From assembly GCF_003334335.1 (NCBI RefSeq), contig NZ_QOWQ01000047.1: a DNA stretch of 31,056 nt. One strand, written 5' to 3'. Source of the stretch: Escherichia coli. GTDB taxonomy: Bacteria; Pseudomonadota; Gammaproteobacteria; Enterobacterales; Enterobacteriaceae. The notes beneath the pieces are model-generated. The model was given only the letters and a program-made list of their open reading frames with translations. It was not told the DNA's origin and ran no database searches. The translations under genes and the position numbers were made by a program. Shown piece by piece: positions 1 through 31,056 of this stretch; positions within the stretch are counted from its first letter, which is position 1, and the number at the start of each line of letters is the position of its first letter.

Positions 1-463
1 CTTTATTATCGAGTTCGGTGACCGCCTGGACGGCCACTTCTGAGAAAAGGTATTTACACAGAATCCTGAACAGGCTCCCGCAATTCTTTACCCGCCAACC
101 TACCAACAATAGATGCACGTGCTCGTTTTTATCATCACCTAGATCGCCATCACTGTATTAATAGGTATGGTGATGTACTCACAATTCTACAAACCGACGG
201 CTGGCTTCCTCTACCGCAGAAATAATCTACTAAGGCGGTCTAAACGAAATTAATGATGAAATACCGGCATGTTGATAATATCAGAAAAGACATGCCATAG
301 TTATCTTGATCCGAATACCATGTGCGACGACTCGCTCAACTTCCATCATTCTTGGTACGTTGGAATCTCTTAATAAATTCTATCTGGCCACGGTGATTTA
401 TACCCTACTGAATTATATTGCTTTATTGAGAGAAACGGCCGTTCTTGGCAAGAAGCGGACAGA

Positions 464-907
464 CTAACTTAGCAGTAGGTCCGCTGTGAGCGAGGTGCAG
501 AAGTTCGCAATTGTTCTCGCAACCAAGGTAGCTAAAAAACACGGCAGGCAAATGTCTACATGTAAGATACACTTGCTATTATCAAGAATTTTAGTCCTGA
601 AGCATTTTAACTTTCTTCTCATGTTTTTATATTCGCCATTTATCCATTCAGGTTCTTCCCGAATAGCTGATCGCATACAGTGTGTTAGGATATCATTCCA
701 GAAAGCTGCAATCGCATCTGCAAACTCTATAAACTGTGTTTCTGTAACCTCTAGTTGCTCATGACGTAGACTAAATCTGACGGTGTCACCACGATGTAGC
801 ATCAGCATTGCGGTGAGCCGCCGGGCATGGTTTTTGTCATTTGTTTTATGGATAGTTTTCTGCATCAGGTGCCGTTCGGCTCTGGGTATTGGTACTATGA
901 TCGGCAT
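464..907 (-). pseudogene. Transposase-like fragment: first ~45 aa resemble the HTH N-terminus of IS630-family transposases, then diverges; likely truncated or decayed
   Basis: ORF-track translation MPIIVPIPRAERHLMQKTIHKTNDKNHARRLTAMLMLHRGD... recalled from memory as IS630-family-like; the catalytic DDE part is absent. Not verified by search. Confidence 0.3.
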
Positions 908-1289
908 TACTCAGTCCGGCTGGTGATTTGGGATATTCAGCGATTGATCAGATCGCATAAACCGGACTGAGTTCCCCTTGAGTGATCTACTATTCCGAGC
1001 AGCTATTTAGATTGTTATTGATGCCGGAAGAAAACATCACTCGATCAATTCCCCAATAGTCAAGCAAGCAAAAGAGAGTGCTGCACAGTTCAATGCTGGC
1101 CGTTTCATGCGAGGAAAATTCCCTTTTCATTGCAAGTTGCTCAAACTCTTTAGTGCCATCCTGAATGCGATGCTCAGAAAGAACAAAGAAATGTAATGAA
1201 TCCTGCCATCAGGTTACTCCATAATTTTGCTGGTCAAGACAGTTAATTACGTGACGTATGCTCAGGCACCGGATGCCGTTTTACCGGGT

Positions 1290-2021
1290 TCACCTGCCAT
1301 CCAGTAGACGCCCCGGCCCACGACTGCAACCATAATTACGTTGCCCGGAACCGTTATGCAACTTCGTTTCATTTTTCACGAGATAACGGGCTCTCTCCAG
1401 GGCTTTCTGCACCGCTTCCTTGTCACCACGCGTGACCCAGAGCACAGCGGATCCACCAGACTTTTTGTCAGAAGCCTTCCGGGTATCAGAACACCCACTT
1501 GGTAAAGGCGTGTCATCGGAAGAAGGGGGAGCAGCAGGTGATGTCGGTTTACGGGAAGGAGTCCACCTGGAAAAATGGACCAGCCCATCACCCAGCCAGG
1601 GCTCAATACGCAGGGCGCTGCACCATGCCTCCTGGATCAGCGTCGCCAGCGAAGAAGAAACGGTGAAATCCCCGAGCGAGCACCAGGTATCTTTGTTGAG
1701 CAGTAATATCACGTGATAATGTTTCCTGCCATACATCTTGCCGAACTCCCGGCACCAGAAATAACCCAGGCTGGTTGCATGCACACGCTGATTGGCACAT
1801 CTTTTTTTCCGCTGGTAAGCCTGAATTTTGGCTTTCAGGGATTCGAAAAAACGAGAAATCACCGCTGAATCCGGATCGGGCTCCATGATGGTGACAGGCA
1901 TATACTCAGGGAAACGTAAATCCACCCGGATTAACGAGACGGCACGGTGTTGCACCAGGGCACTGTTGAGAATACTTTCAAAACGGGATAACCAGTAATC
2001 ATTGTGTATTGGTTGATTCAT
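1290..2021 (-). CDS. YfjJ/YagK-family protein (Inovirus Gp2-like), typical of CP4-type cryptic prophage islands
   Basis: 243-aa ORF; family assigned from memory of K-12 CP4-57 and CP4-6 paralogs, not from an alignment. Several overlapping antisense ORFs were ignored. Confidence 0.55.
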   Translation of the reverse strand: MNQPIHNDYWLSRFESILNSALVQHRAVSLIRVDLRFPEYMPVTIMEPDPDSAVISRFFESLKAKIQAYQRKKRCANQRVHATSLGYFWCREFGKMYGRKHYHVILLLNKDTWCSLGDFTVSSSLATLIQEAWCSALRIEPWLGDGLVHFSRWTPSRKPTSPAAPPSSDDTPLPSGCSDTRKASDKKSGGSAVLWVTRGDKEAVQKALERARYLVKNETKLHNGSGQRNYGCSRGPGRLLDGR

Positions 2022-2690
2022 GATGAGAGATCTCCGTTGATTTGGATTGACTTCACATCATTAATCGCCGCGGTAAAACTTTACGGCATCCCACCAATGA
2101 GCAACGCCAATAGCTCCTGATTAAAACGGAATGAATCGTCCCGTAACGAAAAGATAATCCTGCACACGACAGCAAAACGTAAAACAACAGCATGAATGAG
2201 CTAAATGTCTAAAGAAAAACTGCCTTTTCACATTATTTTTCAGCGAGTAATCATACCAGCATCCCTAACATACGAAATCGCATCGTGATCGATCGCTGAT
2301 TCGCCGAACAACTGATCGAATACACCGGAATCTGCACTAACATCCTGATGGGTAACGGAAGACTAAAAAACCAGTGTTCTATTGATTGCACGGAATGCCT
2401 GTGCGCTGGCCTGACCAGTAAGCACAATTCTACGAGTAGTAAGATATCTACTCCAAAACCATGCGCAGTAGCCACCATATGTTGCCAGGGTGAAAAATAA
2501 GCTCAGAGCTATAGGGGAGTAATTCCCGTTAATGTCATCGCCGTACCTCAATCAGCTCACAAACTGGCTGAAACGTTAAGCTGAGGCCTTTATTCTTCAG
2601 ATGTATTTTCCGGTTTACCTGTAAATTATCTTCTGATATTTATCACATTAGTAATTGTGCTGATTATCTACATACTTCAAGGTCTGAAAT

Positions 2691-3221
2691 ATGAAGCTAA
2701 CAGAAGAAAGTCTGAATCTAGTCATTGACATCCTGAATGATTTGATCTGTGAAGGAAAAATGCTGAACGATGTGGAGCGCAGATCTCTGCTCAATGCAGT
2801 TATGGCAATTACAGCGGTAAAAGAACGTTCTGTCGTATCTGTATCATCCCGAAAAGAGCAAAGTAAGAAGGAGAAGAAGGAAAGAGAGATCGATCCTCGT
2901 TTCCCAAATGCTGGTGTGGCATGGAATGAGGCAGACGAGAGTTTATTGCGAGATGTTCTGGAGGATGTACCGGACGATGAAATTGGTAAACACCTTTTCT
3001 GGCTGGCAGAGAAACTAGGGCGAACCCCGTACAGTGTAGCCTGTAAAGTCAGACAAATTAAGAAATTACCTGCAGAATGGAAGGATCAATTTCGTAAAAT
3101 CTCTGACAGGATCCGTAGTTCTGGAATGTCAGTCAGTGAATATCTACAACGCCAGGGACTGTTAAGCCCAGAGTCAGGGGAAGAAAACAATCCTGTCAGT
3201 CATAACAACAATGTAGCTTAA
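2691..3221 (+). CDS. Hypothetical protein (176 aa) with a Lys/Glu-rich central linker and a possible C-terminal HTH-like region; unknown family
   Basis: Clean ATG start at 2691, KEQSKKEKKERE low-complexity segment, stop at 3219-3221 followed by a hairpin; sits in the island cargo slot. No family recognised. Confidence 0.45.
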   Translation: MKLTEESLNLVIDILNDLICEGKMLNDVERRSLLNAVMAITAVKERSVVSVSSRKEQSKKEKKEREIDPRFPNAGVAWNEADESLLRDVLEDVPDDEIGKHLFWLAEKLGRTPYSVACKVRQIKKLPAEWKDQFRKISDRIRSSGMSVSEYLQRQGLLSPESGEENNPVSHNNNVA

Positions 3222-3234
3222 TCCTGAAGAAGAT

Positions 3235-3270
3235 GAACAGTTTATACTCTTTAAACTGTTCCCTTAATTT
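3235..3270 (+). terminator. Putative intrinsic terminator after the 176-aa ORF
   Basis: Perfect 10-bp inverted repeat GAACAGTTTA / TAAACTGTTC (3235-3244 and 3252-3261) with a 7-nt loop, followed by a T-rich tract. The stem is AT-rich, so strength is uncertain. Confidence 0.35.
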
Positions 3271-3761
3271 TAGAAAAACAGTTTGTGTAAGTGCATGCTC
3301 CAACATTCTGAAGGCGTTATTTCTTACAATACATCATAATCATTGGCAGATCCTCATCTGAATCAAAACACCACAACCAATCATCACACTTTTTCTGAAA
3401 AGAGCCTTATGATGAAGATAATCACCTTACGCTGAGAAAAAACACCAGGGCCAGTTAATCACCTTATCAATCTCGCCGTTACAAAATCATCCATAAGCCA
3501 TTTAACAGTGTTATCGCAAACTCACAGTAAATCGCATCAGGTTACCTCAATCGGATTTGAGTTAATTCACTGGGCTTTACGTAAAGATACTTTTCTCAAG
3601 CTAACGTCGAAACTCGAAATCTAAGGAAAGGTTAAACGTAACATCAGTAAAATCGAATAGCAGATTGATTGCTTAAACAGAAAGGTTTTACAGCAGCATT
3701 AAACTGATTTAGTTAACGTAAAGATTTACTAAACTGGATGTGTATAGCAATGCTTAACGAA

Positions 3762-3880
3762 AACACTTGTAGAAGTGTTTATGAAAATACGTGTATGTCT
3801 GGTAAAACACTTAGTAGAAAATACGTGTATAACACTTACTGAAATGCTTAGTAAAAATACTTAGTAAAATACGTGTATAT
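3762..3880. repeat. Cluster of direct repeats (three exact copies of AAAATACGTGTAT) plus a palindrome, inside a 1.16-kb AT-rich non-coding region
   Basis: Exact 13-mer at 3784-3796, 3818-3830 and 3866-3878 (spacing 34 and 48 bp); copies 2 and 3 share the extended unit CTTAGTA(G)AAAATACGTGTAT; palindrome AACACTT-gtag-AAGTGTT at 3762-3779. No ORF of 60 aa or more anywhere in 3222-4384. Confidence 0.6.
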
Positions 3881-4384
3881 AGTATCATACCGACATTCTC
3901 AACATCTTCAGACTTCCATACATACTGGGTGTTAATTTTTCACTTTTACAGCCAGCATGGAGTTTTCTGTCCTAAAAACAGAGCAGATTTACTCTGGAGT
4001 TATTTTCCTGTTCACGTATTCAGTACAGCAGAAATCCCGTGATAACGAGACAGTAAACCATCGTAATCAGCGTCTGTAACTCCATCGCTTTACCCCAGAA
4101 AAGTTAAGCCATATAATGTGAGGGATATAAGTCGTCGTATCCGGTAAGTACAGATAACCACAACATAAGCTCATTCAGTAAATTTTATCTCTGAACAAAC
4201 GACTATGGCATGCTCATTTATACTATTCATAAGAAAGTGTGATTATCTGTAAGCATTAACCATCAAATCATATAACCATACTAAACTGGCGGATCATCAG
4301 CACCATTAGCAGGTAACTTATTGAAATTTTATTATGTGTTTTTTGTTGATAATTAATATGCAATATGAATTTGATATTTTAGAA

Positions 4385-5608
4385 TCATGAACACCATTTA
4401 AAATTACCATCATTAATATCATATAAAAATATATTTTTACTAAAACATGAATTGTATATATTTATTAGCTCAGGAAAATTATCAGGGTTCACCTTCAAAT
4501 TAACCTGAATGTTATGCTTAATTTCACCCAGTAGTTCTTCATGTGTGGATTTTATTATCCCATTATTATAATCGATAAATGCACACATGTTTTTTATGAA
4601 TTCAAAACCTTTTCCTGTATACAGTTTAATGAATGCCACCAGAGCAAACATTTCAAGATGTAGCCATAATGCTACGTTAGTTTTTTGCAAAGTATAAAAA
4701 ATTGAATTCGCCACTTTTTTACTTATTGCTCTTTTATACTGTGATCGAGCAAGATTCAGTAGCGGAAGCTCTCGTTCAATAAATGAATGTGAAAAGACTG
4801 GATAAATTGATGTCGGAAACCTTTCAGGCCTTATGATATTTTCTATTTCCACCATAAATCTATCCATAGAAAGAAAGTCACTTTCTTTTTTTATTCTGGT
4901 ATAGAGACCGCCTTTATTCCTTTCTGAGGTTTGTTTTCGTGCTATCCCCCCTAACAATTTCTCTAATTGTTTATTTATCTTCGTATAATTAAATACAACC
5001 ATTCTTCTTATCATCCTCGGAAGGATAATAATATCAGTGCTTGAATCACTTGAACGGCAATTATTATTTATCCATGCAACTTCAAGTTGCAGTATCGGAA
5101 CATTAACTTTTCTGGGGTGAATATCACTCTGATATCGTTTTTTGTATGCGTTTTCATTAAGATATTCTCTGCTGTAGAGAAACTTATAGCAATATAATCT
5201 GATAATATCTTTTATGTAAAATTTAAATAGTTCACCTGTAACAGATATATGTTTTCTGCTCAGTAACTCCTGTGTATTAAGCCATTCCCGTGACCGAAGC
5301 ACACCCTTGTGAAAACTTTTTCTTACTTGCTTTGAGGCACGGCATTGATGTAATATTTTTGCGTCCTCAATAATTCTCTTTCCCGTTTTATTTTTTGCAG
5401 CATCTCTTACTCCATAAAATATCTCCCGGTCCAGACTTTTGTCATATTTACTGATTATACGACAAATATTCCTGACCCGACGATTCTCTTTATTTCGCTT
5501 CCATAGCTTATAATGATCATCGCATAACCTTAAGGCATTTGCCTCATCAAATTCTGAAACAGGATTACTGCATTTTTTATTCCGACAAATACCTTTGTTT
5601 TTAGCCAT
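4385..5608 (-). CDS. Orphan hypothetical protein (407 aa), strongly AT-rich, N-terminal Cys/His cluster (possible zinc-binding or HNH-like finger); candidate cargo or defence gene
   Basis: Long uninterrupted ORF with ATG at 5606-5608 and a GGAAG-like Shine-Dalgarno upstream. Composition is visibly far more AT-rich than flanking DNA. N-terminus reads C-x4-C-x15-C-DD-H. No family recognised. Confidence 0.6.
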   Translation of the reverse strand: MAKNKGICRNKKCSNPVSEFDEANALRLCDDHYKLWKRNKENRRVRNICRIISKYDKSLDREIFYGVRDAAKNKTGKRIIEDAKILHQCRASKQVRKSFHKGVLRSREWLNTQELLSRKHISVTGELFKFYIKDIIRLYCYKFLYSREYLNENAYKKRYQSDIHPRKVNVPILQLEVAWINNNCRSSDSSTDIIILPRMIRRMVVFNYTKINKQLEKLLGGIARKQTSERNKGGLYTRIKKESDFLSMDRFMVEIENIIRPERFPTSIYPVFSHSFIERELPLLNLARSQYKRAISKKVANSIFYTLQKTNVALWLHLEMFALVAFIKLYTGKGFEFIKNMCAFIDYNNGIIKSTHEELLGEIKHNIQVNLKVNPDNFPELINIYNSCFSKNIFLYDINDGNFKWCS

Positions 5609-5661
5609 ACTCTTCTTCCCGTCAATGGAAAAATTTTCACACCCATATTACCTGAATGATA

Positions 5662-5684
5662 AACCGGATTAGTGTGATCCGGTT
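5662..5684. promoter_or_regulatory. Perfect palindrome AACCGGAT-N7-ATCCGGTT in the divergent intergenic region between the 407-aa gene and the GTPase gene; candidate operator
   Basis: Arms at 5662-5669 and 5677-5684 are exact reverse complements. It lies in the 100-bp gap between two divergently oriented start codons (5608 and 5709). Function is inferred. Confidence 0.3.
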
Positions 5685-5708
5685 CAGTGAAATCAACAGG
5701 ATACCGGT

Positions 5709-7214
5709 ATGCCATTCAGCAATTCTTCCCTCTCCGCGCAAGTGAAATCATATCTGACGTTTCTTCCTGAAGAAATACGCCAGAAAATCCTTGAACATCT
5801 CCACGGTGTTATTCATTACGAGCCCGTGATTGGCATTATGGGTAAATCCGGCACCGGCAAGAGCAGCCTGTGTAATGCCATTTTTCAGTCCCGTATCTGC
5901 GCCACGCATCCCCTGAACGGCTGCACCCGCCAGGCTCATCGTCTTACCCTGCAGCTCGGTGAACGCAGAATGACGCTGGTCGATCTGCCCGGCATTGGTG
6001 AAACACCGCAGCATGATCAGGAATACCGAGCGCTTTATCGTCAGTTACTGCCGGAACTGGATCTGATTATCTGGATCCTGCGGAGTGATGAACGTGCGTA
6101 TGCTGCCGATATTGCCATGCATCAGTTTTTACTGAATGAGGGCGCAGATCCCTCGCGCTTTCTGTTTGTTCTCAGCCATGCCGATCGCATGTTTCCTGCT
6201 GAAGAATGGAATGCCACAGAAAAATGCCCGTCCCGTCACCAGGAACTCTCACTGGCGACAGTAACAGCCCGGGTGGCCACCCTGTTCCCTTCATCATTTC
6301 CGGTACTCCCCGTAGCCGCGCCTGCAGGCTGGAACCTTCCAGCGCTGGTGTCACTGATGATCCACGCGCTGCCACCACAGGCAACCAGCGCAGTTTATTC
6401 ACATATCCGGGGGGAAAACCACTCTGAACAGGCCCGGAAACACGCACAACTGACTTTTGGTGAAACCATCGGGAAAAGTTTTGACGACGCCGTTGCCCGT
6501 TTCAGTTTTCCGCCCTGGATGTTACAGCTTCTGCGCAAAACCCGGGACCGCATTATCCACCTGCTGTTCACTGTGGCATCCTTCTCCACCTCCGCCGGTA
6601 ACTGGGCTGTCAAAAACGGCTGGTGCCAGACCATGACGGAAGATGGTCAGGCGCTGGTAATGCTGAAAAATGGCACGATTGGTATTACCGGCCTGATGCA
6701 GGGATGCCCGAATGGCGTACAGACGCTCCTGGGCAGCCGTATCAGTATTAACGGTAACCTGATCCCCACATCACAAATGTGTAATCAGCAGACGGGATTC
6801 AGGGCTGTTGAGGTGGAAGTCGGACAGGCGCCGGAAATGGTCAAAAAAGCCGTTCACTCCATAGCAGAGCGTGATGTGTCCGTTTTACAGGCATTTGGTG
6901 TACGAATGGAATTCACCCGCGGTGATATGCTGAAGGTCTGTCCGAAATTTGTCACATCACTTGCCGGTTTTTCCCCGAAACAGACACCCGCCATTAATAA
7001 AGATTCCGTCCTGCAGGCTGCCCGGCAGGCATACGCCCGGGAATATGACGAGGAAACAACAGAAACCGCTGATTTTGGCTCTTACGAAGTAAAAGGCAAT
7101 AAGGTTGAGTTTGAAGTGTTCAATCCTGAAGACCGTGCGTACGACAAAGTGACCGTCACGGTTGGTGCTGACGGTAATGCCACCGGTGCCAGCGTTGAAT
7201 TTATCGGAAAATAG
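5709..7214 (+). CDS. YeeP/YfjP/YkfA-family P-loop GTPase with an extra ~210-aa C-terminal extension
   Basis: Walker A motif GKSGTGKSS near residue 45 and a DLPG motif; the N-terminal ~290 aa resemble K-12 CP4 GTPases (about 287 aa, from memory). The ORF runs on to 501 aa. Confidence 0.7.
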
Positions 7215-7219
7215 CTGGT

Positions 7220-7453
7220 ATGTCGGACTGTCACCCTGTTTTATTGCCCGAAGGCCCTTTCTCACGCGAACAGGCGATGGCTGTCACAACAGCTTACCGC
7301 AATGTGCTTATTGAAGATGATCAGGGAACGCATTTCCGGCTGGTTATCCGCAATGCTGAAGGGCAGCTACGCTGGCGGTGCTGGAATTTTGAACCTGATG
7401 CCGGAAAACAGCTTAATGCGGGGCTCGCCAGTGAGGGAATTCTCAGGCAATAA
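7220..7453 (+). CDS. DUF905-like small protein (YkfF-like) of the CP4 island backbone
   Basis: 77-aa ORF with ...[19 protein letters not shown]...HFRLV...WNFEPDAG..., recalled as the DUF905 family. From memory only. Confidence 0.5.
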
Positions 7454-7551
7454 ACGTCTTCATTTCATCCATCAGGCCACGTCTTCTCCGGGAGACGTGG
7501 CTTTTTCATTTATTACACCAGTAAATCTTAACCACCAATAAGGAGCAAATC

Positions 7552-8370
7552 ATGCGATTAGCAAGTCGTTTTGGTTATGCGAACCAGATACGCCGTGACC
7601 GCCCCTTAACTCGCGAAGAACTGATGCAGGTCGTCCCCAGCGTATTCGGGGAAGATAAGCACACATCCAGAAGCGAGAACTATACCTGGATCCCCACCAT
7701 CACAGTGCTGGAAAGCCTGCAGCGGGAAGGTTTTCAGCCATTCTTTGCCTGCCAGACCCGCGTACGTGACCCGGGCCGCCGGGGGTATACCAAACACATG
7801 CTGCGTCTGCGCCGTGACGGGGAGATAAACGGACAACATGTCCCTGAAATCATCCTGCTGAACTCCCATGACGGTACCTCCAGCTACCAGATGCTGCCGG
7901 GTTACTTCAGGTTCGTCTGCCAGAACGGCTGCGTCTGTGGTCAGTCTCTGGGGGAAGTGCGTGTTCCGCACCGGGGAAATGTGGTGGACAGAGTCATTGA
8001 AGGGGCTTACGAGGTGGTGGGCGTGTTTGACCGGATTGAGGAAAAGCGTGATGCCATGCAGTCGCTGATTCTGCCGCCACCGGCACGCCAGGCGCTGGCA
8101 CAGGCGGCACTGACTTACCGTTATGGTGACGAACATCAGCCCGTCACCACCGCCGACATTCTGACGCCACGACGCCGGGAGGATTACGGTAAGGACCTGT
8201 GGAGTGCTTATCAGACCATCCAGGAAAATATGCTGAAAGGCGGGATTTCCGGTCGCAGCGCTAAAGGAAAACGTATCCACACCCGTGCCATTCACAGCAT
8301 CGACACGGACATTAAGCTCAATCGCGCATTGTGGGTGATGGCAGAAACGCTGCTGGAGAGCATGCGCTGA
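7552..8370 (+). CDS. DUF932-family protein (YafZ/YfjQ-like)
   Basis: 272-aa ORF; length and position after the GTPase match CP4 island DUF932 genes. The antisense 275-aa ORF (7606-8433) was rejected. Confidence 0.6.
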   Translation: MRLASRFGYANQIRRDRPLTREELMQVVPSVFGEDKHTSRSENYTWIPTITVLESLQREGFQPFFACQTRVRDPGRRGYTKHMLRLRRDGEINGQHVPEIILLNSHDGTSSYQMLPGYFRFVCQNGCVCGQSLGEVRVPHRGNVVDRVIEGAYEVVGVFDRIEEKRDAMQSLILPPPARQALAQAALTYRYGDEHQPVTTADILTPRRREDYGKDLWSAYQTIQENMLKGGISGRSAKGKRIHTRAIHSIDTDIKLNRALWVMAETLLESMR

Positions 8371-8461
8371 TGCTGTTTCCCTGAAAGTGCAGCCCTGACT
8401 CACGTCTGTACCAGTCCCCAGGCATTCTTCCATTCATTTACTTTTTATAAGGAATCATCTC

Positions 8462-8947
8462 ATGACAACCTTTTCGCATAGCTCCACCACACCTTCTGTT
8501 TCCGTAACCACTGCATCAGGGAATAACCAGTCTCAACTGGTTGCCACCATAGTCCCTGATGAACAGCGCATCAGCTTCTGGCCGCAGCACTTTGGCCTCA
8601 TTCCACAGTGGGTGACCCTGGAGCCCCGTGTCTTCGGCTGGATGGACCGTCTGTGTGAAGACTACTGCGGTGGTATCTGGAATCTGTACACCCTGAATAA
8701 CGGCGGCGCATTTATGGCGCCCGAACCGGATGAAGATGATGACGAAACATGGGTACTGTTCAATGCCATGAACAGTAACCGCGCTGAAATGAGCCCGGAA
8801 GCCGCCGGCATTGCAGCCTGTCTGATGACGTACAGCCATCATGCCTGTCGTATGGAGTGTTATGCCATGACGGTCCATTATTACCGGCTGCGGGATTATG
8901 CCCTGCAGCATCCGGAATGCAGCGCCATTATGCGCATCATTGACTGA
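8462..8947 (+). CDS. Antirestriction protein, KlcA/ArdB-like (YfjX/YafX family)
   Basis: 161-aa ORF with an acidic stretch EPDEDDDE and the conserved position immediately upstream of the RadC-like gene. Confidence 0.65.
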   Translation: MTTFSHSSTTPSVSVTTASGNNQSQLVATIVPDEQRISFWPQHFGLIPQWVTLEPRVFGWMDRLCEDYCGGIWNLYTLNNGGAFMAPEPDEDDDETWVLFNAMNSNRAEMSPEAAGIAACLMTYSHHACRMECYAMTVHYYRLRDYALQHPECSAIMRIID

Positions 8948-8961
8948 AAGGGGCCGGAACA

Positions 8962-9438
8962 ATGCAACAGATTTCCTTTCTGCCCGGAGAAATGACGCCC
9001 GGTGAGCGCAGCCTCATTCAGCGGGCCCTGAAAACCCTGGACCGCCATCTTTATGAACCCGGCGTGGCCTTCACCTCCACGCATGCGGCACGGGAGTGGC
9101 TGATTCTGAACATGGCGGGACTGGAGCGGGAAGAGTTCCGGGTGCTGTATCTGAACAACCAGAATCAGCTGATTGCCGGTGAAACCCTTTTCACCGGCAC
9201 CATCAACCGCACGGAAGTCCATCCCCGGGAAGTGATTAAACGCGCCCTGTACCACAATGCCGCTGCCGTGGTACTGGCGCACAATCACCCGTCCGGTGAA
9301 GTCACACCCAGTAAGGCAGACCGGCTTATCACCGAACGTCTGGTACAGGCACTGGGCCTGGTGGATATCCGGGTGCCGGACCATCTGATAGTCGGTGGCA
9401 GCCAGGTTTTCTCCTTTGCCGAACATGGTCTGCTTTAA
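8962..9438 (+). CDS. RadC-like JAB/MPN-domain protein (YeeS/YkfG/YfjY family)
   Basis: 158-aa ORF containing the JAMM-type motif HNHPSG (...VVLAHNHPSGEVTPSKAD...). Confidence 0.75.
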   Translation: MQQISFLPGEMTPGERSLIQRALKTLDRHLYEPGVAFTSTHAAREWLILNMAGLEREEFRVLYLNNQNQLIAGETLFTGTINRTEVHPREVIKRALYHNAAAVVLAHNHPSGEVTPSKADRLITERLVQALGLVDIRVPDHLIVGGSQVFSFAEHGLL

Positions 9439-9500
9439 CCCGTCACAACCACATCACACCTGTTTTCACTTTTATCTTCTGTCTTCAGAGGTATCACACT

Positions 9501-9722
9501 ATGAAAATCATCACCCGTGGTGAAGCCATGCGTATTCACCGTCAGCATCCAGCATCCCGTCTTTTTCCGTTCTGTACCGGTAAATACCGCTGGCACGGTA
9601 GCACGGATACGTATACCGGCCGTGAAGTACAGGATATTCCCGGTGTGCTGGCCGTGTTTGCTGAACGCCGTAAGGACAGTTTTGGTCCGTATGTCCGGCT
9701 GATGAGCGTCACCCTGAACTGA
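9501..9722 (+). CDS. DUF987-family small protein (YeeT/YkfH-like)
   Basis: 73-aa ORF in the conserved position between the RadC-like gene and the CbeA-like antitoxin. Confidence 0.55.
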   Translation: MKIITRGEAMRIHRQHPASRLFPFCTGKYRWHGSTDTYTGREVQDIPGVLAVFAERRKDSFGPYVRLMSVTLN

Positions 9723-9801
9723 GTCTGGAAGGGCATTCAGAAGAGCAGAATTATCGCCACCACCGGACCATTCTTAACCAATTTTCTGTGAGGATTTTAT
9801 C

Positions 9802-10170
9802 GTGTCAGACACATTCTCCGGGACAACGCATCCCGATGACAATCACGACCGCCCCTGGTGGGGACTGCCCTGCACCGTGACGCCCTGTTTTGGTTCCCGT
9901 CTGGTACAGGAAGGCAACCGGTTGCATTACCTTGCCGACCGCGCCGGTATCAGAGGGCGGTTCAGCGACGCGGATTCGTACCACCTGGACCAGGCCTTTC
10001 CGCTGCTGATGAAACAACTGGAACTCATGCTCACCAGCGGTGAACTGAATCCCCGCCATCAGCATACCGTCACGCTGTATGCAAAAGGGCTGACCTGCGC
10101 AGCCGACACCCTCGGCAGTTGTGGCTACGTTTATATGGCTGTTTATCCGACGCCCGAAACGAAAAAGTAA
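9802..10170 (+). CDS. Type IV antitoxin of the CbeA/YeeU/YafW/YfjZ family
   Basis: 122-aa ORF directly upstream of a CbtA-like toxin gene; sequence pattern recalled as YeeU-like. Confidence 0.7.
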   Translation: MSDTFSGTTHPDDNHDRPWWGLPCTVTPCFGSRLVQEGNRLHYLADRAGIRGRFSDADSYHLDQAFPLLMKQLELMLTSGELNPRHQHTVTLYAKGLTCAADTLGSCGYVYMAVYPTPETKK

Positions 10171-10259
10171 CTCTCCAGAATAACCTTCTGCTCCGGCCTG
10201 GTGCTTTCACCACGCCACTTTTCCATTTTTCATCTCTGCATATCAGGAAAATCTTCAGT

Positions 10260-10637
10260 ATGAAAACATTACCTGTATTACCCGGGCTGGCGGCCAGTTC
10301 ACGCCCGTCTCCGGTTGAAATCTGGCAGACACTGCTCACCCGACTGCTGGATCAGCACTACGGCCTTACGCTGAATGACACACCATTCGCTGATGAACGT
10401 GTGATTGAGCAGCATATTGAGGCAGGCATTTCACTGTGTGATGCGGTGAACTTTCTCGTTGAAAAATACGCGCTGGTACGTACCGACCAGCCGGGATTCA
10501 GCGCCTGTACCCGTTCTCAGTTAATAAACAGTATTGATATCCTCCGGGCACGCCGGGCAACCGGCCTGATGACACGCGACAACTACAGAACGGTAAATAA
10601 CATTACCCTGGGTAAACATCCGGGGGCGAAACAATGA
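10260..10637 (+). CDS. Type IV toxin of the CbtA/YeeV/YkfI/YpjF family
   Basis: The track ORF starts at 10119, but the start consistent with the family is the ATG at 10260 (MKTLPVLPGLAAS...), giving about 125 aa and leaving a 90-bp gap after the antitoxin stop. Confidence 0.7.
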   Translation: MKTLPVLPGLAASSRPSPVEIWQTLLTRLLDQHYGLTLNDTPFADERVIEQHIEAGISLCDAVNFLVEKYALVRTDQPGFSACTRSQLINSIDILRARRATGLMTRDNYRTVNNITLGKHPGAKQ

Positions 10638-11056
10638 AACAGGCCCTGACGCTGGAAGCCGACAGCATTAATGCGCAGGCGCTGAACATGGGGCGCATTG
10701 TCGTTGACGTCGATGGTATTGAGCTCGCTGAACTGATTAACAAAGTCGCTGAAAACGGTTATTCACTCCGCGTGGTGGATGAACGTGACGCTACCGAAAC
10801 ACCGGCGACTTCTGCCAGCCCTCATCAGTTGCCGGAAGACAATACAGTGATACAGAGCGTGATGCCATTAACCACTGAAACAGCGCTGGATATCCTCATT
10901 GCGTGGCTGCAGGACAATATCGACTGCGAATCGGGAATTATCTTTGACAACGATGAGGATAAAACGGATTCGGCAGCACTGTTGCCCTGTATCGAACAGG
11001 CCCGGGAGGATGTCCGGACTCTTCGTCATCTGCAGCTTCTGCACCAGAACCGGTAA
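10634..11056 (+). CDS. YeeW-like protein (unknown function) downstream of the toxin
   Basis: 140-aa ORF whose ATG overlaps the toxin stop in an ATGA junction at 10634-10637; acidic composition. Confidence 0.45.
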   Translation: MKQALTLEADSINAQALNMGRIVVDVDGIELAELINKVAENGYSLRVVDERDATETPATSASPHQLPEDNTVIQSVMPLTTETALDILIAWLQDNIDCESGIIFDNDEDKTDSAALLPCIEQAREDVRTLRHLQLLHQNR

Positions 11057-11140
11057 ATATCACTCACCATACTTCATTCCACTGACGTCAGCCTGAACAG
11101 GGCTGGCGTTTTCGTTTATAAACCAAAAGGGAAACCGATC

Positions 11141-11983
11141 ATGTCAGACATCACAATCTCCCGTCCGGAAGTGGTCACCGGGCATACGGACGTTATCTGC
11201 TCAATCAGTATCCGCCACATTCTGGCTGTACGAAAGAGTACACTGCTGCAAATCGACACACTTATCCGGCAACTGGCTGAAATATCAGCAATGACAGAAA
11301 GTATTGGCGGTAAAGCCGCCCCGGACTGGGCCATGAAACAGGATTTTCGCTGCGGCTGCTGGCTGATGGAGAAACCGGAAACCGCAATGAAAGCCATCAC
11401 ACGCAATCTCGATCGCGAAATCTGGCGTGACCTGATGCAACGTTCAGGGATGCTTTCCTTAATGGATGCACAGGCCCGTGATACATGGTACCGGTCACTG
11501 GAGCACGATAATTTTCCGGAAATCAGTGAAGCGAACATTCTGAGCACATTTGAACAACTACACCAGAATAAGGATGAGGTGTTTGAGCGAGGGGTGATCA
11601 ACGTCTTCAGGGGACTGAACTGGAATTACAAAACCAATTGCCCCTGCAAATTTGGCAGTAAAATTATCGTCAACAACCTAGTGAGGTGGGACCGATGGGG
11701 GTTTCATCTTATCACCGGGCAACAGACTGACCGACTCGTCGACCTGGAAAGAATGCTACATCTGTTCAGCGGCAAACCGATCCCCGACAACCGGGAAAAC
11801 ATCACTATTCGTCTGGATGGTCACATCCAGTCCGTTCAGGGTAAAGAGCGCAATGAAGACGAGATGTTCATCATTAAATACTTTAAGAAGGGATCTGCAC
11901 ACATCACTTTCAAAAGGCTGGAACTGATTGACAGAATTAACGATATAATAGCCAGGTACTTTCCTTCTGTGCTCTCAGCCTGA
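11141..11983 (+). CDS. DUF4942-like protein, last gene of the island before the attachment-site repeat
   Basis: 280-aa ORF; the family name is recalled from annotations of similar islands and is not verified. The antisense ORF 11116-11601 was rejected. Confidence 0.5.
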   Translation: MSDITISRPEVVTGHTDVICSISIRHILAVRKSTLLQIDTLIRQLAEISAMTESIGGKAAPDWAMKQDFRCGCWLMEKPETAMKAITRNLDREIWRDLMQRSGMLSLMDAQARDTWYRSLEHDNFPEISEANILSTFEQLHQNKDEVFERGVINVFRGLNWNYKTNCPCKFGSKIIVNNLVRWDRWGFHLITGQQTDRLVDLERMLHLFSGKPIPDNRENITIRLDGHIQSVQGKERNEDEMFIIKYFKKGSAHITFKRLELIDRINDIIARYFPSVLSA

Positions 11984-12093
11984 TCCCGAGTGTGATTCCC
12001 TTTCGATATCAAAAGGGACTGCGGGTATAATTGAGGGTATATTTTTAATCAAACCAAATAAATTATATTAATATCAATATGATAAAAGAAATT

Positions 12094-12115
12094 TTCGATT
12101 CCGAGTCCGGCACCA
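12094..12115 (+). other. pheU: 3'-terminal 22-nt fragment of tRNA-Phe (pheU) without the rest of the gene: island attachment-site repeat (attR-type junction)
   Basis: TTCGATTCCGAGTCCGGCACCA matches the 3' end of E. coli tRNA-Phe (...GGTTCGATTCCGAGTCCGGGCACCA) with one G missing. The upstream bases are AT-rich island DNA, not tRNA. Confidence 0.6.
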
Positions 12116-12125
12116 AATTCATATA

Positions 12126-12155
12126 AACGGACCTCCACGGAGGTCCGTTTTTCGT
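12126..12155 (+). terminator. Intrinsic terminator (native pheU terminator) directly after the tRNA fragment
   Basis: AAACGGACCTCCACGGAGGTCCGTTTTTCG: a GC-rich stem (CGGACCT / AGGTCCG) followed by a T-run. Confidence 0.6.
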
Positions 12156-12731
12156 TTCAGGACGCCACGATTTAAGCGTTCTGCCTCCAAATCAATTCTA
12201 CCGAACTCAACCAGATTCTCCCCACATCACCAGCAATTTGCGGGCATATCCCAATTCGGGAAAATTTGTTCCTGAGCTATAGCACTAACTGACGTGAAAT
12301 GTCGTGCGGCCCCGTGATGCTGTTGAACGTCAAATGACGTCATCAGGAGCGTAACGCATCCATAAAGCACAACACCGGTCTGAACGGCGACTGATGAGAT
12401 TTTCTGAATGAGAACAAAGAGAAATGTATCAGTTCGCTTGCTCATGCAAAGACTAACAATCCATTAAAATAGTAAGTGCTCCGGACAATTTTCCATGGAT
12501 TATTTTCTGAACATTTTTCTTTGGCAAAGATGATGAATTTTGATGGTAAGGAATATTACTTCTGGTTCTCAGTAAAATCCTTTCGTAATACTATGTAATC
12601 AAGAAGTTTATGGCTGGTAAAAATAACGTCTTGCATTCACCAATAATATGTAAATAAACCCATCTATAGATGGTAAAAATAGGTTGTGGCAATTATCATT
12701 GCATCATTCCCTTTTCGAATGAGTTTCTATT

Positions 12732-14270
12732 ATGCAACAACCTGTAGTTCGCGTTGGCGAATGGCTTGTTACTCCGTCCATAAACCAAATTAGCCGCAAT
12801 GGGCGTCAACTTACCCTTGAGCCGAGATTAATCGATCTTCTGGTTTTCTTTGCTCAACACAGTGGCGAAGTACTTAGCAGGGATGAACTTATCGATAATG
12901 TCTGGAAGAGAAGTATTGTCACCAATCACGTTGTGACGCAGAGTATCTCAGAACTACGTAAGTCATTAAAAGATAATGATGAAGATAGTCCTGTCTATAT
13001 CGCTACTGTACCAAAGCGCGGCTATAAATTAATGGTGCCGGTTATCTGGTACAGCGAAGAAGAGGGAGAGGAAATAATGCTATCTTCGCCTCCCCCTATA
13101 CCAGAGGCGGTTCCTGCCACAGATTCTCCCTCCCACAGTCTTAACATTCAAAACACCGCAACGCCACCTGAACAATCCCCAGTTAAAAGCAAACGATTCA
13201 CTACCTTTTGGGTATGGTTTTTTTTCCTGTTGTCGTTAGGTATCTGTGTAGCACTGGTAGCGTTTTCAAGTCTTGATACACGTCTTCCTATGAGCAAATC
13301 GCGTATTTTGCTCAATCCACGCGATATTGACATTAATATGGTAAATAAAAGTTGTAACAGCTGGAGTTCCCCGTATCAGCTCTCTTACGCGATAGGCGTG
13401 GGTGATTTGGTGGCGACATCACTTAACACCTTCTCCACCTTTATGGTGCATGACAAAATCAACTACAACATTGATGAACCGAGCAGTTCCGGTAAAACAT
13501 TATCTATTGCGTTTGTTAATCAGCGCCAATACCGTGCTCAACAATGCTTTATGTCGATAAAATTGGTAGACAATGCAGATGGTTCAACCATGCTGGATAA
13601 ACGTTATGTCATCACTAACGGTAATCAGCTGGCGATTCAAAATGATTTACTGGAGAGTTTATCAAAAGCGTTAAACCAACCGTGGCCACAACGAATGCAG
13701 GAGACGCTCCAGAAAATTTTGCCGCATCGTGGTGCGTTATTAACTAATTTTTATCAGGCACATGATTATTTACTGCATGGCGATGATAAATCATTGAACC
13801 GTGCCAGTGAATTATTAGGTGAGATTGTTCAATCATCCCCAGAATTTACCTACGCGAGAGCAGAAAAAGCATTAGTTGATATCGTGCGCCATTCTCAACA
13901 TCCTTTAGATGAAAAACAATTAGCAGCACTGAACACAGAAATAGATAACATTGTTACACTGCCGGAATTGAACAACCTGTCCATTATATATCAAATAAAA
14001 GCGGTCAGTGCTCTGGTAAAAGGTAAAACAGATGAGTCTTACCAGGCGATAAATACTGGCATTGATCTTGAAATGTCCTGGCTAAATTATGTGTTGCTTG
14101 GCAAGGTTTATGAAATGAAGGGGATGAACCGGGAAGCAGCTGATGCATATCTCACCGCCTTTAATTTACGCCCAGGGGCAAACACCCTTTACTGGATTGA
14201 AAATGGTATATTCCAGACTTCTGTTCCTTATGTTGTACCTTATCTCGACAAATTTCTTGCTTCAGAATAA
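12732..14270 (+). CDS. cadC: CadC, membrane-integrated ToxR-like transcriptional activator of the cad operon
   Basis: 512-aa translation recognised as CadC (MQQPVVRVGEWLVTPSINQISRNGRQLTLEPRLIDLL...), with the expected synteny upstream of cadBA. Confidence 0.93.
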   Translation: MQQPVVRVGEWLVTPSINQISRNGRQLTLEPRLIDLLVFFAQHSGEVLSRDELIDNVWKRSIVTNHVVTQSISELRKSLKDNDEDSPVYIATVPKRGYKLMVPVIWYSEEEGEEIMLSSPPPIPEAVPATDSPSHSLNIQNTATPPEQSPVKSKRFTTFWVWFFFLLSLGICVALVAFSSLDTRLPMSKSRILLNPRDIDINMVNKSCNSWSSPYQLSYAIGVGDLVATSLNTFSTFMVHDKINYNIDEPSSSGKTLSIAFVNQRQYRAQQCFMSIKLVDNADGSTMLDKRYVITNGNQLAIQNDLLESLSKALNQPWPQRMQETLQKILPHRGALLTNFYQAHDYLLHGDDKSLNRASELLGEIVQSSPEFTYARAEKALVDIVRHSQHPLDEKQLAALNTEIDNIVTLPELNNLSIIYQIKAVSALVKGKTDESYQAINTGIDLEMSWLNYVLLGKVYEMKGMNREAADAYLTAFNLRPGANTLYWIENGIFQTSVPYVVPYLDKFLASE

Positions 14271-14634
14271 GTAACTCCGGGTTGATTTATGCTCGGAAAT
14301 ATTTGTTGTTGAGTTTTTGTATGTTCCTGTTGGTATAATATGTTGCGGCAATTTATTTGCCGCATAATTTTTATTACATAAATTTAACCAGAGAATGTCA
14401 CGCAACCCATTGTAAACATTAAATGTTTATCTTTTCATGATATCAACTTGCGATCCTGATGTGTTAATAAAAAACCTCAAGTTCTCACTTACAGAAACTT
14501 TTGTGTTATTTCACCTAATCTTTAGGATTAATCCTTTTTTCGTGAGTAATCTTATCGCCAGTTTGGTCTGGTCAGGAAATAGTTATACATCATGACCCGG
14601 ACTCCAAATTCAAAAATGAAATTAGGAGAAGAGC
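14271..14634 (+). promoter_or_regulatory. cadC-cadB intergenic region containing the cadBA promoter (Pcad) and CadC binding region
   Basis: Position only: established knowledge places Pcad and the CadC sites upstream of cadB. Individual sites were not mapped. Confidence 0.45.
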
Positions 14635-15969
14635 ATGAGTTCTGCCAAGAAGATCGGGCTATTTGCCTGTACCGGTGTTGTTGCCGGTAATATGATGGGG
14701 AGCGGTATTGCATTATTACCTGCGAACCTAGCAAGTATCGGTGGTATTGCTATCTGGGGTTGGATTATCTCTATTATTGGTGCAATGTCGCTGGCGTATG
14801 TATATGCCCGACTGGCAACAAAAAACCCGCAACAAGGTGGCCCAATTGCTTATGCCGGAGAAATTTCCCCTGCATTTGGTTTTCAGACAGGTGTTCTTTA
14901 TTACCATGCTAACTGGATTGGTAACCTGGCGATTGGTATTACCGCTGTATCTTATCTTTCCACCTTCTTCCCAGTATTAAATGATCCTGTTCCGGCGGGT
15001 ATCGCCTGTATTGCTATCGTCTGGGTATTTACCTTTGTAAATATGCTCGGCGGTACTTGGGTAAGCCGTTTAACCACTATTGGTCTGGTGCTGGTTCTTA
15101 TTCCTGTGGTGATGACTGCTATTGTTGGCTGGCATTGGTTTGATGCGGCAACTTATGCAGCTAACTGGAATACTGCGGATACCACTGATGGTCATGCGAT
15201 CATTAAAAGTATTCTGCTCTGCCTGTGGGCCTTCGTGGGTGTTGAATCCGCAGCTGTAAGTACTGGTATGGTTAAAAACCCGAAACGTACCGTTCCGCTG
15301 GCAACCATGCTGGGTACTGGTTTAGCAGGTATTGTTTACATCGCTGCGACTCAGGTGCTTTCCGGTATGTATCCGTCTTCTGTAATGGCGGCTTCCGGTG
15401 CTCCGTTTGCAATCAGTGCTTCAACTATCCTCGGTAACTGGGCTGCGCCGCTGGTTTCTGCATTCACCGCCTTTGCGTGCCTGACTTCTCTGGGCTCCTG
15501 GATGATGTTGGTAGGCCAGGCAGGTGTACGTGCCGCTAACGACGGTAACTTCCCGAAAGTTTATGGTGAAGTCGACAGCAACGGTATTCCGAAAAAAGGT
15601 CTGCTGCTGGCTGCAGTGAAAATGACTGCCCTGATGATCCTTATCACTCTGATGAACTCTGCCGGTGGTAAAGCATCTGACCTGTTCGGTGAACTGACCG
15701 GTATCGCAGTACTGCTGACTATGCTGCCGTATTTCTACTCTTGCGTTGACCTGATTCGTTTTGAAGGCGTTAACATCCGCAACTTTGTCAGCCTGATCTG
15801 CTCTGTACTGGGTTGCGTGTTCTGCTTCATCGCGCTGATGGGCGCAAGCTCCTTCGAGCTGGCAGGTACCTTCATCGTCAGCCTGATTATCCTGATGTTC
15901 TACGCTCGCAAAATGCACGAGCGCCAGAGCCACTCAATGGATAACCACACCGCGTCTAACGCACATTAA
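14635..15969 (+). CDS. cadB: CadB, lysine/cadaverine antiporter
   Basis: 444-aa polytopic membrane protein (MSSAKKIGLFACTGVVAGNMMGSGIALLPANLAS...) between cadC and cadA. Confidence 0.93.
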   Translation: MSSAKKIGLFACTGVVAGNMMGSGIALLPANLASIGGIAIWGWIISIIGAMSLAYVYARLATKNPQQGGPIAYAGEISPAFGFQTGVLYYHANWIGNLAIGITAVSYLSTFFPVLNDPVPAGIACIAIVWVFTFVNMLGGTWVSRLTTIGLVLVLIPVVMTAIVGWHWFDAATYAANWNTADTTDGHAIIKSILLCLWAFVGVESAAVSTGMVKNPKRTVPLATMLGTGLAGIVYIAATQVLSGMYPSSVMAASGAPFAISASTILGNWAAPLVSAFTAFACLTSLGSWMMLVGQAGVRAANDGNFPKVYGEVDSNGIPKKGLLLAAVKMTALMILITLMNSAGGKASDLFGELTGIAVLLTMLPYFYSCVDLIRFEGVNIRNFVSLICSVLGCVFCFIALMGASSFELAGTFIVSLIILMFYARKMHERQSHSMDNHTASNAH

Positions 15970-16039
15970 TTAAAAGTATTTTCCGAGGCTCCTCCTTTCA
16001 TTTTGTCCCATGTGTTGGGAGGGGCCTTTTTTACCTGGA

Positions 16040-18196
16040 GATATGACTATGAACGTTATTGCAATATTGAATCACATGGGGGTTTATTTTAAAGAAGAAC
16101 CCATCCGTGAACTTCATCGCGCGCTTGAACGTCTGAACTTCCAGATTGTTTACCCGAACGACCGTGACGACTTATTAAAACTGATCGAAAACAATGCGCG
16201 TCTGTGCGGCGTTATTTTTGACTGGGATAAATATAATCTCGAGCTGTGCGAAGAAATTAGCAAAATGAACGAGAACCTGCCGTTGTACGCGTTCGCTAAT
16301 ACGTATTCCACTCTCGATGTAAGCCTGAATGACCTGCGTTTACAGATTAGCTTCTTTGAATATGCGCTGGGTGCTGCTGAAGATATTGCTAATAAGATCA
16401 AGCAGACCACTGACGAATATATCAACACTATTCTGCCTCCGCTGACTAAAGCACTGTTTAAATATGTTCGTGAAGGTAAATATACTTTCTGTACTCCTGG
16501 TCACATGGGCGGTACTGCATTCCAGAAAAGCCCGGTAGGTAGCCTGTTCTATGATTTCTTTGGTCCGAATACCATGAAATCTGATATTTCCATTTCAGTA
16601 TCTGAACTGGGTTCTCTGCTGGATCACAGTGGTCCACACAAAGAAGCAGAACAGTATATCGCTCGCGTCTTTAACGCAGACCGCAGCTACATGGTGACCA
16701 ACGGTACTTCCACTGCGAACAAAATTGTTGGTATGTACTCTGCTCCAGCAGGCAGCACCATTCTGATTGACCGTAACTGCCACAAATCGCTGACCCACCT
16801 GATGATGATGAGCGATGTTACGCCAATCTATTTCCGCCCGACCCGTAACGCTTACGGTATTCTTGGTGGTATCCCACAGAGTGAATTCCAGCACGCTACC
16901 ATTGCTAAGCGCGTGAAAGAAACACCAAACGCAACCTGGCCGGTACATGCTGTAATTACCAACTCTACCTATGATGGTCTGCTGTACAACACCGACTTCA
17001 TCAAGAAAACACTGGATGTGAAATCCATCCACTTTGACTCCGCGTGGGTGCCTTACACCAACTTCTCACCGATTTACGAAGGTAAATGCGGTATGAGCGG
17101 TGGCCGTGTAGAAGGGAAAGTGATTTACGAAACCCAGTCCACTCACAAACTGCTGGCGGCGTTCTCTCAGGCTTCCATGATCCACGTTAAAGGTGACGTA
17201 AACGAAGAAACCTTTAACGAAGCCTACATGATGCACACCACCACTTCTCCGCACTACGGTATCGTGGCGTCCACTGAAACCGCTGCGGCGATGATGAAAG
17301 GCAATGCAGGTAAGCGTCTGATCAACGGTTCTATTGAACGTGCGATCAAATTCCGTAAAGAGATCAAACGTCTGAGAACGGAATCTGATGGCTGGTTCTT
17401 TGATGTATGGCAGCCGGATCATATCGATACGACTGAATGCTGGCCGCTGCGTTCTGACAGCACCTGGCACGGCTTCAAAAACATCGATAACGAGCACATG
17501 TATCTTGACCCGATCAAAGTCACCCTGCTGACTCCGGGGATGGAAAAAGACGGCACCATGAGCGACTTTGGTATTCCGGCCAGCATCGTGGCGAAATACC
17601 TCGACGAACATGGCATCGTTGTTGAGAAAACCGGTCCGTATAACCTGCTGTTCCTGTTCAGCATCGGTATCGATAAGACCAAAGCACTGAGCCTGCTGCG
17701 TGCTCTGACTGACTTTAAACGTGCGTTCGACCTGAACCTGCGTGTGAAAAACATGCTGCCGTCTCTGTATCGTGAAGATCCTGAATTCTATGAAAACATG
17801 CGTATTCAGGAACTGGCTCAGAATATCCACAAACTGATTGTTCACCACAATCTGCCGGATCTGATGTATCGCGCATTTGAAGTGCTGCCGACGATGGTAA
17901 TGACTCCGTATGCTGCATTCCAGAAAGAGCTGCACGGTATGACCGAAGAAGTTTACCTCGACGAAATGGTAGGTCGTATTAACGCCAATATGATCCTTCC
18001 GTACCCGCCGGGAGTTCCTCTGGTAATGCCGGGTGAAATGATCACCGAAGAAAGCCGTCCGGTTCTGGAGTTCCTGCAGATGCTGTGTGAAATCGGCGCT
18101 CACTATCCGGGCTTTGAAACCGATATTCACGGTGCATACCGTCAGGCTGATGGCCGCTATACCGTTAAGGTATTGAAAGAAGAAAGCAAAAAATAA
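16040..18196 (+). CDS. cadA: CadA, inducible lysine decarboxylase
   Basis: Translation MNVIAILNHMGVYFKEEPIRELHRALERLNFQIVYPNDRDD... The track ORF begins at 16010, but the ATG at 16040 gives the expected ~715-aa CadA N-terminus. Confidence 0.93.
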   Translation, partial: DMTMNVIAILNHMGVYFKEEPIRELHRALERLNFQIVYPNDRDDLLKLIENNARLCGVIFDWDKYNLELCEEISKMNENLPLYAFANTYSTLDVSLNDLRLQISFFEYALGAAEDIANKIKQTTDEYINTILPPLTKALFKYVREGKYTFCTPGHMGGTAFQKSPVGSLFYDFFGPNTMKSDISISVSELGSLLDHSGPHKEAEQYIARVFNADRSYMVTNGTSTANKIVGMYSAPAGSTILIDRNCHKSLTHLMMMSDVTPIYFRPTRNAYGILGGIPQSEFQHATIAKRVKETPNATWPVHAVITNSTYDGLLYNTDFIKKTLDVKSIHFDSAWVPYTNFSPIYEGKCGMSGGRVEGKVIYETQSTHKLLAAFSQASMIHVKGDVNEETFNEAYMMHTTTSPHYGIVASTETAAAMMKGNAGKRLINGSIERAIKFRKEIKRLRTESDGWFFDVWQPDHIDTTECWPLRSDSTWHGFKNIDNEHMYLDPIKVTLLTPGMEKDGTMSDFGIPASIVAKYLDEHGIVVEKTGPYNLLFLFSIGIDKTKALSLLRALTDFKRAFDLNLRVKNMLPSLYREDPEFYENMRIQELAQNIHKLIVHHNLPDLMYRAFEVLPTMVMTPYAAFQKELHGMTEEVYLDEMVGRINANMILPYPPGVPLVMPGEMITEESRPVLEFLQMLCEIGAHYPGFETDIHGAYRQADGRYTVKVLKEESKK

Positions 18197-18209
18197 TTAG
18201 CTCGTACAA

Positions 18210-18237
18210 GGGAAGTGGCTTGCCACTTCCCTTTTTT
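18210..18237 (+). terminator. Intrinsic terminator after cadA
   Basis: GGGAAGTGG-cttg-CCACTTCCC hairpin (9-bp GC-rich stem) followed by TTTTTT. Confidence 0.65.
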
Positions 18238-18254
18238 GCTCATAAGGAGAACAC

Positions 18255-19712
18255 ATGAAAACACCCTCACAGCCGCGCGCGATATACTATATCGTGGCGA
18301 TCCAAATCTGGGAGTACTTCAGTTTTTACGGCATGCGTGCCTTACTCATTCTCTATCTCACCCATCAGCTTGGTTTTGATGATAACCATGCCATCAGCCT
18401 GTTCAGCGCATATGCTTCTCTGGTTTACGTTACCCCTATTCTCGGCGGCTGGCTTGCCGACCGCCTGCTCGGCAACCGCACTGCAGTGATTGCCGGCGCG
18501 CTGTTAATGACCCTTGGCCATGTGGTGCTGGGTATTGATACAAATTCAACCTTTAGCCTGTATCTGGCGCTGGCAATCATTATTTGTGGCTACGGTTTAT
18601 TCAAATCAAACATCAGCTGTTTGCTTGGCGAGCTCTACGACGAGAACGATCATCGACGTGATGGCGGTTTTTCGCTGCTGTATGCTGCGGGCAATATCGG
18701 TTCTATCGCAGCCCCAATCGCCTGCGGCCTGGCTGCTCAGTGGTATGGATGGCATGTTGGCTTTGCCCTTGCGGGTGGCGGCATGTTTATCGGTTTGTTG
18801 ATTTTCTTAAGCGGTCATCGTCATTTCCAGTCCACACGTAGTATGGATAAAAAAGCGCTCACTAGTGTCAAATTTGCCTTACCAGTATGGAGCTGGTTAG
18901 TGGTGATGCTCTGTTTAGCCCCAGTATTTTTTACTCTGCTGCTGGAGAACGACTGGTCCGGATATTTGCTGGCGATCGTTTGCCTCATTGCCGCACAAAT
19001 CATTGCCCGCATGATGATCAAATTCCCCGAACATCGCCGTGCTCTTTGGCAAATTGTATTGTTGATGTTTGTCGGGACATTGTTCTGGGTACTGGCACAA
19101 CAGGGCGGCAGTACCATCAGCTTGTTTATCGATCGCTTTGTGAATCGTCAGGCATTCAATATTGAAGTACCTACAGCACTATTCCAGTCGGTGAATGCAA
19201 TTGCGGTGATGCTCGCTGGGGTTGTACTGGCCTGGCTGGCGTCGCCAGAAAGCCGCGGCAACTCAACATTGCGCGTCTGGCTGAAGTTTGCCTTTGGCTT
19301 ACTGCTGATGGCTTGTGGCTTTATGTTGTTGGCATTTGATGCCCGACATGCAGCGGCTGACGGTCAAGCGTCAATGGGCGTGATGATATCCGGGCTGGCG
19401 CTAATGGGCTTTGCCGAACTCTTTATTGACCCGGTGGCGATTGCGCAAATCACGCGTCTGAAAATGTCTGGCGTATTAACCGGGATTTATATGCTGGCAA
19501 CAGGCGCGGTCGCCAACTGGCTGGCAGGCGTCGTGGCACAGCAGACGACAGAGTCGCAAATTAGCGGTATGGCAATTGCAGCTTACCAGCGATTCTTTTC
19601 TCAGATGGGAGAGTGGACGTTGGCTTGTGTCGCGATCATCGTCGTATTGGCCTTTGCTACCCGTTTTCTGTTTAGCACGCCGACGAATATGATACAGGAG
19701 AGCAACGATTAA
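18255..19712 (+). CDS. dtpC: DtpC (YjdL), proton-dependent di/tripeptide transporter (POT family)
   Basis: 485-aa membrane protein ([36 protein letters not shown]...) between cadA and lysU. Confidence 0.88.
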
Positions 19713-19948
19713 CTGTCGTAAAAACAATTGGTTATGAATAAATTAACTTTCAGTTTATAACACTAACAAATCGAGATTAATAAGTCATTTAAACCATTTT
19801 GATGGTTATTTATTAGTGATATCAACTTGAGGTAAGCGTTAGTTTCGATAAGATAAACTGAGTTACTAATAGTCGAGGCAGATAATACAGTGTACCGATC
19901 TGTCTCTTTATCTACGCTAAATTGAAAGCTGGATTTAGAGGAACCAAA

Positions 19949-21466
19949 ATGTCTGAACAAGAAACACGGGGAGCCAATGAGGCTATTGATTTTAACGATG
20001 AACTGAGAAATCGCCGCGAAAAACTGGCGGCACTACGTCAGCAAGGTGTGGCGTTTCCCAATGATTTTCGCCGCGACCATACCTCTGACCAGTTGCACGA
20101 AGAGTTTGATGCGAAGGATAACCAGGAACTGGAATCCTTAAACATTGAAGTCTCGGTTGCTGGCCGAATGATGACCCGTCGTATCATGGGGAAAGCCTCC
20201 TTTGTAACGTTGCAGGATGTCGGTGGCCGTATTCAACTGTACGTTGCAAGAGATAGCCTGCCAGAAGGTGTTTATAACGATCAGTTTAAAAAATGGGATC
20301 TGGGTGACATTATCGGTGCCCGCGGTACGCTGTTTAAGACGCAAACGGGTGAGCTTTCCATTCACTGTACTGAGCTGCGCCTGCTGACTAAAGCACTACG
20401 TCCTTTACCAGATAAATTCCATGGTCTGCAGGATCAGGAAGTCCGTTATCGTCAACGTTATCTGGACCTCATCGCTAACGATAAATCCCGTCAAACGTTT
20501 GTTGTCCGTTCAAAAATTCTGGCCGCTATCCGTCAATTCATGGTCGCGCGCGGCTTTATGGAAGTAGAAACCCCGATGATGCAGGTAATTCCAGGTGGGG
20601 CATCTGCTCGCCCGTTTATTACCCATCATAATGCTCTGGATTTAGATATGTATCTGCGTATCGCGCCGGAGCTGTATCTGAAACGTCTGGTTGTAGGCGG
20701 TTTTGAACGGGTATTCGAAATCAACCGTAACTTCCGTAATGAAGGTATTTCTGTTCGCCATAATCCTGAGTTCACAATGATGGAACTCTACATGGCGTAT
20801 GCGGATTACCACGATTTGATTGAACTGACAGAGTCACTGTTCCGCACCCTGGCACAAGAGGTTCTGGGTACCACTAAAGTCACTTATGGCGAGCATGTGT
20901 TTGATTTCGGCAAACCGTTTGAAAAACTCACCATGCGCGAAGCAATCAAAAAATATCGTCCAGAAACCGATATGGCCGACCTGGATAATTTTGATGCTGC
21001 TAAAGCATTAGCTGAATCTATCGGTATTACGGTAGAGAAAAGCTGGGGGTTGGGACGTATTGTCACAGAGATCTTTGATGAAGTGGCAGAAGCACATCTG
21101 ATTCAGCCAACCTTTATTACGGAATATCCGGCAGAAGTGTCCCCGCTGGCACGCCGTAATGATGTTAACCCGGAAATCACCGACCGTTTTGAATTCTTCA
21201 TCGGTGGTCGTGAAATCGGTAATGGTTTTAGCGAATTAAACGACGCAGAAGATCAGGCTGAACGTTTCCAGGAACAGGTTAATGCTAAAGCTGCAGGTGA
21301 CGACGAAGCCATGTTCTATGACGAAGATTACGTGACTGCGCTGGAATATGGTCTGCCGCCAACCGCTGGTCTGGGTATTGGTATCGACCGAATGATTATG
21401 CTGTTTACTAACAGCCATACTATTCGCGACGTTATTCTCTTCCCGGCGATGCGCCCACAGAAATAA
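19949..21466 (+). CDS. lysU: LysU, lysine--tRNA ligase (heat-inducible isoform)
   Basis: Class II lysyl-tRNA synthetase sequence starting [33 protein letters not shown]...; the track ORF starts 27 nt earlier at 19922. Assigned as lysU rather than lysS by synteny with cadA and dtpC. Confidence 0.9.
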
Positions 21467-21479
21467 ATTTCACTTTAAT

Positions 21480-21509
21480 GAACGAAGCAGTCAGGCGACT
21501 GCTTCGTTC
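21480..21509. terminator. Hairpin between convergent lysU and ghoT; possible bidirectional terminator
   Basis: 13-bp perfect stem GAACGAAGCAGTC / GACTGCTTCGTTC with a 4-nt loop. T-tracts on both sides are weak. Confidence 0.45.
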
Positions 21510-21584
21510 ATCGTTCCGCAAATCCAGTTTTGAGGAGAGACGCTTCGTTTCACGATAACCAGCGGGTCCACTCAACTACAGCTC

Positions 21585-21758
21585 CTAAAAGAGAGAAAAA
21601 AGTAATGCCACAGGCAGACTCATTGGCCAGGTTATTCCGACCAGGAATGCACTAAGTAAACGAATATGTGTTTTCTCATGTGAGATAAACCAGATAATGA
21701 CAAAGGATATGTTCACACCAATCACATAAAAAATTAATATTTTAGAGAATAGTGCCAT
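21585..21758 (-). CDS. ghoT: GhoT, small membrane toxin of the type V GhoT/GhoS toxin-antitoxin pair (57 aa; below the ORF-track length cutoff)
   Basis: Hand translation of the minus strand gives MALFSKILIFYVIGVNISFVIIWFISHEKTHIRLLSAFLVGITWPMSLPVALLFSLF-stop, 27 bp downstream of ghoS. Confidence 0.8.
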   Translation of the reverse strand: MALFSKILIFYVIGVNISFVIIWFISHEKTHIRLLSAFLVGITWPMSLPVALLFSLF

Positions 21759-21785
21759 TTTTTATGTTCTTCTTATCCTTCCTGG

Positions 21786-22082
21786 CTACTTGTAAAACTG
21801 ACGGAAATAGTCATCAACTGTCATAATGTTGAGGTCAAAATCAATATCCGGTAAGTCTAAGCATTTGAGCCTGATTAAATCTTCGATTTCACTTGCGGCT
21901 AACGATGTCGTTATTGCGAAGGAGTTTTCATTCAATTGTCGTGGTATCCCATATTCATCAGCCACGATAGAGGAGAAATTCATATCATACATCAATGATC
22001 TTAATCTTAAGAACACTGAGGAATAAGATGATGGATAATCAAAAGAAACAACATAAGTATTGAACTTGTTTTTACCTTCCAT
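21786..22082 (-). CDS. ghoS: GhoS, type V antitoxin (endoribonuclease)
   Basis: 98-aa ORF (MEGKNKFNTYVVSFDYPSSYSSVFLRLRSLMYDMNF...) in K-12 synteny next to lysU and yjdJ. Confidence 0.85.
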   Translation of the reverse strand: MEGKNKFNTYVVSFDYPSSYSSVFLRLRSLMYDMNFSSIVADEYGIPRQLNENSFAITTSLAASEIEDLIRLKCLDLPDIDFDLNIMTVDDYFRQFYK

Positions 22083-22308
22083 AATATGACTCCTATCAAT
22101 ATTAAACGCTCTGGGGACGCAAAACTTATTAACCCCGATTGATGATTCTCATATAGGAGATATTCTTTTTTTTGCTCAGTAAAGGGGATGACTTGGGACA
22201 AAAAAACGCGCTCTCTGCCCATTCTTTGTGCATCCCCCTACCCTTCAGATGCTCTCCTGCATCACATCGCGGAGAGAATGAAAAATATCGTGACTCTGTA
22301 CTCTCCCA

Positions 22309-22581
22309 TCAACTGCGAATATCATCATACTCCCGCGTTTTATCAAATTCATGTTTCGCAAATGGGCATAATGGGATAATTTTTCGTTTTTCCCGACGCA
22401 TTTTTTCCACGACTTTCGCAACCAGCTGTTTACCAATCCCTTGCCCTTTCAGGCTTTCATCGACATCGGTATGTTCGATAATCGCTAAATTCTCTCCGGT
22501 CGGCACAAAGACAATTTCAGCGATTTGCTTGCCTTGTTTGTCATTAATGTAAAATTTATTGTGGCCTTCGCGTATTTCCAT
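22309..22581 (-). CDS. yjdJ: YjdJ, GNAT-family N-acetyltransferase-like protein
   Basis: 90-aa ORF in the expected position; assigned by synteny and recall. Confidence 0.75.
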
Positions 22582-22592
22582 TTTACCCTCGC

Positions 22593-22823
22593 TTATTTAT
22601 GACGGTATTTCAGCGCGCCGCTCGGGCACGTATCAATCACTTTAACCACAGTGGCGACGTCGACTTCATCCGGCATGATCCACGGCTTTCGTTTGAGATT
22701 AAATAACTTGCCGTTGCCACGTACGCAATTGCCAGAATGCTGACATATCGCAGTGTTGAAATAGACATCGAGCTTTTCGCCGGTATAACAGCGATAACCC
22801 CCGTCCAGTAGCGCCTGATCCAT
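22593..22823 (-). CDS. yjdI: YjdI, small Cys-containing protein (DUF1271-like)
   Basis: 76-aa ORF ([41 protein letters not shown]...) 11 bp upstream of yjdJ on the same strand. Confidence 0.75.
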
Positions 22824-23003
22824 GACCTTCCCTCTCTCATCAGTATGATTATCGCTATAAGCATAGCCCCGGAATCTTCATACAGCACTGGCAGTTTCCG
22901 TTGCCAGAGTCTCTTCCCCTATATAGCCAATCATTCTTACTCCCTTTGAATTACCCGCCTCATCAGAGATAATGCTTAAGAAATTTGTCACACAAGGAAG
23001 CTG

Positions 23004-24635
23004 ATGAGACATTCATTGCCCTACCGCATGTTACGCAAACGTCCGATGAAATTGAGTACCACAGTGATCTTAATGGTCAGTGCGGTACTGTTCTCGGTGC
23101 TATTGGTGGTGCATCTGATTTACTTCTCGCAAATCAGTGATATGACGCGAGATGGGCTAGCCAACAAGGCACTGGCAGTGGCGCGTACCCTCGCCGACTC
23201 GCCGGAAATCCGTCAGGGCTTGCAGAAAAAACCGCAGGAGAGTGGCATCCAGGCCATCGCGGAAGCCGTACGCAAACGCAACGATCTGCTGTTTATTGTC
23301 GTTACCGATATGCAAAGTCTTCGCTACTCGCATCCTGAAGCCCAGCGTATTGGTCAGCCATTTAAAGGTGATGACATCCTTAAAGCGCTGAATGGCGAAG
23401 AAAATGTCGCTATCAATCGCGGTTTTCTGGCGCAGGCTTTACGCGTATTTACCCCCATCTACGATGAAAATCATAAACAAATTGGCGTGGTGGCGATCGG
23501 CCTTGAGTTAAGCCGTGTGACCCAACAGATCAATGACAGTCGCTGGAGCATTATCTGGTCGGTATTATTTGGCATGCTGGTCGGACTGATTGGCACCTGC
23601 ATTCTGGTTAAGGTACTGAAAAAAATCCTTTTCGGCCTGGAACCCTACGAAATCTCCACGCTGTTTGAGCAACGCCAGGCCATGTTGCAGTCTATCAAAG
23701 AAGGCGTCGTTGCCGTGGACGATCGCGGCGAGGTCACGCTGATCAACGATGCCGCACAAGAATTGCTGAATTACCGTAAGTCGCAGGACGATGAGAAACT
23801 GTCGACGCTAAGCCACTCATGGTCACAGGTGGTAGATGTCTCGGAAGTGTTACGCGACGGTACCCCGCGCCGCGACGAAGAGATTACGATTAAAGACCGG
23901 CTATTACTGATCAACACCGTTCCGGTGCGCAGTAATGGCGTTATCATCGGTGCCATTTCAACCTTCAGGGACAAAACTGAAGTACGTAAACTGATGCAGC
24001 GACTCGACGGTCTGGTCAACTATGCTGACGCACTTCGTGAACGATCCCACGAATTTATGAATAAATTGCATGTGATTCTCGGATTATTGCATCTGAAGAG
24101 TTATAAGCAGTTGGAAGATTACATTCTCAAAACAGCCAATAACTATCAGGAAGAGATTGGCTCTCTGCTGGGTAAGATCAAATCTCCGGTTATCGCTGGT
24201 TTTTTAATCAGCAAGATTAACCGCGCGACCGATTTAGGCCATACGCTGATTTTAAACAGTGAAAGCCAGCTGCCAGACAGCGGCAGTGAGGACCAGGTCG
24301 CGACGCTGATTACCACGTTGGGAAATCTGATAGAAAACGCGCTGGAGGCATTAGGGCCGGAACCCGGAGGCGAAATTAGCGTAACATTGCACTACCGTCA
24401 CGGCTGGCTGCACTGTGAAGTTAATGATGATGGACCGGGGATCGCACCCGATAAAATCGATCACATTTTTGACAAAGGTGTCTCGACAAAAGGAAGCGAG
24501 CGAGGCGTCGGTTTAGCACTTGTCAAACAACAGGTAGAAAATCTCGGCGGCAGCATCGCCGTGGAATCGGAACCCGGGATTTTCACACAATTTTTTGTCC
24601 AGATACCCTGGGACGGGGAGAGGTCGAACAGATGA
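23004..24635 (+). CDS. dcuS: DcuS, C4-dicarboxylate sensor histidine kinase
   Basis: 543-aa ORF with an N-terminal transmembrane segment and a C-terminal HATPase region (...DDGPGIAPDKIDHIFDKGVSTKGSERGVGLALVKQ...); overlaps dcuR by 4 bp. Confidence 0.9.
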   Translation: MRHSLPYRMLRKRPMKLSTTVILMVSAVLFSVLLVVHLIYFSQISDMTRDGLANKALAVARTLADSPEIRQGLQKKPQESGIQAIAEAVRKRNDLLFIVVTDMQSLRYSHPEAQRIGQPFKGDDILKALNGEENVAINRGFLAQALRVFTPIYDENHKQIGVVAIGLELSRVTQQINDSRWSIIWSVLFGMLVGLIGTCILVKVLKKILFGLEPYEISTLFEQRQAMLQSIKEGVVAVDDRGEVTLINDAAQELLNYRKSQDDEKLSTLSHSWSQVVDVSEVLRDGTPRRDEEITIKDRLLLINTVPVRSNGVIIGAISTFRDKTEVRKLMQRLDGLVNYADALRERSHEFMNKLHVILGLLHLKSYKQLEDYILKTANNYQEEIGSLLGKIKSPVIAGFLISKINRATDLGHTLILNSESQLPDSGSEDQVATLITTLGNLIENALEALGPEPGGEISVTLHYRHGWLHCEVNDDGPGIAPDKIDHIFDKGVSTKGSERGVGLALVKQQVENLGGSIAVESEPGIFTQFFVQIPWDGERSNR

Positions 24636-25351
24636 TCAATGTATTAATTATCGATGACGACGCAATGGTCGCGGAGCTGAATCGCCGATACGTAGCACAA
24701 ATCCTAGGCTTTCAATGCTGTGGAACAGCCTCGACGCTGGAGAAAGCCAAAGAGATTATCTTCAATAGCGATACGCCTATCGACCTGATATTGCTCGATA
24801 TCTATATGCAAAAAGAGAACGGGCTCGATTTACTGCCTGTCCTGCATAACGCGCGTTGCAAAAGTGATGTGATTGTCATCTCCTCCGCAGCCGATGCGGC
24901 AACCATTAAAGATTCGCTGCATTACGGTGTCGTGGATTACCTGATCAAACCCTTCCAGGCTTCCCGCTTTGAAGAGGCGCTCACCGGCTGGCGGCAAAAG
25001 AAAATGGCGCTGGAAAAACATCAGTATTATGACCAGGCCGAGCTTGATCAGCTAATCCACGGCAGCAGCTCCAACGAACAGGATCCTCGTCGCTTGCCAA
25101 AAGGCTTAACGCCGCAGACGTTACGCACACTGTGCCAGTGGATTGACGCGCATCAGGACTATGAATTTTCAACCGACGAGCTAGCCAACGAGGTTAACAT
25201 TTCGCGTGTTTCCTGCCGTAAATACCTCATCTGGCTGGTCAACTGCCACATCTTGTTCACCAGTATCCATTATGGCGTCACGGGGCGTCCAGTTTACCGT
25301 TACCGTATTCAGGCAGAACACTACTCACTACTGAAACAATATTGCCAATAA
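24632..25351 (+). CDS. dcuR: DcuR, response regulator partner of DcuS
   Basis: 239-aa ORF with a receiver domain (MINVLIIDDDAMVAELNRRYV...LLDIYMQ...) translationally coupled to dcuS through an ATGA overlap. Confidence 0.9.
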   Translation: MINVLIIDDDAMVAELNRRYVAQILGFQCCGTASTLEKAKEIIFNSDTPIDLILLDIYMQKENGLDLLPVLHNARCKSDVIVISSAADAATIKDSLHYGVVDYLIKPFQASRFEEALTGWRQKKMALEKHQYYDQAELDQLIHGSSSNEQDPRRLPKGLTPQTLRTLCQWIDAHQDYEFSTDELANEVNISRVSCRKYLIWLVNCHILFTSIHYGVTGRPVYRYRIQAEHYSLLKQYCQ

Positions 25352-25921
25352 CGGATCGCTGGTTATCTGTAAGTAATAATTATTACCGTAATGCAAAATA
25401 CCCCTGGCACAAGTTACATCCTTCATCAGTAAAACTTGTGCCAGATCAAATATAATTATCCCTCCATCATCGCTAAAAATTAATATCTCTTCAGGTGAAC
25501 GGTGTTTTTAATTTCAAAACGCTAACAAAAGTTAATTAACTATTATGTCACCCGCATTATGTGTATTTTTACCCACAAATGGGTAGATCAGATTAATCTA
25601 TAAACCTAATGACATCTGCCCTGAGAACAAAAAATAGACCGATAAATATCAATAAGATAACAGCAAACAAAACATTAACATCTGCGCAGTACAAACTATA
25701 AACCCATCGCCAGAGAGTCTTTCTCTCTGAAAAAGCCGCTTATCACAGTGCATAAATTTGCCGCTGCTTTAATCAGCCAATATTCACTGTGAGGTATTTG
25801 CTAAAGCCGGTAACGACCAAACGGATATTTAGTCAGGCTCTGAAAACAGTTCATACAAAACAGAACGTGACTGTGATCTATTCAGCAAAAATTTAAATAG
25901 GATTATCGCGAGGGTTCACAC
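25352..25921 (+). promoter_or_regulatory. Long AT-rich dcuB upstream region (expected DcuR/FNR/CRP-regulated promoter)
   Basis: 570-bp AT-rich intergenic stretch. Regulation is from established knowledge of dcuB; individual sites were not confidently located. Confidence 0.4.
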
Positions 25922-27262
25922 ATGTTATTTACTATCCAACTTATCATAATACTGATATGTCTGTTTTATGGTGCCAGAAAGGGTGGTATCGCGCTGGGTT
26001 TATTAGGCGGTATCGGTCTGGTCATTCTGGTCTTCGTCTTCCACCTTCAGCCAGGTAAACCACCAGTTGATGTCATGCTGGTTATCATTGCGGTGGTGGC
26101 GGCATCGGCGACCTTGCAAGCTTCGGGCGGTCTTGATGTCATGCTGCAAATTGCCGAGAAGCTGCTGCGCCGCAACCCGAAATATGTCTCAATTGTCGCG
26201 CCGTTTGTGACCTGTACACTGACCATTCTTTGCGGTACGGGTCATGTGGTTTACACCATTCTGCCGATCATCTACGACGTCGCCATTAAGAACAACATCC
26301 GTCCGGAACGTCCGATGGCGGCAAGTTCTATCGGTGCACAGATGGGGATTATCGCCAGTCCGGTGTCGGTTGCGGTCGTGTCTCTGGTTGCGATGCTGGG
26401 TAATGTCACCTTTGATGGTCGCCATCTTGAGTTCCTCGATCTGCTGGCAATCACCATTCCATCGACGTTAATCGGTATCCTGGCGATCGGTATCTTCAGC
26501 TGGTTCCGCGGTAAAGATCTGGATAAAGACGAAGAGTTCCAGAAATTCATCTCCGTACCGGAAAACCGTGAGTATGTTTACGGTGATACCGCGACGCTGC
26601 TGGATAAAAAACTGCCGAAAAGCAACTGGCTGGCAATGTGGATTTTCCTCGGGGCAATCGCTGTAGTCGCCCTTCTTGGTGCTGATTCGGACCTGCGTCC
26701 ATCCTTCGGCGGCAAACCGCTGTCGATGGTACTGGTTATTCAGATGTTTATGCTGCTGACCGGGGCGCTGATTATTATCCTGACCAAAACCAATCCCGCG
26801 TCTATCTCAAAAAACGAAGTCTTCCGTTCCGGTATGATCGCCATCGTGGCGGTGTACGGTATCGCATGGATGGCAGAAACCATGTTCGGTGCGCATATGT
26901 CTGAAATTCAGGGCGTACTGGGTGAAATGGTGAAAGAGTATCCGTGGGCCTATGCCATTGTTCTGCTGCTGGTTTCCAAGTTTGTAAACTCTCAGGCTGC
27001 GGCGCTGGCGGCGATTGTTCCGGTCGCGCTGGCGATCGGCGTTGATCCGGCATACATCGTGGCTTCAGCACCGGCTTGCTACGGTTATTACATCCTGCCG
27101 ACTTATCCGAGCGATCTGGCAGCGATTCAGTTTGACCGTTCCGGCACCACCCACATCGGTCGCTTCGTCATCAACCACAGCTTTATTCTGCCGGGGTTGA
27201 TTGGTGTGAGCGTATCGTGCGTCTTCGGCTGGATCTTCGCCGCGATGTACGGGTTCTTATAA
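25922..27262 (+). CDS. dcuB: DcuB, anaerobic C4-dicarboxylate transporter
   Basis: 446-aa polytopic membrane protein between dcuR and fumB. Confidence 0.9.
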
Positions 27263-27271
27263 ATGCACTTT

Positions 27272-27306
27272 GCGTGCCGCCCGTGACTACGCGGCACGCC
27301 ATTTTC
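27272..27306 (+). terminator. Hairpin after dcuB
   Basis: GCGTGCCGC ... GCGGCACGC 9-bp GC-rich inverted repeat with a 10-nt loop, followed by CATTTTCG. Confidence 0.45.
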
Positions 27307-27339
27307 GAATAACAAATACAGAGTTACAGGCTGGAAGCT

Positions 27340-28986
27340 ATGTCAAACAAACCCTTTATCTACCAGGCACCTTTCCCGATGGGGAAAGACAATACCGAAT
27401 ACTATCTACTCACTTCCGATTACGTTAGCGTTGCCGACTTCGACGGCGAAACCATCCTGAAAGTGGAACCAGAAGCCCTGACCCTGCTGGCGCAGCAAGC
27501 CTTTCACGACGCTTCTTTTATGCTCCGCCCGGCACACCAGAAACAGGTTGCGGCTATTCTTCACGATCCAGAAGCCAGCGAAAACGACAAGTACGTGGCG
27601 CTGCAATTCTTAAGAAACTCCGAAATCGCCGCCAAAGGCGTGCTGCCGACCTGCCAGGATACCGGCACCGCGATCATCGTCGGTAAAAAAGGCCAGCGCG
27701 TGTGGACCGGCGGCGGTGATGAAGAAACGCTGTCGAAAGGCGTCTATAACACCTATATCGAAGATAACCTGCGCTATTCACAGAATGCGGCGCTGGACAT
27801 GTACAAAGAAGTCAACACCGGCACTAACCTGCCTGCGCAAATCGACCTGTACGCGGTAGATGGCGATGAGTACAAATTCCTTTGCGTTGCGAAAGGCGGC
27901 GGCTCTGCCAACAAAACGTATCTCTACCAGGAAACCAAAGCCCTGCTGACTCCCGGCAAACTGAAAAACTTCCTCGTCGAGAAAATGCGTACCCTCGGTA
28001 CTGCAGCCTGCCCGCCGTACCATATCGCGTTTGTGATTGGCGGTACGTCTGCGGAAACCAACCTGAAAACCGTCAAGTTAGCAAGCGCTCACTATTACGA
28101 TGAACTGCCGACGGAAGGGAACGAACATGGTCAGGCGTTCCGCGATGTCCAGCTGGAACAGGAACTGCTGGAAGAGGCCCAGAAACTCGGTCTTGGCGCG
28201 CAGTTTGGCGGTAAATACTTCGCGCACGACATTCGCGTTATCCGTCTGCCACGTCACGGCGCATCCTGCCCGGTCGGCATGGGCGTCTCCTGCTCCGCTG
28301 ACCGTAACATTAAAGCGAAAATCAACCGCGAAGGTATCTGGATCGAAAAACTGGAACACAACCCAGGCCAGTACATTCCACAAGAACTGCGCCAGGCCGG
28401 TGAAGGCGAAGCGGTGAAAGTTGACCTTAACCGCCCGATGAAAGAGATCCTCGCCCAGCTTTCGCAATACCCGGTATCCACTCGTTTGTCGCTCACCGGC
28501 ACCATTATCGTGGGCCGAGATATTGCACACGCCAAGCTGAAAGAGCTGATTGACGCCGGTAAAGAACTTCCGCAGTACATCAAAGATCACCCGATCTACT
28601 ACGCGGGTCCGGCGAAAACCCCTGCCGGTTATCCATCAGGTTCACTTGGCCCAACCACCGCAGGCCGTATGGACTCCTACGTGGATCTGCTGCAATCCCA
28701 CGGCGGCAGCATGATCATGCTGGCGAAAGGTAACCGCAGTCAGCAGGTTACCGACGCGTGTCATAAACACGGCGGCTTCTACCTCGGTAGCATCGGCGGT
28801 CCGGCGGCGGTACTGGCGCAGCAGAGCATCAAGCATCTGGAGTGCGTCGCTTATCCGGAGCTGGGTATGGAAGCTATCTGGAAAATCGAAGTAGAAGATT
28901 TCCCGGCGTTTATCCTGGTCGATGACAAAGGTAACGACTTCTTCCAGCAAATCGTCAACAAACAGTGCGCGAACTGCACTAAGTAA
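27340..28986 (+). CDS. fumB: FumB, class I (Fe-S) fumarate hydratase, anaerobic isoform
   Basis: 548-aa ORF ([37 protein letters not shown]...); called fumB rather than fumA by synteny with dcuB. Confidence 0.92.
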
Positions 28987-28993
28987 CCTCTTC

Positions 28994-29047
28994 GGCCCAG
29001 CGCCTGGCAGCATGCTGCCAGGTGATCCCCCTGGGCCACCTCTTTTG
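28994..29047 (+). terminator. Nested hairpins after fumB
   Basis: CCTGGCAGC-at-GCTGCCAGG (29003-29022) nested within GGCCCAG ... CTGGGCC, then CTCTTTTGCG. Confidence 0.45.
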
Positions 29048-29108
29048 CGATTGTAATTTCACGCTTGCTGGTGAATAGTCAGTATTTTCCCTGATTTGCG
29101 AACTCACC

Positions 29109-29738
29109 ATGACCCGCACACTCAAGCCGTTAATTCTTAACACCAGCGCACTGACGCTAACGTTAATCCTGATTTATACCGGCATTTCGGCCCATGACAA
29201 ACTCACCTGGCTGATGGAAGTGACACCGGTGATTATTGTCGTGCAGCTACTGCTTGCCACCGCCAGACGTTATCCGTTAACGCCGCTGCTCTATACGCTC
29301 ATTTTCCTTCACGCCATCATCCTGATGGTCGGCGGACAATACACCTACGCGAAAGTCCCCGTTGGTTTTGAGGTGCAGGAATGGCTGGGGTTGAGTCGTA
29401 ATCCGTATGACAAGCTGGGGCACTTTTTCCAGGGGCTGGTGCCTGCACTGGTGGCACGAGAAATTCTCGTTCGCGGGATGTACGTGCGCGGACGTAAAAT
29501 GGTGGCGTTCCTGGTCTGCTGCGTGGCGCTGGCGATAAGCGCGATGTATGAATTAATCGAGTGGTGGGCAGCGCTGGCAATGGGTCAGGGAGCGGATGAT
29601 TTTCTCGGCACCCAGGGCGACCAGTGGGACACGCAATCCGATATGTTCTGCGCGCTGCTTGGCGCATTAACGACGGTGATATTCCTCGCTCGCTTTCATT
29701 GCCGCCAGCTACGGCGCTTTGGCTTGATAACCGGATAA
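29109..29738 (+). CDS. yjdF: YjdF, inner-membrane protein of unknown function
   Basis: 209-aa hydrophobic ORF between fumB and melB. Confidence 0.82.
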   Translation: MTRTLKPLILNTSALTLTLILIYTGISAHDKLTWLMEVTPVIIVVQLLLATARRYPLTPLLYTLIFLHAIILMVGGQYTYAKVPVGFEVQEWLGLSRNPYDKLGHFFQGLVPALVAREILVRGMYVRGRKMVAFLVCCVALAISAMYELIEWWAALAMGQGADDFLGTQGDQWDTQSDMFCALLGALTTVIFLARFHCRQLRRFGLITG

Positions 29739-29757
29739 CAACTTGCGCTTTGTTGAT

Positions 29758-29793
29758 GCCGGATGCGGCGTGAATTCCTTATCCGGTCTACAA
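29758..29793. repeat. REP (repetitive extragenic palindromic) element
   Basis: GCCGGATGCGGCGTGAATTCCTTATCCGGTCTAC matches the canonical E. coli REP consensus; a second hairpin GGCCTGAT ... ATCAGGCC follows at 29827-29853. Confidence 0.55.
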
Positions 29794-29876
29794 AATTTGC
29801 AAATCCAAAGCATTACATTAAGACGTGGCCTGATAAACATATCGCATCAGGCCATTTTCGTTAGCTATTGTCCACG

Positions 29877-30968
29877 TCAGGCTTTCACATCACTCACTGC
29901 ACCGACCGGAATATCAGCATGAACAGGCTCGGGCGGTACTTTGCGATATTTATCCAGCAGATGGATCTGGATCCTGCGCAGCGTGTCACCATTGAGGCGA
30001 TAGAAACGGAAGTAGAGAATCAGCGTTACCATGAAAAACAGAGTTGGTAGAGCAATCATAATAAACTGCATACCTAATAGGGCTTGCGTAGACTGTTCAA
30101 CATTCGGTACATAGCCAATCATCCCTAACACAACCGCAATGAAAAAAGCCGCAAAGGCTGAACCGCCCTTCACCACCATAGTCTGCACGGAGTAAGCGAT
30201 ACTTTCACAGCGTACGTGCAGTTTATATTCACCGTAATCAACGATATCTGCCACCATGATGACCTGTAATACCCAGAAAAGCGCCGTTCCCACATTCAGC
30301 AAAATACCCGCAATCACAATGAGGACGACGTTGTGATAGCTCATTAATGCCATTAACAGGAGAACACCACAGCTTAACACCGGAAGAATAGATGCTCCGG
30401 CCCATAAAATGCGTCGGGATAATGATTTAACTAAGCGTGGGAAGAATACTAACGTCACCAGGTTAGCAGCTCCCGCATACGACAGATAATAGGGGAACAA
30501 ATCCGCATCACCGATAACATATGAGAAATAATAGATAGCAAAGCCGGTAATAATGTTGCTGGCTACATTATAAGCAAGAGCCATACCCAAGAGGCATGAA
30601 AGCTGATCGTTTTTATAAATTAGCGCAACGATGGCTTTAAGTGTCAGATGGCTTCCTTCAGCAGACGGTTGATTGTCTGACGAAAAGACTTCATGCACAT
30701 TGCGCAGAGTGATGATGGTTGAAACAATAAAAAAGGCGATCAGTACCAGAGTGAACATCTGAAAGCCAAATCCCCGATCGCCACCGCCGACATAATTAAC
30801 AAATGGTAGCGTCACACCTGCCGTAACAAAGCCTGCCAGACTGGCAAAAAAACGCGGATAAGGAACCAGTTGTTCGCGCTCACGTTTATCGAGCGTGATG
30901 GTTGGAACCAGCGACCAGAAGGGAATATCCATAATGGTGTAAGTCATGCCCCAGAGGATGTAGGTCAC
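29877..30968 (-). CDS. melB: MelB, melibiose:cation symporter, 3' ~360 codons only; the 5' part is not recoverable in this window
   Basis: The track translation matches MelB from ...[18 protein letters not shown]... to the C-terminus ...VSDVKA. Upstream of about 30970 the frame hits a stop and does not encode the expected MelB N-terminus. Confidence 0.8.
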
Positions 30969-31056
30969 GCAAACAAAGAGAGCCTGTACATAGATTTGTG
31001 TAATTGCCTGATTTTGATATGTTCAATCCAGCATCAAATGAAGGTTAATTTATGGA

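Follow-up and report, generated by a model that had tools for sequence, protein, structure and literature searches.

The window, that is, the whole 31,056-nucleotide stretch of DNA analysed here, begins and ends inside copies of IS1414 (Table 1). Its first 77 nt comprise the terminal inverted repeat and the final 43 nt of the transposase gene. The insertion has interrupted an island gene; what remains of it, its 3' end, matches the end of a 1353-bp gene from the CFIAFB20190157 selC island at 99.8% identity. With IS1414 at both ends, the window looks like a whole draft contig. Between these limits lie a run of island genes, a short G+C-poor arm, a partial copy of a tRNA gene, the remnants of a spacer and of an integrase gene and, from cadC onwards, conserved chromosomal DNA.

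Table 1. Features of the 31,056-nt window, with strand and the basis of each assignment
Position	Strand	Feature	Basis
1..77	+	IS1414 (IS256 family), right end	98.8% identity to IS1414 3' end, strain UPEC85
78..223	+	Hypothetical island gene, 3' end, interrupted by IS1414	
778..907	-	IS630-family transposase, N-terminal remnant	L004 annotation (99.8%-identical stretch), ORF translation
1290..2021	-	YagK/YfjJ-type ('inovirus Gp2 family') protein, CP4 backbone gene	30% identity over 241 aa to K-12 YfjJ; phrog_25019 at 1e-31; RefSeq names agree
2691..3221	+	176-aa hypothetical protein	Conserved in L002 and L004
4385..5608	-	407-aa orphan protein, 32.5% G+C DNA	Conserved in L002 and L004 as WP_001107214.1
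5709..7214	+	YfjP/YeeP-type GTPase fused in frame to downstream secreted hypothetical protein	Pfam MMR_HSR1 at 3e-14; 36% identity to YfjP
7220..7453	+	DUF905 protein	RefSeq annotation of homologues; K-12 ypjI region match
7552..8370	+	DUF932 protein (YfjQ-like)	76% identity to K-12 YfjQ; phrog_12094 at 7e-129
8462..8947	+	KlcA/ArdB-type antirestriction protein	72% identity to K-12 LfgA/YfjX; phrog_10132 'anti-restriction protein' at 3e-62
8962..9438	+	RadC-like JAB-domain protein	98% identity to K-12 YeeS; TIGR00608 above cut-off
9501..9722	+	DUF987 protein	93% identity to K-12 YeeT
9802..10170	+	CbeA/YeeU antitoxin, type IV toxin-antitoxin pair	90% identity to K-12 CbeA
10260..10637	+	CbtA/YeeV cytoskeleton-binding toxin	96% identity to K-12 CbtA
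10634..11056	+	YeeW-like protein (DUF5983/DUF957 region), single 140-aa ORF	59% identity, K-12 yeeW region
11141..11983	+	DUF4942 protein, last island gene	Pfam PF13708 at 3.1e-65
11984..12093	+	Island-side arm beside core, 29% G+C spacer, 110 nt	Composition, TUM9754 comparison
12094..12115	+	attR core, tRNA-Phe 3' end, 22 nt, one G missing	Alignment to K-12 pheU
12116..12275	+	Relic of an older island's tRNA-to-integrase spacer, with hairpin	Similarity to attL spacer
12305..12490	+	P4-type integrase gene, 3' remnant (K-12 pseudogene yjdQ), frameshifted	RefSeq/K-12 annotation
12732..14270	+	cadC, first conserved chromosomal gene on the right	K-12 match, annotation
30980..31056	+	Second IS1414 copy, left end, inserted in melB	77 nt, 100% identity

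Backbone genes of the island

The genes between 1290 and 11983 are those of a CP4 backbone. Searches by tblastn against K-12 CP4-44 and CP4-57, together with Pfam, PHROGs and NCBIfam, recovered the backbone set (YfjJ, YfjP GTPase, DUF932, antirestriction, RadC, DUF987 and CbeA/CbtA proteins), and this direct protein homology to genes of both K-12 elements bears out the CP4-like character proposed in the first-pass annotation. The genes are homologous to, and collinear with, those of CP4-44 and CP4-57, at identities of 30-98%. The integration sites differ, however: the present island lies at pheU, whereas CP4-57 occupies ssrA and CP4-44 a site other than a Phe tRNA gene. The window also differs in having no Ag43 gene. 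The island ends, as had been recognized earlier, in a DUF4942-like gene, which gives a strong Pfam match but has no counterpart in either the CP4-44 locus or the compared part of CP4-57. Inserts at pheU, pheV and selC are reported to carry a Z1226-type gene close to their 3' end (PMC6174562).

The in-frame GTPase fusion was created by a deletion of ~1.07 kb, which removed the gene for a helix-turn-helix (HTH) regulator. The deletion maps to positions 20326-21396 of the comparator locus L002, where a short microhomology, CCTGCTG.TCAC, is present. The YeeW-like region is one ORF in the window, whereas the comparators are annotated there with a DUF5983 fragment and a separate DUF957 gene. The 407-aa and 176-aa ORFs have no family match in Pfam, NCBIfam, PADLOC or PHROGs. 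Cargo, a full integrase and transfer genes are all absent from the visible 12 kb, which carry backbone genes only. P4 replication and capsid-hijacking functions (alpha primase-helicase, sid, psu, delta) were assigned by PHROGs to none of eight ORFs (0/8) in the visible 12 kb and are also missing from the RefSeq names of the homologues of this stretch, within which the element does not qualify as a satellite phage P4 proper. Nor, over the same 12 kb, does it qualify as an ICE of the type found at pheU/pheV (e.g. ICEEc2): the window ORFs include no type IV secretion system, relaxase or coupling protein, and none is annotated in the corresponding stretch of the comparators.

The description of the island DNA as AT-rich holds in part. 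Atypical G+C is confined to 2022-5708 (36.6%) and the 110-nt arm at 11984-12093 (29%), and the description fails for 5709-11983 (53%) and for the island part overall, which at 46.7% (1-12115) compares with 47.3% in the flank. Since overall G+C equals that of the flank, base composition was dropped as a sign of foreign origin.

The junction at pheU

From 12094 to 30979, where the match stops, the window aligns with 99.968% identity to the K-12 DNA downstream of pheU, and the gene order to the right of the core is cadC-cadB-cadA-dtpC-lysU-ghoST-yjdJI-dcuSR-dcuB-fumB-yjdF-melB. This flank, with cadC as its first conserved gene, fixes the site as pheU, in agreement with the insertion point first suggested. 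The host of the island is probably an E. coli closely related to K-12. DNA to the left of 12094 has no counterpart in the K-12 alignment, the break-point being the first base of the core.

The core at 12094-12115 reads TTCGATTCCGAGTCCGGCACCA. The last 23 nt of K-12 pheU are TTCGATTCCGAGTCCGGGCACCA, and in the alignment the window core is the same sequence minus one G of the GGG run. The K-12 alignment thus confirms that the window retains only 22 nt of the tRNA-Phe 3' end, one G short. An intact 76-nt tRNA-Phe at the junction, named in the first-pass annotation as potential counter-evidence, is absent; ARAGORN detected no tRNA gene and Rfam no RNA family in the window. The core is present in a single copy: searches with the 23-nt and 22-nt forms, allowing up to 3 mismatches, found no second copy in the window, and 100 shuffles gave 0 matches. 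The att-type junction expected inside the window is therefore there: the match to K-12 begins exactly at the tRNA 3' core, the position expected of an attR, and the insert ends at a partial 3' copy of its target tRNA gene. The G-less core is the standard published form of this attR and no private lesion (PMC11537424, PMC6174562). A 22-nt attR identical to the window core is found in many GI-pheV islands (PMC11537424, Table 1), pheU/pheV inserts have a 22-bp repeat with a 1-nt shift (PMC6174562), and the identical G-less variant occurs in P13-6 and 2018-02-2CC. On the island side, the spacer at 11984-12093 is nearly identical in the TUM9754 attR, and similarity to the selC-island relative is lost at 11934, before the spacer is reached; the spacer is specific to Phe-tRNA islands.

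Strains differ in that some have the island and others a precise empty site. Among 5426 complete E. coli genomes, and with each arrangement tallied separately so that the figures are marginal counts, the same DUF4942-core-cadC junction occurs in 899 (~one in six, 99.8% identity), the arrangement dicD-pheU-full integrase in 1303, and the empty site, contiguous dicD-pheU-yjdQ-cadC, in 3703, K-12 among them. The comparison with empty-pheU strains that had been recommended thus agrees with the exact break-point against K-12, and places the strain among those E. coli, roughly one third, in which pheU is occupied.

An older scar beside the core

The stretch first described as island closed at 12155, but foreign DNA continues past 12115 and past 12155, as a spacer relic and then yjdQ. 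Positions 12094-12229 are 94-96% identical to the sequence that follows the intact pheU at attL. In TUM9754 and P13-6, the final ~200 bp of the 1263-bp integrase gene share 82-86% nucleotide identity with window 12305-12490, the translation of which matches the integrase C-terminus. The stretch 12116-12490, also present in K-12, is what is left of an older island of the same family that has been deleted almost completely. The window is identical to K-12, with its yjdQ scar, over 12116-12731; however, in K-12 the scar adjoins an intact pheU, whereas in the window it adjoins only the 22-nt attR copy. The 'empty' pheU site of K-12 is not pristine, and boundaries drawn against K-12 miss the scar at 12116-12490.

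The terminator noted earlier after the core is represented by a hairpin at 12125-12150 (an 11-pair stem, then a T-run), but the sequence itself is island-derived. The sequence of 12116-12275 also follows pheV where that site is occupied, and not where it is empty, while in K-12 the spacer relic now acts as the DNA downstream of pheU. The hairpin as the native pheU terminator was rejected as the whole story, being present at pheV only when that site is occupied.

A tentative and rather doubtful generalization is that the pheU site of every E. coli may have two layers. The 'empty' site, that of K-12 included, would carry a ~0.4-0.5 kb skeleton of an ancient P4-type island, the source of the hairpin and of some of the DNA upstream of cadC. 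Later islands would insert in tandem with this skeleton, producing direct repeats of ~140-180 bp and 94-96% identity at the island ends. These repeats, together with the island-borne one-base difference in attR, could make RecA-dependent homologous recombination, over excision by the integrase, the principal way in which islands are lost and exchanged here.

Relatives and origin of the island

The exact island occurs in no complete genome (0/5426), the best match having 96% identity over 90-93%. As no identical island exists among them and the left 2.6 kb of the window are closest to a selC island, the element is a mosaic, the left half of which is not predictable from relatives. The selC island of CFIAFB20190157 is 99.8% identical to window 74-3831 and 98.7% identical to 3854-6571, and it has the same backbone order up to DUF4942. 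However, it lies at selC (setC/yicL flank) and has kept the HTH regulator lost from the window. Three complete genomes that share this junction were compared (TUM9754, P13-6 and 2018-02-2CC). In line with the earlier inference, all three have an intact pheU 55.3-55.9 kb to the left, followed after 197 bp by a 1263-bp integrase gene (3/3), and in each a second copy of the core is contained within the intact tRNA gene (attL; 3/3). These islands are about 55-56 kb long.

The GI-pheV/GI-pheU islands with intP4, among them PAI-CFT073-pheU, PAI-S88-pheU, SHI-3 and the pheU- and pheV-borne LEE variants (PMC11537424, PMC6174562, PMC7545054), resemble the window in their target (the tRNA-Phe 3' end), in the 22-nt attR TTCGATTCCGAGTCCGG-CACCA, in a right-end backbone that closes with a Z1226/DUF4942 gene, and in their IS-rich mosaic structure. 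The window differs in that its 12 kb show no virulence or fitness cargo. Islands of 20-64 kb are found at pheU in many strains (PMC7545054). The kind of island, the pheU junction and the 22-nt G-less attR are thus ordinary and already documented, and the locus has little significance beyond annotation.

Very probably, to judge from the sequence and its relatives, positions 1-12115 are the right end of a mosaic CP4-like island inserted at the 3' end of pheU, the rest of which lies beyond IS1414. P4-family tyrosine integrases recombine an island core with the identical 3' end of a tRNA gene. In the present case, the integrase would have joined the core of the circular island with the final ~23 nt of pheU, which have the same sequence. 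A complete pheU would have been rebuilt at the left end (attL), beside the integrase gene, and a partial tRNA copy, the 22-mer at 12094-12115, left at the right end (attR). The island lies in tandem with what is left of the older one at 12116-12490, and its remainder would be on other contigs, past the IS1414 copy. That left-hand remainder most likely includes, tens of kilobases away, an integrase gene and an intact pheU; both are predicted rather than seen in this genome, as the window starts within IS1414.

It is conceivable, but unlikely, that the 12 kb are instead an immobile, decayed or rearranged relic of an island once at pheU, from which IS1414 or another IS removed or moved the left part, the integrase and/or attL having been lost or being no longer contiguous. 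IS1414 at both window ends, the second copy in melB, does indicate a lineage with active IS1414, and decay is visible in the IS630 remnant, the interrupted gene and the 1.07-kb deletion that fused two genes. The attR is, moreover, one base off the tRNA, and a single mismatch between repeats can cut island loss by orders of magnitude (PMC11537424). However, pheU and a full-length integrase gene are kept in all three complete genomes with this junction, the dicD-pheU-integrase arrangement is, as a marginal count, the more frequent (1303 genomes against 899 with this attR), and an IS at a contig end is a normal outcome of short-read assembly that needs no rearrangement.

That no duplication took place, pheU having lost its 5' 53 nt by deletion or insertion so that the 22-mer is its sole remnant, is highly improbable. 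A single core copy is visible in the window, and the loss would be tolerable with pheV as another tRNA-Phe gene in E. coli; against this, the break-point lies exactly at the published att core, and the same G-less junction coexists with an intact pheU in P13-6 and 2018-02-2CC. Chance similarity or an assembly chimaera, which a contig bounded by repeats might bring to mind, is scarcely credible given the absence of matches in the shuffles and the recurrence of the junction, at 99.8% identity, in 899 closed genomes.

The insertion of IS1414 in melB has a counterpart in ETEC H10407, but there it occupies another position than in the window. The pheU region of H10407 is also unlike that of the window, with IS1 and an EAL-domain gene beside cadC.

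The attR junction at pheU

The junction at the right-hand end of the island is known and common, and the first-pass annotation, which had reported a partial tRNA-Phe end lacking one G at pheU, described a real feature and interpreted it rightly. The core aligns with the final 23 nt of pheU in K-12 MG1655, minus one G of the GGG run. Identity to the empty K-12 site begins exactly at the first base of the core and spans the hairpin, the pseudogene yjdQ and cadC; over the whole flank it reaches 99.968% (4 mismatches and 2 gaps in 18,887 columns). The gene order is that of K-12 (cadC, cadB, cadA, dtpC, lysU, ghoST, yjdJ, yjdI, dcuSR, dcuB, fumB, yjdF, melB), which identifies pheU rather than pheV as the integration site. 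The window has a single copy of the core, and shuffled sequence gave no match to it. No tRNA gene or Rfam family was detected across the window, an intact tRNA-Phe at the junction included.

The commonest attR of pheV islands is TTCGATTCCGAGTCCGG-CACCA (PMC11537424, Table 1), and attR-carrying islands have a mean size of 75 kb (PMC11537424). Inserts at pheU and pheV alike show a 22-bp direct repeat that is shifted by one base from K-12, and a Z1226 (DUF4942-type) gene is typical near their 3' terminus (PMC6174562). Islands of 20-64 kb occupy pheU in CFT073, CE10, S88 and ED1a, as do SHI-3 and LEE variants (PMC7545054). Both island feature and junction have therefore already been described. Among 5426 complete E. 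coli genomes, 3703 have the empty site (contiguous dicD-pheU-yjdQ-cadC), 1303 have a full-length integrase gene next after dicD-pheU, and the window's junction (DUF4942-core-yjdQ-cadC) is found in 899.

Features of the window
Position	Feature	Observation
1-77	IS1414 (IS256 family)	right end
74-6571	selC-island match	98.7-99.8% identical to CFIAFB20190157
464-907	147-aa ORF	starts as IS630-family transposase N-terminus, then unrelated sequence
778-907	IS630-family transposase remnant	by a relative's annotation
1247-12600	pheU-island match	93-98% identity, e.g. TUM9754
1290-11983	ORFs	conserved CP4-type island backbone
3222-4384	1.16 kb, 34.5% G+C	without annotation in relatives too; no ORF of at least 70 aa, no Rfam match
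3753/3835	44-nt direct repeat	imperfect; inside 3222-4384
3804-3869	13-nt tandem array	degenerate; inside 3222-4384
4385-5608 (-)	407-aa ORF, WP_001107214.1	DNA 32.5% G+C
5709-7214	501-aa ORF	fusion
10634-11056	140-aa ORF	YeeW-like
12094-12115	core	TTCGATTCCGAGTCCGGCACCA
12094-30979	right flank	K-12 alignment
12116-12617	older island skeleton	common to K-12
12125-12150	hairpin and T-run	stem of 11 pairs
12305-12490	yjdQ	82-86% identical to last ~200 bp of integrase gene
30980-31056	second IS1414 copy	left end, within melB

The opposite end in relatives and the course of integration

Three genomes sharing the window's junction (TUM9754, P13-6 and 2018-02-2CC) were traced to the island's opposite end, attL, and in all three an intact pheU is followed 197 bp on by a 1263-bp tyrosine integrase gene. 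The TUM9754 island (55.3 kb) has a perfect 23-nt repeat as its attR core and carries the IreA receptor, a type I restriction-modification remnant, genes for sugar/dicarboxylate transport and metabolism, and many IS. The islands of P13-6 (55.6 kb; fec, an aryl-polyene-like cluster, Ag43) and 2018-02-2CC (55.9 kb; Zorya II, large helicase/methylase genes) end in the window's G-less 22-mer. In 2018-02-2CC (island loci L010, 1-28641, and L009, 1-1864), a type II Zorya system lies beside a block of very large genes (helicase, methyltransferase and STY4851-family); anti-phage defence can therefore be among the cargo of islands sharing this right end. By analogy with these relatives, the present genome very probably contains an intact pheU and an integrase gene as well.

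Direct observation covers the break-point in the tRNA core, the empty site, the island backbone and, in relatives, how attL is built. P4-family integrases recombine core to core, restoring the tRNA at attL and leaving a partial copy at attR. The missing G would be carried on the core's island side, because the same variant occurs at pheV and pheU despite their differing right flanks and the tRNA copy retains GGG; strand exchange would then sit to the right of the missing-G position. Since one mismatch between the repeats can cut island loss by orders of magnitude (PMC11537424), the window's attR may be predicted to be a poor excision substrate.

An older island skeleton beyond the core

The island had been taken to end at 12155, but foreign DNA extends further, through yjdQ. 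In the comparators, the DNA after the intact pheU resembles that after the window's attR far past the core, with 94-96% identity over 12094-12229 and a weaker match on to ~12275. This spacer, hairpin included, also lies downstream of an occupied pheV (strain ST3, yqgA-pheV-integrase), whereas the empty pheV of K-12 is followed by other sequence with a hairpin of its own, so the spacer is island-borne. The translation of yjdQ corresponds, with frameshifts, to the integrase C-terminus, and a weak match to the DNA that follows the integrase gene extends as far as ~12617. The GC-rich terminator of the first-pass annotation does exist as a hairpin with a T-run, but spacer and yjdQ together show that it is part of the skeleton of a former island from this family. 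The stretch common to K-12 is an older P4-type skeleton, made up of the spacer with its hairpin, yjdQ and a trace of post-integrase DNA, that ends ~115 bp short of the cadC start. The tandem older scar and the resulting long repeat are among the only mildly new points.

Mosaic structure, contig ends and backbone decay

The island is a mosaic, with matches to both selC and pheU islands. Similarity to the CFIAFB20190157 selC island ends at 11934, right before the Phe-specific arm, and no complete genome was found with the whole stretch at >96% identity. The CP4-like character claimed earlier is borne out by tblastn against K-12 CP4-44 (YeeS 98% identity, CbtA 96%, YeeT 93%, CbeA 90%, YeeW 59%) and CP4-57 (YfjQ 76%, LfgA 72%, YfjP 36%, YfjJ 30%). 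Family scans are concordant (RadC, GTPase domain, antirestriction protein, DUF932), and the last gene before the core, previously called DUF4942-like, matches that Pfam family at 3e-65. The visible 12 kb of the island contain no integrase, excisionase, transfer genes or obvious cargo. The description of the island as AT-rich holds for the 110-nt spacer before the core (29% G+C) and for 2-5.7 kb (37%), but not for 5.7-12 kb (53%) or the island part overall (46.7% versus 47.3% in the flank). The 407-aa ORF has zero matches in Pfam, NCBIfam, PADLOC and PHROGs; other strains carry a conserved copy at the corresponding position of their pheU and selC islands.

Both window ends are IS1414 pieces of exactly 77 nt in like orientation; the right copy breaks melB at 30979, and the strain holds multiple copies. 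IS-mediated rearrangement may have affected the island's left part. As 77 is a frequent largest k-mer of short-read assemblers, the window itself looks like a whole draft contig bounded by a repeat.

Gene structure at the YeeW-like position differs among islands: the window has a single ORF, the comparators a truncated DUF5983 pseudogene and a separate DUF957 gene. In the 501-aa ORF a YfjP-like GTPase, which runs to ~residue 286, is fused with a 225-aa hypothetical protein that is normally secreted. The fusion results from a deletion of ~1.07 kb at a short microhomology (CCTGCTG.TCAC), which also took out the gene for an HTH (YfjR-like) regulator; TUM9754 and CFIAFB20190157 retain that gene. 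Some decay events in the backbone, too, are only mildly new. The hybrid 147-aa ORF likewise points to decay in its stretch of the island.

Follow-up and report, generated by a model that had tools for sequence, protein, structure and literature searches.

A chimaeric pseudogene built on an IS630-family left end in an Escherichia coli island, and a conserved transposase-leader stem with a predicted antisense RNA

Near the start of a 31,056-nucleotide stretch of Escherichia coli DNA (hereafter, the window), an open reading frame (ORF) at 464–907 and an inverted repeat beside its start are best explained together as the left end of a defunct IS630-family insertion sequence (IS) fused to a scrap of a phrog_19541-type prophage gene, with the repeat being a conserved stem of the transposase leader that points to antisense control in intact elements. 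We put the probability of this joint reading at roughly 0.85. The IS remnant is ordinary and had already been flagged by standard annotation; the possible antisense module is the one part of the locus with some novelty.

Megablast of positions 300–1300 against 5,426 complete E. coli genomes split the region at 779. The segment 779–1013 matches the starts of IS630-family transposase genes together with the DNA upstream of them (91–94% identity), and 439–779 matches the 3′ end of a gene annotated as ‘hypothetical protein’ (~92%). Using BLASTN with a whole intact element as the query, we obtained a single match in the window (232 nt, 94% identity), with no other piece of IS630 anywhere in the 31 kb. 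The intact copy measures ~1,154 bp between its flanking TAs, which lie within C-TA...TA-G, carries 20-nt imperfect terminal repeats and encodes a 343-aa transposase that matches NCBIfam transpos_IS630 (9e-75) and Pfam HTH (27–136) and DDE_3 (177–315) models.

What survives of such an element in the window lies on the minus strand and comprises the 100-nt transposase leader with the left terminal inverted repeat (908–1007, the repeat at ~982–1007) and a 5′ fragment of the transposase gene, codons 1–43 (779–907), whose product is 88% identical to the corresponding residues of the intact protein. The IS tip, ...CAGCTATT at 1007, is followed by a target TA (1008–1009) and a G (1010), as at intact copies. 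This fits one side of a C-TA[IS]TA-G insertion into CTAG, the second TA of which would have gone with the deleted part. Most related loci likewise have ‘CTA’ directly before the IS tip, and the preference of IS630 for TA in CTAG is cited in a published account (PMC2170065). These alignments show that 779–1007 derives from the left end of an IS630-family element that had entered a TA within CTAG. Descent from the family is seen at both the DNA and the protein level and across the end, the leader and the gene start. A sequence-only reading of this DNA had proposed an IS remnant and had left room for the N-terminal resemblance to be a coincidence without likeness to any IS family; the remnant is borne out, terminal repeat and TA target included, and the resemblance is true homology.

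The remnant retains 229 bp; ~925 bp are missing, the DDE domain and the right end among them. Of the two terminal inverted repeats of an intact copy, the 31-kb window has the left one only, and of a DD35E-type transposase with its helix-turn-helix domains nothing is present beyond codons 1–43. With one end and no catalytic domain, the remnant cannot transpose. IS630 is 1,153 bp long and encodes a 343-aa transposase. The element, from Shigella sonnei, is placed by ISfinder in the IS630 family of the Tc1/mariner superfamily, and the related intact Enterobacterales element resembles it in having HTH and DDE_3 domains, 343 residues and a TA target in CTAG; the remnant, in contrast, has a single end, no DDE domain and no second copy of TA. 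Its parent may have been IS630 proper or a named isoform.

The ORF itself (464–907, minus strand, 147 aa) joins transposase codons 1–43 to ~52 in-frame codons of phrog_19541 type and ~50 out-of-frame codons. In a three-way alignment of the window with an intact copy of the IS (L002) and the hypothetical-protein gene from strain E24377A (L003), the prophage-type gene fragment meets the IS at 778/779, an illegitimate junction with one nucleotide (G) of microhomology. The prophage-type fragment (439–778, minus strand, ~92% identity) consists of the last ~190 nt of a gene for a 259-aa protein plus ~150 nt downstream. ORF residues 44 to ~95 align in frame with the C-terminus of this protein (E 2e-34); a 1-nt deletion in a T-run at 623/624 shifts the frame within the donor fragment, and the ORF reads beyond the point, ~591–593, at which the native stop of the donor gene would fall. 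The statement of the sequence-only reading that about 45 N-terminal residues look IS630-like and the rest does not resemble a DDE transposase was thus accurate, and the remnant explains why the likeness is confined to that part. In E24377A the donor protein, a member of phrog_19541 (a PHROGs family of unknown function), is encoded in a lambdoid prophage context; PADLOC, Pfam and NCBIfam searches with its 259 residues gave no match. Searches of Pfam and NCBIfam with the 147-aa ORF found no domain or family, a result explained by the loss of all but 17 residues of the first helix-turn-helix.

Given that the IS has been joined, by chance in frame, to a phrog_19541-type 3′ end with a 1-nt deletion of its own, we regard the ORF as almost certainly a chimaeric pseudogene. 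The junction is shared by 2 of the 5,426 complete E. coli genomes and has therefore been inherited as a scar within this island lineage. RefSeq labels the counterpart of 779–907 in two E. coli genomes that have this junction as ‘IS630 family transposase, incomplete, missing C-terminus’. That the ORF might instead be a functional new gene, its product a fusion protein that has been domesticated or an inhibitor derived from a truncated transposase, could be argued from the in-frame fusion and the retained native start region, but we find this hardly credible when a mere 17 residues of the first helix-turn-helix are left, the last ~50 residues are frameshifted read-through past the donor gene’s stop, no domain is found, the ORF is confined to those 2 genomes and RefSeq treats it as a pseudogene.

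The fusion of the IS end to the prophage-gene scrap is probably the result of an old deletion. An intact donor gene beside the 148-bp patch that follows the IS tip was sought, both near and distant, in the 5,426 E. coli genomes, and only the two genomes with the same scar were found, with no island in the undeleted arrangement. The patch (1008–1155) is an orphan between the IS tip and an inovirus-Gp2/YagK-YfjJ island module, and it has no match among the 5,426 genomes except the two that share the scar. From ~1155 onwards, the Gp2/YagK-YfjJ module is found in >1,800 genomes. The comparison with other islands proposed by the sequence-only reading yielded the position at which module homology starts.

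Four breakpoints fall within 1.1 kb (~83, ~439, 778/779 and 1007/1008), and this is a scarred module boundary, with homology to other islands only from ~1155. The idea of a recombination scar at a boundary between island modules is thereby upheld, although the remnant marks just one of several points of rearrangement in this E. coli island, which lies on the setC/selC side of the chromosome, and the inverted repeat is no longer a candidate element boundary. At the outer edge, positions 1 to ~83 are the right end of an IS1414 copy (IS256 family) that is absent from the two closest genomes, whose homology starts at 74. Next to it is the 3′ end of a 450-aa gene (~74–225), of which those two E. 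coli genomes have an intact copy. The 450-aa gene matches the PADLOC anti-phage model PD-T7-3 (E 1.7e-36), and this PD-T7-3-like defence gene appears to have been knocked out in the source strain through truncation by the IS1414 copy. We also observed that in E. coli E06 (L085, 3384–3981) homology to the Gp2-family module stops at the equivalent of ~1155, beside a remnant of the IS110 family; the spot downstream of the Gp2-family gene may be a recurrent breakpoint.

We next turn to the inverted repeat. Its 11-nt arms, ACTCAGTCCGG (909–919) and CCGGACTGAGT (962–972), are exact and 42 nt apart, as originally described. The description was mistaken in one respect, namely that the repeat overlaps the ORF start: the ATG occupies 907–905 and the near arm, from 909, lies one base upstream, with neither arms nor spacer reaching the ORF. 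A perfect 11-nt inverted repeat with a spacer of 3–60 nt is expected 0.47 times per 31 kb, and at least one arose in 27% of Markov-1 simulations. Taken alone, the repeat is therefore only mildly improbable by chance and constitutes weak evidence. We accept it as real because the same stem recurs in related leaders and covaries, and not on account of its 11-nt perfection.

In the window copy, the outer stem (909–972) can be extended to 13 pairs, and its loop contains a small inner hairpin, GCGAT-N7-ATCGC (939–955). The 3′ arm of the outer stem corresponds to nucleotides -12 to -2 ahead of the AUG on the transposase mRNA. In the intact E. coli copy, the same stem occurs, with two mismatches, in the leader between the terminal repeat and the ATG. 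Scanning 100,044 species genomes with the intact transposase as the query, we collected 80 loci (57–96% protein identity), which gave an alignment of 61 distinct leaders, and the stem is present throughout these 61. The arms change in a compensatory manner: where some leaders have CUCAGUCCGG/CCGGACUGAG, one clade has CUCAGUGUG/CACACUGAG and another CUCAAUGCGG/CCGCAUUGAG. Of the 11 outer pairs, 5 have changed on both sides (18 cells). The covariation score was matched in none of 500 shuffles of the columns, and pairing dropped to 16–39% when the partner was slid by 1–3 columns, the slid controls as a whole falling to 13–40%. Covariation beyond that of the shuffles, together with the collapse of the slid control, indicates that the pairing has been selected. 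The alignment thus shows the repeat to be, on comparative evidence, an intrinsic conserved stem of the transposase leader of this IS630 subgroup, with compensatory changes.

Two other identities for the repeat were considered and rejected. As a pair of terminal inverted repeats it is misplaced, given that the IS tip is at 1007 and that an intact copy has no such motif at its right end; as a recombination site it is too far away, the 778/779 junction lying 130 nt off. The proposed check for terminal repeats and a target duplication needs qualification in that the 11-nt repeat is neither of these things. A broader version, in which the repeat is a site at the DNA level (bound by the transposase or a host factor, serving as a Dam-controlled operator, or extruding as a cruciform that promotes rearrangement), would make sense of the conserved GATC sites and sequence blocks beside the terminal repeat and of the heavy rearrangement of the region. 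We consider it very unlikely, however: the 130 nt between the junction and the nearest arm mean that the repeat is not at the breakpoint, the right end of the intact element lacks the motif, and arms 42 nt apart covary by Watson–Crick and wobble rules with a strand bias, which fits pairing in a single strand better than an operator.

The strand bias is pronounced. The outer helix is 97.5% paired when read on the antisense strand versus 85.5% on the sense strand, and where the sense strand fails to pair, it does so mostly through A.C or C.A mismatches, each of them equivalent to a G.U wobble in the antisense RNA. Parsimony on a neighbour-joining tree of the coding sequences counted 22 events to or from sense A.C (that is, antisense G.U) versus 3 for sense G.U (binomial P = 1.6e-4), counts that recombination between IS copies could inflate. 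The antisense fold is the more stable one in all 61 sequences, with means of -30.1 versus -19.8 kcal/mol for sense, and RNAalifold gave -14.2 kcal/mol for antisense versus -9.8 for sense. The A/C-rich loop of the sense strand is G/U-rich on the antisense strand, which lengthens the helix there. Two results count against our reading: in the inner hairpin the wobble trend is reversed (5 events versus 11, not significant), with a sense-strand U.G in 12 sequences, and the whole 128-nt sense leader folds no better than shuffled sequences (z = -1.6 and 0.0).

These data bear directly on the main rival account of the function of the repeat, which is that it acts only in the sense mRNA, as a 5′-UTR hairpin that sequesters the ribosome-binding region and thereby attenuates translation or blocks activation by read-through from outside, with no antisense RNA involved. 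Fold-back structures of this kind are used by IS200 and IS10, the 3′ arm at -12 to -2 includes the conserved GGA/GAG, the window copy folds as a 13-pair stem, the compensatory changes would fit pairing on either strand and the U.G pairs of the inner hairpin are on the sense side. Against this, most of the variation breaks the sense stem as A.C, with the loss of pairing given above, the sense fold is the weaker in every one of the 61 leaders, and a conserved TGnTAnnnT motif inside codons 3–5 of the transposase gene would be left unexplained. We judge a role in the sense mRNA only to be rather unlikely.

The TGnTAnnnT motif is read on the antisense strand and lies 7–9 nt before the first base of the stem in 55 of the 61 sequences. 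In three more, the window copy among them, it is shifted by 3 nt; the window copy has lost the canonical TG of the extended -10 and just the shifted version is left. There, the predicted outward promoter element (890–901, plus strand, in transposase codons 3–6) consists of an extended -10, TGGTACTAT (890–898), overlapping TATGAT (896–901), and is proposed from the pattern of conservation. The motif is kept across clades whose transposases begin differently (MPIIAP, MPILPP, MNRISL and MNKIAF). Among 44 intact genes, its five specified positions (sense nucleotides 7, 11, 12, 14 and 15) are 100, 100, 95, 95 and 100% conserved, and the four unspecified positions in between are 77–84% conserved. 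Two of the specified positions are third-codon positions, for which conservation in the gene body averages 0.58 and reaches 0.9 in 6.8% of cases. The profile is that of a putative sigma-70 extended -10, with A-11 and T-7 invariant and the middle positions free, and the antisense start is predicted at ~908 (±2 nt), which coincides with the base of the stem.

Other searches around this site were negative. A consensus promoter scan of 400–1300, which demands a -35 hexamer, returned nothing at the spot on either strand, and a scan of the same interval found no intrinsic terminator after the hairpin. Inspection by eye of the conserved leader for a sigma-70 promoter of the transposase gene gave no candidate with A-11, T-7 and a -35 inside the IS. 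Searching 400–1400 against Rfam 15 (E ≤ 10) yielded only chance snoRNA and plastid matches far below gathering scores. Taken together, the wobble pattern, the folding energies and the conserved candidate -10 all point to the antisense strand as the one on which the stem probably operates.

From these observations we infer that intact elements produce an outward antisense RNA like RNA-OUT of IS10 or art200 of IS200. In such a scheme, the extended -10 in transposase codons 3–5 would read outward, and the resulting RNA would begin at the base of the stem and fold into a long imperfect hairpin, corresponding in the window to a predicted stem-loop at 908–973 on the plus strand. Along its full length this RNA would be complementary to the 5′ UTR of the transposase mRNA and to the conserved GGA...GAG that forms part of the ribosome-binding region before the AUG, and its pairing with the 5′ UTR would block ribosome binding both in cis and in trans. 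The same repeat may also fold back in sense transcripts and so hide the ribosome-binding site. The remnant retains the predicted promoter, the hairpin and the IS tip and may still make the RNA, with no transposase gene of its own left to control. It is possible, if somewhat short of an even bet in our estimation, that the IS630 subgroup has a previously undescribed antisense module specifying an RNA of ~65 nt or more, and that solo remnants could repress intact copies in trans.

RNA-OUT of IS10 and art200 of IS200, the latter element with a stem that sequesters the Shine–Dalgarno (SD) sequence, provide the precedents (PMC4513863). In common with IS10 RNA-OUT/RNA-IN, the IS630 subgroup is predicted to transcribe an antisense RNA outward from a promoter within the first part of the transposase gene. 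The 5′ end of this RNA would lie at the foot of a long, imperfect stem-loop, the RNA would be able to pair with the region where transposase translation begins, and sense transcripts reading through the repeat could also form a fold-back (PMC4513863). There is no sequence or Rfam similarity to IS10, control in the IS630 subgroup is a sequence prediction, and the predicted RNA ends short of the start codon rather than covering it. The resemblance to IS200 lies in an internal inverted repeat at the left end that pairs the Shine–Dalgarno region and in a cis-encoded small RNA opposite the 5′ UTR (PMC4513863), whereas the transposases are unrelated (that of IS200 is of the HUH/Y1 type), the sequences are not similar and art200 extends over the first three codons.

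Of the features that define RNA-OUT and art200, the stable, covarying antisense stem-loop is present in the IS630 leaders, with the high pairing and two-sided changes described above, and an outward antisense promoter near the transposase start is present as a sequence prediction. Homology to described RNA families was absent from the Rfam 15 search, and the predicted RNA is therefore at most an analogue of RNA-OUT and art200, not a member of either. Because of the covariation, the strand-specific wobble bias and the candidate promoter in synonymous sites, this Tc1/mariner-type IS group appears to share the antisense and fold-back layout with the unrelated IS10 and IS200. If confirmed, it would be a third independent case of such control logic and would open copy-number control of IS630, an element abundant in Shigella, to testing.

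We know of no DDE Tc1/mariner-type IS that uses RNA-OUT-like control. A full-text literature search returned no description of an IS630 leader hairpin or antisense RNA; the earliest IS630 papers fall outside that search and may hold a prior mention. The original IS630 sequence paper is reportedly that of Matsutani et al. from 1987.

Several minor observations accompany these results. The IS630 leader and gene start in the window carry four GATC (Dam) sites (899–902, 945–948, 950–953 and 984–987), of which the first overlaps the predicted antisense -10 (TATGATC), the middle two are in the loop of the inner hairpin and the last is inside the terminal repeat. Most of these sites are conserved in the family alignment, and this suggests that methylation has a controlling role like that in IS10 and IS50. 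Among the IS630 relatives, that of Edwardsiella ictaluri (L024, ~695–818) has a duplication of ~19 nt in the loop between the stem arms, and in Arsukibacterium (L078, 801–2290) the transposase match extends over 1,490 nt, suggesting an insertion within the gene. Finally, perfect inverted repeats of at least 11 nt with short spacers occur at ~7 loci in the window versus the 0.47 expected by chance. The others, at 9174–9199, 12125–12150, 18208–18233, 21478–21511, 21724–21767 and 25404–25444, are probably terminators or REP-like elements.

Follow-up and report, generated by a model that had tools for sequence, protein, structure and literature searches.

Does a small gene that lies beside the cargo of an integrative island belong to that cargo? 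The question is raised by a 176-aa open reading frame (ORF) in a 31,056-nucleotide stretch of Escherichia coli DNA (contig NZ_QOWQ01000047.1), hereafter the window, in which the ORF shares its surroundings with a repeat array and a 407-aa gene. An earlier note proposed that the encoded protein could bind the array or regulate the 407-aa gene, and that it might equally be unrelated island backbone. We therefore asked whether the ORF is a real gene, what it is linked to, which fold it encodes and where its relatives occur.

The 176-aa ORF is a genuine conserved gene

The ORF (2691–3221, + strand) encodes WP_000778605.1, a hypothetical protein whose identical sequence is annotated in the three E. 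coli loci read that carry the gene (L001, L010 and L012), and no other ORF of at least 50 aa overlaps it on either strand. The clean start codon described in the earlier note was borne out: in the ORF list of the window, the ATG is the first start past an in-frame stop, a Shine-Dalgarno-like AAGG (2679–2682, +) lies 8 nt 5′ of it, and the starts of homologues coincide at the same MK(L/I/V)TE N-terminus in the alignment. In the K. oxytoca copy, the position equivalent to the AAGG reads TAAGGA. A strong sigma-70 consensus was not found 5′ of the gene. The hairpin noticed just 3′ of the stop codon was likewise recovered, as an intrinsic-terminator-like element (3235–3271, +) with a perfect 10-bp stem, a 7-nt loop (hairpin 3235–3261) and a weak T-tract; CCTTAATTTT comes directly after the hairpin. 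Its predicted RNA fold (−14.5 kcal/mol; z = −4.35) was equalled by none of 200 shuffles.

Of 5,426 complete E. coli genomes, 677 matched the DNA of the gene, with a coverage of ≥80% in 667 and an identity of ≥99% in 666. Among diverged homologues dN/dS was 0.16–0.35 in the pairs with estimable dS (7 of 15, dS being saturated in most pairs), which indicates purifying selection on the coding sequence. On the ORF call, the identical annotated protein and this selection, the 176-aa ORF is a genuine conserved gene and not a fortuitous frame.

The gene is an optional cassette in a CP4-57-type island

The gene sits in a CP4-57-type integrative island. In the annotated E. coli islands, a YfjI-family gene and an inovirus-Gp2/YfjJ-like gene (1290–2021, −, in the window) are followed by the 176-aa gene, 1.16 kb of AT-rich non-coding DNA, the 407-aa gene (−) and a YfjP/YeeP-type GTPase gene, beyond which lie DUF905, DUF932, antirestriction, RadC/JAB, DUF987 and CbeA/CbtA genes. 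One island variant (L011) has ~290 unrelated bases in place of window positions 2199–3351 while both flanks align, and this comparison delimits a present/absent cassette (2199–3351) in which the 176-aa gene is accompanied by its own upstream DNA and terminator. The region 5′ of the ATG (2022–2690) is shared divergently with the Gp2-like gene. Inside the cassette, ~90 nt 5′ of the ATG, there is a further hairpin of terminator type at 2581–2600 (+), with the sequence CTGAGGCCTTTATTCTTCAG and then a T-rich run. The 176-aa gene is an optional cassette in the island backbone, inserted between the Gp2/YfjJ-like gene and a conserved non-coding region. The 'unrelated island backbone' of the earlier note thus came closer than its cargo partner, but an optional cassette within that backbone is the more exact description. 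G+C content is ~41% in the 176-aa gene, 31–34% in the non-coding DNA, 32–35% in the 407-aa gene and 52–55% in the backbone.

In E. coli K-12 the AbpAB defence genes adjoin yfjJ (PMC10732053), and the site next to the YfjJ-like gene is therefore a cargo slot. In the window this slot is filled by the 407-aa ORF (4385–5608, −), whose protein had no Pfam, PADLOC or significant PHROG match. Its gene was found in 976 of the 5,426 genomes (968 at ≥80% coverage) and falls into two sequence clades, with 232 genomes at ≥99% identity and 715 at 95–99%.

The non-coding DNA 3′ of the cassette (3353–4384), with the repeat array at 3753–3881, is an AT-rich feature of the island backbone, and positions 3600–4400 are hypervariable among island variants (45–78% identity). 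An Rfam scan of window positions 2000–6000 returned nothing. The Gp2/Rep-like gene gave weak PHROG matches to replication initiators, and because 3353–4384 adjoins this gene, one may speculate that the region is an origin or a regulatory region. Beyond the 407-aa gene, a 501-aa ORF (5709–7214, +) is a deletion chimera that lacks ~1,058 nt present in L010 (L010 9199–10256). Lost with the deletion are the last part of the GTPase gene, an entire gene for a 226-aa HTH regulator and the first part of the next gene, the two ends being joined in frame; at the junction, the two alignments to L010 share 28 nt (window 6553–6580).

The gene is not a dedicated partner of the 407-aa gene or the array

If the 176-aa protein served the adjacent cargo, the two genes would be expected to travel together. 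Both are present at a single locus in 543 of the 5,426 genomes, or ~81% of the ~667 copies of the 176-aa gene, and this adjacency would fit a dedicated regulator. However, ~124 genomes carry the 176-aa gene without the 407-aa gene and ~425 carry the 407-aa gene without the 176-aa gene, and conserved co-occurrence across genomes and taxa was not observed. At one locus (L012) the identical 176-aa protein is followed by a different cargo of two hypothetical proteins (284 and 320 aa), and L011 lacks it but has the Gp2-like gene together with a 407-aa gene that is 97% identical. The two genes are also convergent, 1,163 nt apart and different in G+C, and the 176-aa gene is closed by its own terminator-like hairpin; we found neither a shared operon nor a PADLOC defence model for the pair, and neither protein matched PADLOC. 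The adjacency seen in E. coli is best explained as linkage within one island lineage.

A link to the array fared no better. A 3-kb query was matched in up to ~1,865 E. coli genomes, and many of the partial matches are explained by segment 3353–4023, which holds the array and occurs with or without either flanking gene. CFT073 has neither gene, yet it contains related repeats and one exact AAATACGTGTAT. The window and L010 are ~100% identical over ~1900–3600 and only 45–78% identical over 3600–4400, where the L010 array is degenerate; the identical 176-aa protein therefore lies beside strongly diverged array regions, which are just 45–61% identical. Neither a 407-aa relative nor the exact array motif was found at the Klebsiella chromosomal, plasmid or other loci read. 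Homologues thus occur in islands that have neither the array nor the 407-aa gene, an outcome that the earlier note had itself named as contradicting its proposal, and we have dropped the idea of a cargo partner or array binder. The 176-aa gene is not a dedicated partner of the 407-aa gene or of the array.

A 9-mer, TGATTATCT, occurs in four exact copies within 3.4 kb (2661–2669, 3416–3424, 4240–4248 and 6064–6072). The first lies 22–30 nt 5′ of the 176-aa start codon, and two are inside longer inverted repeats (4149–4162 with 4238–4251; 3416–3425 with 4239–4248). It is not counted as evidence for an operator: the motif was chosen post hoc in AT-rich DNA, with a shuffle control that used the whole window. 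In a separate operator search, the DNA 5′ of the E. coli gene and of its K. oxytoca-group counterparts showed no similarity outside the ORF, apart from chance-level 8-mers.

The protein is predicted to carry a homeodomain/Myb-like HTH domain

Alignment and structure prediction resolve the protein into a series of modules. An N-terminal helical hairpin (residues 5–52, with helices 5–20 and 27–52; 2703–2846, +) bears a conserved LIC(E/D) motif and is a candidate dimerisation module. Next comes the low-complexity segment singled out in the earlier note, a K/E-rich linker, KEQSKKEKKERE (residues 55–66; 2853–2888, +), which is predicted to be disordered (pLDDT <50 for residues 49–62) and whose EKKE(R/K) composition is kept in homologues. 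The alignment then places a DPRFPNAG arm (residues 68–75; 2892–2915, +) just ahead of helix 1, in which P69, F71, P72 and A74 are invariant in closer homologues, the motif itself having served as a search pattern. The predicted three-helix HTH of homeodomain/Myb-like type follows (residues 78–124, with helices 80–90, 95–109 and 113–124; 2922–3062, +), helix 3 being the putative recognition helix, and two more helices (residues 128–144 and 148–154; 3072–3152, +), which include the conserved W130, are packed on it in the model.

The full-length AlphaFold model, built on a 22-sequence alignment, contained the N-terminal hairpin, the disordered segment 49–62, an ordered helical C-terminal domain and a disordered tail (159–176). 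Because of the disordered linker and tail, residues 64–160 were re-modelled alone with 30 sequences, giving a mean pLDDT of 88.7, a pTM of 0.80 and the five C-terminal helices listed above. As expected of a Myb/homeodomain fold, the model is a three-helix bundle whose HTH is formed by helices 2 and 3. The eight best structural matches were all DNA-binding domains of the homeodomain, POU, cut or Myb type, at modest scores, as is normal for three-helix bundles of 50 residues. As far as the fold is concerned, the HTH prediction is well supported, and to that extent the earlier reading of the W/E/L-rich stretch as HTH-like stands: this stretch (residues 74–123) is the conserved core of the family and is modelled at pLDDT ~90. 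Positions conserved in family alignments are W78, P94, W104, L105, G110, R111, T112, P113, Y114, A117, K119 and W130.

Charge is unevenly distributed over the model. Helix 1 has a net charge of −5, helix 3 has +5 and no acidic residue, helix 4 has +2, and the linker and arm together (residues 53–77) have +3. The charge of helix 3 suggests, indirectly, that the protein may bind DNA through this helix. The overall architecture recurs in the family alignments, with the LIC(E/D) hairpin, a basic/acidic linker, a DPxFP arm and a W...WLAEKLGRTPY(S/A)(V/I)A.K core. The family ('WP_000778605 / WP_004152104') is unnamed and carries the legacy name 'DNA-binding protein'.

Relatives reside on enterobacterial mobile elements

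Homologues that are 35–63% identical occur in Klebsiella, Salmonella, Enterobacter, Cronobacter and other Enterobacteriaceae. Searching 1.84 billion representatives with a single sequence gave 58 clusters, and a profile search gave ~157 (E 1e-108 to 1e-26). Among the 120 clusters listed, none had a precomputed Pfam domain, and all with a named source were from Enterobacteriaceae except for one partial record labelled Pseudomonas aeruginosa. Three loci matched strict peptide patterns among 100,044 species representatives. A phage origin was considered and rejected: the INPHARED phage records held no match, and the single IMG/VR match (62% identical) falls at the extreme tip of a predicted viral contig of 49.9 kb, and we take it for flanking DNA beside a prophage, comparable to L002 and L004 of K. 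oxytoca.

The 163-aa homologue of the K. oxytoca group stands alone, ~435 nt downstream of tRNA-Arg(TCT), and the K. grimontii copy is frameshifted. The stretch from this tRNA gene to the homologue is an integration hot spot (L003 7489–7565 and 8001–8492; also L002, L004 and L005), which is filled, strain by strain, by prophages or by a CP4-57-like island, with the homologue always beyond the insertion.

Plasmids carry the family more widely. In PLSDB it was found on 2,956 of 72,556 records (2,651 from Klebsiella; 1,997 conjugative), and the carriers are mostly Klebsiella IncF plasmids. On pNY9_1 (IncFIB/IncFII) the homologue takes third place in a cluster of genes on one strand that encodes an 89-aa protein, a 191-aa protein, the homologue, a 122-aa protein, an Hha-domain protein and two small proteins. 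The cluster is flanked by an ars operon on one side and a DUF1778/GNAT gene pair on the other, away from leading-region genes; at equivalent loci, this pair belongs to the TacA1-type and acetyltransferase Pfam families. In another plasmid variant, the first three genes of the cluster are kept and are followed by an Mrr-like gene.

The two genes ahead of the homologue recur. All plasmid and other-element loci examined (L006–L009, L014, L015, L016 and L019) have a gene of the 191-aa family directly 5′ of the family member and on its strand, even where the family member is only ~35% identical, and in contexts as unrelated as an integrase/NACHT element (56% identity, E 2e-65), a KAP-NTPase locus and Superficieibacter. 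The conserved ~89-aa/~191-aa pair was mapped at L014 8138–8970, L016 6351–6950, L019 1032–2254 and L020 4744–5591, and it comes 5′ of the family member at the plasmid and other-element loci examined. No trace of the 191-aa gene was found in the window, in the E. coli islands or beside the K. oxytoca-group chromosomal copies. The 191-aa protein, sometimes extended to ~320 aa, gave weak winged-helix-like matches, and neither member of the pair has a Pfam or NCBIfam model. We rejected the possibility that the 320-aa versions are fusions with the 176-aa family, and we did not rely on 'ydeA' as a name for the partner, a label whose use differs between plasmid groups. The 191-aa family is itself large: it has more than 1,100 clusters, and the PLSDB plasmids that carry it number at least 5,000 (from E. 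coli, Klebsiella and Salmonella; mostly conjugative). On the one IncI-gamma/K1 plasmid examined, the 191-aa gene is followed by a different gene, for an AAA ATPase, and pairing with the 176-aa family is therefore not obligatory in that direction.

A probable regulator of mobile-element genes

The reading that we favour, with moderate confidence, is that the 176-aa protein is a dimeric DNA-binding transcription regulator carried by mobile elements as its own optional cassette, and not a component of the 407-aa module. Our analysis establishes the reality of the gene, the fold prediction, the distribution and the absence of linkage to the cargo, whereas we infer dimerisation, DNA binding, the regulatory role and the target. 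Two subunits would probably associate through their N-terminal helical hairpins in a four-helix bundle, from which the flexible K/E-rich linker and the conserved DPRFPNAG arm would tether two homeodomain/Myb-like HTH domains. The basic helix 3 of each would occupy the major groove, as in GcrA (PMC5887438). Sequence-specific regulation of mobile-element genes, its own gene included, would be the most likely function, with autoregulation and control of neighbouring element genes as the default expectation. In the window island the gene stands apart from the 89-aa/191-aa genes, which lie ahead of its relatives at the plasmid and other-element loci examined.

A different use of the same fold is conceivable. 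The Myb/SANT-like domain could be a protein-binding adaptor instead of a DNA binder, contacting for example RNA polymerase, a nucleoid protein of the H-NS or Hha kind, or a factor of host defence. It would in this way modulate silencing, or serve mobile elements in anti-defence or establishment. Protein binding is known for SANT-type three-helix domains, and helix 1 with its loop is very acidic. The restriction of the family to mobile elements, mostly conjugative plasmids, points the same way, as do the Hha-domain gene two genes from the pNY9_1 homologue and the H-NS-family and ProQ/FinO-family proteins encoded ~7–9 kb upstream of the 176-aa gene in the L001 island. However, the Hha neighbourhood is not conserved, its place being taken by the Mrr-like gene in other plasmid variants; leading-region genes of the ssb/psiB type are not close to the family gene on the plasmids examined; PADLOC gave no match; and the basic helix 3 together with helix 4 would form a classical DNA-contact surface. 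We consider an adaptor role unlikely.

Somewhat less plausible is that the protein works only as the third subunit, or third gene, of an operon with the 89-aa and 191-aa genes, in which case the partner-less island copy would be an inert hitch-hiker heading to decay. The constant upstream position of the 191-aa-family gene at plasmid and other-element loci, its absence from the window and the frameshift in K. grimontii are what such a history would leave. Decay is nevertheless hard to reconcile with a partner-less gene that is intact and ≥99% identical in 666 E. coli genomes, that is also intact without partner in K. oxytoca and K. michiganensis, and that has kept its own Shine-Dalgarno-like site and terminator; the breadth of the 191-aa family and the different downstream gene on the IncI-gamma/K1 plasmid likewise speak against an obligate trio.

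A bolder version of the regulator, which we hold to be doubtful, is an undescribed homeodomain/Myb-like DNA-binding family, restricted to Enterobacteriaceae mobile elements, whose plasmid copies act with the widespread 89-aa/191-aa pair and whose stand-alone chromosomal copy acts in trans on incoming or resident elements. Such action may take the form of plasmid–island cross-talk, or may be directed at the Gp2/YfjJ-type replication module or the adjoining conserved non-coding region. Finally, a dedicated regulator of the adjacent cargo, binding the array or controlling the 407-aa gene, is very improbable: the predicted DNA-binding fold would suit it, but the independent occurrence of gene, cargo and array set out above does not.

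The 176-aa gene is an ordinary, uncharacterised accessory gene, small HTH proteins being common on mobile elements; among these, a homeodomain-like fold is less usual in bacteria. For the island, removing a tempting but wrong link means that the 407-aa cargo gene and the repeat array are best analysed without the 176-aa gene. The family lacks a Pfam, NCBIfam or PADLOC model and is nonetheless present in ~12% of complete E. coli genomes and on ~4% of PLSDB plasmids, the plasmid carriers being mainly conjugative Klebsiella IncF plasmids of clinical interest. Given this spread and the missing models, a description of the family is worthwhile, and the predicted fold and recurrent operon context offer an experimental starting point.

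Comparison with known systems

Neither the 176-aa protein nor its diverged relatives matched a family in Pfam, NCBIfam or PADLOC. Scans of PHROGs and other profiles yielded only noise (NikA-like, E 0.01–0.03; phrog_323, E 0.003), a profile search of PDB sequences found nothing, and a literature search by accession returned nothing on the family. With Foldseek against AFDB50, all matches better than E 0.1 were enterobacterial or metagenomic family members, except for one uncharacterised Comamonas protein (E 0.02).

Among the closest known systems are the eukaryotic Myb/SANT and homeodomain-like domains (Rap1, c-Myb R1-R2, Reb1, SNAPc4 and engrailed). The pattern W-x-E-x-D-E-x-L-L ... W-L-A-E-K-L-G-R-T-P-x-x-V-A-x-K resembles the Myb/SANT and GcrA signatures. 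The core of a Myb domain has three Trp residues, one per helix and ~19 residues apart. In the 176-aa family W78, W104 and W130 are invariant or nearly so, with a spacing of 26 and 26 residues, and the third lies in helix 4, not in helix 3. Pfam Myb_DNA-binding and Homeodomain gave no match at E ≤ 10 to the protein or to any of 30 family members. With a Trp spacing of 26 and no profile confirming homology, membership of the Myb or GcrA sequence family is not established. The 176-aa protein further differs in having a single domain in place of tandem repeats and an extra VPDDEIG loop between helices 1 and 2.

The DNA-binding domain of GcrA from Caulobacter crescentus (PDB 5yiu) is another of the closest systems, although Pfam GcrA matched neither the protein nor diverged family members. 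The C-terminal domain of GcrA is a CCCH zinc-finger that interacts with sigma-70 (PMC5887438), whereas the 176-aa protein has only two Cys residues (C20 and C118), a disordered segment at residues 159–176 and, instead of that domain, a helical hairpin at the N terminus and two additional helices towards the C terminus. GcrA functions as a monomer (PMC9976885), in contrast to the dimer that we propose. It is alphaproteobacterial and chromosomal, whereas the 176-aa family belongs to enterobacterial mobile elements.

The likeness to HNH_repeat (PF18780), a homing-endonuclease-associated repeat, is marginal and confined to the motif of helix 2 and the turn, and the architectures are unrelated. One family member matched PF18780 at E 7e-3, and the window protein itself did not. 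Two long tandem-repeat proteins, P0110 and P0120, gave weak matches in five stretches each (E 9e-7 and 1.5e-4) through L..LAE.LGR.P, and we read them as probable HNH_repeat proteins.

In lifestyle, the nearest counterparts are HTH regulators of the AlpA/Xis, Cro/Xre and KorA types, to which no sequence or profile similarity was found. Like the 176-aa protein, these are small, borne by mobile elements and presumed to bind DNA, and they often have a promoter and terminator of their own; their folds are winged-helix or Cro-like, whereas that of the 176-aa protein is predicted to be a homeodomain-like tri-helical domain joined to an N-terminal hairpin.

Follow-up and report, generated by a model that had tools for sequence, protein, structure and literature searches.

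An unannotated Enterobacterales protein superfamily holds a fixed position beside the YeeP-like GTPase gene in a CP4-57-type island sub-lineage

Results

A 407-aa gene in a CP4-57-like island

The window, the whole stretch of Escherichia coli DNA that was analysed (31,056 nt), carries a 407-aa protein-coding gene at positions 4385 to 5608 on the minus strand (WP_001107214.1), which RefSeq labels 'hypothetical protein' and which is a long form of an unannotated Enterobacterales superfamily. A preliminary description made from the sequence set the locus in the slot of a CP4-like island that yfjJ-like genes and a YeeP-like GTPase gene bound, and this is correct, the island being CP4-57-like. The gene starts with ATG and has 407 intact codons in the open reading frame list of the window. 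Given the base composition of the gene, an open run of 407 codons has a chance probability of 1.6e-16, which bears out the long uninterrupted frame of that description, and 1000 shuffles of the 2.4-kb AT-rich block give a longest open frame of 162 codons, with a mean of 84. The AT-richness relative to the flanks, also described before, is evident in the GC profile, which runs at 0.31-0.35 over positions 3500-5500 versus 0.52-0.57 over 6000-11500. The GC and GC3 values are 0.325 and 0.272 for the 407-aa gene, and 0.539 and 0.559 for the adjoining GTPase gene; overall, the neighbours have a GC content of 52-55%. Lys, Ile, Asn and Tyr together make up 33% of the residues, in line with the stated richness in these amino acids. 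The protein is strongly basic (pI 9.76; net charge +32, of which +28 lies in residues 1-225), and the pI is between 9.3 and 10.0 in 13 of 13 superfamily members tested.

The preliminary description called the gene an orphan, but 976 of 5426 complete E. coli genomes carry it, other genera contain relatives, and RefSeq has an entry for it. All alleles are 1224 bp long, and dN/dS is 0.24-0.33, like that of the GTPase gene. This evidence of purifying selection shows that the gene is real and under selection. A decaying or functionless hitch-hiker ORF, to which the lack of annotation or a known domain and the AT-rich, largely non-coding surroundings might point, is already disfavoured and highly improbable: every allele examined has an intact frame of one and the same length, 968 of the 976 genomes carry it at a coverage of at least 80%, and the gene is conserved across genera with GTPase-like constraint.

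A conserved Cys/His module at the N terminus

Codons 8-32 (positions 5513 to 5587, minus strand) encode a predicted zinc-binding module, C8-x4-C13-x15-C29-x2-H32. The residues C8, C13, R27, C29 and H32 are invariant in 14 N-terminal modules of relatives, which are 32-53% identical to that of the window, and the ligand spacing over these modules is C-x(2,4)-C-x15-C-x2-H, with the two knuckle-like Cys/His pairs of a four-ligand zinc-ribbon or treble-clef finger. Of the two likenesses first proposed for this cluster, the zinc ribbon is thereby upheld at the level of the ligands and the HNH-like finger is not. No HNH catalytic His/Asn/His is kept among the relatives, and the 'DD' at positions 30-31, between C29 and H32, varies (DD, DK, EL, EE, NE, DM, NQ, DR, KK). 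No other part of the gene is as constrained as the finger (omega 0.02 versus 0.26-0.54 elsewhere), which AF2 models with confidence (pLDDT 84-86, residues 11-40). The 407-aa protein has, as judged from these residues, a conserved Cys/His module predicted to bind zinc.

The module resembles treble-clef or zinc-ribbon CCCH fingers of the ClpX/ClpK type and the FCS/YacG-like type, in which C-x(2,4)-C-x15-C-x2-H precedes an aromatic residue and a helix. The isolated finger has no significant profile or PDB match, including a finger-only profile against PDB sequences; the N-terminal LCDDHY segment of ClpK gives a weak, non-significant match (E 3). Fingers occur in 0, 1 or 2 copies per protein, as in the finger repeats of phage proteins auto-labelled 'HNH endonuclease': the finger is duplicated in P0050, P0063 and P0067 have a different second finger (C-x2-C...YCS..H), and short forms have none. 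The 'HNH endonuclease' label on relatives was rejected, with a non-significant PHROG 1271 match (E 0.035-0.7) and catalytic residues that are not conserved.

An Enterobacterales superfamily of long and short forms

The superfamily is unannotated and found only in Enterobacterales (E. coli, Klebsiella and Citrobacter among others), and it comprises long forms with one or two fingers and short forms of 310-324 aa without a finger. Of the complete E. coli genomes, 18% have the long form, and a further share of up to 14% comes from one short-form type. The homology between long and short forms is indicated by hhalign (probability 95.3%, E 2e-8) and backed by a joint profile search, while the other long-form proteins are 20-37% identical to the window protein. 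What is conserved across the superfamily is the core and not the finger, with W109, T112/Q113, E176, Y236, P282 and E319 as conserved core residues. Y139 and Y236 are highly conserved tyrosines, as is Y385 in the long forms. The short forms come with a second, separately encoded protein that bears a weak ribbon-helix-helix (RHH) signature.

The superfamily is confined to chromosomal islands, with no tblastn match in 72,556 plasmid and 50,697 phage records. A narrow peptide-pattern scan of genome contigs across species returned a single locus, in Atlantibacter. CP4-57 of K-12 has no superfamily member or remnant, including none upstream of yfjP at the level of gene or promoter; therefore, the island type can exist without the gene. 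K-12 YfjM and YfjH were rejected as superfamily members (hhalign probability only 0.1-0.2%).

Beyond the finger, the preliminary description recognised no family, and this holds after HMM-profile, PDB-sequence and Foldseek searches. Pfam gives no family at E<=10 for the window protein and nothing usable, HNH families included, for 15 members, NCBIfam and PHROGs give nothing usable for the superfamily, and PDB sequences give no usable match to the 407-aa protein itself, the full profile or the finger-only profile. The AF2 model (pLDDT 77.7, pTM 0.67) is laid out as an N-terminal zinc finger, a basic helical linker and a mostly helical core. Foldseek with this model retrieves only uncharacterised Enterobacterales proteins from AFDB50, the top structural match (94% identity) being a protein of uropathogenic E. 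coli UTI89, and nothing at E<=0.001 from BFVD; the core matches no solved or characterised fold. No paper naming the RefSeq accessions was found, and literature searches on the island backbone turned up nothing about it. Thus, the superfamily is one for which no Pfam or NCBIfam model, solved relative or published account was found. The name 'reverse transcriptase', given by UniRef to the relative P0016 (A0AAX3CP38), was rejected, as no RVT_1-type domain with a YxDD motif is present.

The gene is divergent from the GTPase gene across a conserved spacer

The superfamily member stands back-to-back with the YeeP-like GTPase gene in 12 of 15 independent loci, separated by a spacer of 93-106 bp. Nine of these loci carry a long form (the window, L017, L002, L004, L005, L006, L011/12, L013 and L018) and three a short form (L008, L020-23 and L024-27). 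The exceptions are L016, where the gene lies directly upstream of the GTPase gene in the same direction, L014/15, where the GTPase gene is missing and the WYL gene is kept, and L007, which is truncated by an IS. The spacer of the window is 100 bp long between the divergent start codons (positions 5609 to 5708), and the range of 93-106 bp holds for both forms over 11 loci of several genera. The adjacency to the GTPase operon and the common control region are therefore constant across genera, as expected of a positional backbone gene.

The spacer presumably holds back-to-back promoters; the consensus promoter scan called no site inside 5609 to 5708. A GTAATAT box (5645 to 5651, minus strand), 37-43 nt upstream of the ATG, is a candidate -10 element of the family gene and is invariant in 11 of 11 aligned loci, short-form loci included. 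At about the -35 position of the family gene lies an 8-bp inverted repeat, AACCGGAT-N7-ATCCGGTT (5662 to 5684). In the alignment, 80.7% of its cells are paired versus 69.2% in shuffles and 16-43% in slid controls, 5 of the 8 pairs change on both sides, and the covariation is 0.266 versus 0.105, a value of 0.266 being reached by 0 of 500 shuffles. The repeat might serve as an operator, or it might form a stem-loop at the 5' end of the GTPase mRNA. It is identical in the long- and short-form loci of E. coli, whose family proteins are only about 17% identical, and therefore does not track the family protein and is, as far as this comparison goes, probably not the operator of the 407-aa protein.

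The allele is exchanged as a cassette

When the window is aligned with the short-form locus L008, the similarity breaks off at 4008, where the flank is 76% identical, and picks up again at 5634 with 93% identity, and nothing is alignable between. These breakpoints delimit an allelic cassette (4008 to 5634, minus strand) that is swapped relative to short-form islands. The GTPases of the two loci are 92.7% identical and the family proteins about 17%. The cassette roughly coincides with the transcription unit of the gene: it begins shortly past the -10-like box and ends close to the first terminator-like hairpin that follows the stop, a hairpin that the consensus scan predicts at 3979 to 3996 (minus strand; CAGAGTAAATCTGCTCTG, then a T-run). 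The identities of GTPase and family protein are poorly coupled, as in L011 versus L016 (72% for the GTPase, 20% for the family protein). The idea that the two proteins diverge strictly together was rejected, since a single E. coli pair drives the correlation (r=0.50, Mantel p=0.005). Highly divergent homologues replace one another as cassettes at this fixed position.

Downstream of the gene lies a conserved, unannotated, AT-rich non-coding stretch (3222 to 4384) with no ORF of 50 aa or more. It is found in 1863 genomes at 2528 places, numbers near those of the GTPase (1871 genomes, 2507 places). An interleaved direct-repeat array (about 3753-3881) within it is missing in L017 and in other genera that retain the gene. 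Rfam gives nothing credible, either for the whole window at the gathering threshold or for 3200-5760 at E<=1, and an AlpA remnant in the 3222-4384 gap was rejected by tblastn.

The gene is island backbone and not recent cargo

The same interval of K-12 CP4-57 contains the defence cargo abpAB and rnlAB (PMC10732053), so the preliminary description was right to place rnlAB between the yfjJ-like genes and the GTPase gene (PMC10732053). It was mistaken in taking the present gene for variable cargo. The slot divergent from the GTPase gene is filled by one superfamily, with the same spacer, in E. coli, Klebsiella, Citrobacter and several further assemblies, and its alternative occupant is a homologue, unlike the unrelated, sporadically present genes of a cargo hotspot. 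Unrelated cargo sits elsewhere in such islands (type I R-M, TIR, McrBC, GmrSD, pap), and the gene-bearing E. coli islands differ in insertion site and cargo (pap; PTS/ProQ; a restriction enzyme with IS100). The view that the gene was recently acquired likewise finds no support: the GC is 0.28-0.37 in all long-form lineages examined versus 0.43-0.59 for the GTPase or integrase neighbour, and the atypical composition is not limited to one host or lineage as in a foreign gene, while GTPase genes have a GC of 0.45-0.59. The gene is a fixed, allele-swapping backbone part of a CP4-57-type island sub-lineage, not recent cargo.

The GTPase-led operon

The divergent neighbour (5709 to 7214, plus strand) is a YeeP/YfjP-like MMR_HSR1 GTPase gene, fused in frame in the window to the downstream gene of a 225-aa protein. 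The GTPase itself is a 294-aa MMR_HSR1-type protein whose C-terminal 100 residues weakly match LeoBC (E 1.3e-7). The operon that it leads continues with DUF932, antirestriction, RadC and CbeA/CbtA genes, and in most islands it also encodes a WYL/HTH regulator, which is missing in several. A 176-aa ORF proposed earlier for co-occurrence with the gene does not behave as its partner, being absent from the gene carriers L017 and L018 and also present beside a short-form allele in ECCRA-119. An obligate partnership and a kinship with the protein that accompanies the short forms were both rejected.

Regions that lead the way into a recipient typically carry antirestriction, RadC and DUF932 genes. 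With such genes in the downstream operon, the 407-aa protein might process DNA for island transfer or replication, as an atypical relaxase, oriT-accessory protein or replication initiator, with a target in cis, located either in the spacer or in the non-coding element that contains the repeats, and with the GTPase-to-CbtA operon as a plasmid-like 'leading region'. The covarying hairpin or inverted repeat of the spacer, the repeat array nearby in E. coli islands and the highly conserved tyrosines Y139 and Y236 (and Y385 in long forms) of a basic protein are consistent with this. We nevertheless consider it unlikely. The protein has no HUH motif, no relaxase or Rep signature, no conserved His outside the finger and no fold match to relaxases, recombinases or primases; the islands already encode YfjJ-like (inovirus Gp2 / REP_ORF2-G2P) and YfjI (DUF3987) proteins; the superfamily is absent from all plasmid records searched; and L017 and other gene-bearing genera have no repeat array.

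An establishment or anti-defence factor, binding nucleic acids or proteins of the host or a competitor when the island, a phage or a plasmid enters, is similarly improbable. The gene adjoins an operon with antirestriction (ArdB/KlcA-type) and RadC-like genes across a common control region, and its sequence diverges rapidly between lineages, as would suit such a role. However, it is its own transcription unit, running opposite to the operon, it has no likeness to known anti-defence or phage proteins, and at about 400 aa it far exceeds typical anti-defence proteins.

WYL regulators control several defence systems. The family gene could encode an anti-phage defence or abortive-infection effector, as first suggested, acting alone or, more plausibly, as a module with the YeeP-like GTPase, under WYL control where the regulator is present and with divergent alleles as different specificities. 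Such a role is conceivable but doubtful. The WYL-type regulator and the weak match of the GTPase to LeoBC of Eleos point toward it, as does the defence cargo of these islands (type I R-M, TIR, McrBC and GmrSD/AAA_15 in L002, L005 and L014; abpAB/rnlAB in K-12; PMC10732053), the extreme allelic diversity and cassette exchange expected of a conflict gene, and an AT-richness compatible with the silencing of a toxic gene. On the other hand, PADLOC gives no credible match among the 10 family proteins tested: 0 families of PADLOC-DB v2.0.0 match the window protein, and the sole match of 8 further members and the L008 partner protein is a spurious one to DpdJ (E 0.031). There is no nuclease, NTPase, TIR, Sir2, protease or pore-like signature and no fold match; the slot holds homologous alleles, unlike the unrelated systems of known defence hotspots; the gene is fixed wherever the GTPase clade occurs and not sporadic; and the WYL gene is missing in several islands, the window included. 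The constant linkage to the GTPase argues against the 'stand-alone' action that was envisaged for the 407-aa protein.

Discussion

We tentatively favour a nucleic-acid-binding, island-specific control or sensor protein as the function of the 407-aa protein. Nucleic-acid binding is proposed because of the basic pI and charge, the invariant zinc ligands and, as a weak indication, the RHH-like partner of the finger-less forms. In function, the protein would correspond to the divergently encoded master regulators or immunity proteins found in phage satellites, prophages and ICEs. The finger and the basic linker would anchor it to DNA (or RNA), and the conserved core residues (W109, T112/Q113, E176, Y236, P282, E319) may provide a common activity or a partner contact, possibly with the GTPase. 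Judging by composition only, H-NS-type silencing of the unit through its AT-rich coding sequence is probable, and we propose that expression would therefore occur only under particular conditions. The cassette with its conserved flanks resembles, by analogy, immunity or specificity loci.

SaPI Stl, phage cI and ICE ImmR/SetR are master repressors or immunity regulators of integrated elements. Like them, the 407-aa gene is divergent from the main operon of its element across a short control region, it has a fixed position, highly diverse alleles and a confinement to integrated elements, and its product has a putative N-terminal DNA-binding module and a larger helical C-terminal part. Unlike them, the superfamily has no HTH and no sequence or fold similarity to them, and its short forms lack a DNA-binding module of their own. 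The control region does contain a covarying inverted repeat, its sole palindrome, but this does not co-vary with the 407-aa protein.

Several features run against a control protein. The protein has no homology to any regulator and no detected HTH, the operon of most islands already encodes a WYL/HTH regulator, the conservation across the superfamily is in the core and not in the putative DNA-binding finger, CP4-57 of K-12 does without a member, and a simple repressor would be expected to be smaller than about 400 aa.

The family gene may instead make up, together with the YeeP-like GTPase and any WYL regulator that the island has, an unrecognised two-component conflict module of CP4-57-type islands, a possibility to which we give limited credence. 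If so, it would be a new anti-phage defence system or a helper- or invader-sensing switch, in which the swappable alleles (long with a finger, or short with an RHH-like partner) would set specificity and the helical core would be the shared effector. Eleos (LeoA/LeoBC) is likewise a GTPase-containing locus on E. coli islands, but the 407-aa protein matches none of its components, and the present GTPase is of the MMR_HSR1 type, not a dynamin-like LeoA. The RnlAB and AbpAB cargo of K-12 CP4-57 shares the yfjJ-yfjP interval and the island type. In contrast to it, the 407-aa gene keeps its position, with homologous alleles across several genera, and its product has no homology to RnlA/B, AbpA/B or YfjM.

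Many pathogenicity and defence islands of E. coli are built on a CP4-57-type scaffold, among them the pap-bearing islands of this analysis and those of uropathogenic 536, and an unnamed superfamily sits at one conserved position in CP4-57-type islands, by the control region of the main operon. Its backbone status shifts the question from which cargo system it is to what controls or arms this island family. The defined cassette breakpoints, the conserved spacer and a natural WYL deletion in the window also offer a handle on the long-uncharacterised YeeP/YfjP/YkfA GTPases. This deletion has removed the WYL/HTH regulator gene between the genes of the GTPase and the 225-aa protein and thereby fused the two; residues 285-501 of the fusion are 98% identical to the product of L001:16425-17102, a locus with the normal arrangement.

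Results

The 407-aa ORF is a selected gene of an undescribed superfamily

The 407-aa ORF, which starts with ATG and spans 4385..5608 on the minus strand, was found as proposed. The probability of 407 codons staying open at its own base composition is 1.6e-16, and when the 2.4-kb AT-rich block around it was shuffled 1000 times, no open frame exceeded 162 codons. Several complete genomes match the segment 3200-5750 at 100% identity, indicating that the window is E. coli DNA. All E. coli alleles of the gene are exactly 1224 bp long, their dN/dS (0.24-0.33) is comparable to that of the GTPase neighbor (0.12-0.44), and the strongest constraint within the gene falls on the finger (omega 0.02). The uniform allele length, the dN/dS values and the constraint on the finger demonstrate that the ORF is a functional, selected protein-coding gene, and an ORF without function is highly improbable.

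The gene is not the orphan it was taken for. Its product is the RefSeq 'hypothetical protein' WP_001107214.1. Of 5426 complete E. coli genomes, 976 carry the gene, at 1069 places and mostly with 95-100% identity; the uropathogenic strain 536 is among the carriers. The top structural match (Foldseek, AFDB50) is the UTI89 protein Q1R2M8, with 94% identity. Outside E. coli the family is very small: 25 matches were obtained when 1.84 billion representative proteins were searched with phmmer at full sensitivity, and a word-indexed search gave 16 clusters. Full-length relatives with 22-37% identity are found in Citrobacter, Klebsiella and further assemblies. The plasmid and phage records searched contain no family member, and no paper found mentions the relevant accessions. 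The superfamily is undescribed and of more interest than an ordinary hypothetical protein.

A basic zinc-finger protein with a conserved helical core

The N-terminal Cys/His cluster is present as C8-x4-C13-x15-C29-x2-H32, while the 'DD' between C29 and H32, originally included in the motif, varies. Neither the four zinc ligands nor R27 vary among the N-terminal modules of relatives (14 modules). The number of fingers differs among members, from none in the short forms (310-324 aa) and one in the window protein to two tandem copies in the relative P0050; the second finger of P0063 and P0067 is of a different type (C-x2-C...YCS..H). The AF2 model, built from an alignment of 15 sequences, is usable (pLDDT 77.7, pTM 0.67). 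In it, the N-terminal finger is small (pLDDT about 85) and residues 30-93 form long basic helices (pLDDT 52-70); the core is mostly helical, with just two short strands and a hairpin at the C-terminus. All 13 family members tested are strongly basic (pI 9.3-10.0), and the window protein has a net charge of +32, of which +28 lies within residues 1-225. Across the superfamily, W109, Y236, P282 and E319 are invariant, and T112, Q113, R118, Y139, E176, P197 and L286 are nearly so; these residues form no recognizable catalytic constellation. The results show that the 407-aa protein is a selected, basic zinc-finger protein matching no known fold.

Two database names were rejected. The UniRef name 'reverse transcriptase' of P0016 is not supported by any RVT profile match, YxDD column or polymerase fold in the members. 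The name 'HNH endonuclease' of some AFDB relatives fails as well, as there is no HNH profile match and conservation is limited to the zinc ligands.

The gene holds a fixed position beside the GTPase operon

The neighborhood reported for the gene was confirmed in a context survey covering every divergent relative whose genomic locus could be fetched. In Klebsiella michiganensis (L002), Citrobacter (L004) and the further assemblies L005, L006, L011/12 and L013, the family gene is divergent from the MMR_HSR1 (YeeP/YfjP-like) GTPase gene, with spacers of 93-106 bp between the two start codons, and the same divergent arrangement is found in the window and the E. coli islands L009, L017 and L018. 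Three variants were observed: in L016 the family gene follows int and two small genes and immediately precedes the GTPase gene in the same direction; in L007 the gene starts as elsewhere but is cut by an IS; and in L014/15 the GTPase gene is missing and the next gene, a WYL regulator, is retained. The E. coli carrier islands differ in chromosomal site and cargo (pap operon; PTS/ProQ genes; restriction enzyme and IS100). Recognizable defense cargo (type I R-M, TIR, McrBC, GmrSD) is located elsewhere in the islands surveyed. The exception is CP4-57 of K-12, in which abpBA, yfjM and rnlAB lie in the yfjJ-yfjP interval and neither a member nor a remnant of the family is present; this interval is known to carry AbpAB (PMC10732053).

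The gene is therefore a backbone component that keeps one place, back-to-back with the operon of the GTPase. The preliminary description of stand-alone, variable cargo is not supported, because the family gene is constantly linked to the GTPase, the same position is kept across genera, and the alternative occupant is a homolog.

Short-form homologs occupy the same position

In strain MRE162 (L008), the position of the 407-aa gene is occupied by a 320-aa hypothetical protein that aligns with the middle part of the 407-aa family proteins (hhalign probability 95.3%, E 2e-8); it has the family motifs W..TQ, LEV, P..IRR.V, G.LY and P.F.L..EY.R and is without the finger. A joint profile search found many such short forms in E. 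coli and other Enterobacteriaceae, and the short forms P0107 and P0089 are also divergent from the GTPase gene, with spacers of 105-106 bp. Among complete E. coli genomes, the GTPase clade is found at 2507 places (1871 genomes) and the L008-type short form at 816 places (742 genomes, 188 with ≥80% coverage).

The short forms are always accompanied by a convergent gene for a 269-284 aa protein (L008:7272-8126, L020:7942-8751, L024:7954-8799), the stop codons overlapping by 4 bp; beside P0107 and P0089 it measures 269-281 aa. Toward its C-terminus this partner bears a weak RHH signature (RepA-regulator / Arc-like / RepB-RCR_reg), and it may supply the DNA-binding function that the long forms carry as a finger. 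Several short-form islands (L024-L027:93-1364) also have a group II intron reverse transcriptase (RVT_1 and GIIM) directly beyond the CbeA-antitoxin gene, the usual site of CbtA and downstream genes.

Alleles are exchanged as cassettes, and the spacer layout is conserved

The spacer layout is conserved in all 11 aligned loci. A GTAATAT box (5645-5651), invariant in these loci, precedes the ATG by 37-43 nt and gives the 407-aa gene a promoter-like element of its own. Just upstream of the box lies an 8-bp inverted repeat (5662-5684), in which 80.7% of cells pair, compared to 69.2% in shuffles and 16-43% in slid controls. Both-sided (compensatory) changes are seen at five of the eight pairs across genera, and none of 500 shuffles reached the covariation score. 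The loop is TTGACA in L004 and L005. Because the repeat is identical between E. coli long-form and short-form loci, it does not track the family protein, and it may be an operator of another factor (e.g., the WYL regulator) or a hairpin in RNA or ssDNA, such as a 5' stem-loop in the GTPase mRNA.

When the window is aligned with L008, 93% identity is regained at 5634, and on the other side the similar sequence (76%) stops at 4008, the latter breakpoint adjoining the first terminator-like hairpin (3979-3996) on the strand of the 407-aa gene. By these breakpoints, the exchanged segment roughly corresponds to the gene's own transcription unit. Comparing L011 with L016, the GTPases are 72% identical and the family proteins 20%; overall, the two identities are loosely coupled (r 0.50, driven by the E. 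coli pair). The position is fixed and the alleles are shuffled, in a cassette-type exchange among very divergent homologs.

AT-richness is a trait of the long forms

The reported AT-richness is evident, with a GC content of 0.31-0.35 over 3500-5500 versus 0.52-0.57 in the island backbone (6000-11500); the 407-aa gene has a GC of 0.325 and a GC3 of 0.272, and the adjoining GTPase gene 0.539 and 0.559. Recent acquisition does not explain this composition, because all long forms have a low GC (0.28-0.37), across lineages in which the protein shares only 20-37% identity with that of the window. Their GTPase neighbors range from 0.45 to 0.59, and the short forms are intermediate (0.43-0.44). AT-rich DNA is the preferred silencing target of H-NS-family proteins, so H-NS-type silencing of the family gene unit can reasonably be predicted. 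Some islands have their own H-NS-family gene or pseudogene (L022:14480-14914; L008:2364-2462), which fits with xenogeneic silencing of a strongly AT-rich segment.

Possible function of the family

We tentatively favor the view that the protein binds nucleic acids and acts as a control or sensor protein specific to the island, though the odds are somewhat short of even. The finger and linker would serve as an anchor, and the function common to the family would reside in the conserved core, which might act together with the GTPase. The position and variation pattern of the family recall those of master regulators or immunity proteins in satellites, prophages and ICEs. This reading is weakened by the spacer palindrome, which does not co-vary with the protein, by the WYL regulator already present in the operon, and by the superfamily conserving the core, not the finger.

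A GTPase-linked defense module is a less likely alternative. The defense-rich islands, the WYL regulator gene after the GTPase and the diversity of alleles speak for it; the lack of any effector signature and the occupation of the position by homologs speak against it. PADLOC matched none of 10 family members to known defense systems; for the neighboring GTPase there is a weak match to LeoBC, a component of Eleos (E 1.3e-7). A transfer or replication protein is improbable, and an establishment or anti-defense factor equally so.

Other elements of the neighborhood

The 501-aa 'GTPase' ORF of the window (5709-7214, plus strand) is an in-frame fusion of a YeeP-like GTPase (residues 1 to about 284) and a part (residues 285-501) 98% identical to a 225-aa hypothetical protein normally encoded two genes downstream. 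The intervening WYL/HTH (YafY-like) regulator gene is deleted, making this island a natural regulator knock-out.

Downstream of the 407-aa gene, an unannotated AT-rich stretch (3222-4384, core about 3353-4008) has no ORF of ≥50 aa and no Rfam match. E. coli genomes contain it at 2528 places (1863 genomes), a nearly one-to-one correspondence with the GTPase clade, and it is also present in short-form islands. Within it, two interleaved direct-repeat motifs, ATACACGTATTTT and ACTAAGTGTTTT (minus strand), occupy 3753-3881, with 8 matches versus 0.32 expected from shuffles. The array is kept with varying copy number in E. coli long-form and short-form islands, is not found in L017 or other genera, and could be iterons, a centromere-like array or a regulator-binding array.

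The 176-aa ORF (2691-3221, plus strand; WP_000778605.1) has weak HTH-like PHROG matches. It occurs in 671 genomes, and 670 copies are ≥99% identical, which suggests recent spread. It is no obligate partner, being missing in L017/L018 and accompanying a short-form allele in ECCRA-119.

In genera other than E. coli (L002, L004, L005, L006 and L013), the family gene is followed after 300-430 bp by an AlpA-like gene in the same orientation, with a conserved block of ~100 nt ahead of it and a YfjJ-like gene next; no AlpA remnant is present at that place in the E. coli islands. In L001, an island with an identical gene, a member of the YfjI family is found upstream of the YfjJ-like gene. The N-terminus (MPIIVPIPRAERHLMQKTIHKTNDKNHARRLTAMLMLHRGD...) of a 147-aa ORF of the window (464-907, minus strand) resembles a fragment of a transposase HTH domain.

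Follow-up and report, generated by a model that had tools for sequence, protein, structure and literature searches.

Stem-loops at the 5' terminus stabilise E. coli mRNAs, an example being the hairpin in the ompA 5' UTR, and BrxR, CapW and DriD are cases of autoregulation through palindromic operators of dimeric HTH/WYL regulators, the HTH+WYL class generally acting as dimers on inverted repeats. A conserved sequence beside an inverted repeat that varies is an arrangement seen also in rolling-circle origins and oriT sites. In Pseudomonas aeruginosa, AlpA acts at promoters with a binding element in the spacer between the -35 and -10 hexamers and a terminator ~26 bp downstream (PMC7969949). Genomic SELEX with the RpoD holoenzyme has identified sites upstream of the K-12 GTPase genes ykfA and yfjP, with the promoter assigned as TTGAAA-15-TATCAT; that study gives the promoter hexamers only, and a leader hairpin is not described in it (Shimada et al. 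2014, PMC3946193). In the literature on yfjP, ykfA, yeeP and yfjR we found no mapped start, 3' end or operator, and neither ykfA nor yfjP is present in the term-seq supplements of PMC7815308.

The window considered here, a single stretch of 31,056 nucleotides, is an E. coli CP4-like integrative island. Roughly one third to one half of complete E. coli genomes carry islands of this type, among which are CP4-6 and CP4-57, cryptic prophages of K-12. In these islands variable cargo stands next to a fixed backbone whose genes include one for antirestriction and the CbtA/CbeA toxin-antitoxin pair. The island gene order runs from an inovirus-Gp2-family gene through the variable cargo to a YfjP-family GTPase, an HTH+WYL regulator and a hypothetical protein, and continues with DUF905, DUF932, the antirestriction gene, JAB/RadC, DUF987 and YeeU/CbtA. 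Between cargo and GTPase lies a palindrome, which we consider, with a probability of about 60%, to be the DNA copy of a transcribed 5' leader stem-loop of the GTPase operon that was formerly a terminator.

The palindrome and the backbone module

A sequence-only reading of this DNA had placed the palindrome at 5662-5684, between divergent start codons at 5608 (minus strand) and 5709 (plus strand), and had interpreted it as an operator at which a dimeric regulator coordinates the cargo gene with the backbone GTPase operon. Its position and sequence are as described there. In the ORF list the two divergent genes are separated by a 100-bp gap (5609-5708; Table 1), and both start codons are identical to those annotated by PGAP in sister islands. 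As in the earlier description, the gap serves as control region for the backbone GTPase operon and contains the palindrome as a conserved element. The 23-mer occurs once in the 31-kb window, even if two mismatches are allowed. As a null for its origin by chance we counted, in Markov shuffles, every perfect inverted repeat whose arms reach 8 bp and whose loop does not exceed 12: the window contains 43 overlapping repeats of this kind at ~20 distinct places, against 6.7 +/- 3.4 in the shuffles, and given that only ~0.02 are expected per 100 bp of shuffled sequence, a chance origin of the repeat at 5662-5684 is unlikely. Most of the numerous inverted repeats of the window are terminator-like. Perfect repeats of ~12 bp per arm (for example AAGGGAAGTGGC-TT-GCCACTTCCCTT) are seen at 12125-12150, 18208-18233 and 21481-21516, each downstream of a large ORF (11141-11983, 16010-18196 and 19922-21466, respectively), and look like ordinary terminators. 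No covariance-model match at the Rfam gathering score was obtained in the window or in 18 loci of other clades, and a search of the 201-nt palindrome region with E up to 10 returned only chance-level matches (E = 5-7).

Table 1. Coordinates of the features of the control region, with natural variants of the palindrome arms
Feature	Position	Strand	Remarks
Cargo ORF, 407 aa	4385-5608	-	Divergent; one of several alternative upstream neighbours
Hypothetical ORF across the leader	5530-5715 (window ORF); 2888-3082 in L003; 1388-1582 in L088	-	
Predicted -35 hexamer ATGGAA	5625-5630	+	3/6 matches; 15-nt spacing borrowed from K-12; weak prediction
Conserved box TTTCACACCCATATTACC	5635-5652	+	Family consensus TTTCAGAyAkATATYAYC; in more general form TTTCAsnnnnATATYAYC...TGAA
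Predicted -10 hexamer TATTAC	5646-5651	+	Position of K-12 TATCAT; putative in the window
TGAT (family TGAA)	5657-5660	+	T, G and A (nearly) invariant at +12 to +14 of box
Leader stem-loop (predicted fold)	5662-5684	+	RNA stem of 10 bp (5662-5671 with 5675-5684); loop GUG 5672-5674
Palindrome left arm AACCGGAT	5662-5669		Perfect 8-bp arm
Palindrome spacer TAGTGTG	5670-5676		Between the arms
Palindrome right arm ATCCGGTT	5677-5684		Perfect 8-bp arm
Post-stem tail CAGTGAAATCAAC	5685-5697	+	Position of the relatives' T-run
Shine-Dalgarno AGGA	5698-5701	+	
GTPase ATG start	5709-5711	+	
GTPase ORF, 501 aa	5709-7214	+	First backbone operon gene; YfjP-family GTPase fused in frame
Arm variant A5662G			G.U; plus-strand pairing kept
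Arm variant A5663G			G.U; pairing kept; 19/103 metagenome copies
Arm variant C5664T			U.G; pairing kept
Arm variant C5665T			U.G; pairing kept
Arm variant C5680T			G.U; pairing kept
Arm variant T5683C			A.C; pairing broken; 1/103 metagenome copies

Of 5426 complete E. coli genomes, 1869 contain the 78-nt leader at an identity of at least 80%, and a further search, fished with anchors placed in the invariant flanks only, recovered 103 metagenome copies. Alignment of islands with at least four unrelated upstream genes, some of them in the opposite orientation, reveals that homology starts sharply at window position 5634, and the palindrome is thus part of the GTPase-side backbone module. Among the metagenome copies the perfect palindrome is kept behind at least 12 different upstream sequences. 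Islands carrying other cargo genes hence keep the palindrome, which is the conservation that the sequence-only reading had proposed to look for; its suggestion that the palindrome coordinates cargo and backbone is, however, contradicted by the same boundary, since the element lies wholly within the GTPase module, whatever the upstream gene or its orientation.

Pfam, NCBIfam and PADLOC yielded no family for the cargo ORFs, among them the 407-aa ORF of the window. The N-terminus of this window protein is rich in Cys and His (C-x5-C ... C-x2-H) and may constitute a small zinc-binding module. Unrelated proteins of 320-376 aa occupy the same position in other islands, which gives the slot the look of a cargo hotspot. 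Across the conserved leader, and overlapping the GTPase start, the PGAP annotation of some genomes has a minus-strand hypothetical protein of 64 aa (WP_001304548.1); it is probably an annotation artefact, because the promoter and hairpin are conserved there.

A conserved promoter box followed by variable hairpins

To compare control regions we collected 80 loci by homology to the GTPase protein (mostly 33-52% amino-acid identity) from Escherichia, Klebsiella, Enterobacter, Citrobacter, Salmonella, Serratia, Yersinia, Pectobacterium, Photorhabdus, Erwinia and other genera; given this mode of retrieval, the palindrome could not bias the sample. In 69 of the 75 loci with a usable start codon, spread over many Enterobacterales, the YfjP/YkfA-family GTPase gene is preceded by a conserved box, and these loci share one layout: an A/T-rich stretch, the box AATTTCAGAyAk-ATATYAYC-nnnn-TGAA with several invariant positions in the family alignment, a stable hairpin, usually a T-run, and then the Shine-Dalgarno sequence and ATG. 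The hairpin begins 11-32 nt after the ATATYA core of the box, 11 nt in the window. A regular expression for the box has 67 matches on both strands of ~640 kb, every one upstream of a GTPase gene; within these ~640 kb there is accordingly no dispersed regulon of the box. In the E. coli clade to which the window belongs (the window, L001-L007 and L088-L096) it reads TTTCACrnCCATATTACC. Five GTPase homologues, from an Enterobacter MAG, Buttiauxella, Intestinirhabdus and Limnobaculum (L022, L028, L029, L030 and L038), have neither box nor hairpin; the DNA upstream of them resembles the 3' end of a coding region, with an HTH+WYL homologue upstream of the GTPase, and theirs is a different operon arrangement.

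The hexamers assigned by SELEX map onto the box in the K-12 sequence, TATCAT corresponding to TATYAY and TTGAAA falling at -20 to -15 of the box. On the strength of this coincidence the box appears to be a sigma-70 promoter, defined in vitro for K-12 ykfA and yfjP and predicted for the window. The corresponding -35 position of the window falls in cargo-specific DNA and differs between islands, and the putative promoter ATGGAA-15-TATTAC has 7 of 12 consensus matches, which is below the scan threshold. As a consensus promoter and terminator scan of 5300-6000 found nothing in the intergenic region, the promoter is assigned here by its homology with the SELEX sites of K-12. Transcription would then start at G5658 or A5659, 7 nt past the -10 hexamer.

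A leader was counted as terminator-like if it had a hairpin of at most -7 kcal/mol and, after it, five or more T in eight nucleotides. A plus-strand hairpin with a T-run of this kind is present in 56 of 68 distinct leaders (82%), as opposed to 2/68 in the reverse complements, 1/68 in same-length segments at -400 and 0/68 inside the gene. The stems of different clades are unrelated in sequence (CCCCGC..GCGGGG, GGCCATCC..GGATGGCC, ACGGCGAATCC..GGATTCGCCGT, GGCAGC..GCTGCC and GTGGCGG..CCGCCAC), stem length, loop length and distance from the box are all variable, and double-sided compensatory changes affect 8 of the 11 stem pairs of clade D, to which K-12 ykfA belongs. Unrelated and covarying stems with a T-run on one strand only point to selection on structure and polarity rather than on sequence, and judged by these features the hairpin and T-run of the relatives are a promoter-proximal intrinsic terminator or leader attenuator; K-12 ykfA carries the full set of box, hairpin and T-run. 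Strand-neutral mismatches across 57 distinct hairpins of the family are distributed as 25 G.T and 18 A.C (p = 0.36, by an ungapped method that miscounts bulges), and alifold energies calculated per clade show no consistent asymmetry between plus and minus strands, so that the strand polarity comes from the T-run alone.

The leader stem of the window

As RNA, the window palindrome is predicted to fold into a stem of -11.5 kcal/mol (z = -4.3) with a single U.G pair, a 4-bp G-C core and a 3-nt loop, the minus-strand version being weaker (-9.3 kcal/mol). In a leader starting at G5658, about 4 free nucleotides would precede the 10-bp stem, and the Shine-Dalgarno sequence and AUG would be unpaired. 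The hairpin is stable and G+C-rich with a loop in the 3-8 nt range, like the stem-loop of an intrinsic terminator; no U/T-tract, however, is found 3' of the stem, where the tail reads TTCAGTGA, and the window leader therefore fails the terminator definition applied to its relatives. The nearest outgroup (L008, 52% identity) retains a T-rich tail, which makes loss of the T-run in the E. coli clade of the window the more parsimonious course of events. Other possibilities were considered and rejected: a long-range pairing of CTGAATG (5652-5658) with CATTCAG (5713-5719), which would bury the AUG, requires a start upstream of the predicted one and is broken without compensation in L004 (first C to A) and L006 (A to C); an alternative CCGG/CCGGU pairing is lost in half of the copies, namely those that read AACGG; and a CsrA-type GGA motif, as read from the sequence, is absent from the hairpin loop.

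Natural variants bear on whether the pairing of the arms matters. The perfect dyad is the commonest allele (57 of 103 metagenome copies), and in the clade of the window 99.2% of pair cells are still paired as plus-strand RNA. Six distinct arm-site variants occur among ~120 copies (Table 1): five still pair as plus-strand RNA, one would do so as minus-strand RNA, and none is DNA-symmetric. The probability of at least five such outcomes in six is 0.11 under a transitions-only null and ~0.02 under a null with a 2:1 transition:transversion ratio, and the wobble bias of the arms thus favours RNA pairing in a manner that is suggestive but not strong. Across the 20 stem positions of the same copies there are no indels and no transversions. 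The arms are not better conserved than their flanks (variable columns 5/16 and 6/43, respectively), overall identity among the E. coli leaders is 92-100%, and part of this conservation may reflect mere recent spread; a shuffle control on the E. coli alignment encountered too little variation to discriminate.

Together these observations suggest the following account. In the clade of the window transcription would begin at ~5658, placing the stem-loop at about +5 to +27, and the hairpin would no longer terminate efficiently because its U-tract has been lost, the stem itself probably being retained by selection for pairing. Our best guess as to its remaining role, by analogy with the way 5'-terminal stem-loops generally behave in E. 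coli, is that of a 5'-terminal stem-loop acting against 5'-end-dependent decay or of a pause site for RNA polymerase, through either of which it would set a basal level of the backbone operon.

Competing explanations

The proposal closest to the sequence-only reading is that the dyad, at about +5 to +27, is the binding site of a dimeric HTH regulator from the island or the host, which would block the GTPase operon and possibly also influence the cargo promoter. The dyad is indeed perfect and in a control region, it overlaps the predicted start region, which is the classical position for a repressor, and most related operons encode an HTH+WYL regulator; moreover, the minus strand of the box reads TAATAT, which would place the dyad over the -35 zone of a possible cargo promoter. 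Other observations speak against such an operator. All six natural variants are asymmetric, with no corresponding change in the opposite half-site, variation in the arms is no lower than in the flanks, the half-sites are 15 bp apart from centre to centre, the 31 kb contain no second site, and the T-run of the relatives is on one strand only. The HTH+WYL protein, encoded just after the GTPase in ~60 loci, has its first 60 residues, recognition helix included, 90-100% identical across loci with unrelated hairpins (100% in L015, L016 and L020, 98% in L082 and L083, 97% in L059 and L079). With near-identical HTH regions facing unrelated hairpins, it would appear that this protein cannot be reading the hairpin arms. 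In the loci from L007 to L086, where its gene lies ~1-2 kb downstream of each GTPase start, the HTH motif RHDRLAVRLSLIISRL...GVSVRTLRRDF is exceptionally conserved across genera, far above the 33-52% identity of the GTPase. As this parallels the conservation of the box, the box is a better candidate operator for the HTH+WYL protein than the hairpin arms, if that protein binds here at all.

The regulator gene itself is missing from the window. The 501-aa GTPase ORF is a fusion in which residues 1 to ~286 are 97% identical to an intact 294-aa GTPase and the C-terminal part corresponds to residues 9-225 of a 225-aa hypothetical protein (98%) that is normally encoded two genes downstream; the junction lies near 6560-6570, at a shared IIHLL motif, and the underlying deletion has eliminated the gene for a 226-aa HTH+WYL (YfjR-like) regulator. 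In the sister island L001 the HTH+WYL gene lies at 7237-7917. Both fused genes are intact in the closest relative of the island, and the deletion is absent from all of the best-matching complete E. coli genomes listed. The HTH+WYL gene is also absent from L006, L090 and L091, and there, as in the window, the palindrome is retained. The window locus has neither this cognate regulator gene nor an AlpA-family gene; a regulator may be supplied in trans by another island, or some other protein may bind the dyad. In K-12, YfjR gave no binding in ChIP-exo (PMC8464067), which again counts against an operator, and we found no characterised YfjR operator in the literature. Of the original interpretation, then, the control region and the conserved perfect dyad stand, and its dimeric regulator finds little support in arms that vary asymmetrically, do not track the HTH and outlive the regulator gene; we regard a DNA operator as unlikely.

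That the hairpin is still an attenuator, with NusA/NusG-assisted termination or a long pause occurring despite the poor U-tract and relieved by an island factor such as an AlpA-family antiterminator, also strikes us as improbable. The hairpin is positionally equivalent to clear leader terminators, and in a relaxed scan (CCGG...CCGG, then TTCAGTGA) two U follow the G-C core of the stem. AlpA-family genes (PF05930) are divergently encoded within 3 kb in at least 31 related loci, and the sister island L001 has one at 1418-1651. The promoter spacer, where the P. aeruginosa AlpA element is also located, holds the best conserved part of the box. Nevertheless, the tail of the window leader is not that of a terminator, the P. 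aeruginosa binding motif GGGACG-N5-GGTA bears no relation to the box, and a search of the window for AlpA-family homologues yielded none at E <= 1e-3, an IS630 remnant being found instead. This remnant of an IS630-family transposase (~778-906, minus strand), located by means of L096 (3205-3333), lies upstream of the Gp2-family gene, at a position that in L001 is taken by the AlpA-family gene and a gene for a 191-aa hypothetical protein. An ORF of 147 aa at 464-907 (minus strand) gave a weak PADLOC match to HamA/DUF1837 (E = 0.001, 16.5 bits), which is probably spurious, as the ORF overlaps the IS630 remnant and is unannotated in the closest genome.

Two further explanations dispense with regulation. 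A decaying former terminator devoid of function, conserved merely through the recent divergence of the islands, would account for the high identity of the E. coli leaders, for arms no better conserved than their flanks and for a U-tract that has already decayed; it is nonetheless very unlikely in view of the preservation of pairing by five of the six arm variants, the rarity of the disrupting one (1/103) next to the common A5663G wobble (19/103), and stem positions free of indels and transversions. Even less credible is a DNA site for recombination or replication, such as a nick site or origin for the inovirus-Gp2-family protein or a joint for cargo exchange. The Gp2-family gene is present in the island (1290-2021) and the boundary of cargo homology is only 28 nt away, yet the distance from box to hairpin varies between 11 and 32 nt, the T-run, Shine-Dalgarno sequence and ATG come directly after, and the box is bound by RNA polymerase in vitro (SELEX, PMC3946193). 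The boundary is moreover the upstream edge of the promoter and, given this coincidence, needs no special explanation.

The leader stem-loop formerly acting as a terminator remains our preferred reading. Beyond it, one might conjecture that the box, hairpin and T-run upstream of YfjP/YkfA/YeeP-family GTPases form a cassette that holds the backbone operon (GTPase, WYL regulator, DUF932, antirestriction, RadC/JAB and CbeA/CbtA) off by promoter-proximal termination until an island factor loads at the spacer, the clade of the window being an escape variant that has no U-tract and is expressed constitutively. For this factor one could think of an AlpA-family antiterminator or of the HTH+WYL protein, the HTH of which equals the box in conservation. 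The promoter spacer is strongly conserved in the relatives (AATTTCAGA), and the window, which lacks the terminator, has the variant TTTTCACACCC; a loading element there is putative, and the cassette as a whole we would call possible but doubtful.

Relation to described systems

The palindrome is a real, conserved cis-element. In kind it is conventional, though not annotated, namely a leader hairpin or attenuator, and we found no description of the family-wide cassette beyond the two K-12 promoter hexamers. Should it be an instance of a family-wide promoter and leader-hairpin cassette, these operons would be controlled through attenuation of transcription rather than at a repressor site. Ready-made test systems then exist in K-12 ykfA and yfjP, and the clade of the window is a natural terminator-loss variant. 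As the element is outside Rfam and a hypothetical ORF is annotated across the leader in some genomes, its recognition would also improve annotation.

Of the described systems, the promoters of K-12 ykfA (CP4-6) and yfjP (CP4-57) have the box at the equivalent position before a homologous GTPase gene; the K-12 copies read TTGAAA-15-TATCAT, with the full hairpin and T-run in the case of ykfA, whereas in the window the hexamers are ATGGAA-15-TATTAC, the stem is a different one and the T-run is missing. With the operators of the BrxR/CapW/DriD type the locus has in common a perfect dyad close to the start site of an operon in which an HTH+WYL protein is normally encoded; it differs in that the window half-sites do not track the HTH, the variants are asymmetric and the window lacks the regulator gene. 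In the wider family a G+C-rich hairpin and U-tract lie within ~20-60 nt of the promoter, ahead of the first gene, and this layout resembles antitermination units of the Q or AlpA type, namely lambda PR'-tR'/Q and P. aeruginosa PalpB-tB and PPA0807/AlpA (PMC7969949, PMC9371919), which likewise combine a sigma-70 promoter with a following hairpin and U-tract in a mobile-element operon. The unusually conserved promoter spacer and the AlpA-family genes in many islands of the family add to the likeness; the window, on the other hand, has neither U-tract nor AlpA-family gene, and its spacer motif is unrelated to the P. aeruginosa element, so the resemblance is a lead and not a finding. With ompA-type 5' stem-loops the window leader shares a hairpin of -11.5 kcal/mol ~4 nt from the predicted 5' end, an open Shine-Dalgarno sequence and AUG, and a pairing that is conserved while the sequence is free, although it has no sequence homology to known stabilisers and its 5' end is a prediction.

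Follow-up and report, generated by a model that had tools for sequence, protein, structure and literature searches.

An in-frame chimera of a YfjP-family GTPase gene and a neighbouring gene for a putatively exported protein in a CP4-like island of Escherichia coli

The GTPases YfjP, YkfA and YeeP belong to a family encoded on CP4-type cryptic prophage-like islands, in a setting that includes genes for DUF905, DUF932, antirestriction, RadC, DUF987 and CbeA/CbtA proteins. Members of this family (NCBI name ‘YfjP family GTPase’, Pfam MMR_HSR1) are of modest and rather uniform size; the K-12 protein YfjP measures 287 aa, in agreement with the ~287 aa given for it in the initial annotation of the locus described here, and amongst the cluster representatives of the family, the 120 with the best scores range only from 276 to 322 aa. 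A literature search on YfjP/YeeP returned nothing relevant to fusions. The present locus lies on E. coli contig QOWQ01000047.1 (assembly GCA_003334335.1), the whole of which forms the 31,056-nt stretch analysed herein (the window), and it harbours a family member of 501 aa, deposited as RCQ57045.1 and HAH9022117.1 under the name ‘hypothetical protein’. The initial annotation, made from the letters of the sequence, had drawn this ORF in full and had regarded it as a fusion, with the proviso that ~500 aa might prove to be the common architecture of the family. The ORF is borne out, with its ATG start and all 501 residues, whilst the lengths of the 120 representatives speak against the proviso. 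As detailed below, the ORF is an accidental chimera of two island genes and not an evolved domain architecture.

Residues 1–286 of the chimera are those of a normal YfjP-family GTPase. The G1 (GKSGTGKS, residue 45), G3 (DLPG, residue 92) and G4-like (SHAD, residue 156) motifs occur in the right order, the P-loop and DLPG being located within the first ~290 residues exactly as first noticed, and Pfam MMR_HSR1 (PF01926) matches residues 41–142 with an E-value of 2.9e-14. Alignment with K-12 YfjP, which the initial annotation had proposed, is collinear over the full length of that protein, pairing residues 12–292 of the chimera with residues 10–285 of YfjP (36 % identity, E 4e-57). It stops 2 residues short of the YfjP C-terminus, and the normal length of the family therefore ends at approximately residue 290. 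Similarly, the 294-aa cluster representative P0002 is 96 % identical to the chimera but covers 58 % of it as query, and clustering at 90 % places the 501-aa protein in a group totalling 1,222 members; a length of 294 aa is shared by the representative of this group and by 9 of the 13 further members listed, the remaining four being shorter, mostly partial sequences. At the DNA level, bases 5709–6250 are 100 % identical to the corresponding islands of strains P393-F10 (L001) and ZYB39 (L010), and bases 6251–6566 are 99.4 % identical to the latter. What distinguishes the chimera from its family is the absence of the C-terminal 8 residues (VTLWDRLF, for example) and of the stop codon, together with the addition of 215 foreign residues (287–501); the single-domain size of ~280–300 aa is thus exceeded because a neighbouring gene has been joined on. 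The extension had originally been estimated at ~210 aa, close to the measured value, and the tail sequence quoted at that time was correct. PADLOC also matched the GTPase to LeoBC (E 1e-4, with no stretch passing alone), but too weakly for this to be used. The coordinates of the chimera, its parts and the related loci are collected in Table 1.

Table 1. Location of the chimeric ORF, its component parts, its neighbours and comparable genes in other islands (positions refer to the window unless a locus is named)
Feature	Location	Strand	Basis or remark
Chimeric ORF, 501 aa	5709..7214	+	ATG start; 1,506 nt
GTPase-derived part, residues 1–286 of a 294-aa YfjP-family GTPase	5709..6566	+	DNA identity, Pfam, YfjP alignment
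Junction, exact 7-nt repeat CCTGCTG present in both parental genes	6560..6566	+	Three-way comparison
Tail, residues 287–501, equal to residues 11–225 of a 225-aa, putatively exported hypothetical protein	6567..7211	+	Translation, DNA identity
Native signal-peptide remnant (putative), residues 287–296, A-x-A-G motif kept	6567..6596	+	Family alignment, by eye
407-aa hypothetical gene, usual upstream neighbour of the GTPase in regulator islands	4385..5608	-	99.7 % identical to L001 and L010
DUF905 gene, usual downstream neighbour of the 225-aa gene	7220..7453	+	
GTPase of L001 (strain P393-F10), 294 aa	L001:4001-4885		
Regulator of L001, 226 aa	L001:5088-5768		Pfam HTH_11 + WYL
Hypothetical protein of L001, 225 aa	L001:5919-6596		Homologous to window 6567-7214
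P0024, GTPase with DUF932 C-terminus, in frame			16-nt overlap at the join, relative to intact island L012
P0023, GTPase with antirestriction protein C-terminus, in frame			7-nt overlap at the join, relative to L012
P0039, GTPase with RadC C-terminus, in frame			8-nt overlap at the join, relative to L012
Loci of the three other rare GTPase chimeras	L014:2501-3460, L016:2501-3469, L015:2501-3331		

The tail of the chimera derives from a second and quite separate family, consisting of free-standing proteins of 225–229 aa that are found in Escherichia, Klebsiella, Citrobacter, Enterobacter and Lelliottia (e.g. WP_161620543.1, WP_072652851.1 and WP_053291273.1), with two 90 %-identity clusters alone containing 3,360 and 702 member sequences. 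A domain search of residues 290–501, also put forward by the initial annotation, gave no family match in Pfam or NCBIfam, and Pfam, NCBIfam, PHROGs, PADLOC and PDB sequences yielded no hit when queried with the tail or the homologous free-standing protein. Structural prediction for the 225-aa protein suggests a two-domain fold with weak cystatin/PepSY- and IalB/lipocalin-like similarities, the comparisons involved being to PepSY/NTF2-like folds and to enterobacterial lipoproteins and lipocalin- or META-like proteins. Full-length members all start in a signal-peptide-like manner, with M-(K/N)-x-basic, a hydrophobic core, A-x-A and GNW (features read by eye from the alignment rather than by a dedicated predictor), and four cysteines are invariant in the family alignment. 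Based on these features, the family would appear to comprise exported proteins with disulfides.

The chimera retains much of this second family, its tail being collinear with the mature region, keeping all four cysteines (C306, C333, C358 and C411, corresponding to family C30, C57, C82 and C135) and displaying DNA identities of 99.4 and 98.6 % to the free-standing genes of the intact MB98 island (L012) and of L001, respectively. It also shares the DUF905 gene as downstream neighbour, and since this gene follows directly, the tail occupies its native genomic position. Unlike the free-standing members, however, it lacks the first 10 signal-peptide residues (MNTRTLFPLL), the RBS and the start codon, and can consequently be made only as a C-terminal passenger of the GTPase. 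The remnant of the putative signal peptide is now internal, with 11 GTPase-derived residues preceding it. Elsewhere, the 225-aa gene is itself found in other fusions: P0031 (281 aa) possesses a foreign C-terminus after ...VGADG, and in P0166 (260 aa; Q8VR59, ‘putative intergenic-region protein’) a RadC domain is accompanied by a stretch sharing 98 % identity with the 225-aa family.

With regard to the unfused state, a megablast search of 5,426 complete E. coli genomes was run with the ORF, and in 1,821 of these one place covers at least 80 % of it, with up to 6 places per genome for this ORF. Amongst the best records listed, the ORF is matched as two pieces spread over ~2,593–2,596 bp, and the genes beneath these pieces are annotated as a GTPase family protein, a helix-turn-helix transcriptional regulator and a hypothetical protein. 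The initial annotation had pointed to relatives of the island as the place to look for a separate tail gene, and in ~1,820 complete E. coli genomes it is indeed present as such. Most of the genomes with both halves display a layout of GTPase, HTH_11+WYL regulator and 225-aa gene, exemplified by L001, where the neighbours are as in the window: the oppositely oriented 407-aa gene lies upstream, and downstream come genes for DUF905, DUF932, antirestriction, RadC, DUF987 and YeeU/CbtA. A second layout, present in 151 genomes, has no regulator, and 118 bp (L002:6115-6232) separate the GTPase from the 225-aa gene. Compared with the regulator layout, 1,090 bp are missing from the window, and compared with the spacer layout, 175 bp. 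In ZYB39, a regulator is again located downstream of the GTPase, and is followed by a different, 168-aa signal-peptide-like protein in place of the 225-aa one.

The island in question is CP4-like and is located at a tRNA-Phe site next to cadCBA. A 22-nt match (TTCGATTCCGAGTCCGGCACCA) at 12094-12115, which we take to be the 3′ end of tRNA-Phe, delimits the island on the right, and beyond it follow chromosomal cadC, cadB, cadA and a dipeptide permease gene (12732-19712); no complete tRNA gene was found in the window by ARAGORN. Two of the ORFs drawn mechanically in the region deserve caution. The first, a 61-aa antisense ORF (5530-5715, - strand) overlapping the GTPase start, is doubtful, and the second, a 172-aa TTG-started ORF (10119-10637, + strand), is not to be trusted as drawn, for it contains a ~125-aa CbtA toxin gene beginning at an internal ATG (MKTLPVLPG...).

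A three-way comparison of the window with the two parental genes places the join at the sequence CCTGCTG, which encodes H-L-L near the C-terminus of the GTPase and P-L-L within the signal peptide of the 225-aa protein. This exact repeat is contained within an imperfect one of ~17 nt that reaches to ~6576, CCTGCTGnTCAC(AC)TGTGG. In relatives, the 3′ end of the GTPase gene around the join reads ...ATCCACCTGCTGGTCACACTGTGG... and the signal-peptide codons of the 225-aa gene read ...TTCCCCTGCTGTTCACTGTGGCATCC..., the window having ...ATCCACCTGCTGTTCACTGTGGCATCC... at the corresponding position; the fused allele could be sought with the 40-mer GACCGCATTATCCACCTGCTGTTCACTGTGGCATCCTTCT. The ungapped match to L001 extends on the left side to approximately ORF position 865 and on the right side down to 852, and the two BLAST pieces overlap at query 852-868/872. 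The GTPase and 225-aa genes of L001 are offset by 5919-4001 = 1,918 nt, or 3n+1, and the missing length is likewise 3n+1, be it 1,090 or 175 bp; this agreement accounts for the continuation of the reading frame. A frameshift origin of the 501-aa ORF was rejected, as the join is a clean deletion in which both native frames are kept.

The two-gene state, the breakpoint, the microhomology, the rarity of the fused allele and its identity across samples are all directly observed, and the event behind them was very probably a single microhomology-mediated deletion, or illegitimate recombination, within the CP4-like island. The starting state would have been a gene for a 294-aa GTPase, followed by either a WYL-type HTH regulator gene or a 118-bp spacer, and then by the gene for the 225-aa, putatively Sec-exported protein. 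The DNA between the CCTGCTG near the GTPase 3′ end and that in the signal-peptide codons would then have dropped out, with the WYL regulator gene lost as well in the case of a regulator-layout parent, and the reading frame would have run on through the join into the 225-aa gene. Of the two origins originally envisaged, a deletion fusing two genes is thus upheld by halves that are separate and collinear in relatives and by a join within a short direct repeat, whilst a new effector or sensor domain is not, given that the tail corresponds to residues 11–225 of a free-standing, putatively exported protein whose signal-peptide start has been lost. Probes of 317, 894 and 5,116 bp revealed, amongst the complete genomes, no parent in which both sides of the junction reach 99 % identity, which leaves it ambiguous from which parent the DNA was deleted and whether 1,090 or 175 bp were lost; for 4385-9500 as a whole, the top-ranking relatives show the regulator layout and are longer by ~1.09 kb.

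A possible, albeit rather unlikely, alternative to a simple internal deletion is a crossover between two island lineages, for example by homology-facilitated illegitimate recombination, in which homology downstream would provide the anchor and the upstream join would fall at CCTGCTG. Such a route would accommodate the change in nearest relatives at or near the junction, as 4385-6566 is 99.4–100 % identical to the ZYB39 island and 93–95 % to that of MB98, whilst 6567-9500 is 98.1–99.4 % identical to the MB98 island and 7215-9500 only 93.5 % to L001. It would also be in keeping with the several such islands that E. coli genomes carry, at the up to six places mentioned above. These islands are mosaic in general, however, and even the last 316 bp of the GTPase part differ from its first 542 bp in their affinity to L001, so that a plain deletion in a parent already mosaic fits equally well; moreover, the tail is too conserved (97.7–99.4 % identity to all relatives) for the switch to be precisely placed. 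Whether by crossover or by deletion, the product is the same accidental chimera.

The fused allele is rare. A 201-bp probe across the junction was found in one piece in none of the 5,426 complete E. coli genomes, with every listed full-coverage match being in two pieces and no record reaching 99 % identity. Seven contigs are recorded as carrying exactly this 501-aa protein, and six of them were retrieved; two are from NCBI assemblies (the window contig, and DABCZV010000080.1 of GCA_012738575.1) and four from Logan assemblies (SRR1815430, SRR3824134, SRR27904302 and SRR30938087). In all six, the 1,506-nt ORF displays no differences whatsoever, with 0–3 differences in the flanks. This look-up was exact, meaning that variants one residue apart would escape it and could sit inside 90 % clusters. 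The fused copies found are all nucleotide-identical, and a diverged fusion conserved across strains, species or lineages was not amongst them. Judged by these sequences, the fusion most likely arose once and has been inherited within one lineage. As the allele occurs in runs with distant accession numbers, it appears to be stably inherited and at the very least tolerated, and it may still be of some use.

In terms of consequence, the chimera would be translated from the GTPase's own start and would be expected to stay in the cytoplasm. With its G motifs intact, GTP binding may persist, but the tail, deprived of an N-terminal signal peptide and hence of the probable periplasmic disulfides, has probably lost its native function. 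The allele most likely represents neutral or mildly deleterious gene decay rather than a new function.

It is very improbable that the fusion is instead an evolved functional architecture, in which the tail would serve as a new C-terminal effector or sensor domain, or the GTPase would be tethered to a membrane. One might cite in its favour that the frame is open over 501 codons, that the G motifs are intact, that the allele persists in several sequenced isolates and that the junction resembles a signal peptide; yet a single allele is on record, identical in the six retrieved contigs and absent from the 5,426 complete genomes, and the tail is a truncated neighbour protein in its native genomic position. 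Furthermore, an in-frame outcome is expected by chance in about one of three cases, and the same GTPase has also been fused to unrelated downstream genes. As for the junction itself, this segment is signal-like in having a positive stretch from the GTPase (RKTRDR), an 11-residue hydrophobic core and TSA-G; since this core matches the native one in hydrophobicity (Kyte–Doolittle 2.14 versus 2.06), the complete loss of export is something that we infer. A 19-residue stretch around the junction nevertheless scores ~+5.8 on a biological hydrophobicity scale, far too polar for a transmembrane helix. It is accordingly very doubtful that this rebuilt signal- or anchor-like segment inserts the chimera in the inner membrane, or that it allows partial export and cleavage. 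If it did, the outcome would be a membrane-tethered island GTPase and/or a mature periplasmic protein that is still released, and hence a natural neofunctionalised topology gained in one step. Least likely of all, to the point of being scarcely credible, is that the ORF arose as an artefact of assembly or sequencing in a single draft genome. The window is admittedly a 31-kb short-read draft contig, and E. coli carries multiple copies of the island family, but junction and ORF recur unchanged in two separate NCBI assemblies and at least four Logan-assembled runs, and the repeat at the join (only 7 nt exact and ~17 nt imperfect, with assembler k-mers being longer than this) is not one at which repeat collapse is expected, such that the identical allele in six contigs and the short repeat together argue for a real sequence.

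The accidental chimera is not the only one of its kind in this island backbone, as three further rare fusions of the GTPase, P0024, P0023 and P0039, which stand amongst the family's best-scoring cluster representatives, are listed in Table 1. These resemble the window chimera in joining a 5′ portion of the GTPase gene to an island gene further downstream across an overlap of 7–16 nt, but differ in having other partners and larger deletions (~1.9–2.8 kb relative to L012), and in being on record for one contig each, versus seven for the window allele. Recurrent short-repeat deletions therefore appear to erode the island backbone. Separately, the window contains a second read-through ORF of 140 aa (10634..11056, + strand), which runs in frame from ~55 N-terminal DUF5983 residues into DUF957; its counterpart in intact islands (L003) consists of separate genes of 162 and 65 aa, and for the equivalent layout of L002, RefSeq gives a DUF5983 pseudogene and a DUF957 CDS.

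The event described herein belongs to a well-known type, in which a mobile island in decay gains an in-frame chimeric ORF through deletion at a short repeat. For the purposes of annotation, the ORF is a deletion-derived chimera or pseudogene and not a new GTPase architecture, and it is unfit as a seed for ‘Rosetta stone’ inference linking the GTPase with the exported protein. The fusion does, however, draw attention to a widespread family of 225-aa, putatively exported proteins that is without any annotation. Together, the four fusions document the decay, by short-repeat deletion, of an island backbone that is very common in E. coli.

Follow-up and report, generated by a model that had tools for sequence, protein, structure and literature searches.

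An intact ArdB and RadC-like backbone block near the distal end of a CP4-like pheU island in Escherichia coli

What does an intact run of small antirestriction and DUF genes tell about the island that carries it, and which role is it likely to play there? We addressed this question for the block at 7220-9722 of a 31,056-nucleotide stretch of Escherichia coli DNA (contig NZ_QOWQ01000047.1), which is called the window here. A preliminary description had listed five same-strand ORFs with short gaps. The coordinates proved to be exact. The block consists of five + strand genes in the order DUF905, DUF932, ArdB-type antirestriction, RadC-like JAB, and DUF987, and the intergenic gaps are 98, 91, 14, and 62 nt. 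These features and their neighbors are given in Table 1.

Table 1 Features of the block and its surroundings in the window
Feature	Position	Strand	Length	Remarks
Upstream fused ORF	5709-7214	+	501 aa	YeeP/YfjP-like GTPase in frame with a 225-aa protein of unknown function
DUF905 (YkfF-like) gene	7220-7453	+	77 aa, 234 nt	
Terminator-like hairpin	7474-7503	+		13-bp stem with 7 G-C pairs, then T run; after DUF905; from consensus scan and inverted repeat
DUF932 (YafZ/YfjQ/YubP-like) gene	7552-8370	+	272 aa, 819 nt	
ArdB-type antirestriction gene	8462-8947	+	161 aa, 486 nt	
RadC-like JAB (JAMM) domain gene	8962-9438	+	158 aa, 477 nt	
DUF987 (YeeT-like) gene	9501-9722	+	73 aa, 222 nt	
CbeA/YeeU-type antitoxin gene	9802-10170	+	122 aa	GTG start; Pfam CbeA_antitoxin E 2.6e-51; 90% to K-12 CbeA
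CbtA/YeeV-type toxin gene	10260-10637	+	125 aa	Pfam CbtA_toxin E 3.9e-56; 96% to K-12 CbtA
Truncated DUF5983 ORF	10634-11056	+	140 aa	DUF5983 N-terminal domain reads into DUF957; Pfam recognizes DUF5983_N only
attR, right end of island	12095-12116	+	22 nt	Repeat of pheU tRNA 3' end, one G missing; read directly in sequence

The five genes are intact, as had been proposed. Pfam families were assigned in a single scan of the five proteins concatenated end to end, and each protein covered nearly the whole of its model with E values from 3e-28 to 6e-50, which is far beyond chance. In strain MB98, RefSeq annotates the five CDSs with the very same lengths (234, 819, 486, 477, and 222 nt). A comparison with the K-12 paralogues of CP4-6, CP4-44, and CP4-57 had been suggested as the check for frameshifts and truncations. 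The five genes align end to end with these paralogues, with no frameshift, internal stop, or truncation, and are hence not fragments of longer genes. Against close as well as distant paralogues, dN/dS is 0.07-0.18 for all five genes, which indicates that purifying selection acts on each of them. Two long ORFs on the opposite strand (7606-8433 and 8896-9426) were examined as possible overlapping genes and rejected; they are interrupted in the paralogues and are therefore shadow ORFs.

The DUF905 gene starts 5 nt past the stop of the upstream fused ORF. Its product matches positions 2-68 of the 70 in the Pfam model (E 2.8e-28) and the structure of YkfF (PDB 2HJJ, E 2e-27) and is 61% identical to K-12 YkfF end to end. 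Both the domain and the structure match place it in DUF905 (PF06006; YkfF).

The DUF932 protein covers positions 1-227 of the 227-position model (E 6e-50), is 76% identical to K-12 YfjQ and YafZ, and has a dN/dS of 0.07. Residues P29, C123, N125, H140, and G230 are invariant among 101 diverse members, the window protein included. The full-length domain together with these residues makes it a member of DUF932 (PF06067; YafZ/YfjQ/YubP). An AF2 model (pLDDT 93.3) gave no fold match in the PDB.

The DUF987 protein matches all of its model (PF06174; YeeT/YkfH/YpjJ; positions 1-65 of 65, E 3.8e-37) and is 93% identical to YeeT over 73/73 residues. Its model gave no solved-fold match, and PDB sequence searches with DUF932 and DUF987 returned no significant match.

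The antirestriction protein belongs to the ArdB/KlcA family (PF03230), with a full-length Antirestrict domain (positions 1-92 of 92, E 3.7e-35) and a match to a solved structure. This structure is PDB 2WJ9, which aligns with residues 14-161 (E 6e-97) at about 97% identity over residues 25-161, whereas KlcA (PDB 2KMG) matches only with E 1e-19. Judged by these alignments, the protein is ArdB of the island type and not KlcA. The earlier label of KlcA-like was thus imprecise, while the assignments to DUF905, DUF932, RadC-like JAB, and DUF987 stand. Island ArdB proteins (YfjX, YafX, and ORF14 of CFT073 PAI II) blocked Type I restriction of all four families in vivo while leaving modification uninhibited, and the alleviation is indirect (PMC2836571). 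The window ArdB is 67% identical to YfjX and 65% to YafX and would by analogy alleviate Type I restriction.

The RadC-like protein covers positions 2-121 of the 121-position Pfam RadC JAB model (E 4.9e-43) and was the only one of the five proteins with a match in an NCBIfam search. The TIGR00608 score is 149.5 bits at a cut-off of 133.85, and as the profile matches in its C-terminal part only, the protein has no HhH N-domain. PDB 2QLC matches with E 4e-25, and the JAMM residues align with it. The HNHPSG metal-binding motif had been reported as retained, and indeed it is present within HNHPSGEVTPSKAD (residues 107-120, nt 9280-9321), with Glu90 upstream in HPRE. The motif takes the form E90...H107-x-H109...S117-x-x-D120, in agreement with the pattern E...HxH-x7-S-xx-D of the RadC-like JAB family (PF04002 / TIGR00608), to which the protein belongs. 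The profile of canonical RadC/YicR (NF000642 equivalog; full length about 220 aa) gave 159.5 bits against a cut-off of 180 and matched at positions 88-211 of 212, and the window protein has 158 aa. By these scores it is an island-type RadC-family paralogue and not the housekeeping RadC. Its identities are 98% to YeeS, 82% to YkfG, and 78% to YfjY/LfgB (over 140 aa).

Iyer and colleagues reportedly predicted a nucleic-acid substrate for RadC-like JAB proteins from genomic context. Protease activity has been claimed for LfgB, which is YfjY of CP4-57, and for YfjY only (PMC10846083). The two published ideas, protease and nucleic-acid enzyme, disagree. PADLOC gave zero matches for any of the five proteins; thus, they are not known defence-system components.

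Next to intactness stands the question whether the block acts as one unit. It probably does not, because a strong terminator-like hairpin follows DUF905 and because the recurring unit is ArdB-RadC-DUF987-CbeA-CbtA. The hairpin would separate transcription units, and the consensus scan found no terminator-like site on the + strand in 7552-11084. A sigma-70 scan gave no convincing + strand promoter within the block and counted fewer sites in the region than in shuffled sequence on average. An AAGGAG ribosome-binding site precedes the DUF932 gene. We drew operon boundaries from the terminator-like site and synteny only. Rfam at gathering thresholds and a tRNA scan, both over the whole window, found nothing, and the gaps hold no known RNA element.

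The ArdB-RadC-DUF987-antitoxin-toxin order occurs in CP4-6, CP4-57, CP4-44 (partial), MB98, TUM9754, and the IncHI1B plasmid p8025, and ArdB to CbtA therefore appears to form the recurring unit. Its K-12 forms are yafX-ykfG-ykfH-yafW-ykfI and yfjX-yfjY-ypjJ-yfjZ-ypjF; the latter has been named the lfgABCDE operon (PMC10846083). The CbeA gene lies outside the span of the preliminary description and apparently within this unit.

The block lies near the integrase-distal end of its island. Core cadC follows attR, the K-12 gene order is pheU-yjdQ-cadC, and a 22-bp pheU/pheV direct repeat has been described at island ends (PMC6174562). The CP4-like backbone is thus bounded by a tRNA 3'-end repeat, and it is syntenic with the pheU island of TUM9754. 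The window starts inside the island; the tRNA scan found no tRNA gene in it, and no integrase was present among the ORFs examined. Further upstream, a low-GC neighbor of 407 aa (4385-5608) is an orphan after searches of four family libraries and 5.8 billion proteins. ORF 464-907 looks like joined fragments.

The intact module had been taken to suggest a relatively undecayed island and, with it, cargo that is more likely to be functional. This step failed, as both flanks carry gene-fusing deletions. In MB98 and TUM9754, the two components of the upstream fused ORF are encoded by separate genes, and Pfam recognizes only the N-terminal GTPase domain of the fused ORF. The fusion arose by a deletion of about 175 bp, and an imperfect direct repeat of about 20 bp marks the junction, near 6560-6580. 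In the top E. coli matches, the junction always aligned in two pieces, which span 376 bp compared with 201 bp in the window. On the other flank, the DUF5983 ORF lacks about 275 nt relative to MB98, and the same DUF5983/DUF957 arrangement occurs in TUM9754, where RefSeq lists it as a pseudogene of truncated DUF5983. Moreover, K-12 CP4-6 is full of IS elements and pseudogenes and still has all five families intact. With such dN/dS values, the module is maintained by selection on its own genes, and intactness is hence a poor proxy for cargo. Caution is needed here, as the five genes give no guide to the function of their neighbors.

That the block is conserved CP4 backbone and not novel was borne out by its prevalence. 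Of 5426 complete E. coli genomes, 4888 contain a match to the block, at a median of 3 and at most 18 places in a genome; 4324 of them have 80% or more of its length at a single place. The best DNA identity is 97.4%. As the standard backbone at the distal end of a P4-integrase-type island, here at pheU, the block is already known and ordinary. As a finding, it carries little weight; it is a routine CP4-type island marker that can be annotated by homology. Its use is that of a landmark, which shows where a pheU island ends on the side away from the integrase and identifies the window as E. coli-like chromosome. A wider question is not specific to the window: the uncharacterized DUF932, DUF905, and DUF987 are among the commonest accessory genes of E. 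coli, and thousands of resistance plasmids carry two of these three families (DUF932 and DUF905) in their leading region.

Regarding the role, we consider it most likely that this distal backbone of a CP4-like pheU island serves establishment in a new host and then maintenance. This reading builds on the identity and intactness of the genes, on purifying selection and synteny, and on homology with plasmids; operon structure, expression timing, and the activities of the window copy are predictions. ArdB would block Type I restriction of incoming DNA in an indirect manner. The RadC-like JAMM metalloenzyme, presumably co-transcribed, would process a host or element macromolecule, and DUF987 may be a small partner protein. 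The CbeA/CbtA type IV toxin-antitoxin pair, within the ArdB unit, would stabilize the island. DUF905 and DUF932, located upstream in apparently separate transcription units, probably act early after transfer. [quoted passage not shown] Retention of several copies in long-immobile islands could equally well reflect a benefit for the host.

A further-reaching reading, possible but doubtful, regards the backbone as an integrated "leading region." DUF932 and DUF905 would then be establishment or anti-defence factors common to IncF plasmids, jumbo phages, and CP4-type islands, and the islands would be mobilized, now or once, as ssDNA by hitch-hiking on conjugative elements. DUF932 homologues with 62-65% identity are found on at least 5000 plasmids, at least 4457 of them conjugative, and correspond to YubP beside oriT and traM. 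DUF905 adjoins ssb in IncF leading regions, with 51-53% identity to the window protein. The window itself has only this homology of DUF932 and DUF905 and not the conjugative leading-region gene set, which is defined by its position at oriT on the first-entering strand; a search for F-type oriT/nic in the window found none, and no means of transfer for the island is visible in it.

Alternatively, the genes may be kept for the benefit of the cell as a host-domesticated stress-response device, with the RadC-like protein acting as a protease like LfgB. For LfgB of CP4-57, degradation of the antitoxin MqsA has been reported, with derepression of rpoS as its consequence during oxidative, acid, and heat stress; the lfgB deletion phenotype was complemented, and MqsA binds the operon promoter (PMC10846083). 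The window protein has 78% identity to YfjY/LfgB with an intact JAMM motif, and a host benefit would agree with the purifying selection and with the several copies kept in islands that are immobile and decayed. However, the evidence comes from one study on one paralogue, and the window gene is nearest to yeeS (98%) and not to lfgB. Close RadC-like homologues next to ArdB on conjugative plasmids point to a role for the element, and 1650 conjugative plasmids carry RadC-like JAB genes. Given paralogous copies numbering three or more per genome, a single housekeeping role is unlikely. We therefore regard this alternative as unlikely as well, although it is compatible with the establishment and maintenance role and does not exclude it.

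RadC-like, DUF987, and perhaps ArdB could also be accessory regulators or modulators of CbtA/CbeA. In that case, the unit would amount to an enlarged addiction module in which only ArdB has an anti-defence role. The constant order and tight spacing with the toxin-antitoxin pair on chromosomes and on plasmid p8025 fit this idea. DUF987 (285 clusters, 58 plasmids) is almost confined to the ArdB-RadC-CbeA-CbtA context, and the LfgB study links a JAB protein to antitoxin degradation (PMC10846083). Against it, plasmids of about 63-85 kb carry RadC-like JAB genes (as recorded at the level of whole plasmids), and DUF932 and DUF905 lie in annotated IncF leading regions in which no CbtA/CbeA was seen. 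In TUM9754, a further gene separates DUF987 from the antitoxin. The function of CbtA/CbeA has been reconstituted in the absence of the RadC-like, DUF987, and ArdB genes. We consider this idea improbable.

Finally, DNA-repair functions or decaying, functionless relics, as suggested by the RadC name, the PHROG label "DNA repair protein," and the term cryptic prophages for the islands, are largely refuted and very improbable, since the radC repair phenotype is disputed (Attaiech 2008, as cited in PMC5512222), the window protein lacks the N-terminal part of canonical RadC/YicR and scores below the equivalog cut-off, and the full-length ORFs with their low dN/dS (0.07-0.18) contradict decay.

Among known islands, K-12 CP4-44 (yeeS-yeeT-cbeA-cbtA-yeeW) is close in sequence for the genes it has in common with the window (RadC-like 98%, DUF987 93%, CbeA 90%, CbtA 96%), and their order is the same. 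CP4-44 differs in its chromosomal site and lacks DUF905, DUF932, and ArdB, and its yeeS overlaps yeeR at the 5' end and is shorter there by 10 codons. CP4-6 (yafZ...ykfF-yafX-ykfG-ykfH-yafW-ykfI) and CP4-57 (yfjQ...yfjX-yfjY-ypjJ-yfjZ-ypjF) have all five families and the ArdB-to-toxin order of the window, but are no more than 61-82% identical to the window genes. In K-12, DUF932 comes first, and several genes, of the yafY/ykfB type, separate it from DUF905, whereas DUF905 directly precedes DUF932 in the window. CP4-57 carries DUF905 as a pseudogene (ypjI) and has a shorter ypjJ.

The islands of TUM9754 (at pheU) and MB98 (by yghD/gsp) have the order of the window: GTPase, hypothetical, DUF905, DUF932, antirestriction, JAB, DUF987, YeeU, CbtA, DUF5983, DUF957, DUF4942, and attR. 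Islands of the pheU, pheV, and selC type are present in both pathogenic and commensal E. coli and are described in STEC (PMC6174562). The listed E. coli genomes lack the GTPase-fusing deletion of the window, and compared with TUM9754, the window lacks an HTH regulator gene and the extra antitoxin-like gene. Identity to the syntenic TUM9754 island is 92.6% in the module segment but 98.2-98.5% in the flanks, which indicates exchange between paralogous islands.

ArdB of pKM101 and KlcA of IncP have the Pfam family (PF03230) and the fold in common with the window ArdB. KlcA (2KMG) is distant, with about 30-35% identity by eye in the alignment, and the island proteins additionally have a variable tail of about 20 residues at the N terminus.

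The IncF leading region reads ssb, DUF905, ParB-like, psiB-psiA ... methylase, yubP (DUF932), DUF5983, yubQ, and oriT. Gene order and neighbors differ from the window, which lacks ssb, psiB, and an F-type oriT, while the annotated IncF plasmid regions lack DUF987 and CbtA/CbeA. Common to both are DUF932 and DUF905, at the identities given above, and a DUF5983-family gene, and in both, DUF905 and DUF932 stand alongside anti-restriction or protective functions.

The five same-strand ORFs of the block at 7220-9722 belong to the DUF905, DUF932, antirestriction, RadC-like JAB and DUF987 families, as the preliminary description had proposed. Their coordinates are exact, and a Pfam scan of the five proteins, concatenated end to end, gave matches far beyond chance (see the table). 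Each of the five family memberships was tested and confirmed. The intergenic gaps are 98, 91, 14 and 62 nt in the 5' to 3' direction, and a ribosome-binding site is recognisable at four of the five genes. The annotation of the block is correct and already known.

Genes of the block and of the region downstream, with Pfam matches and identities to E. coli K-12 paralogues
Gene	Length (aa)	Position	Strand	Pfam match (model positions)	K-12 paralogues (protein identity)
DUF905	77	7220-7453	+	DUF905, E 2.8e-28 (2-68 of 70)	YkfF 61%
DUF932	272	7552-8370	+	DUF932, E 6e-50 (1-227 of 227)	YfjQ and YafZ 76% (271 of 272)
Antirestriction (ArdB)	161	8462-8947	+	Antirestrict PF03230, E 3.7e-35 (1-92 of 92)	YfjX 67%; YafX 65%
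RadC-like JAB	158	8962-9438	+	E 4.9e-43 (2-121 of 121)	YeeS 98%; YkfG 82% (158 of 158 residues); YfjY 78%
DUF987	73	9501-9722	+	DUF987, E 3.8e-37 (1-65 of 65)	YeeT 93% (73 of 73); YkfH 67%
CbeA, downstream		9802-10170
CbtA, downstream		10260-10637
DUF5983/DUF957 ORF, downstream	140	10634-11056	+
DUF4942, downstream		11141-11983

Every block protein can be aligned end to end with its paralogues in the K-12 islands CP4-6, CP4-44 and CP4-57; the genes are full length and not fragments of longer ones. The CDS lengths equal the RefSeq annotation in E. coli MB98, the closest genome, and dN/dS is 0.07-0.18 for each computable gene (Nei-Gojobori; near-identical copies and paralogues, synonymous sites being saturated in the latter). 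Hence, by these sequence criteria, the ORFs are real genes under selection. Long antisense ORFs that overlap DUF932 and RadC were also considered as genes. They are broken in the paralogues and were rejected as shadow ORFs.

The proposed step from an intact module to an undecayed island did not hold, as gene-fusing deletions lie nearby and the decayed CP4-6 of K-12, rich in IS elements and pseudogenes, keeps all five families intact. At 5709-7214 (+), a YeeP/YfjP-like GTPase and the gene after it are fused in frame into one ORF of 501 aa, whereas the MB98 counterparts are separate proteins of 294 and 225 aa. The fusion arose when about 175 bp were deleted between imperfect direct repeats near 6560-6580 (about 20 bp; CCTGCTGnTCAC..CTGTGG); the GTPase lost its C-terminus, and the second protein part of its signal-peptide-like N-terminus. 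In the best-matching complete E. coli genomes, the junction is covered only by two pieces that lie apart. In the ORF at 10634-11056, the DUF5983 N-terminal domain is joined to DUF957 via about 27 unrelated residues, and the DUF5983 C-terminal domain is lost. The same arrangement in E. coli TUM9754 is entered in RefSeq as a truncated DUF5983 pseudogene, with DUF957 as a gene of its own after it. The separate halves of the ORF at 464-907 (-, 147 aa) match two different PHROG families, so that it looks like joined gene fragments.

A 22-nt tRNA-Phe 3' end (pheU), minus one G, lies at 12095-12116 (+) and marks the right end of the island; such a direct repeat closes pheU and pheV islands (PMC6174562). 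Past it follow the core genes cadC, cadB, cadA, dtpC, lysU and dcuSR. Hence, the block forms the backbone of a pheU island at the end distal to the integrase. The left edge of the window falls inside the island; a tRNA gene is absent from the window, and the ORFs examined yielded no integrase. The pheU terminator hairpin (12125-12150) comes right after the attR repeat. Judging from where it lies in TUM9754 and K-12 (yjdQ), a P4-type integrase fragment, the fossil of an earlier island, is expected at about 12310-12470, between attR and cadC.

Among 5426 complete E. coli genomes, 4888 match the block, at a median of three and at most 18 places per genome, and in 4324 a single place holds 80% of it or more. 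As had been noted, the block belongs to the well-described CP4-type island backbone and is not novel. The annotation of the TUM9754 pheU island, and of an MB98 island adjoining yghD/gsp, shows the same gene order. Identity to the syntenic TUM9754 island is 92.6% at 6560-9763 but 98.2-98.5% in both flanks, and the best match of the module in complete genomes (97.4%) sits at that other locus in MB98. These sequence comparisons point to a mosaic module, formed by exchange between paralogous islands.

The left part of the island carries other genes. The 407-aa ORF at 4385-5608 (-), which runs divergently to the GTPase gene, is orphan cargo with a very low G+C content (32.5%, GC3 27%). It has no match in Pfam, PHROG, PADLOC or NCBIfam, and its relatives form only 16 clusters in 5.8 billion proteins, in E. 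coli, with a few at 33-37% identity in Citrobacter and Klebsiella. It is kept in the TUM9754 pheU island. Between it and a 176-aa ORF lies a low-GC stretch of about 1.1 kb (3222-4384) with no ORF of at least 100 aa and no Rfam match; the corresponding part of TUM9754 has no gene annotated. The product of the 243-aa ORF at 1290-2021 (-) is of the YagK/YfjJ type ("inovirus Gp2 family"). The stretch similar to the TUM9754 island ends at position 1247, where TUM9754 has an IS2.

The RadC-like protein retains the HNHPSG metal-binding motif noticed earlier, within HNHPSGEVTPSKAD (residues 107-120, nt 9280-9321). Together with Glu90, this gives the complete JAMM signature E...HxH-x7-S-xx-D, which aligns with the RadC-homologue structure 2QLC. 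The protein is therefore classed, from its sequence, as a JAMM metalloenzyme. It is not a canonical RadC (YicR): the N-terminal region is absent, and the score lies above the subfamily cut-off and below the equivalog cut-off. RadC-like JAB genes are present on 2336 plasmids. The label "KlcA-like" stood as to the antirestriction family but not as to KlcA, as the protein is ArdB (PDB 2WJ9, E 6e-97, vs KlcA 2KMG, E 1e-19), with four differences from 2WJ9 across residues 25-161. By homology, it is predicted to inhibit Type I restriction indirectly.

A hairpin with a 13-bp stem and a T run lies 3' of DUF905 (7474-7503); the + strand at 7552-11084 showed no terminator-like site. A different gene set, ArdB-RadC-DUF987-antitoxin-toxin, recurs in CP4-6, CP4-57 and the IncHI1B conjugative plasmid p8025, and partially in CP4-44; the CP4-57 copy has been described as the lfgABCDE operon (PMC10846083). 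Because of this hairpin and this recurring set, 7220-9722 is probably not a single unit. In p8025, the entire ArdB-RadC-DUF987-YeeU-CbtA unit occupies 4020-5920, with gaps of 9-20 nt.

Anti-defence genes are concentrated in plasmid leading regions (PMC11541004), and homologues of two block genes occur there. At least 5000 plasmids, of which 4457 are conjugative, carry DUF932 homologues (62-65% identity); the plasmid protein is YubP, and in the IncF leading region its gene adjoins yubQ, oriT and traM. A DUF905 homologue (51-53%) adjoins ssb in IncF leading regions, which also hold a DUF5983 gene, near oriT with DUF932. Hence, we consider it rather likely that ArdB, the RadC-like protein, DUF932 and DUF905 would form an establishment module, joined to the addiction module CbeA/CbtA. 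Domestication for stress response, in the manner of LfgB, is compatible with this reading and rather unlikely; for the paralogue LfgB (YfjY), protease activity was reported, with MqsA as degraded target (PMC10846083). For RadC-like JAB proteins, Iyer and colleagues predicted nucleic-acid processing from genomic context (PMC5512222). That the genes are accessory factors of the toxin-antitoxin system, with which three of them recur, is improbable. DNA repair or inert relics are largely refuted and very improbable for genes that include no canonical RadC and evolve at such dN/dS.

Beyond the establishment reading, the backbone might, tentatively, be an integrated leading region with DUF932 and DUF905 as uncharacterised establishment factors. 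A search of the window for an F-type oriT found none, and on that test the block is not part of an oriT-adjacent leading region; the question is general to the DUF932 and DUF905 families, with nothing particular to this window. In a K. pneumoniae IncF plasmid, DUF905 lies beside ssb, and DUF932 and DUF5983 lie beside oriT (689-931 and 9001-10184). DUF932 homologues at 38-40% occur in jumbo phages; DUF987 is rare and nearly confined to Enterobacterales. The nearest relative of the 3' half of the block is CP4-44, and the nearest relatives of the entire block are pheU and pheV islands of other E. coli.

Follow-up and report, generated by a model that had tools for sequence, protein, structure and literature searches.

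A CP4-44-type cbeA-cbtA module followed by a two-domain YeeW-like/DUF957 gene near the right end of an Escherichia coli pheU island

A stretch of Escherichia coli DNA of 31,056 nucleotides, referred to here as the window, carries a copy of the type IV toxin–antitoxin module cbeA-cbtA. The explanation that we hold with high confidence for the region as a whole is that a CP4-44-type cbeA-cbtA pair lies near the right end of a pheU island and is followed by an intact two-domain third gene, the translation of which is probably coupled to that of the toxin. The initial annotation had placed three open reading frames in this region, and all three were found there on the same (+) strand, both in the list of open reading frames and in the raw sequence: an antitoxin gene at 9802–10170, a toxin gene at 10260–10637, and a third gene at 10634–11056. 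The toxin–antitoxin pair itself offers nothing new, being already catalogued and very common. The third gene is, by the sequence comparisons given below, a genuine selected protein-coding gene, an intact YeeW-like/DUF957 fusion and not a pseudogene remnant.

Identity and prevalence of the toxin–antitoxin pair

The antitoxin gene, of the cbeA/yeeU type IV class, begins with GTG, is preceded by a GAGGA Shine-Dalgarno (SD) sequence at 9790–9794, and encodes 122 amino acids. Its product matches the Pfam family CbeA_antitoxin (PF06154) with an E-value of 2.6e-53 over model positions 1–100 of 101. Searches against Protein Data Bank (PDB) sequences recovered the YeeU crystal structures 2H28 and 2INW at approximately 1e-77 and the YfjZ structures 2EA9/2JN7 at approximately 2e-41. 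Global alignment with the K-12 proteins, taken from NC_000913, gave 90% identity to CbeA, 60% to YafW, and 63% to YfjZ. The gene stands directly upstream of the cbtA-family toxin gene, and no + strand sigma-70-like site was found upstream of it by a crude promoter scan with chance-level output. In a separate context, the CbeA, YagB, and YfjZ antitoxins have been reported to be translocated into recipients via the F-plasmid type IV secretion system (PMC11288057), a report that suggests a possible role of the CbeA antitoxin family in conjugation.

The toxin gene, of the cbtA/yeeV type, begins with ATG downstream of an AGGA motif at 10245–10248 and encodes 125 amino acids. The protein matches the Pfam family CbtA_toxin (PF06755) with an E-value of 3.4e-58, all 112 model positions (1–112) being aligned from residue 1, and a search against PDB sequences returned nothing significant. 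In the same global alignments, it is 96% identical to K-12 CbtA, 58% to YkfI, and 63% to YpjF. In CbtA, changing R15 abolishes the interaction with MreB, and changing F65 abolishes that with FtsZ (PMC5624674); the alignment to K-12 CbtA shows both residues retained in the window toxin.

Profile matching was carried out with Pfam, as CbeA, CbtA, the third protein, DUF987, and DUF4942 are all without an NCBIfam model. The earlier reading of the two genes as a CbeA/CbtA-type pair had been made subject, beforehand, to a profile search as its refutation test; similarity to both families proved significant, and the two E-values exclude chance. Alignment with YeeU/YeeV and with YafW/YkfI, proposed at the same time, placed the pair nearest to YeeU/YeeV (90%/96%, vs 60%/58% for YafW/YkfI). 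Since both proteins are closer to K-12 CbeA and CbtA than to YafW/YkfI or YfjZ/YpjF, the pair is, on sequence, a CP4-44-type (YeeU/YeeV) copy of the module.

The likeness to the CP4-44 locus of K-12 extends to gene order, with a yeeT-like gene, cbeA, a spacer of about 89 nt, cbtA, and a yeeW gene that overlaps the toxin gene by ATGA, as well as to the full-length Pfam matches of both partners and the retained R15 and F65. The window copy differs in being placed in a pheU island beside cadC, and its toxin has one additional C-terminal residue relative to K-12 CbtA. The YafW/YkfI pair of CP4-6 and the YfjZ/YpjF pair of CP4-57 belong to the same two Pfam families and are likewise preceded by antirestriction, RadC, and DUF987 genes. 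However, they share only 58–63% identity with the window proteins, their antitoxins lack the 17-residue N-terminal extension, their spacers are about 20 nt long, and in K-12 no yeeW-like gene follows the toxin.

The initial annotation had described the arrangement as a known one, and database records bear this out. The exact toxin sequence is present on 57 NCBI contigs and the exact antitoxin on 51, under the names CbtA and "YeeU family antitoxin", and both gene order and names assigned by the NCBI annotation pipeline (PGAP) are identical in the matching E. coli loci. A 1.8-kb region was matched in 4,981 of 5,426 complete E. coli genomes (~92%), at a median of three places per genome. With the exact proteins already in NCBI and similar DNA in so many genomes, the pair is therefore not novel.

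Start of the toxin gene and the intergenic spacer

The toxin start had been placed at 10260 rather than at 10119, the start of the longer open reading frame, and this placement holds. The Pfam alignment begins at the first residue after the ATG at 10260, and PGAP calls the same 378-bp toxin gene in near-identical loci. The 89-nt interval between cbeA and cbtA (10171–10259, + strand), within which the AGGA motif lies, shows indels of 1 nt in K-12 and in a second copy (locus L012), and in O157 it is replaced by an unrelated spacer of 46 nt; an upstream extension of the toxin therefore cannot be coding. The TTG codon at 10119 was considered as an alternative start and rejected, as the 1-nt indels of sister copies between 10119 and 10260 break the frame.

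Among CP4-44-type copies, this spacer is nearly as conserved as coding sequence, though it is non-coding. It is possible that a toxin promoter or some other regulatory element lies within it.

The third gene and its link to the toxin

The third gene begins with ATG and encodes 140 amino acids. Its start codon (10634–10636) overlaps the toxin stop codon TGA (10635–10637), forming ATGA at 10634–10637 on the + strand; the initial annotation had pointed out this overlap, which can be read directly from the sequence and is kept in other copies. The same 4-nt overlap was found in nine E. coli copies, in locus L017, and, as GTGA, in locus L015. An SD-like GGGGG run lies at 10622–10626, 7 nt upstream of the ATG and inside the 3' end of the toxin gene; sister copies have GGAGG at this position vs GGGGG in the window. 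With a start codon that overlaps the toxin stop and an SD-like G-run that lies within the toxin coding sequence, the gene is probably translated in coupling with the toxin.

Two domains were recognized in the encoded protein. A YeeW-like/DUF5983_N domain spans amino acids 4–57 (nt 10643–10804, + strand; Pfam PF25638, E 2.1e-28), and a DUF957 domain spans amino acids 76–140 (nt 10859–11056, + strand), the latter assigned by similarity to an O157 DUF957 protein with which the C-terminal 65 amino acids are 94% identical. The gene had previously been described simply as YeeW-like. This description fits its first part, as the N-terminal 64 residues are 75% identical to K-12 YeeW and the 4-nt overlap with the toxin is the same, but it is incomplete, since the gene also carries the fused DUF957 part. 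In Pfam searches of the 140-aa protein, the DUF5983 C domain PF19419 gave no match, and DUF957 gave none in the Pfam-A release used. The motif WLxDN...IFDND..TDS..LLP of the DUF957 part is conserved across 41 sequences, and a 140-aa UniProt entry, A0A2X7NJP3, is 97% identical to the window protein.

An AlphaFold2 model built from the 41-sequence alignment, with a mean pLDDT of 75.6, predicts a small N-terminal domain consisting of a β-hairpin plus a helix, a disordered linker at residues 54–73, and a two-helix C-terminal domain with a pLDDT of about 70–93. Foldseek comparison of this model with the PDB gave nothing below E = 1, and comparison with AFDB50 returned family members only, with no fold-based functional lead. 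Sequence and profile searches of the third protein against the PDB also gave nothing significant. A full-text literature search found no functional study of yeeW; in one survey of genomes, DUF5983 is named as a "partner" downstream of CbtA, purely on the grounds of adjacency (PMC10790755).

An intact fusion or a decayed remnant

The third reading frame could alternatively be a decayed remnant, that is, a truncated DUF5983 pseudogene next to an independent 65-aa DUF957 gene, with the continuous frame an accident of two deletions. PGAP labels all matching loci in this sense, as "DUF5983, partial, missing C-terminus" followed by a 65-aa "DUF957 domain-containing protein", although the near-identical E. 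coli loci carry the same continuous 140-aa reading frame. The short-type linker occurs in 918 of 5,426 complete E. coli genomes and is annotated as split every time.

The deletions in question emerge from comparison with the long form of O157:H7 F1273, which encodes a 163-aa DUF5983 protein comprising the N domain and the PF19419 C domain (residues 70–163, E 3.2e-22), followed 11 nt downstream, in another frame, by a separate 65-aa DUF957 gene. The two loci agree in the position of the gene, the ATGA overlap, the homologous N domain, the DUF957 part (94%), and the downstream hairpin and DUF4942 gene. Two segments of the long form are absent from the window, one of about 275 nt that corresponds to the C domain and one of 11 nt that contains the stop codon, with the result that a single frame runs from the N domain through a short linker into DUF957. 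A search for repeats in the surroundings of the module gave nothing beyond short ones at chance level, and it revealed no microhomology to account for the deletion. The linker stop in K-12 and in locus L013 and the internal GTG/ATG codons (10859/10862) ahead of the DUF957 part also speak for decay.

Several lines of evidence argue against this reading. The 140-codon frame is open in eight of nine short-type copies, despite DNA differences of up to about 10%; the exception, L013, has the K-12-type stop. By the Nei-Gojobori method, dN/dS of the whole third reading frame, measured against more diverged copies, is 0.10–0.24 at a dS of 0.2–0.3, compared with 0.11–0.19 for cbtA. These estimates are rough, resting on small counts and on few, non-independent, and possibly recombining pairs, as are those for the separate parts, at about 0.1 for DUF957 (dS ~0.35), 0.3–0.5 for the N domain, and likewise below 0.5 for the linker.

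Furthermore, the fused architecture is not confined to close relatives of the window copy. A scan of 1.84 billion representative proteins yielded 199 relatives of the third protein, and three of them, P0011 (134 aa), P0015 (121 aa), and P0017 (118 aa; GCA_000496755.2), show the same two-domain layout at 48–60% identity, with linkers shorter than that of the window protein. The genes for P0017 and P0015 stand directly after cbtA with the 4-nt overlap and are followed by a DUF4942 gene or a terminator-like hairpin; at L015 (GCA_000496755.2), the fused gene is followed by both. The P0011 gene, unlike that of the window, adjoins a DUF4942 gene with no toxin–antitoxin pair.

The long form also appears not to be the ancestral state. 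In L015, the PF19419 C domain is encoded at 2774–3094 by a free-standing gene for 106 amino acids, upstream of cbeA and at the position that DUF987/yeeT occupies in E. coli. Since this domain exists there as a separate gene, the E. coli long form, with its DUF5983 N and C domains, looks like a derived mosaic rather than an ancestor from which the window gene decayed. The free-standing gene is also an example of the domain as a movable module.

The 64-aa yeeW gene of K-12, also of the short type, has TAA where the window has the codon for E68 (GAA), together with an internal deletion in the DUF957 part, whereas the window gene is intact at 140 amino acids; on this alignment, K-12 yeeW is a nonsense-truncated copy of the fused form. 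The stop at codon 68 in some copies, including K-12 and L013, indicates that the fusion is dispensable in those strains. Taken together, the open frames, the dN/dS values, and the distant fusions make decay an unlikely explanation, and the third gene is best read as an intact YeeW-like/DUF957 fusion.

Transcript end and island context

A terminator-like hairpin with a T-run was found by a scan at 11084–11110 on the + strand, between the third gene and the DUF4942 gene. It folds at −20.1 kcal/mol (z −2.5) and recurs in conserved form at nine loci, with a T-G position of the stem changed to C-G; L015 has a comparable hairpin after its fused gene. Because this conserved hairpin comes after the third gene, cbeA-cbtA-yeeW plausibly forms the end of one transcription unit. 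Wen et al. considered the upstream genes to be part of the same operon (PMC5371832).

Immediately upstream of the module lies a yeeT-like DUF987 gene (9501–9722, + strand), named so by PGAP in matching loci and matching PHROG 14887 at 1.5e-36. Downstream, the last gene of the island is a DUF4942 (methyltransferase-like) gene at 11141–11983 (+ strand), assigned by PGAP and matching PHROG 6263, "DNA methyltransferase", at 4.4e-15. Overall, PHROG searches with the neighborhood proteins gave weak or unnamed matches only. The backbone of the island is the usual one; headed by a GTPase-family gene, it runs in the order DUF905, DUF932, antirestriction, RadC/JAB, DUF987, cbeA, cbtA, yeeW-like, and DUF4942.

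The right boundary of the island is marked by a 22-nt copy of the 3' end of the pheU tRNA gene (12094–12115, + strand), identified by alignment to the K-12 pheU-cadC region. One G is missing from this copy; from 12094 onward, the sequence is otherwise identical to K-12 pheU-cadC DNA, with the native pheU terminator at 12125–12150 and K-12-identical DNA beyond it up to cadC. The module thereby belongs to a genomic island integrated at pheU and lies 1–2.3 kb in from its right end. No intact tRNA was found in the window, and the intact pheU must therefore lie beyond its left edge; an Rfam search of the window found no RNA families.

Three further observations concern the surroundings of the module. 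On the minus strand, 12227–12445 corresponds to a frameshifted tyrosine-recombinase fragment annotated in E. coli records and known as yjdQ in K-12; its location, in the interval from the pheU remnant to cadC, is beyond the limits of the present island, and it was presumably left behind by an earlier insertion. At the other end of the backbone, the 501-aa GTPase-family reading frame (5709–7214) runs straight to DUF905, and the Ag43 and YeeR genes present in CP4-44 and in locus L001 are absent. A strong terminator-like hairpin of 13 pairs lies at 7474–7503, in the 3' end of the DUF905 reading frame (7302–7541) and just before DUF932.

Proposed activity and biological role

In K-12, CbtA binds FtsZ and MreB independently and blocks both division and elongation (PMC5624674), and CbeA bundles FtsZ and MreB filaments with no binding of the toxin, a type IV mechanism (summarized in PMC5624674). 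By homology, the window CbtA would likewise bind FtsZ and MreB independently and block division and elongation, and the window CbeA, at 90% identity, would bind and bundle the polymers of both proteins and thus counteract CbtA without binding it. The third protein would be made by coupling to toxin translation through the ATGA overlap and the G-run, and the transcript of the three genes would end at the hairpin at 11084–11110.

What the third protein contributes is a more tentative matter. The gene is truncated in K-12, and CbeA, YafW, and YfjZ each rescue alone there (PMC5371832); the third protein is therefore not needed for neutralization in K-12, where its gene is truncated or absent. As a possibility that we consider doubtful, though not remote, the fused YeeW-like/DUF957 protein may be a real third component, produced in a fixed ratio to the toxin by way of the conserved 4-nt overlap and either modulating toxin activity or linking the module to the neighboring DUF4942 gene. 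At 1216–2518 of locus L014, the fused gene encoding P0011 is immediately followed by a DUF4942 gene and has no CbeA/CbtA pair next to it. This arrangement hints that the functional tie of the third gene could be to DUF4942 instead of the toxin.

The initial annotation had suggested that the pair may stabilize the island, as would an addiction module acting by post-segregational killing. Toxin–antitoxin modules on mobile elements often act in this way, and the location of the present one, within 2.3 kb of the island end and in the conserved backbone, would suit such a role. The K-12 data nevertheless lean against classical addiction. All three antitoxin genes of the CbeA family can be deleted in K-12, the operon is expressed at a low level and autoregulated by neither partner, and the antitoxins of paralogous pairs can stand in for one another in neutralization (PMC5371832). 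CbeA, moreover, targets what the toxin targets and not the toxin itself (PMC5624674), and a median of three copies per E. coli genome would blunt dependence on any one island. We therefore regard stabilization of the pheU island by addiction as unlikely.

Defense roles are common among toxin–antitoxin systems, and the module lies on a mobile island beside antirestriction and methyltransferase-like genes, a setting compatible with anti-phage defense by abortive infection in which the third protein would act as sensor or modulator. Yet none of the eight neighboring proteins matched a PADLOC model, and the literature searched contained no published phage phenotype, leaving defense a quite improbable role.

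Annotation of the third gene and implications

A 2026 preprint makes an independent case that a family classed as "spurious" by AntiFam, found beside DUF5983 and cbtA, is genuine; programmed frameshifting is the mechanism that it puts forward (bioRxiv 10.64898/2026.06.09.728211). The DUF957 part described here is probably the AntiFam ANF00264 region of that preprint. A programmed ribosomal frameshift as the source of the fused and separate DUF5983/DUF957 annotations would fit the variable annotation noted there and the long-form DUF957 frame 11 nt downstream of DUF5983, but it is extremely improbable, as both parts already share one frame in the window and need no frameshift, DNA indels account for the difference between the window and the long form, and the long form has a stop codon and a separate start with its own AGGAA Shine-Dalgarno sequence.

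An intact 140-aa fusion calls for a correction of annotation, since current records systematically split a conserved gene, present in 918 of 5,426 genomes, into a pseudogene fragment and a small DUF957 gene, and the DUF957 half may even be listed in AntiFam as spurious. Functional work on CbtA and CbeA has all been carried out in K-12, where the third gene is present only in truncated form, and any role that it may have in the module has consequently stood outside that work. Should the third protein prove to be a real component of the module, "type IV toxin–antitoxin pairs" of this family would be three-gene systems when intact, with the intensively studied K-12 copies as degenerate forms of them.

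Follow-up and report, generated by a model that had tools for sequence, protein, structure and literature searches.

An intact chromosomal type V toxin-antitoxin operon, ghoS-ghoT, in the allele of Escherichia coli K-12, almost certainly lies on the minus strand of the stretch of E. coli DNA analysed here (31,056 nucleotides of contig NZ_QOWQ01000047.1, assembly GCF_003334335.1; the whole of this stretch is referred to as the window), as judged from comparison of its DNA and predicted proteins with those of K-12. The identity, integrity and arrangement of both genes, residue R28 of GhoS, residue F38 of GhoT and an asymmetry of three against no GCU sites in the ghoS and ghoT genes were obtained directly, and the RNase activity of GhoS, the damage to the membrane and the cascade from MqsR are reported in the literature on the identical K-12 proteins. 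The sequence-only reading of this DNA, which our analysis followed up, had listed ghoST as a known system, and the identical K-12 DNA bears this out: the system is already known and there is nothing new at the locus. The coordinates of the genes and of the other features discussed below are collected in Table 1.

Table 1. Positions of the ghoST locus, its putative signals and the neighbouring island features in the window
Feature	Position	Strand	Description
ghoS (yjdK)	21786-22082	minus	98-aa ORF, ATG start (ORF listing, minimum 20 aa)
ghoS-ghoT spacer	21759-21785	minus	27 nt, CCAGGAAGGATAAGAAGAACATAAAAA
ghoT (yjdO)	21585-21758	minus	57-aa ORF, ATG start (ORF listing, minimum 20 aa)
yjdJ-ghoS intergenic region	22083-22308	minus	226 nt; presumed home of the ghoST promoter
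11-nt perfect inverted repeat	21724-21767	minus	mRNA ACAUAAAAAAU ... AUUUUUUAUGU, 22-nt loop
Perfect inverted repeat	21478-21511		Arms 21478-21492 and 21497-21511, 15 nt, 100% complementary, 4-nt loop
Second toxin-antitoxin pair (island)	9802-10170, 10260-10637	plus	~97% DNA identity to the type IV YeeU-family (CbeA-like) antitoxin and CbtA-family toxin of strain TUM9754
DUF5983 ORF	10634-11056		Island, after the CbtA-family toxin ORF; TUM9754 alignment
DUF4942 ORF	11141-11983		Island, after the CbtA-family toxin ORF; TUM9754 alignment
501-aa ORF	5709-7214	plus	N-terminal YfjP/YeeP-like GTPase domain; weak Era/Der-type hits, residues 39-175

Identity and arrangement of the two genes

The DNA of the ghoST interval is 100% identical to that of E. 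coli K-12 MG1655, and across positions 18400-25300 of the window 2 of 6901 bases differ from K-12 (22772 and 24705), both outside ghoST. The K-12 coding sequences, at positions 3186-3359 (ghoT) and 3387-3683 (ghoS) of the K-12 locus, are carried by an offset of 18,399 exactly onto the intervals given in Table 1, and the K-12 RefSeq annotation at the matching coordinates names ghoS and ghoT, whose locus tags we take to be b4128 (yjdK/ghoS) and b4559 (yjdO/ghoT). The GhoT/GhoS type V system of E. coli K-12 was reportedly the subject of Wang et al. in 2012 (Nat Chem Biol 8:855). Our locus shares with it the DNA of ghoS, ghoT, their spacer and the flanking sequence, together with the gene order, the neighbours, residues R28 of GhoS and F38 of GhoT and the asymmetry in GCU sites, and no difference was found inside the locus.

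Protein comparisons gave the same assignment. The 98-residue GhoS matches chain A of PDB entry 2LLZ ('Uncharacterized protein yjdK') at 98/98 residues (E 7.8e-62) and the Pfam family PF11080 (E 7e-41), and GhoT, whose translation is MALFSKILIFYVIGVNISFVIIWFISHEKTHIRLLSAFLVGITWPMSLPVALLFSLF, matches PF10753 (Toxin_GhoT_OrtT; E 9.8e-26) over model positions 1-55 of 55, whereas the NCBIfam HMMs gave no match for either protein. Given the 2 differences from K-12 in 6901 bases (none of them in ghoST), the exact mapping of the coding sequences and the Pfam E-values, the match is not a chance one. The sequence-only reading had recognized the 57-aa minus-strand ORF as GhoT and the ORF upstream of it as GhoS; both assignments are upheld, the first by identity of the DNA with the ghoT gene annotated in K-12 and by PF10753 over its full length, and the second by the PDB and PF11080 matches.

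The ghoS gene lies 5' of ghoT on the same strand, and the distance of 27 bp that the earlier reading had put between them is the one we measured from the stop of ghoS to the ATG of ghoT. Each gene has its terminal stop alone, with no internal stop or frameshift in ghoS or in ghoT, and the 57 codons of ghoT, for which a realignment had been proposed, are likewise free of both on comparison with K-12. The two genes are presumably transcribed together, with the antitoxin gene first. It had also been claimed that ghoT escapes an ORF track with a limit of 60 aa, and this was seen here as well: at the default cut-off of the ORF lister (60 aa) ghoS is shown and the 57-aa ghoT is omitted, and ghoT appeared on lowering the minimum to 20 aa.

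An alternative view of the 57-aa ORF would make it an orphan toxin of the GhoT/OrtT family, i.e. an OrtT (YdcX)-like paralogue that lies beside ghoS and outside its control, and PF10753 does take in both GhoT and OrtT. OrtT (Islam et al. 2015, PMC4344625) is, like GhoT, a PF10753 member of 57 aa, a membrane-damaging peptide with two transmembrane segments and F38, and it is 63% identical to GhoT; unlike the GhoT described here, it has no adjacent antitoxin, is not neutralized by GhoS and has two GCU sites in its mRNA (PMC4344625). Genes of this family can also be found without GhoS: a search of the plasmid collection gave GhoT/OrtT-family ORFs on plasmids and megaplasmids of Pantoea (78 records), Salmonella, Klebsiella and Proteus, none of which has a GhoS match, and the GhoS matches in that collection are in E. 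coli only. Such ORFs fit a toxin family that, as already published, extends beyond the pair under GhoS control. However, our 57-aa ORF has the DNA of the annotated K-12 ghoT at 100% identity and occupies the place of that gene in K-12, directly after ghoS and its spacer, and it holds no GCU site, as against the two of ortT mRNA. On the grounds of exact identity to K-12 ghoT, the adjacent ghoS and the lack of GCU sites, identity as an OrtT paralogue was ruled out, and the probability that we leave to it is vanishingly small.

Toxin, antitoxin and the basis of the MqsR model

Both proteins were examined for the residues and segments on which the published work on GhoS and GhoT turns. GhoS carries R28, L25 and M31, of which R28 has been described as the most important residue for endoribonuclease activity and as part of a Cas2-like catalytic set (PMC4010927). 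GhoS is a structural homologue of Cas2 with common catalytic residues and acts on ghoT mRNA and on a small set of other transcripts (PMC4010927); unlike the setting of Cas2, no CRISPR array or cas genes are found near ghoS. GhoT is strongly hydrophobic, with a GRAVY value of 1.5, and its hydropathy profile displays two hydrophobic segments, at approximately residues 4-26 and 32-57, around the short polar stretch HEKTH. This profile fits the two transmembrane domains that have been described for GhoT and OrtT (PMC4344625). In addition, GhoT has F38, the residue at which the substitution F38R abolishes its toxicity (PMC4344625).

The sites of the MqsR toxin, 5'-GCU, are distributed unequally over the operon, with three in ghoS (nt 121, 213 and 221), none in ghoT and none in the spacer. 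The sequence therefore reproduces the basis of the MqsR model, namely GCU in ghoS and its absence from ghoT and the spacer, and it agrees with the published description of a ghoT mRNA without 5'-GCU (PMC4344625, PMC4905990). For a gene of 174 nt with 35% GC the lack of GCU is only mildly unusual, as approximately 9% of mononucleotide shuffles of ghoT likewise have none.

In the mechanism proposed for this operon, GhoT, as a 57-residue peptide with two hydrophobic segments, would insert into the inner membrane, and its production would lead to membrane damage, lower ATP and slower growth, giving the 'ghost' cells. GhoS, a small Cas2-like endoribonuclease, would cleave ghoT mRNA such that little toxin is translated, and would not bind the toxin protein. 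Under stress, the type II toxin MqsR, which cuts at 5'-GCU, would destroy the ghoS part of the message and spare the GCU-free ghoT, so that toxin would be made. These steps follow published work in which GhoS cleaves ghoT mRNA and does not act by protein binding, is not labile and shows no autoregulation, and in which MqsR preferentially degrades ghoS mRNA, leaving ghoT mRNA enriched (PMC4344625, PMC4010927, PMC4905990, PMC5086665). For the K-12 allele, phenotypes of ghoT deletion and toxicity on expression have been described (PMC4344625). The physiological cascade from MqsR to GhoT is nevertheless contested and is weakened by the work of Fraikin et al. (2019; PMC6918082), according to which mqsRA is not regulated by stress and has no part in stress resistance or the associated phenotypes.

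Putative transcription and translation signals, and possible RNA structure at the ghoT start

A Shine-Dalgarno sequence, AGGAG, is found 7 nt before the ATG of ghoS. The strong Shine-Dalgarno-like motif of ghoT, AGGAAGGA, lies far from its start, 17 nt upstream of the ATG, and nearer to the start there is only the weak AAGAAG; intrinsic translation initiation at ghoT may well be weak, if these motifs are a guide. A promoter consensus scan, which is a weak test for promoters, gave no site within the 226-nt yjdJ-ghoS region, and its sole minus-strand hit was at 22346-22318, in the 3' end of yjdJ. The number of hits in the promoter and terminator consensus scan was not above that in shuffles.

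Downstream of the operon, the longer of the two perfect repeats in Table 1 forms a hairpin in the gap that separates ghoT (stop at 21585) from the convergent lysine-tRNA ligase gene (stop at 21466). The 131-nt region around it folds to -42.7 kcal/mol (z -3.39), and none of 200 shuffles was as stable. The terminator scan did not call this hairpin, or indeed any terminator at all; it was missed because there is no T-run after the stem on either strand. We infer that it is likely to be a terminator shared by ghoT and the lysine-tRNA ligase gene and acting in both directions.

A second, shorter repeat spans the start codon of ghoT. On the mRNA strand, its arms are at 21767-21757, covering the end of the spacer plus the first two bases of the ghoT AUG, and at 21734-21724, within ghoT codons 9-12. 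An inverted repeat of at least 11 nt within 60 nt was found in 1 of 200 dinucleotide shuffles of positions 21440-22320 (881 nt). The stem is almost all A-U, and the isolated hairpin has a predicted energy of -7.1 kcal/mol. It is absent from the minimum-energy fold, which has -15.7 kcal/mol as against -13.7 kcal/mol when the stem is enforced, and the 101-nt segment with the repeat folds no better than shuffles (z -0.31). In that minimum-energy fold the Shine-Dalgarno-like GAAGGAUA (21781-21774) pairs instead with UAUCCUUU inside ghoT (21709-21702). The E. coli copies, all at least 98% identical, and the GhoS relatives in the plasmid collection, all from E. coli, provide no divergence that is informative for conservation or covariation of the repeat.

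The repeat may be a weak hairpin that occludes the start codon, or it may simply result from the A6 and T6 runs. That either the repeat or the GAAGGAUA/UAUCCUUU pairing is a functional RNA element, which would hold off ghoT translation or present an A/U-rich site to GhoS, we consider unlikely; if true, RNA structure would contribute a further layer of control in a type V system. Such an element would then be comparable to the toxin mRNAs of type I toxin-antitoxin systems, which are folded and translationally inert. Type I systems (hok/sok, tisB/istR, ldr, ibs) use an antisense RNA as antitoxin. They resemble ghoST in that the toxin is small, hydrophobic and membrane-bound and its synthesis is regulated through the mRNA, whereas the antitoxin of ghoST is a protein, an RNase encoded upstream in the same operon. 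Rfam, at gathering thresholds, gave no match in the whole window; promoter-like hits on the plus strand, i.e. antisense to the operon, are present at 21712-21741 and 21798-21827, and antisense hits are not commoner than in shuffles.

Prevalence, genomic neighbourhood and the adjoining island

The sequence-only reading had placed ghoST in the core of the genome, and in this too it agrees with what was found. By megablast with positions 21400-22300 as query, the locus was present in 5,343 of 5,426 complete E. coli genomes, in 5,263 of which the match covers at least 80% of the query; the copies spanning the locus are all at least 98% identical, and matches of 100% were obtained in many strains, including K-12 MG1655, C600, C and ER1709. 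The RefSeq names under the match are 'type V toxin-antitoxin system endoribonuclease antitoxin GhoS', 'type V toxin-antitoxin system toxin GhoT' and lysine-tRNA ligase. In the window itself, ghoST lies within a block (12094-30979) that is 99.95-99.97% identical to K-12, approximately 9.5 kb from an island that occupies positions 1-12093, and its neighbours are those of K-12, in the order cadC, cadB, cadA, dtpC, the lysine-tRNA ligase gene (convergent with ghoT), ghoT, ghoS, yjdJ, yjdI, dcuS, dcuR, dcuB, fumB, yjdF and melB.

These data also bear on whether ghoST might be a decayed or non-functional remnant, with intact but silent genes and no physiological toxin-antitoxin role in this strain. 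In its favour are the lack of a sigma-70-like promoter in the consensus scan of the 226 nt upstream of ghoS, the lack of a canonical terminator call and the distance of the strong Shine-Dalgarno-like motif from the ghoT ATG, together with the published dispute over the physiological roles of chromosomal toxin-antitoxin systems, the MqsRA cascade included (PMC6918082). However, a simple consensus scan tests weakly for promoters, and the identical K-12 allele has both deletion phenotypes and toxicity when ghoT is expressed (PMC4344625). In addition, thousands of E. coli genomes keep ghoST at no less than 98% identity and have both genes annotated as intact, and this conservation points to selection or to a very recent common ancestor rather than to decay. 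A silent remnant is therefore highly improbable, and an intact ghoS-ghoT operon remains the reading that we adopt.

Within the core block, the substitutions relative to K-12 are at 14406, 22772 (yjdI coordinates), 24705 (dcuR coordinates) and 27810 (fumB coordinates), and one extra G is present at 29033, in the fumB-yjdF intergenic region. Unlike K-12, this strain has an island associated with pheU, 9.5 kb to the left of ghoST, and the end of an IS1414 element inside melB 9 kb to its right. Positions 1-12093 are the distal end of this genomic island, which is absent from K-12. Its edge is marked by a 22-nt remnant of the 3' end of tRNA-Phe (pheU) at 12094-12115, TTCGATTCCGAGTCCGGCACCA, with one G fewer than the intact K-12 gene, and a degenerate integrase fragment follows at approximately 12314-12473, as in K-12. 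ARAGORN found no intact tRNA in the whole window, and the intact pheU is thus presumably at the far end of the island.

Alignment to strain TUM9754 indicated that the island genes include those for a type IV YeeU-family antitoxin, a CbtA-family toxin, DUF4942 and DUF932 proteins, antirestriction and JAB-domain proteins, a GTPase and an inovirus Gp2-family protein. NCBIfam gave no match for the YeeU/CbtA-like pair or for the DUF5983 and DUF4942 ORFs, and was uninformative for most of the island ORFs. The TUM9754 counterpart of the 501-aa ORF with the GTPase domain has only 294 aa, and the window is without approximately 1.07 kb of TUM9754 DNA, with a break in the alignment at 6553-6571; the 501-aa ORF may be a fusion generated by deletion or a different allele. 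At the other end of the window, collinearity with K-12 stops at 30979/30980, inside melB, and the last 77 bases (30980-31056) match sequence that in many E. coli genomes carries the annotation IS1414 (an IS256-like element). The melB and IS1414 pieces are found close together in eight genomes, including that of ETEC H10407, and in this strain an insertion appears to have disrupted melB.

The ghoST locus, the founding member of the type V toxin-antitoxin systems and the best studied of them, occurs here unchanged in a near-K-12 backbone and is in itself of small biological interest. For annotation, a threshold of 60 aa hides ghoT and other small membrane toxins, and annotation tracks should accordingly add a short-ORF or family-based pass. 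With ghoST in its core part and a type IV CbtA/CbeA-like pair in the island, the window illustrates that core and accessory DNA differ in their toxin-antitoxin content.

Follow-up and report, generated by a model that had tools for sequence, protein, structure and literature searches.

The gene melB, at the right edge of a stretch of Escherichia coli DNA, loses its beginning close to the end of the available sequence, which raises the question of whether the gene is broken in the organism or only in the assembly, and by what. The stretch (here called the window) is the complete contig QOWQ01000047.1 of the draft assembly GCA_003334335.1 and is exactly 31,056 bases long by character count of the stored sequence. 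Very probably an insertion of IS1414 splits melB, and the window ends, as a draft contig, inside a collapsed IS1414 repeat.

The K-12 melB coding sequence has 1422 nt. The window contains nt 320–1422 of it, stop codon included, on the minus strand at 29877–30979. This 3′ remnant is 100% identical to K-12 melB, and in the alignment the identity ends sharply between 30979 and 30980. The longest ORF found mechanically in the remnant occupies 29877–30968 and encodes 363 amino acids from a GTG start at 30968, which is the Val111 codon of intact MelB. A first-pass annotation of the window had named the same GTG as the ORF start, in agreement with the mechanical ORF list. It had also claimed that the frame upstream of FVCVTY departs from canonical MelB, which is borne out by minus-strand translation against K-12 MelB. 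The alignment to K-12 melB that it proposed as a check gives 100% identity from nt 320 and then stops, rather than continuing to the edge. Its placement of the 5′ disruption within the last ~90 bases was correct, with the break between 30979 and 30980 and a final 77 bases that are not melB.

One explanation would be a one-base insertion or display error at 30960–30961 that upsets the melB frame. Its sole basis is the first-pass annotation, which reported a one-base discrepancy and counted 31,057 displayed characters; the tools give nothing in its favor. The recount proposed there returns 31,056 characters, not 31,057, and the FASTA length is the same. A direct read of 30957–30969 gives GATGTAGGTCACG, in which the extra G is absent. 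Furthermore, the melB frame is unbroken and 100% identical to K-12 from nt 320 through the stop. An extra base in the DNA was rejected since the length, the local sequence and the K-12 melB alignment all contradict it, and the reported discrepancy is put down to a slip of reading or counting. The chance that a one-base error underlies the break is negligible.

Past the break, the window continues with the left end of IS1414, an insertion sequence of the IS256 family (30980–31056, plus strand). This segment is identical at 77/77 positions to both copies in the ETEC strain H10407. By blastn these 77 bases match IS1414 ends with E about 1e-37, and thousands of E. coli records contain them. The segment contains the terminal inverted repeat, which begins GAGCCTGTACATAGATTTGTGTAA, a 72-nt leader and the first 5 nt (ATGGA) of the transposase gene. 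The transposase ATG is at 31052, which matches the RefSeq CDS start in H10407, and the gene is directed away from melB. Only ATGGA of the coding sequence of this copy lies inside the window because the contig ends there; related IS1414 copies encode a 402-aa transposase that matches Pfam PF00872 Transposase_mut. Between 77 and 82 nt of the left end are present in 4,662 of 5,426 complete E. coli genomes, where the features are named IS256-like element IS1414 family transposase. On the melB side, a copy of the 8-bp target-site duplication TCTTTGTT (melB nt 320–327; 30972–30979, minus strand) abuts the IS terminus, as read directly from the sequence.

The remnant is still recognizable as MelB. 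It scores 659 bits against the NCBIfam MelB equivalog NF007749, above the curated cut-off of 456, and covers profile positions 112–473 of 473, positions 1–111 being missing. It also aligns to the Salmonella MelB structures 4M64 and 7L16 over chain residues about 110–476. A complete symporter gene would have its N-terminal helices, start codon and promoter joined to this part; in the window IS1414 is found upstream of nt 320 instead. A scan of the junction detected no sigma-70-like promoter able to drive the remnant. Judged by its sequence, the feature is a gene remnant or pseudogene, not a functional family member, and in annotation the 363-aa "MelB" ORF from GTG 30968 should be handled as a pseudogene. 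The 3′ part of the gene has acquired no further lesions relative to K-12 melB, so the insertion is probably recent. The first-pass annotation had called melB a pseudogene or rearranged. In substance this stands, since the 5′ 319 nt are split off by the IS, although the left end of IS1414 had gone unrecognized.

IS1414 is found at the other end of the window as well. Positions 1–77 (plus strand) are an IS1414-like right end. The match to the right ends in H10407 spans exactly 77 nt at 93.5% identity, and a copy in strain UPEC85 is 98.8% identical. The segment comprises the last 43 nt of the transposase CDS, with the stop codon TGA at 41–43, and the right inverted repeat, which runs to position 77 and ends in ...AACAGGCTC. 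The left end in the window is the same as that of RefSeq-annotated copies, whereas the right end is a variant. The terminal inverted repeats are imperfect when the left end is compared with the reverse complement of the right end, the two ends in the window belonging to different, collapsed copies: the first 8 nt are identical (GAGCCTGT) and 22/30 of the first nt match, including the TGTGTAA core.

The copies at the two window ends share the same orientation (direct) and are 30.9 kb apart. The window opens with exactly 77 nt of the IS1414 right end and closes with exactly 77 nt of the left end. Because the whole draft contig ends in IS1414 on both sides, the window edge marks a place where the assembly broke within a collapsed repeat. 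It follows that the genome of this strain has at least two IS1414 copies, which the assembler collapsed. A short-read assembler would collapse several IS1414 copies and leave one k-mer length (77 nt) on each of the unique flanks, and a de Bruijn graph with k = 77 would account for the 77-nt ends. The 77-nt signature is not in every assembly, as contig LYBF01000376.1 has only 20 nt of the IS at its end. One k-mer length of repeat at both ends of a window marks a whole draft contig, and "breaks" of this kind are assembly boundaries. The "break near window edge" of the first-pass annotation is a real one, but the edge was not recognized as a contig end inside a repeat.

At the left contig end, about 150 nt separate the IS1414 copy from the end of a gene for a 450-aa hypothetical protein (window 78–224). 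The gene is uninterrupted in strains ZYB39 and CFIAFB20190157 (WP_032260914.1), and the left flank at 78–224 is carried by only 2 of the 5,426 complete genomes. The left 12 kb (78–12000) are the distal module of a genomic island that adjoins cadC. Island genes include those for YagK/YfjJ-type, YeeP-like GTPase, DUF905, DUF932, antirestriction, RadC, DUF987 and DUF4942 proteins and a CbeA/CbtA toxin-antitoxin pair. A 407-aa island protein has no Pfam match and occurs in 7,595 blocks in the collection. ARAGORN detected no tRNA gene in the window; if pheU serves as the attachment site, it must be located outside the contig. A 501-aa ORF at 5709–7214 (plus strand) starts like the 294-aa YeeP-type GTPase of related islands and then continues with other sequence, so that it resembles a fusion created by a deletion. 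Only 7 contigs in the collection have this ORF, which makes it a useful lineage marker. One of them is QOWQ01000047.1, in which the ORF has the coordinates that it has in the window; this contig measures 31,056 bp and matches the window exactly over its first 15,214 nt.

If IS1414 inserted into melB by ordinary transposition, the other half of the gene should be joined to the right end of the element. This far junction was predicted before it was looked up. The forecast was melB nt 1–327 ending in TCTTTGTT, then the IS1414 right end GAGCCTGTTCAGG, with the product MelB(1–109)+EPVQDSV; for a simple insertion the junction was written as melB nt ...320–327 followed by GAGCCTGTT, giving the string ...CAGATTGTCTTTGTTGAGCCTGTTCAGG. 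An exact-protein look-up found MelB(1–109)+EPVQDSV on record exactly, on 13 public contigs. One of these (LYBF01000376.1 of GCA_002190205.1) has the 116-aa form. The other 12 have a 112-aa form that begins at Met5; among them are CAJSIG010000133.1 of GCA_907175675.1 and contigs from three Logan run assemblies. The other right-end allele would give a different fusion protein (…IVFVEPV, 112 aa), of which the same look-up found no record.

The DNA of the reciprocal junction was read in five loci (L011, L028–L031), from other assemblies of the lineage. In these, ...CAGATTGTCTTTGTT is followed directly by GAGCCTGTTCAGG (extended, ...CAGATTGTCTTTGTT followed by GAGCCTGTTCAGGATTCTGT...), and a second copy of TCTTTGTT is present at the junction, as expected for a target duplication of 8–9 bp. 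In the fetched loci the junction lies downstream of intact adiA′-melR-melA. In locus L028, the 77 nt after melB nt 327 are identical to the reverse complement of window 1–77. The contigs displayed with the reciprocal junction belong to assemblies or runs other than GCA_003334335.1, and we infer that the genome of the window carries the same junction. Because the predicted reciprocal junction and the 8-bp duplication are present in other contigs, a lineage with IS1414 at melB nt 320–327 exists, and the event looks like ordinary transposition. The reciprocal junction indicates a simple insertion, which would cut off MelB residues 1 to about 106–110.

These contigs also bear on two other explanations. 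The junction in the window is at the contig end of a short-read draft and repeats are the usual places for misjoins, so the assembler could have misjoined the last 77 bases while melB is intact in the organism. Against this, the break falls precisely on the terminal base of IS1414. In independent assemblies, and in Logan assemblies made from other runs, the matching half is present together with the 8-bp duplication that real transposition should leave. A chimera is very unlikely, because it would not produce a target duplication in separate data sets.

Recombination between IS1414 copies would have a different result. It could have deleted, inverted or moved the melB 5′ part in this strain, with the IS beside the 3′ remnant no longer followed by melB nt 1–327. 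The contig ends inside the IS, with the far side outside the window; the genome contains at least two IS1414 copies in direct orientation; and ETEC H10407 has a complex two-copy arrangement in melB, all of which would suit a rearrangement. The window, however, has no sign of deletion, and the 13 public contigs show the reciprocal junction with an exact 8-bp duplication in an intact adiA-melR-melA context. A rearrangement is improbable, though less so than a misjoin.

With simple insertion as the preferred explanation, a copy of IS1414 (about 1,315 bp, IS256 family, DDE transposase) would have transposed into melB and doubled the 8-bp target at nt 320–327. The inserted transposase gene would be antiparallel to melB. 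The insertion would part the promoter and the first 106–109 codons, which specify N-terminal transmembrane helices, from the rest of melB. According to the MelB literature, these helices hold Asp19, Asp55 and Asp59, which are residues of the site for sugar and cation. Since the remnant has neither promoter nor start codon nor N-terminal helices attached to it, the strain is predicted to be without the melibiose:Na+ symporter, and melibiose transport would be lost. The neighboring genes, melA upstream and the convergent yjdF downstream of melB, are untouched. Melibiose can also enter via LacY, and the growth phenotype may be mild or masked.

Other E. coli strains have melB split by the same element. 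The full-length copies of IS1414 that interrupt melB in complete genomes measure 1,314–1,315 bp and have imperfect terminal repeats and perfect 8-bp duplications; perfect duplications are found at each of four other melB sites. The copies are at nt 28–35 (target AGTTATGG, parallel to melB) in H10407 copy 1; at nt 234–241 (target CTGGATCC, antiparallel) in TUM1886; at nt 243–250 (target GATCGGTA), antiparallel in H10407 copy 2 and parallel in HSP425 and 504838; and at nt 266–273 (target TAATCTTA, antiparallel) in five complete genomes and several drafts. The lineage of the window has IS1414 at nt 320–327 (target TCTTTGTT, antiparallel). The complete genomes in question (ETEC H10407/SEC470, WP5-S17-ESBL-10 and four others, TUM1886, HSP425 and 504838) share with the window the element, the gene, the length of the duplication and the outcome, and differ from it in the site. 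RefSeq marks the IS1414-split melB as two pseudogene pieces in several complete genomes. In the H10407 chromosome (L001 1192–4155), two IS1414 copies in melB, inverted relative to each other, enclose a melB fragment in forward orientation. The transposase allele of H10407 (WP_000343747.1) recurs at nt 243–250 in strain 504838, but flipped.

The exact junction of the window was found in 0 of the 5,426 complete E. coli genomes. Eight two-piece matches in these genomes were rejected as this junction because they have other insertion sites. The melB literature that was checked lists only point mutations, and no report of an IS insertion in melB was found in it. Its absence from the complete genomes makes nt 320–327 a new insertion site, but the event is of a known kind and the feature is of no new type.

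In the 94 nt from nt 234 to nt 327, unrelated strains have at least five independent IS1414 insertions (loci L001, L002, L004, L032 and L033 and the window). One 8-bp target, GATCGGTA at nt 243–250, was used in both orientations in different genomes, and the survey of 5,426 complete genomes turned up no IS1414 at melB nt 328 to about 1029. A second element is found in the same place. The right end of IS2 (...GGGGCAAATCCA) abuts melB at nt 320 in another lineage, in contig k141_18422 of ENA ERZ27278070 (L006 620–720), with 14 similar places. This insertion leaves a melB remnant from the same nt 320 and the same 363-aa ORF as in the window; however, it involves another element with an rve-type IS3-family transposase and is an independent event. 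IS2 makes a 5-bp target duplication. A look-up with the 363-aa ORF favors breaks that lie a short way upstream of melB nt 331, and insertions in the opposite orientation escape the survey of complete genomes if they are upstream of about nt 250. That nt 234–327 is a true insertion hot region for IS1414, and perhaps for other IS, rather than a product of chance, is a tentative proposal that we rather doubt. The clustering may be caused by local DNA structure, target preference of the IS256-family transposase, selection for loss of MelB, or sampling. It is the one mildly interesting point raised by this locus.

IS1414 was reportedly described by McVeigh et al. 2000 in ETEC strain 27D. It is the vehicle of astA, the EAST1 toxin gene, which lies in the -1 frame of the transposase gene. 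A later source cites McVeigh et al. 2000 for the description of IS1414 (PMC12585946). It also reports that in some E. coli strains intact IS1414 has amplified, with as many as 11 copies (PMC12585946), which fits a genome with several collapsed copies. For the biology of E. coli the news is small: a known insertion sequence would here disable a non-essential sugar transporter, as it does in several other E. coli strains.
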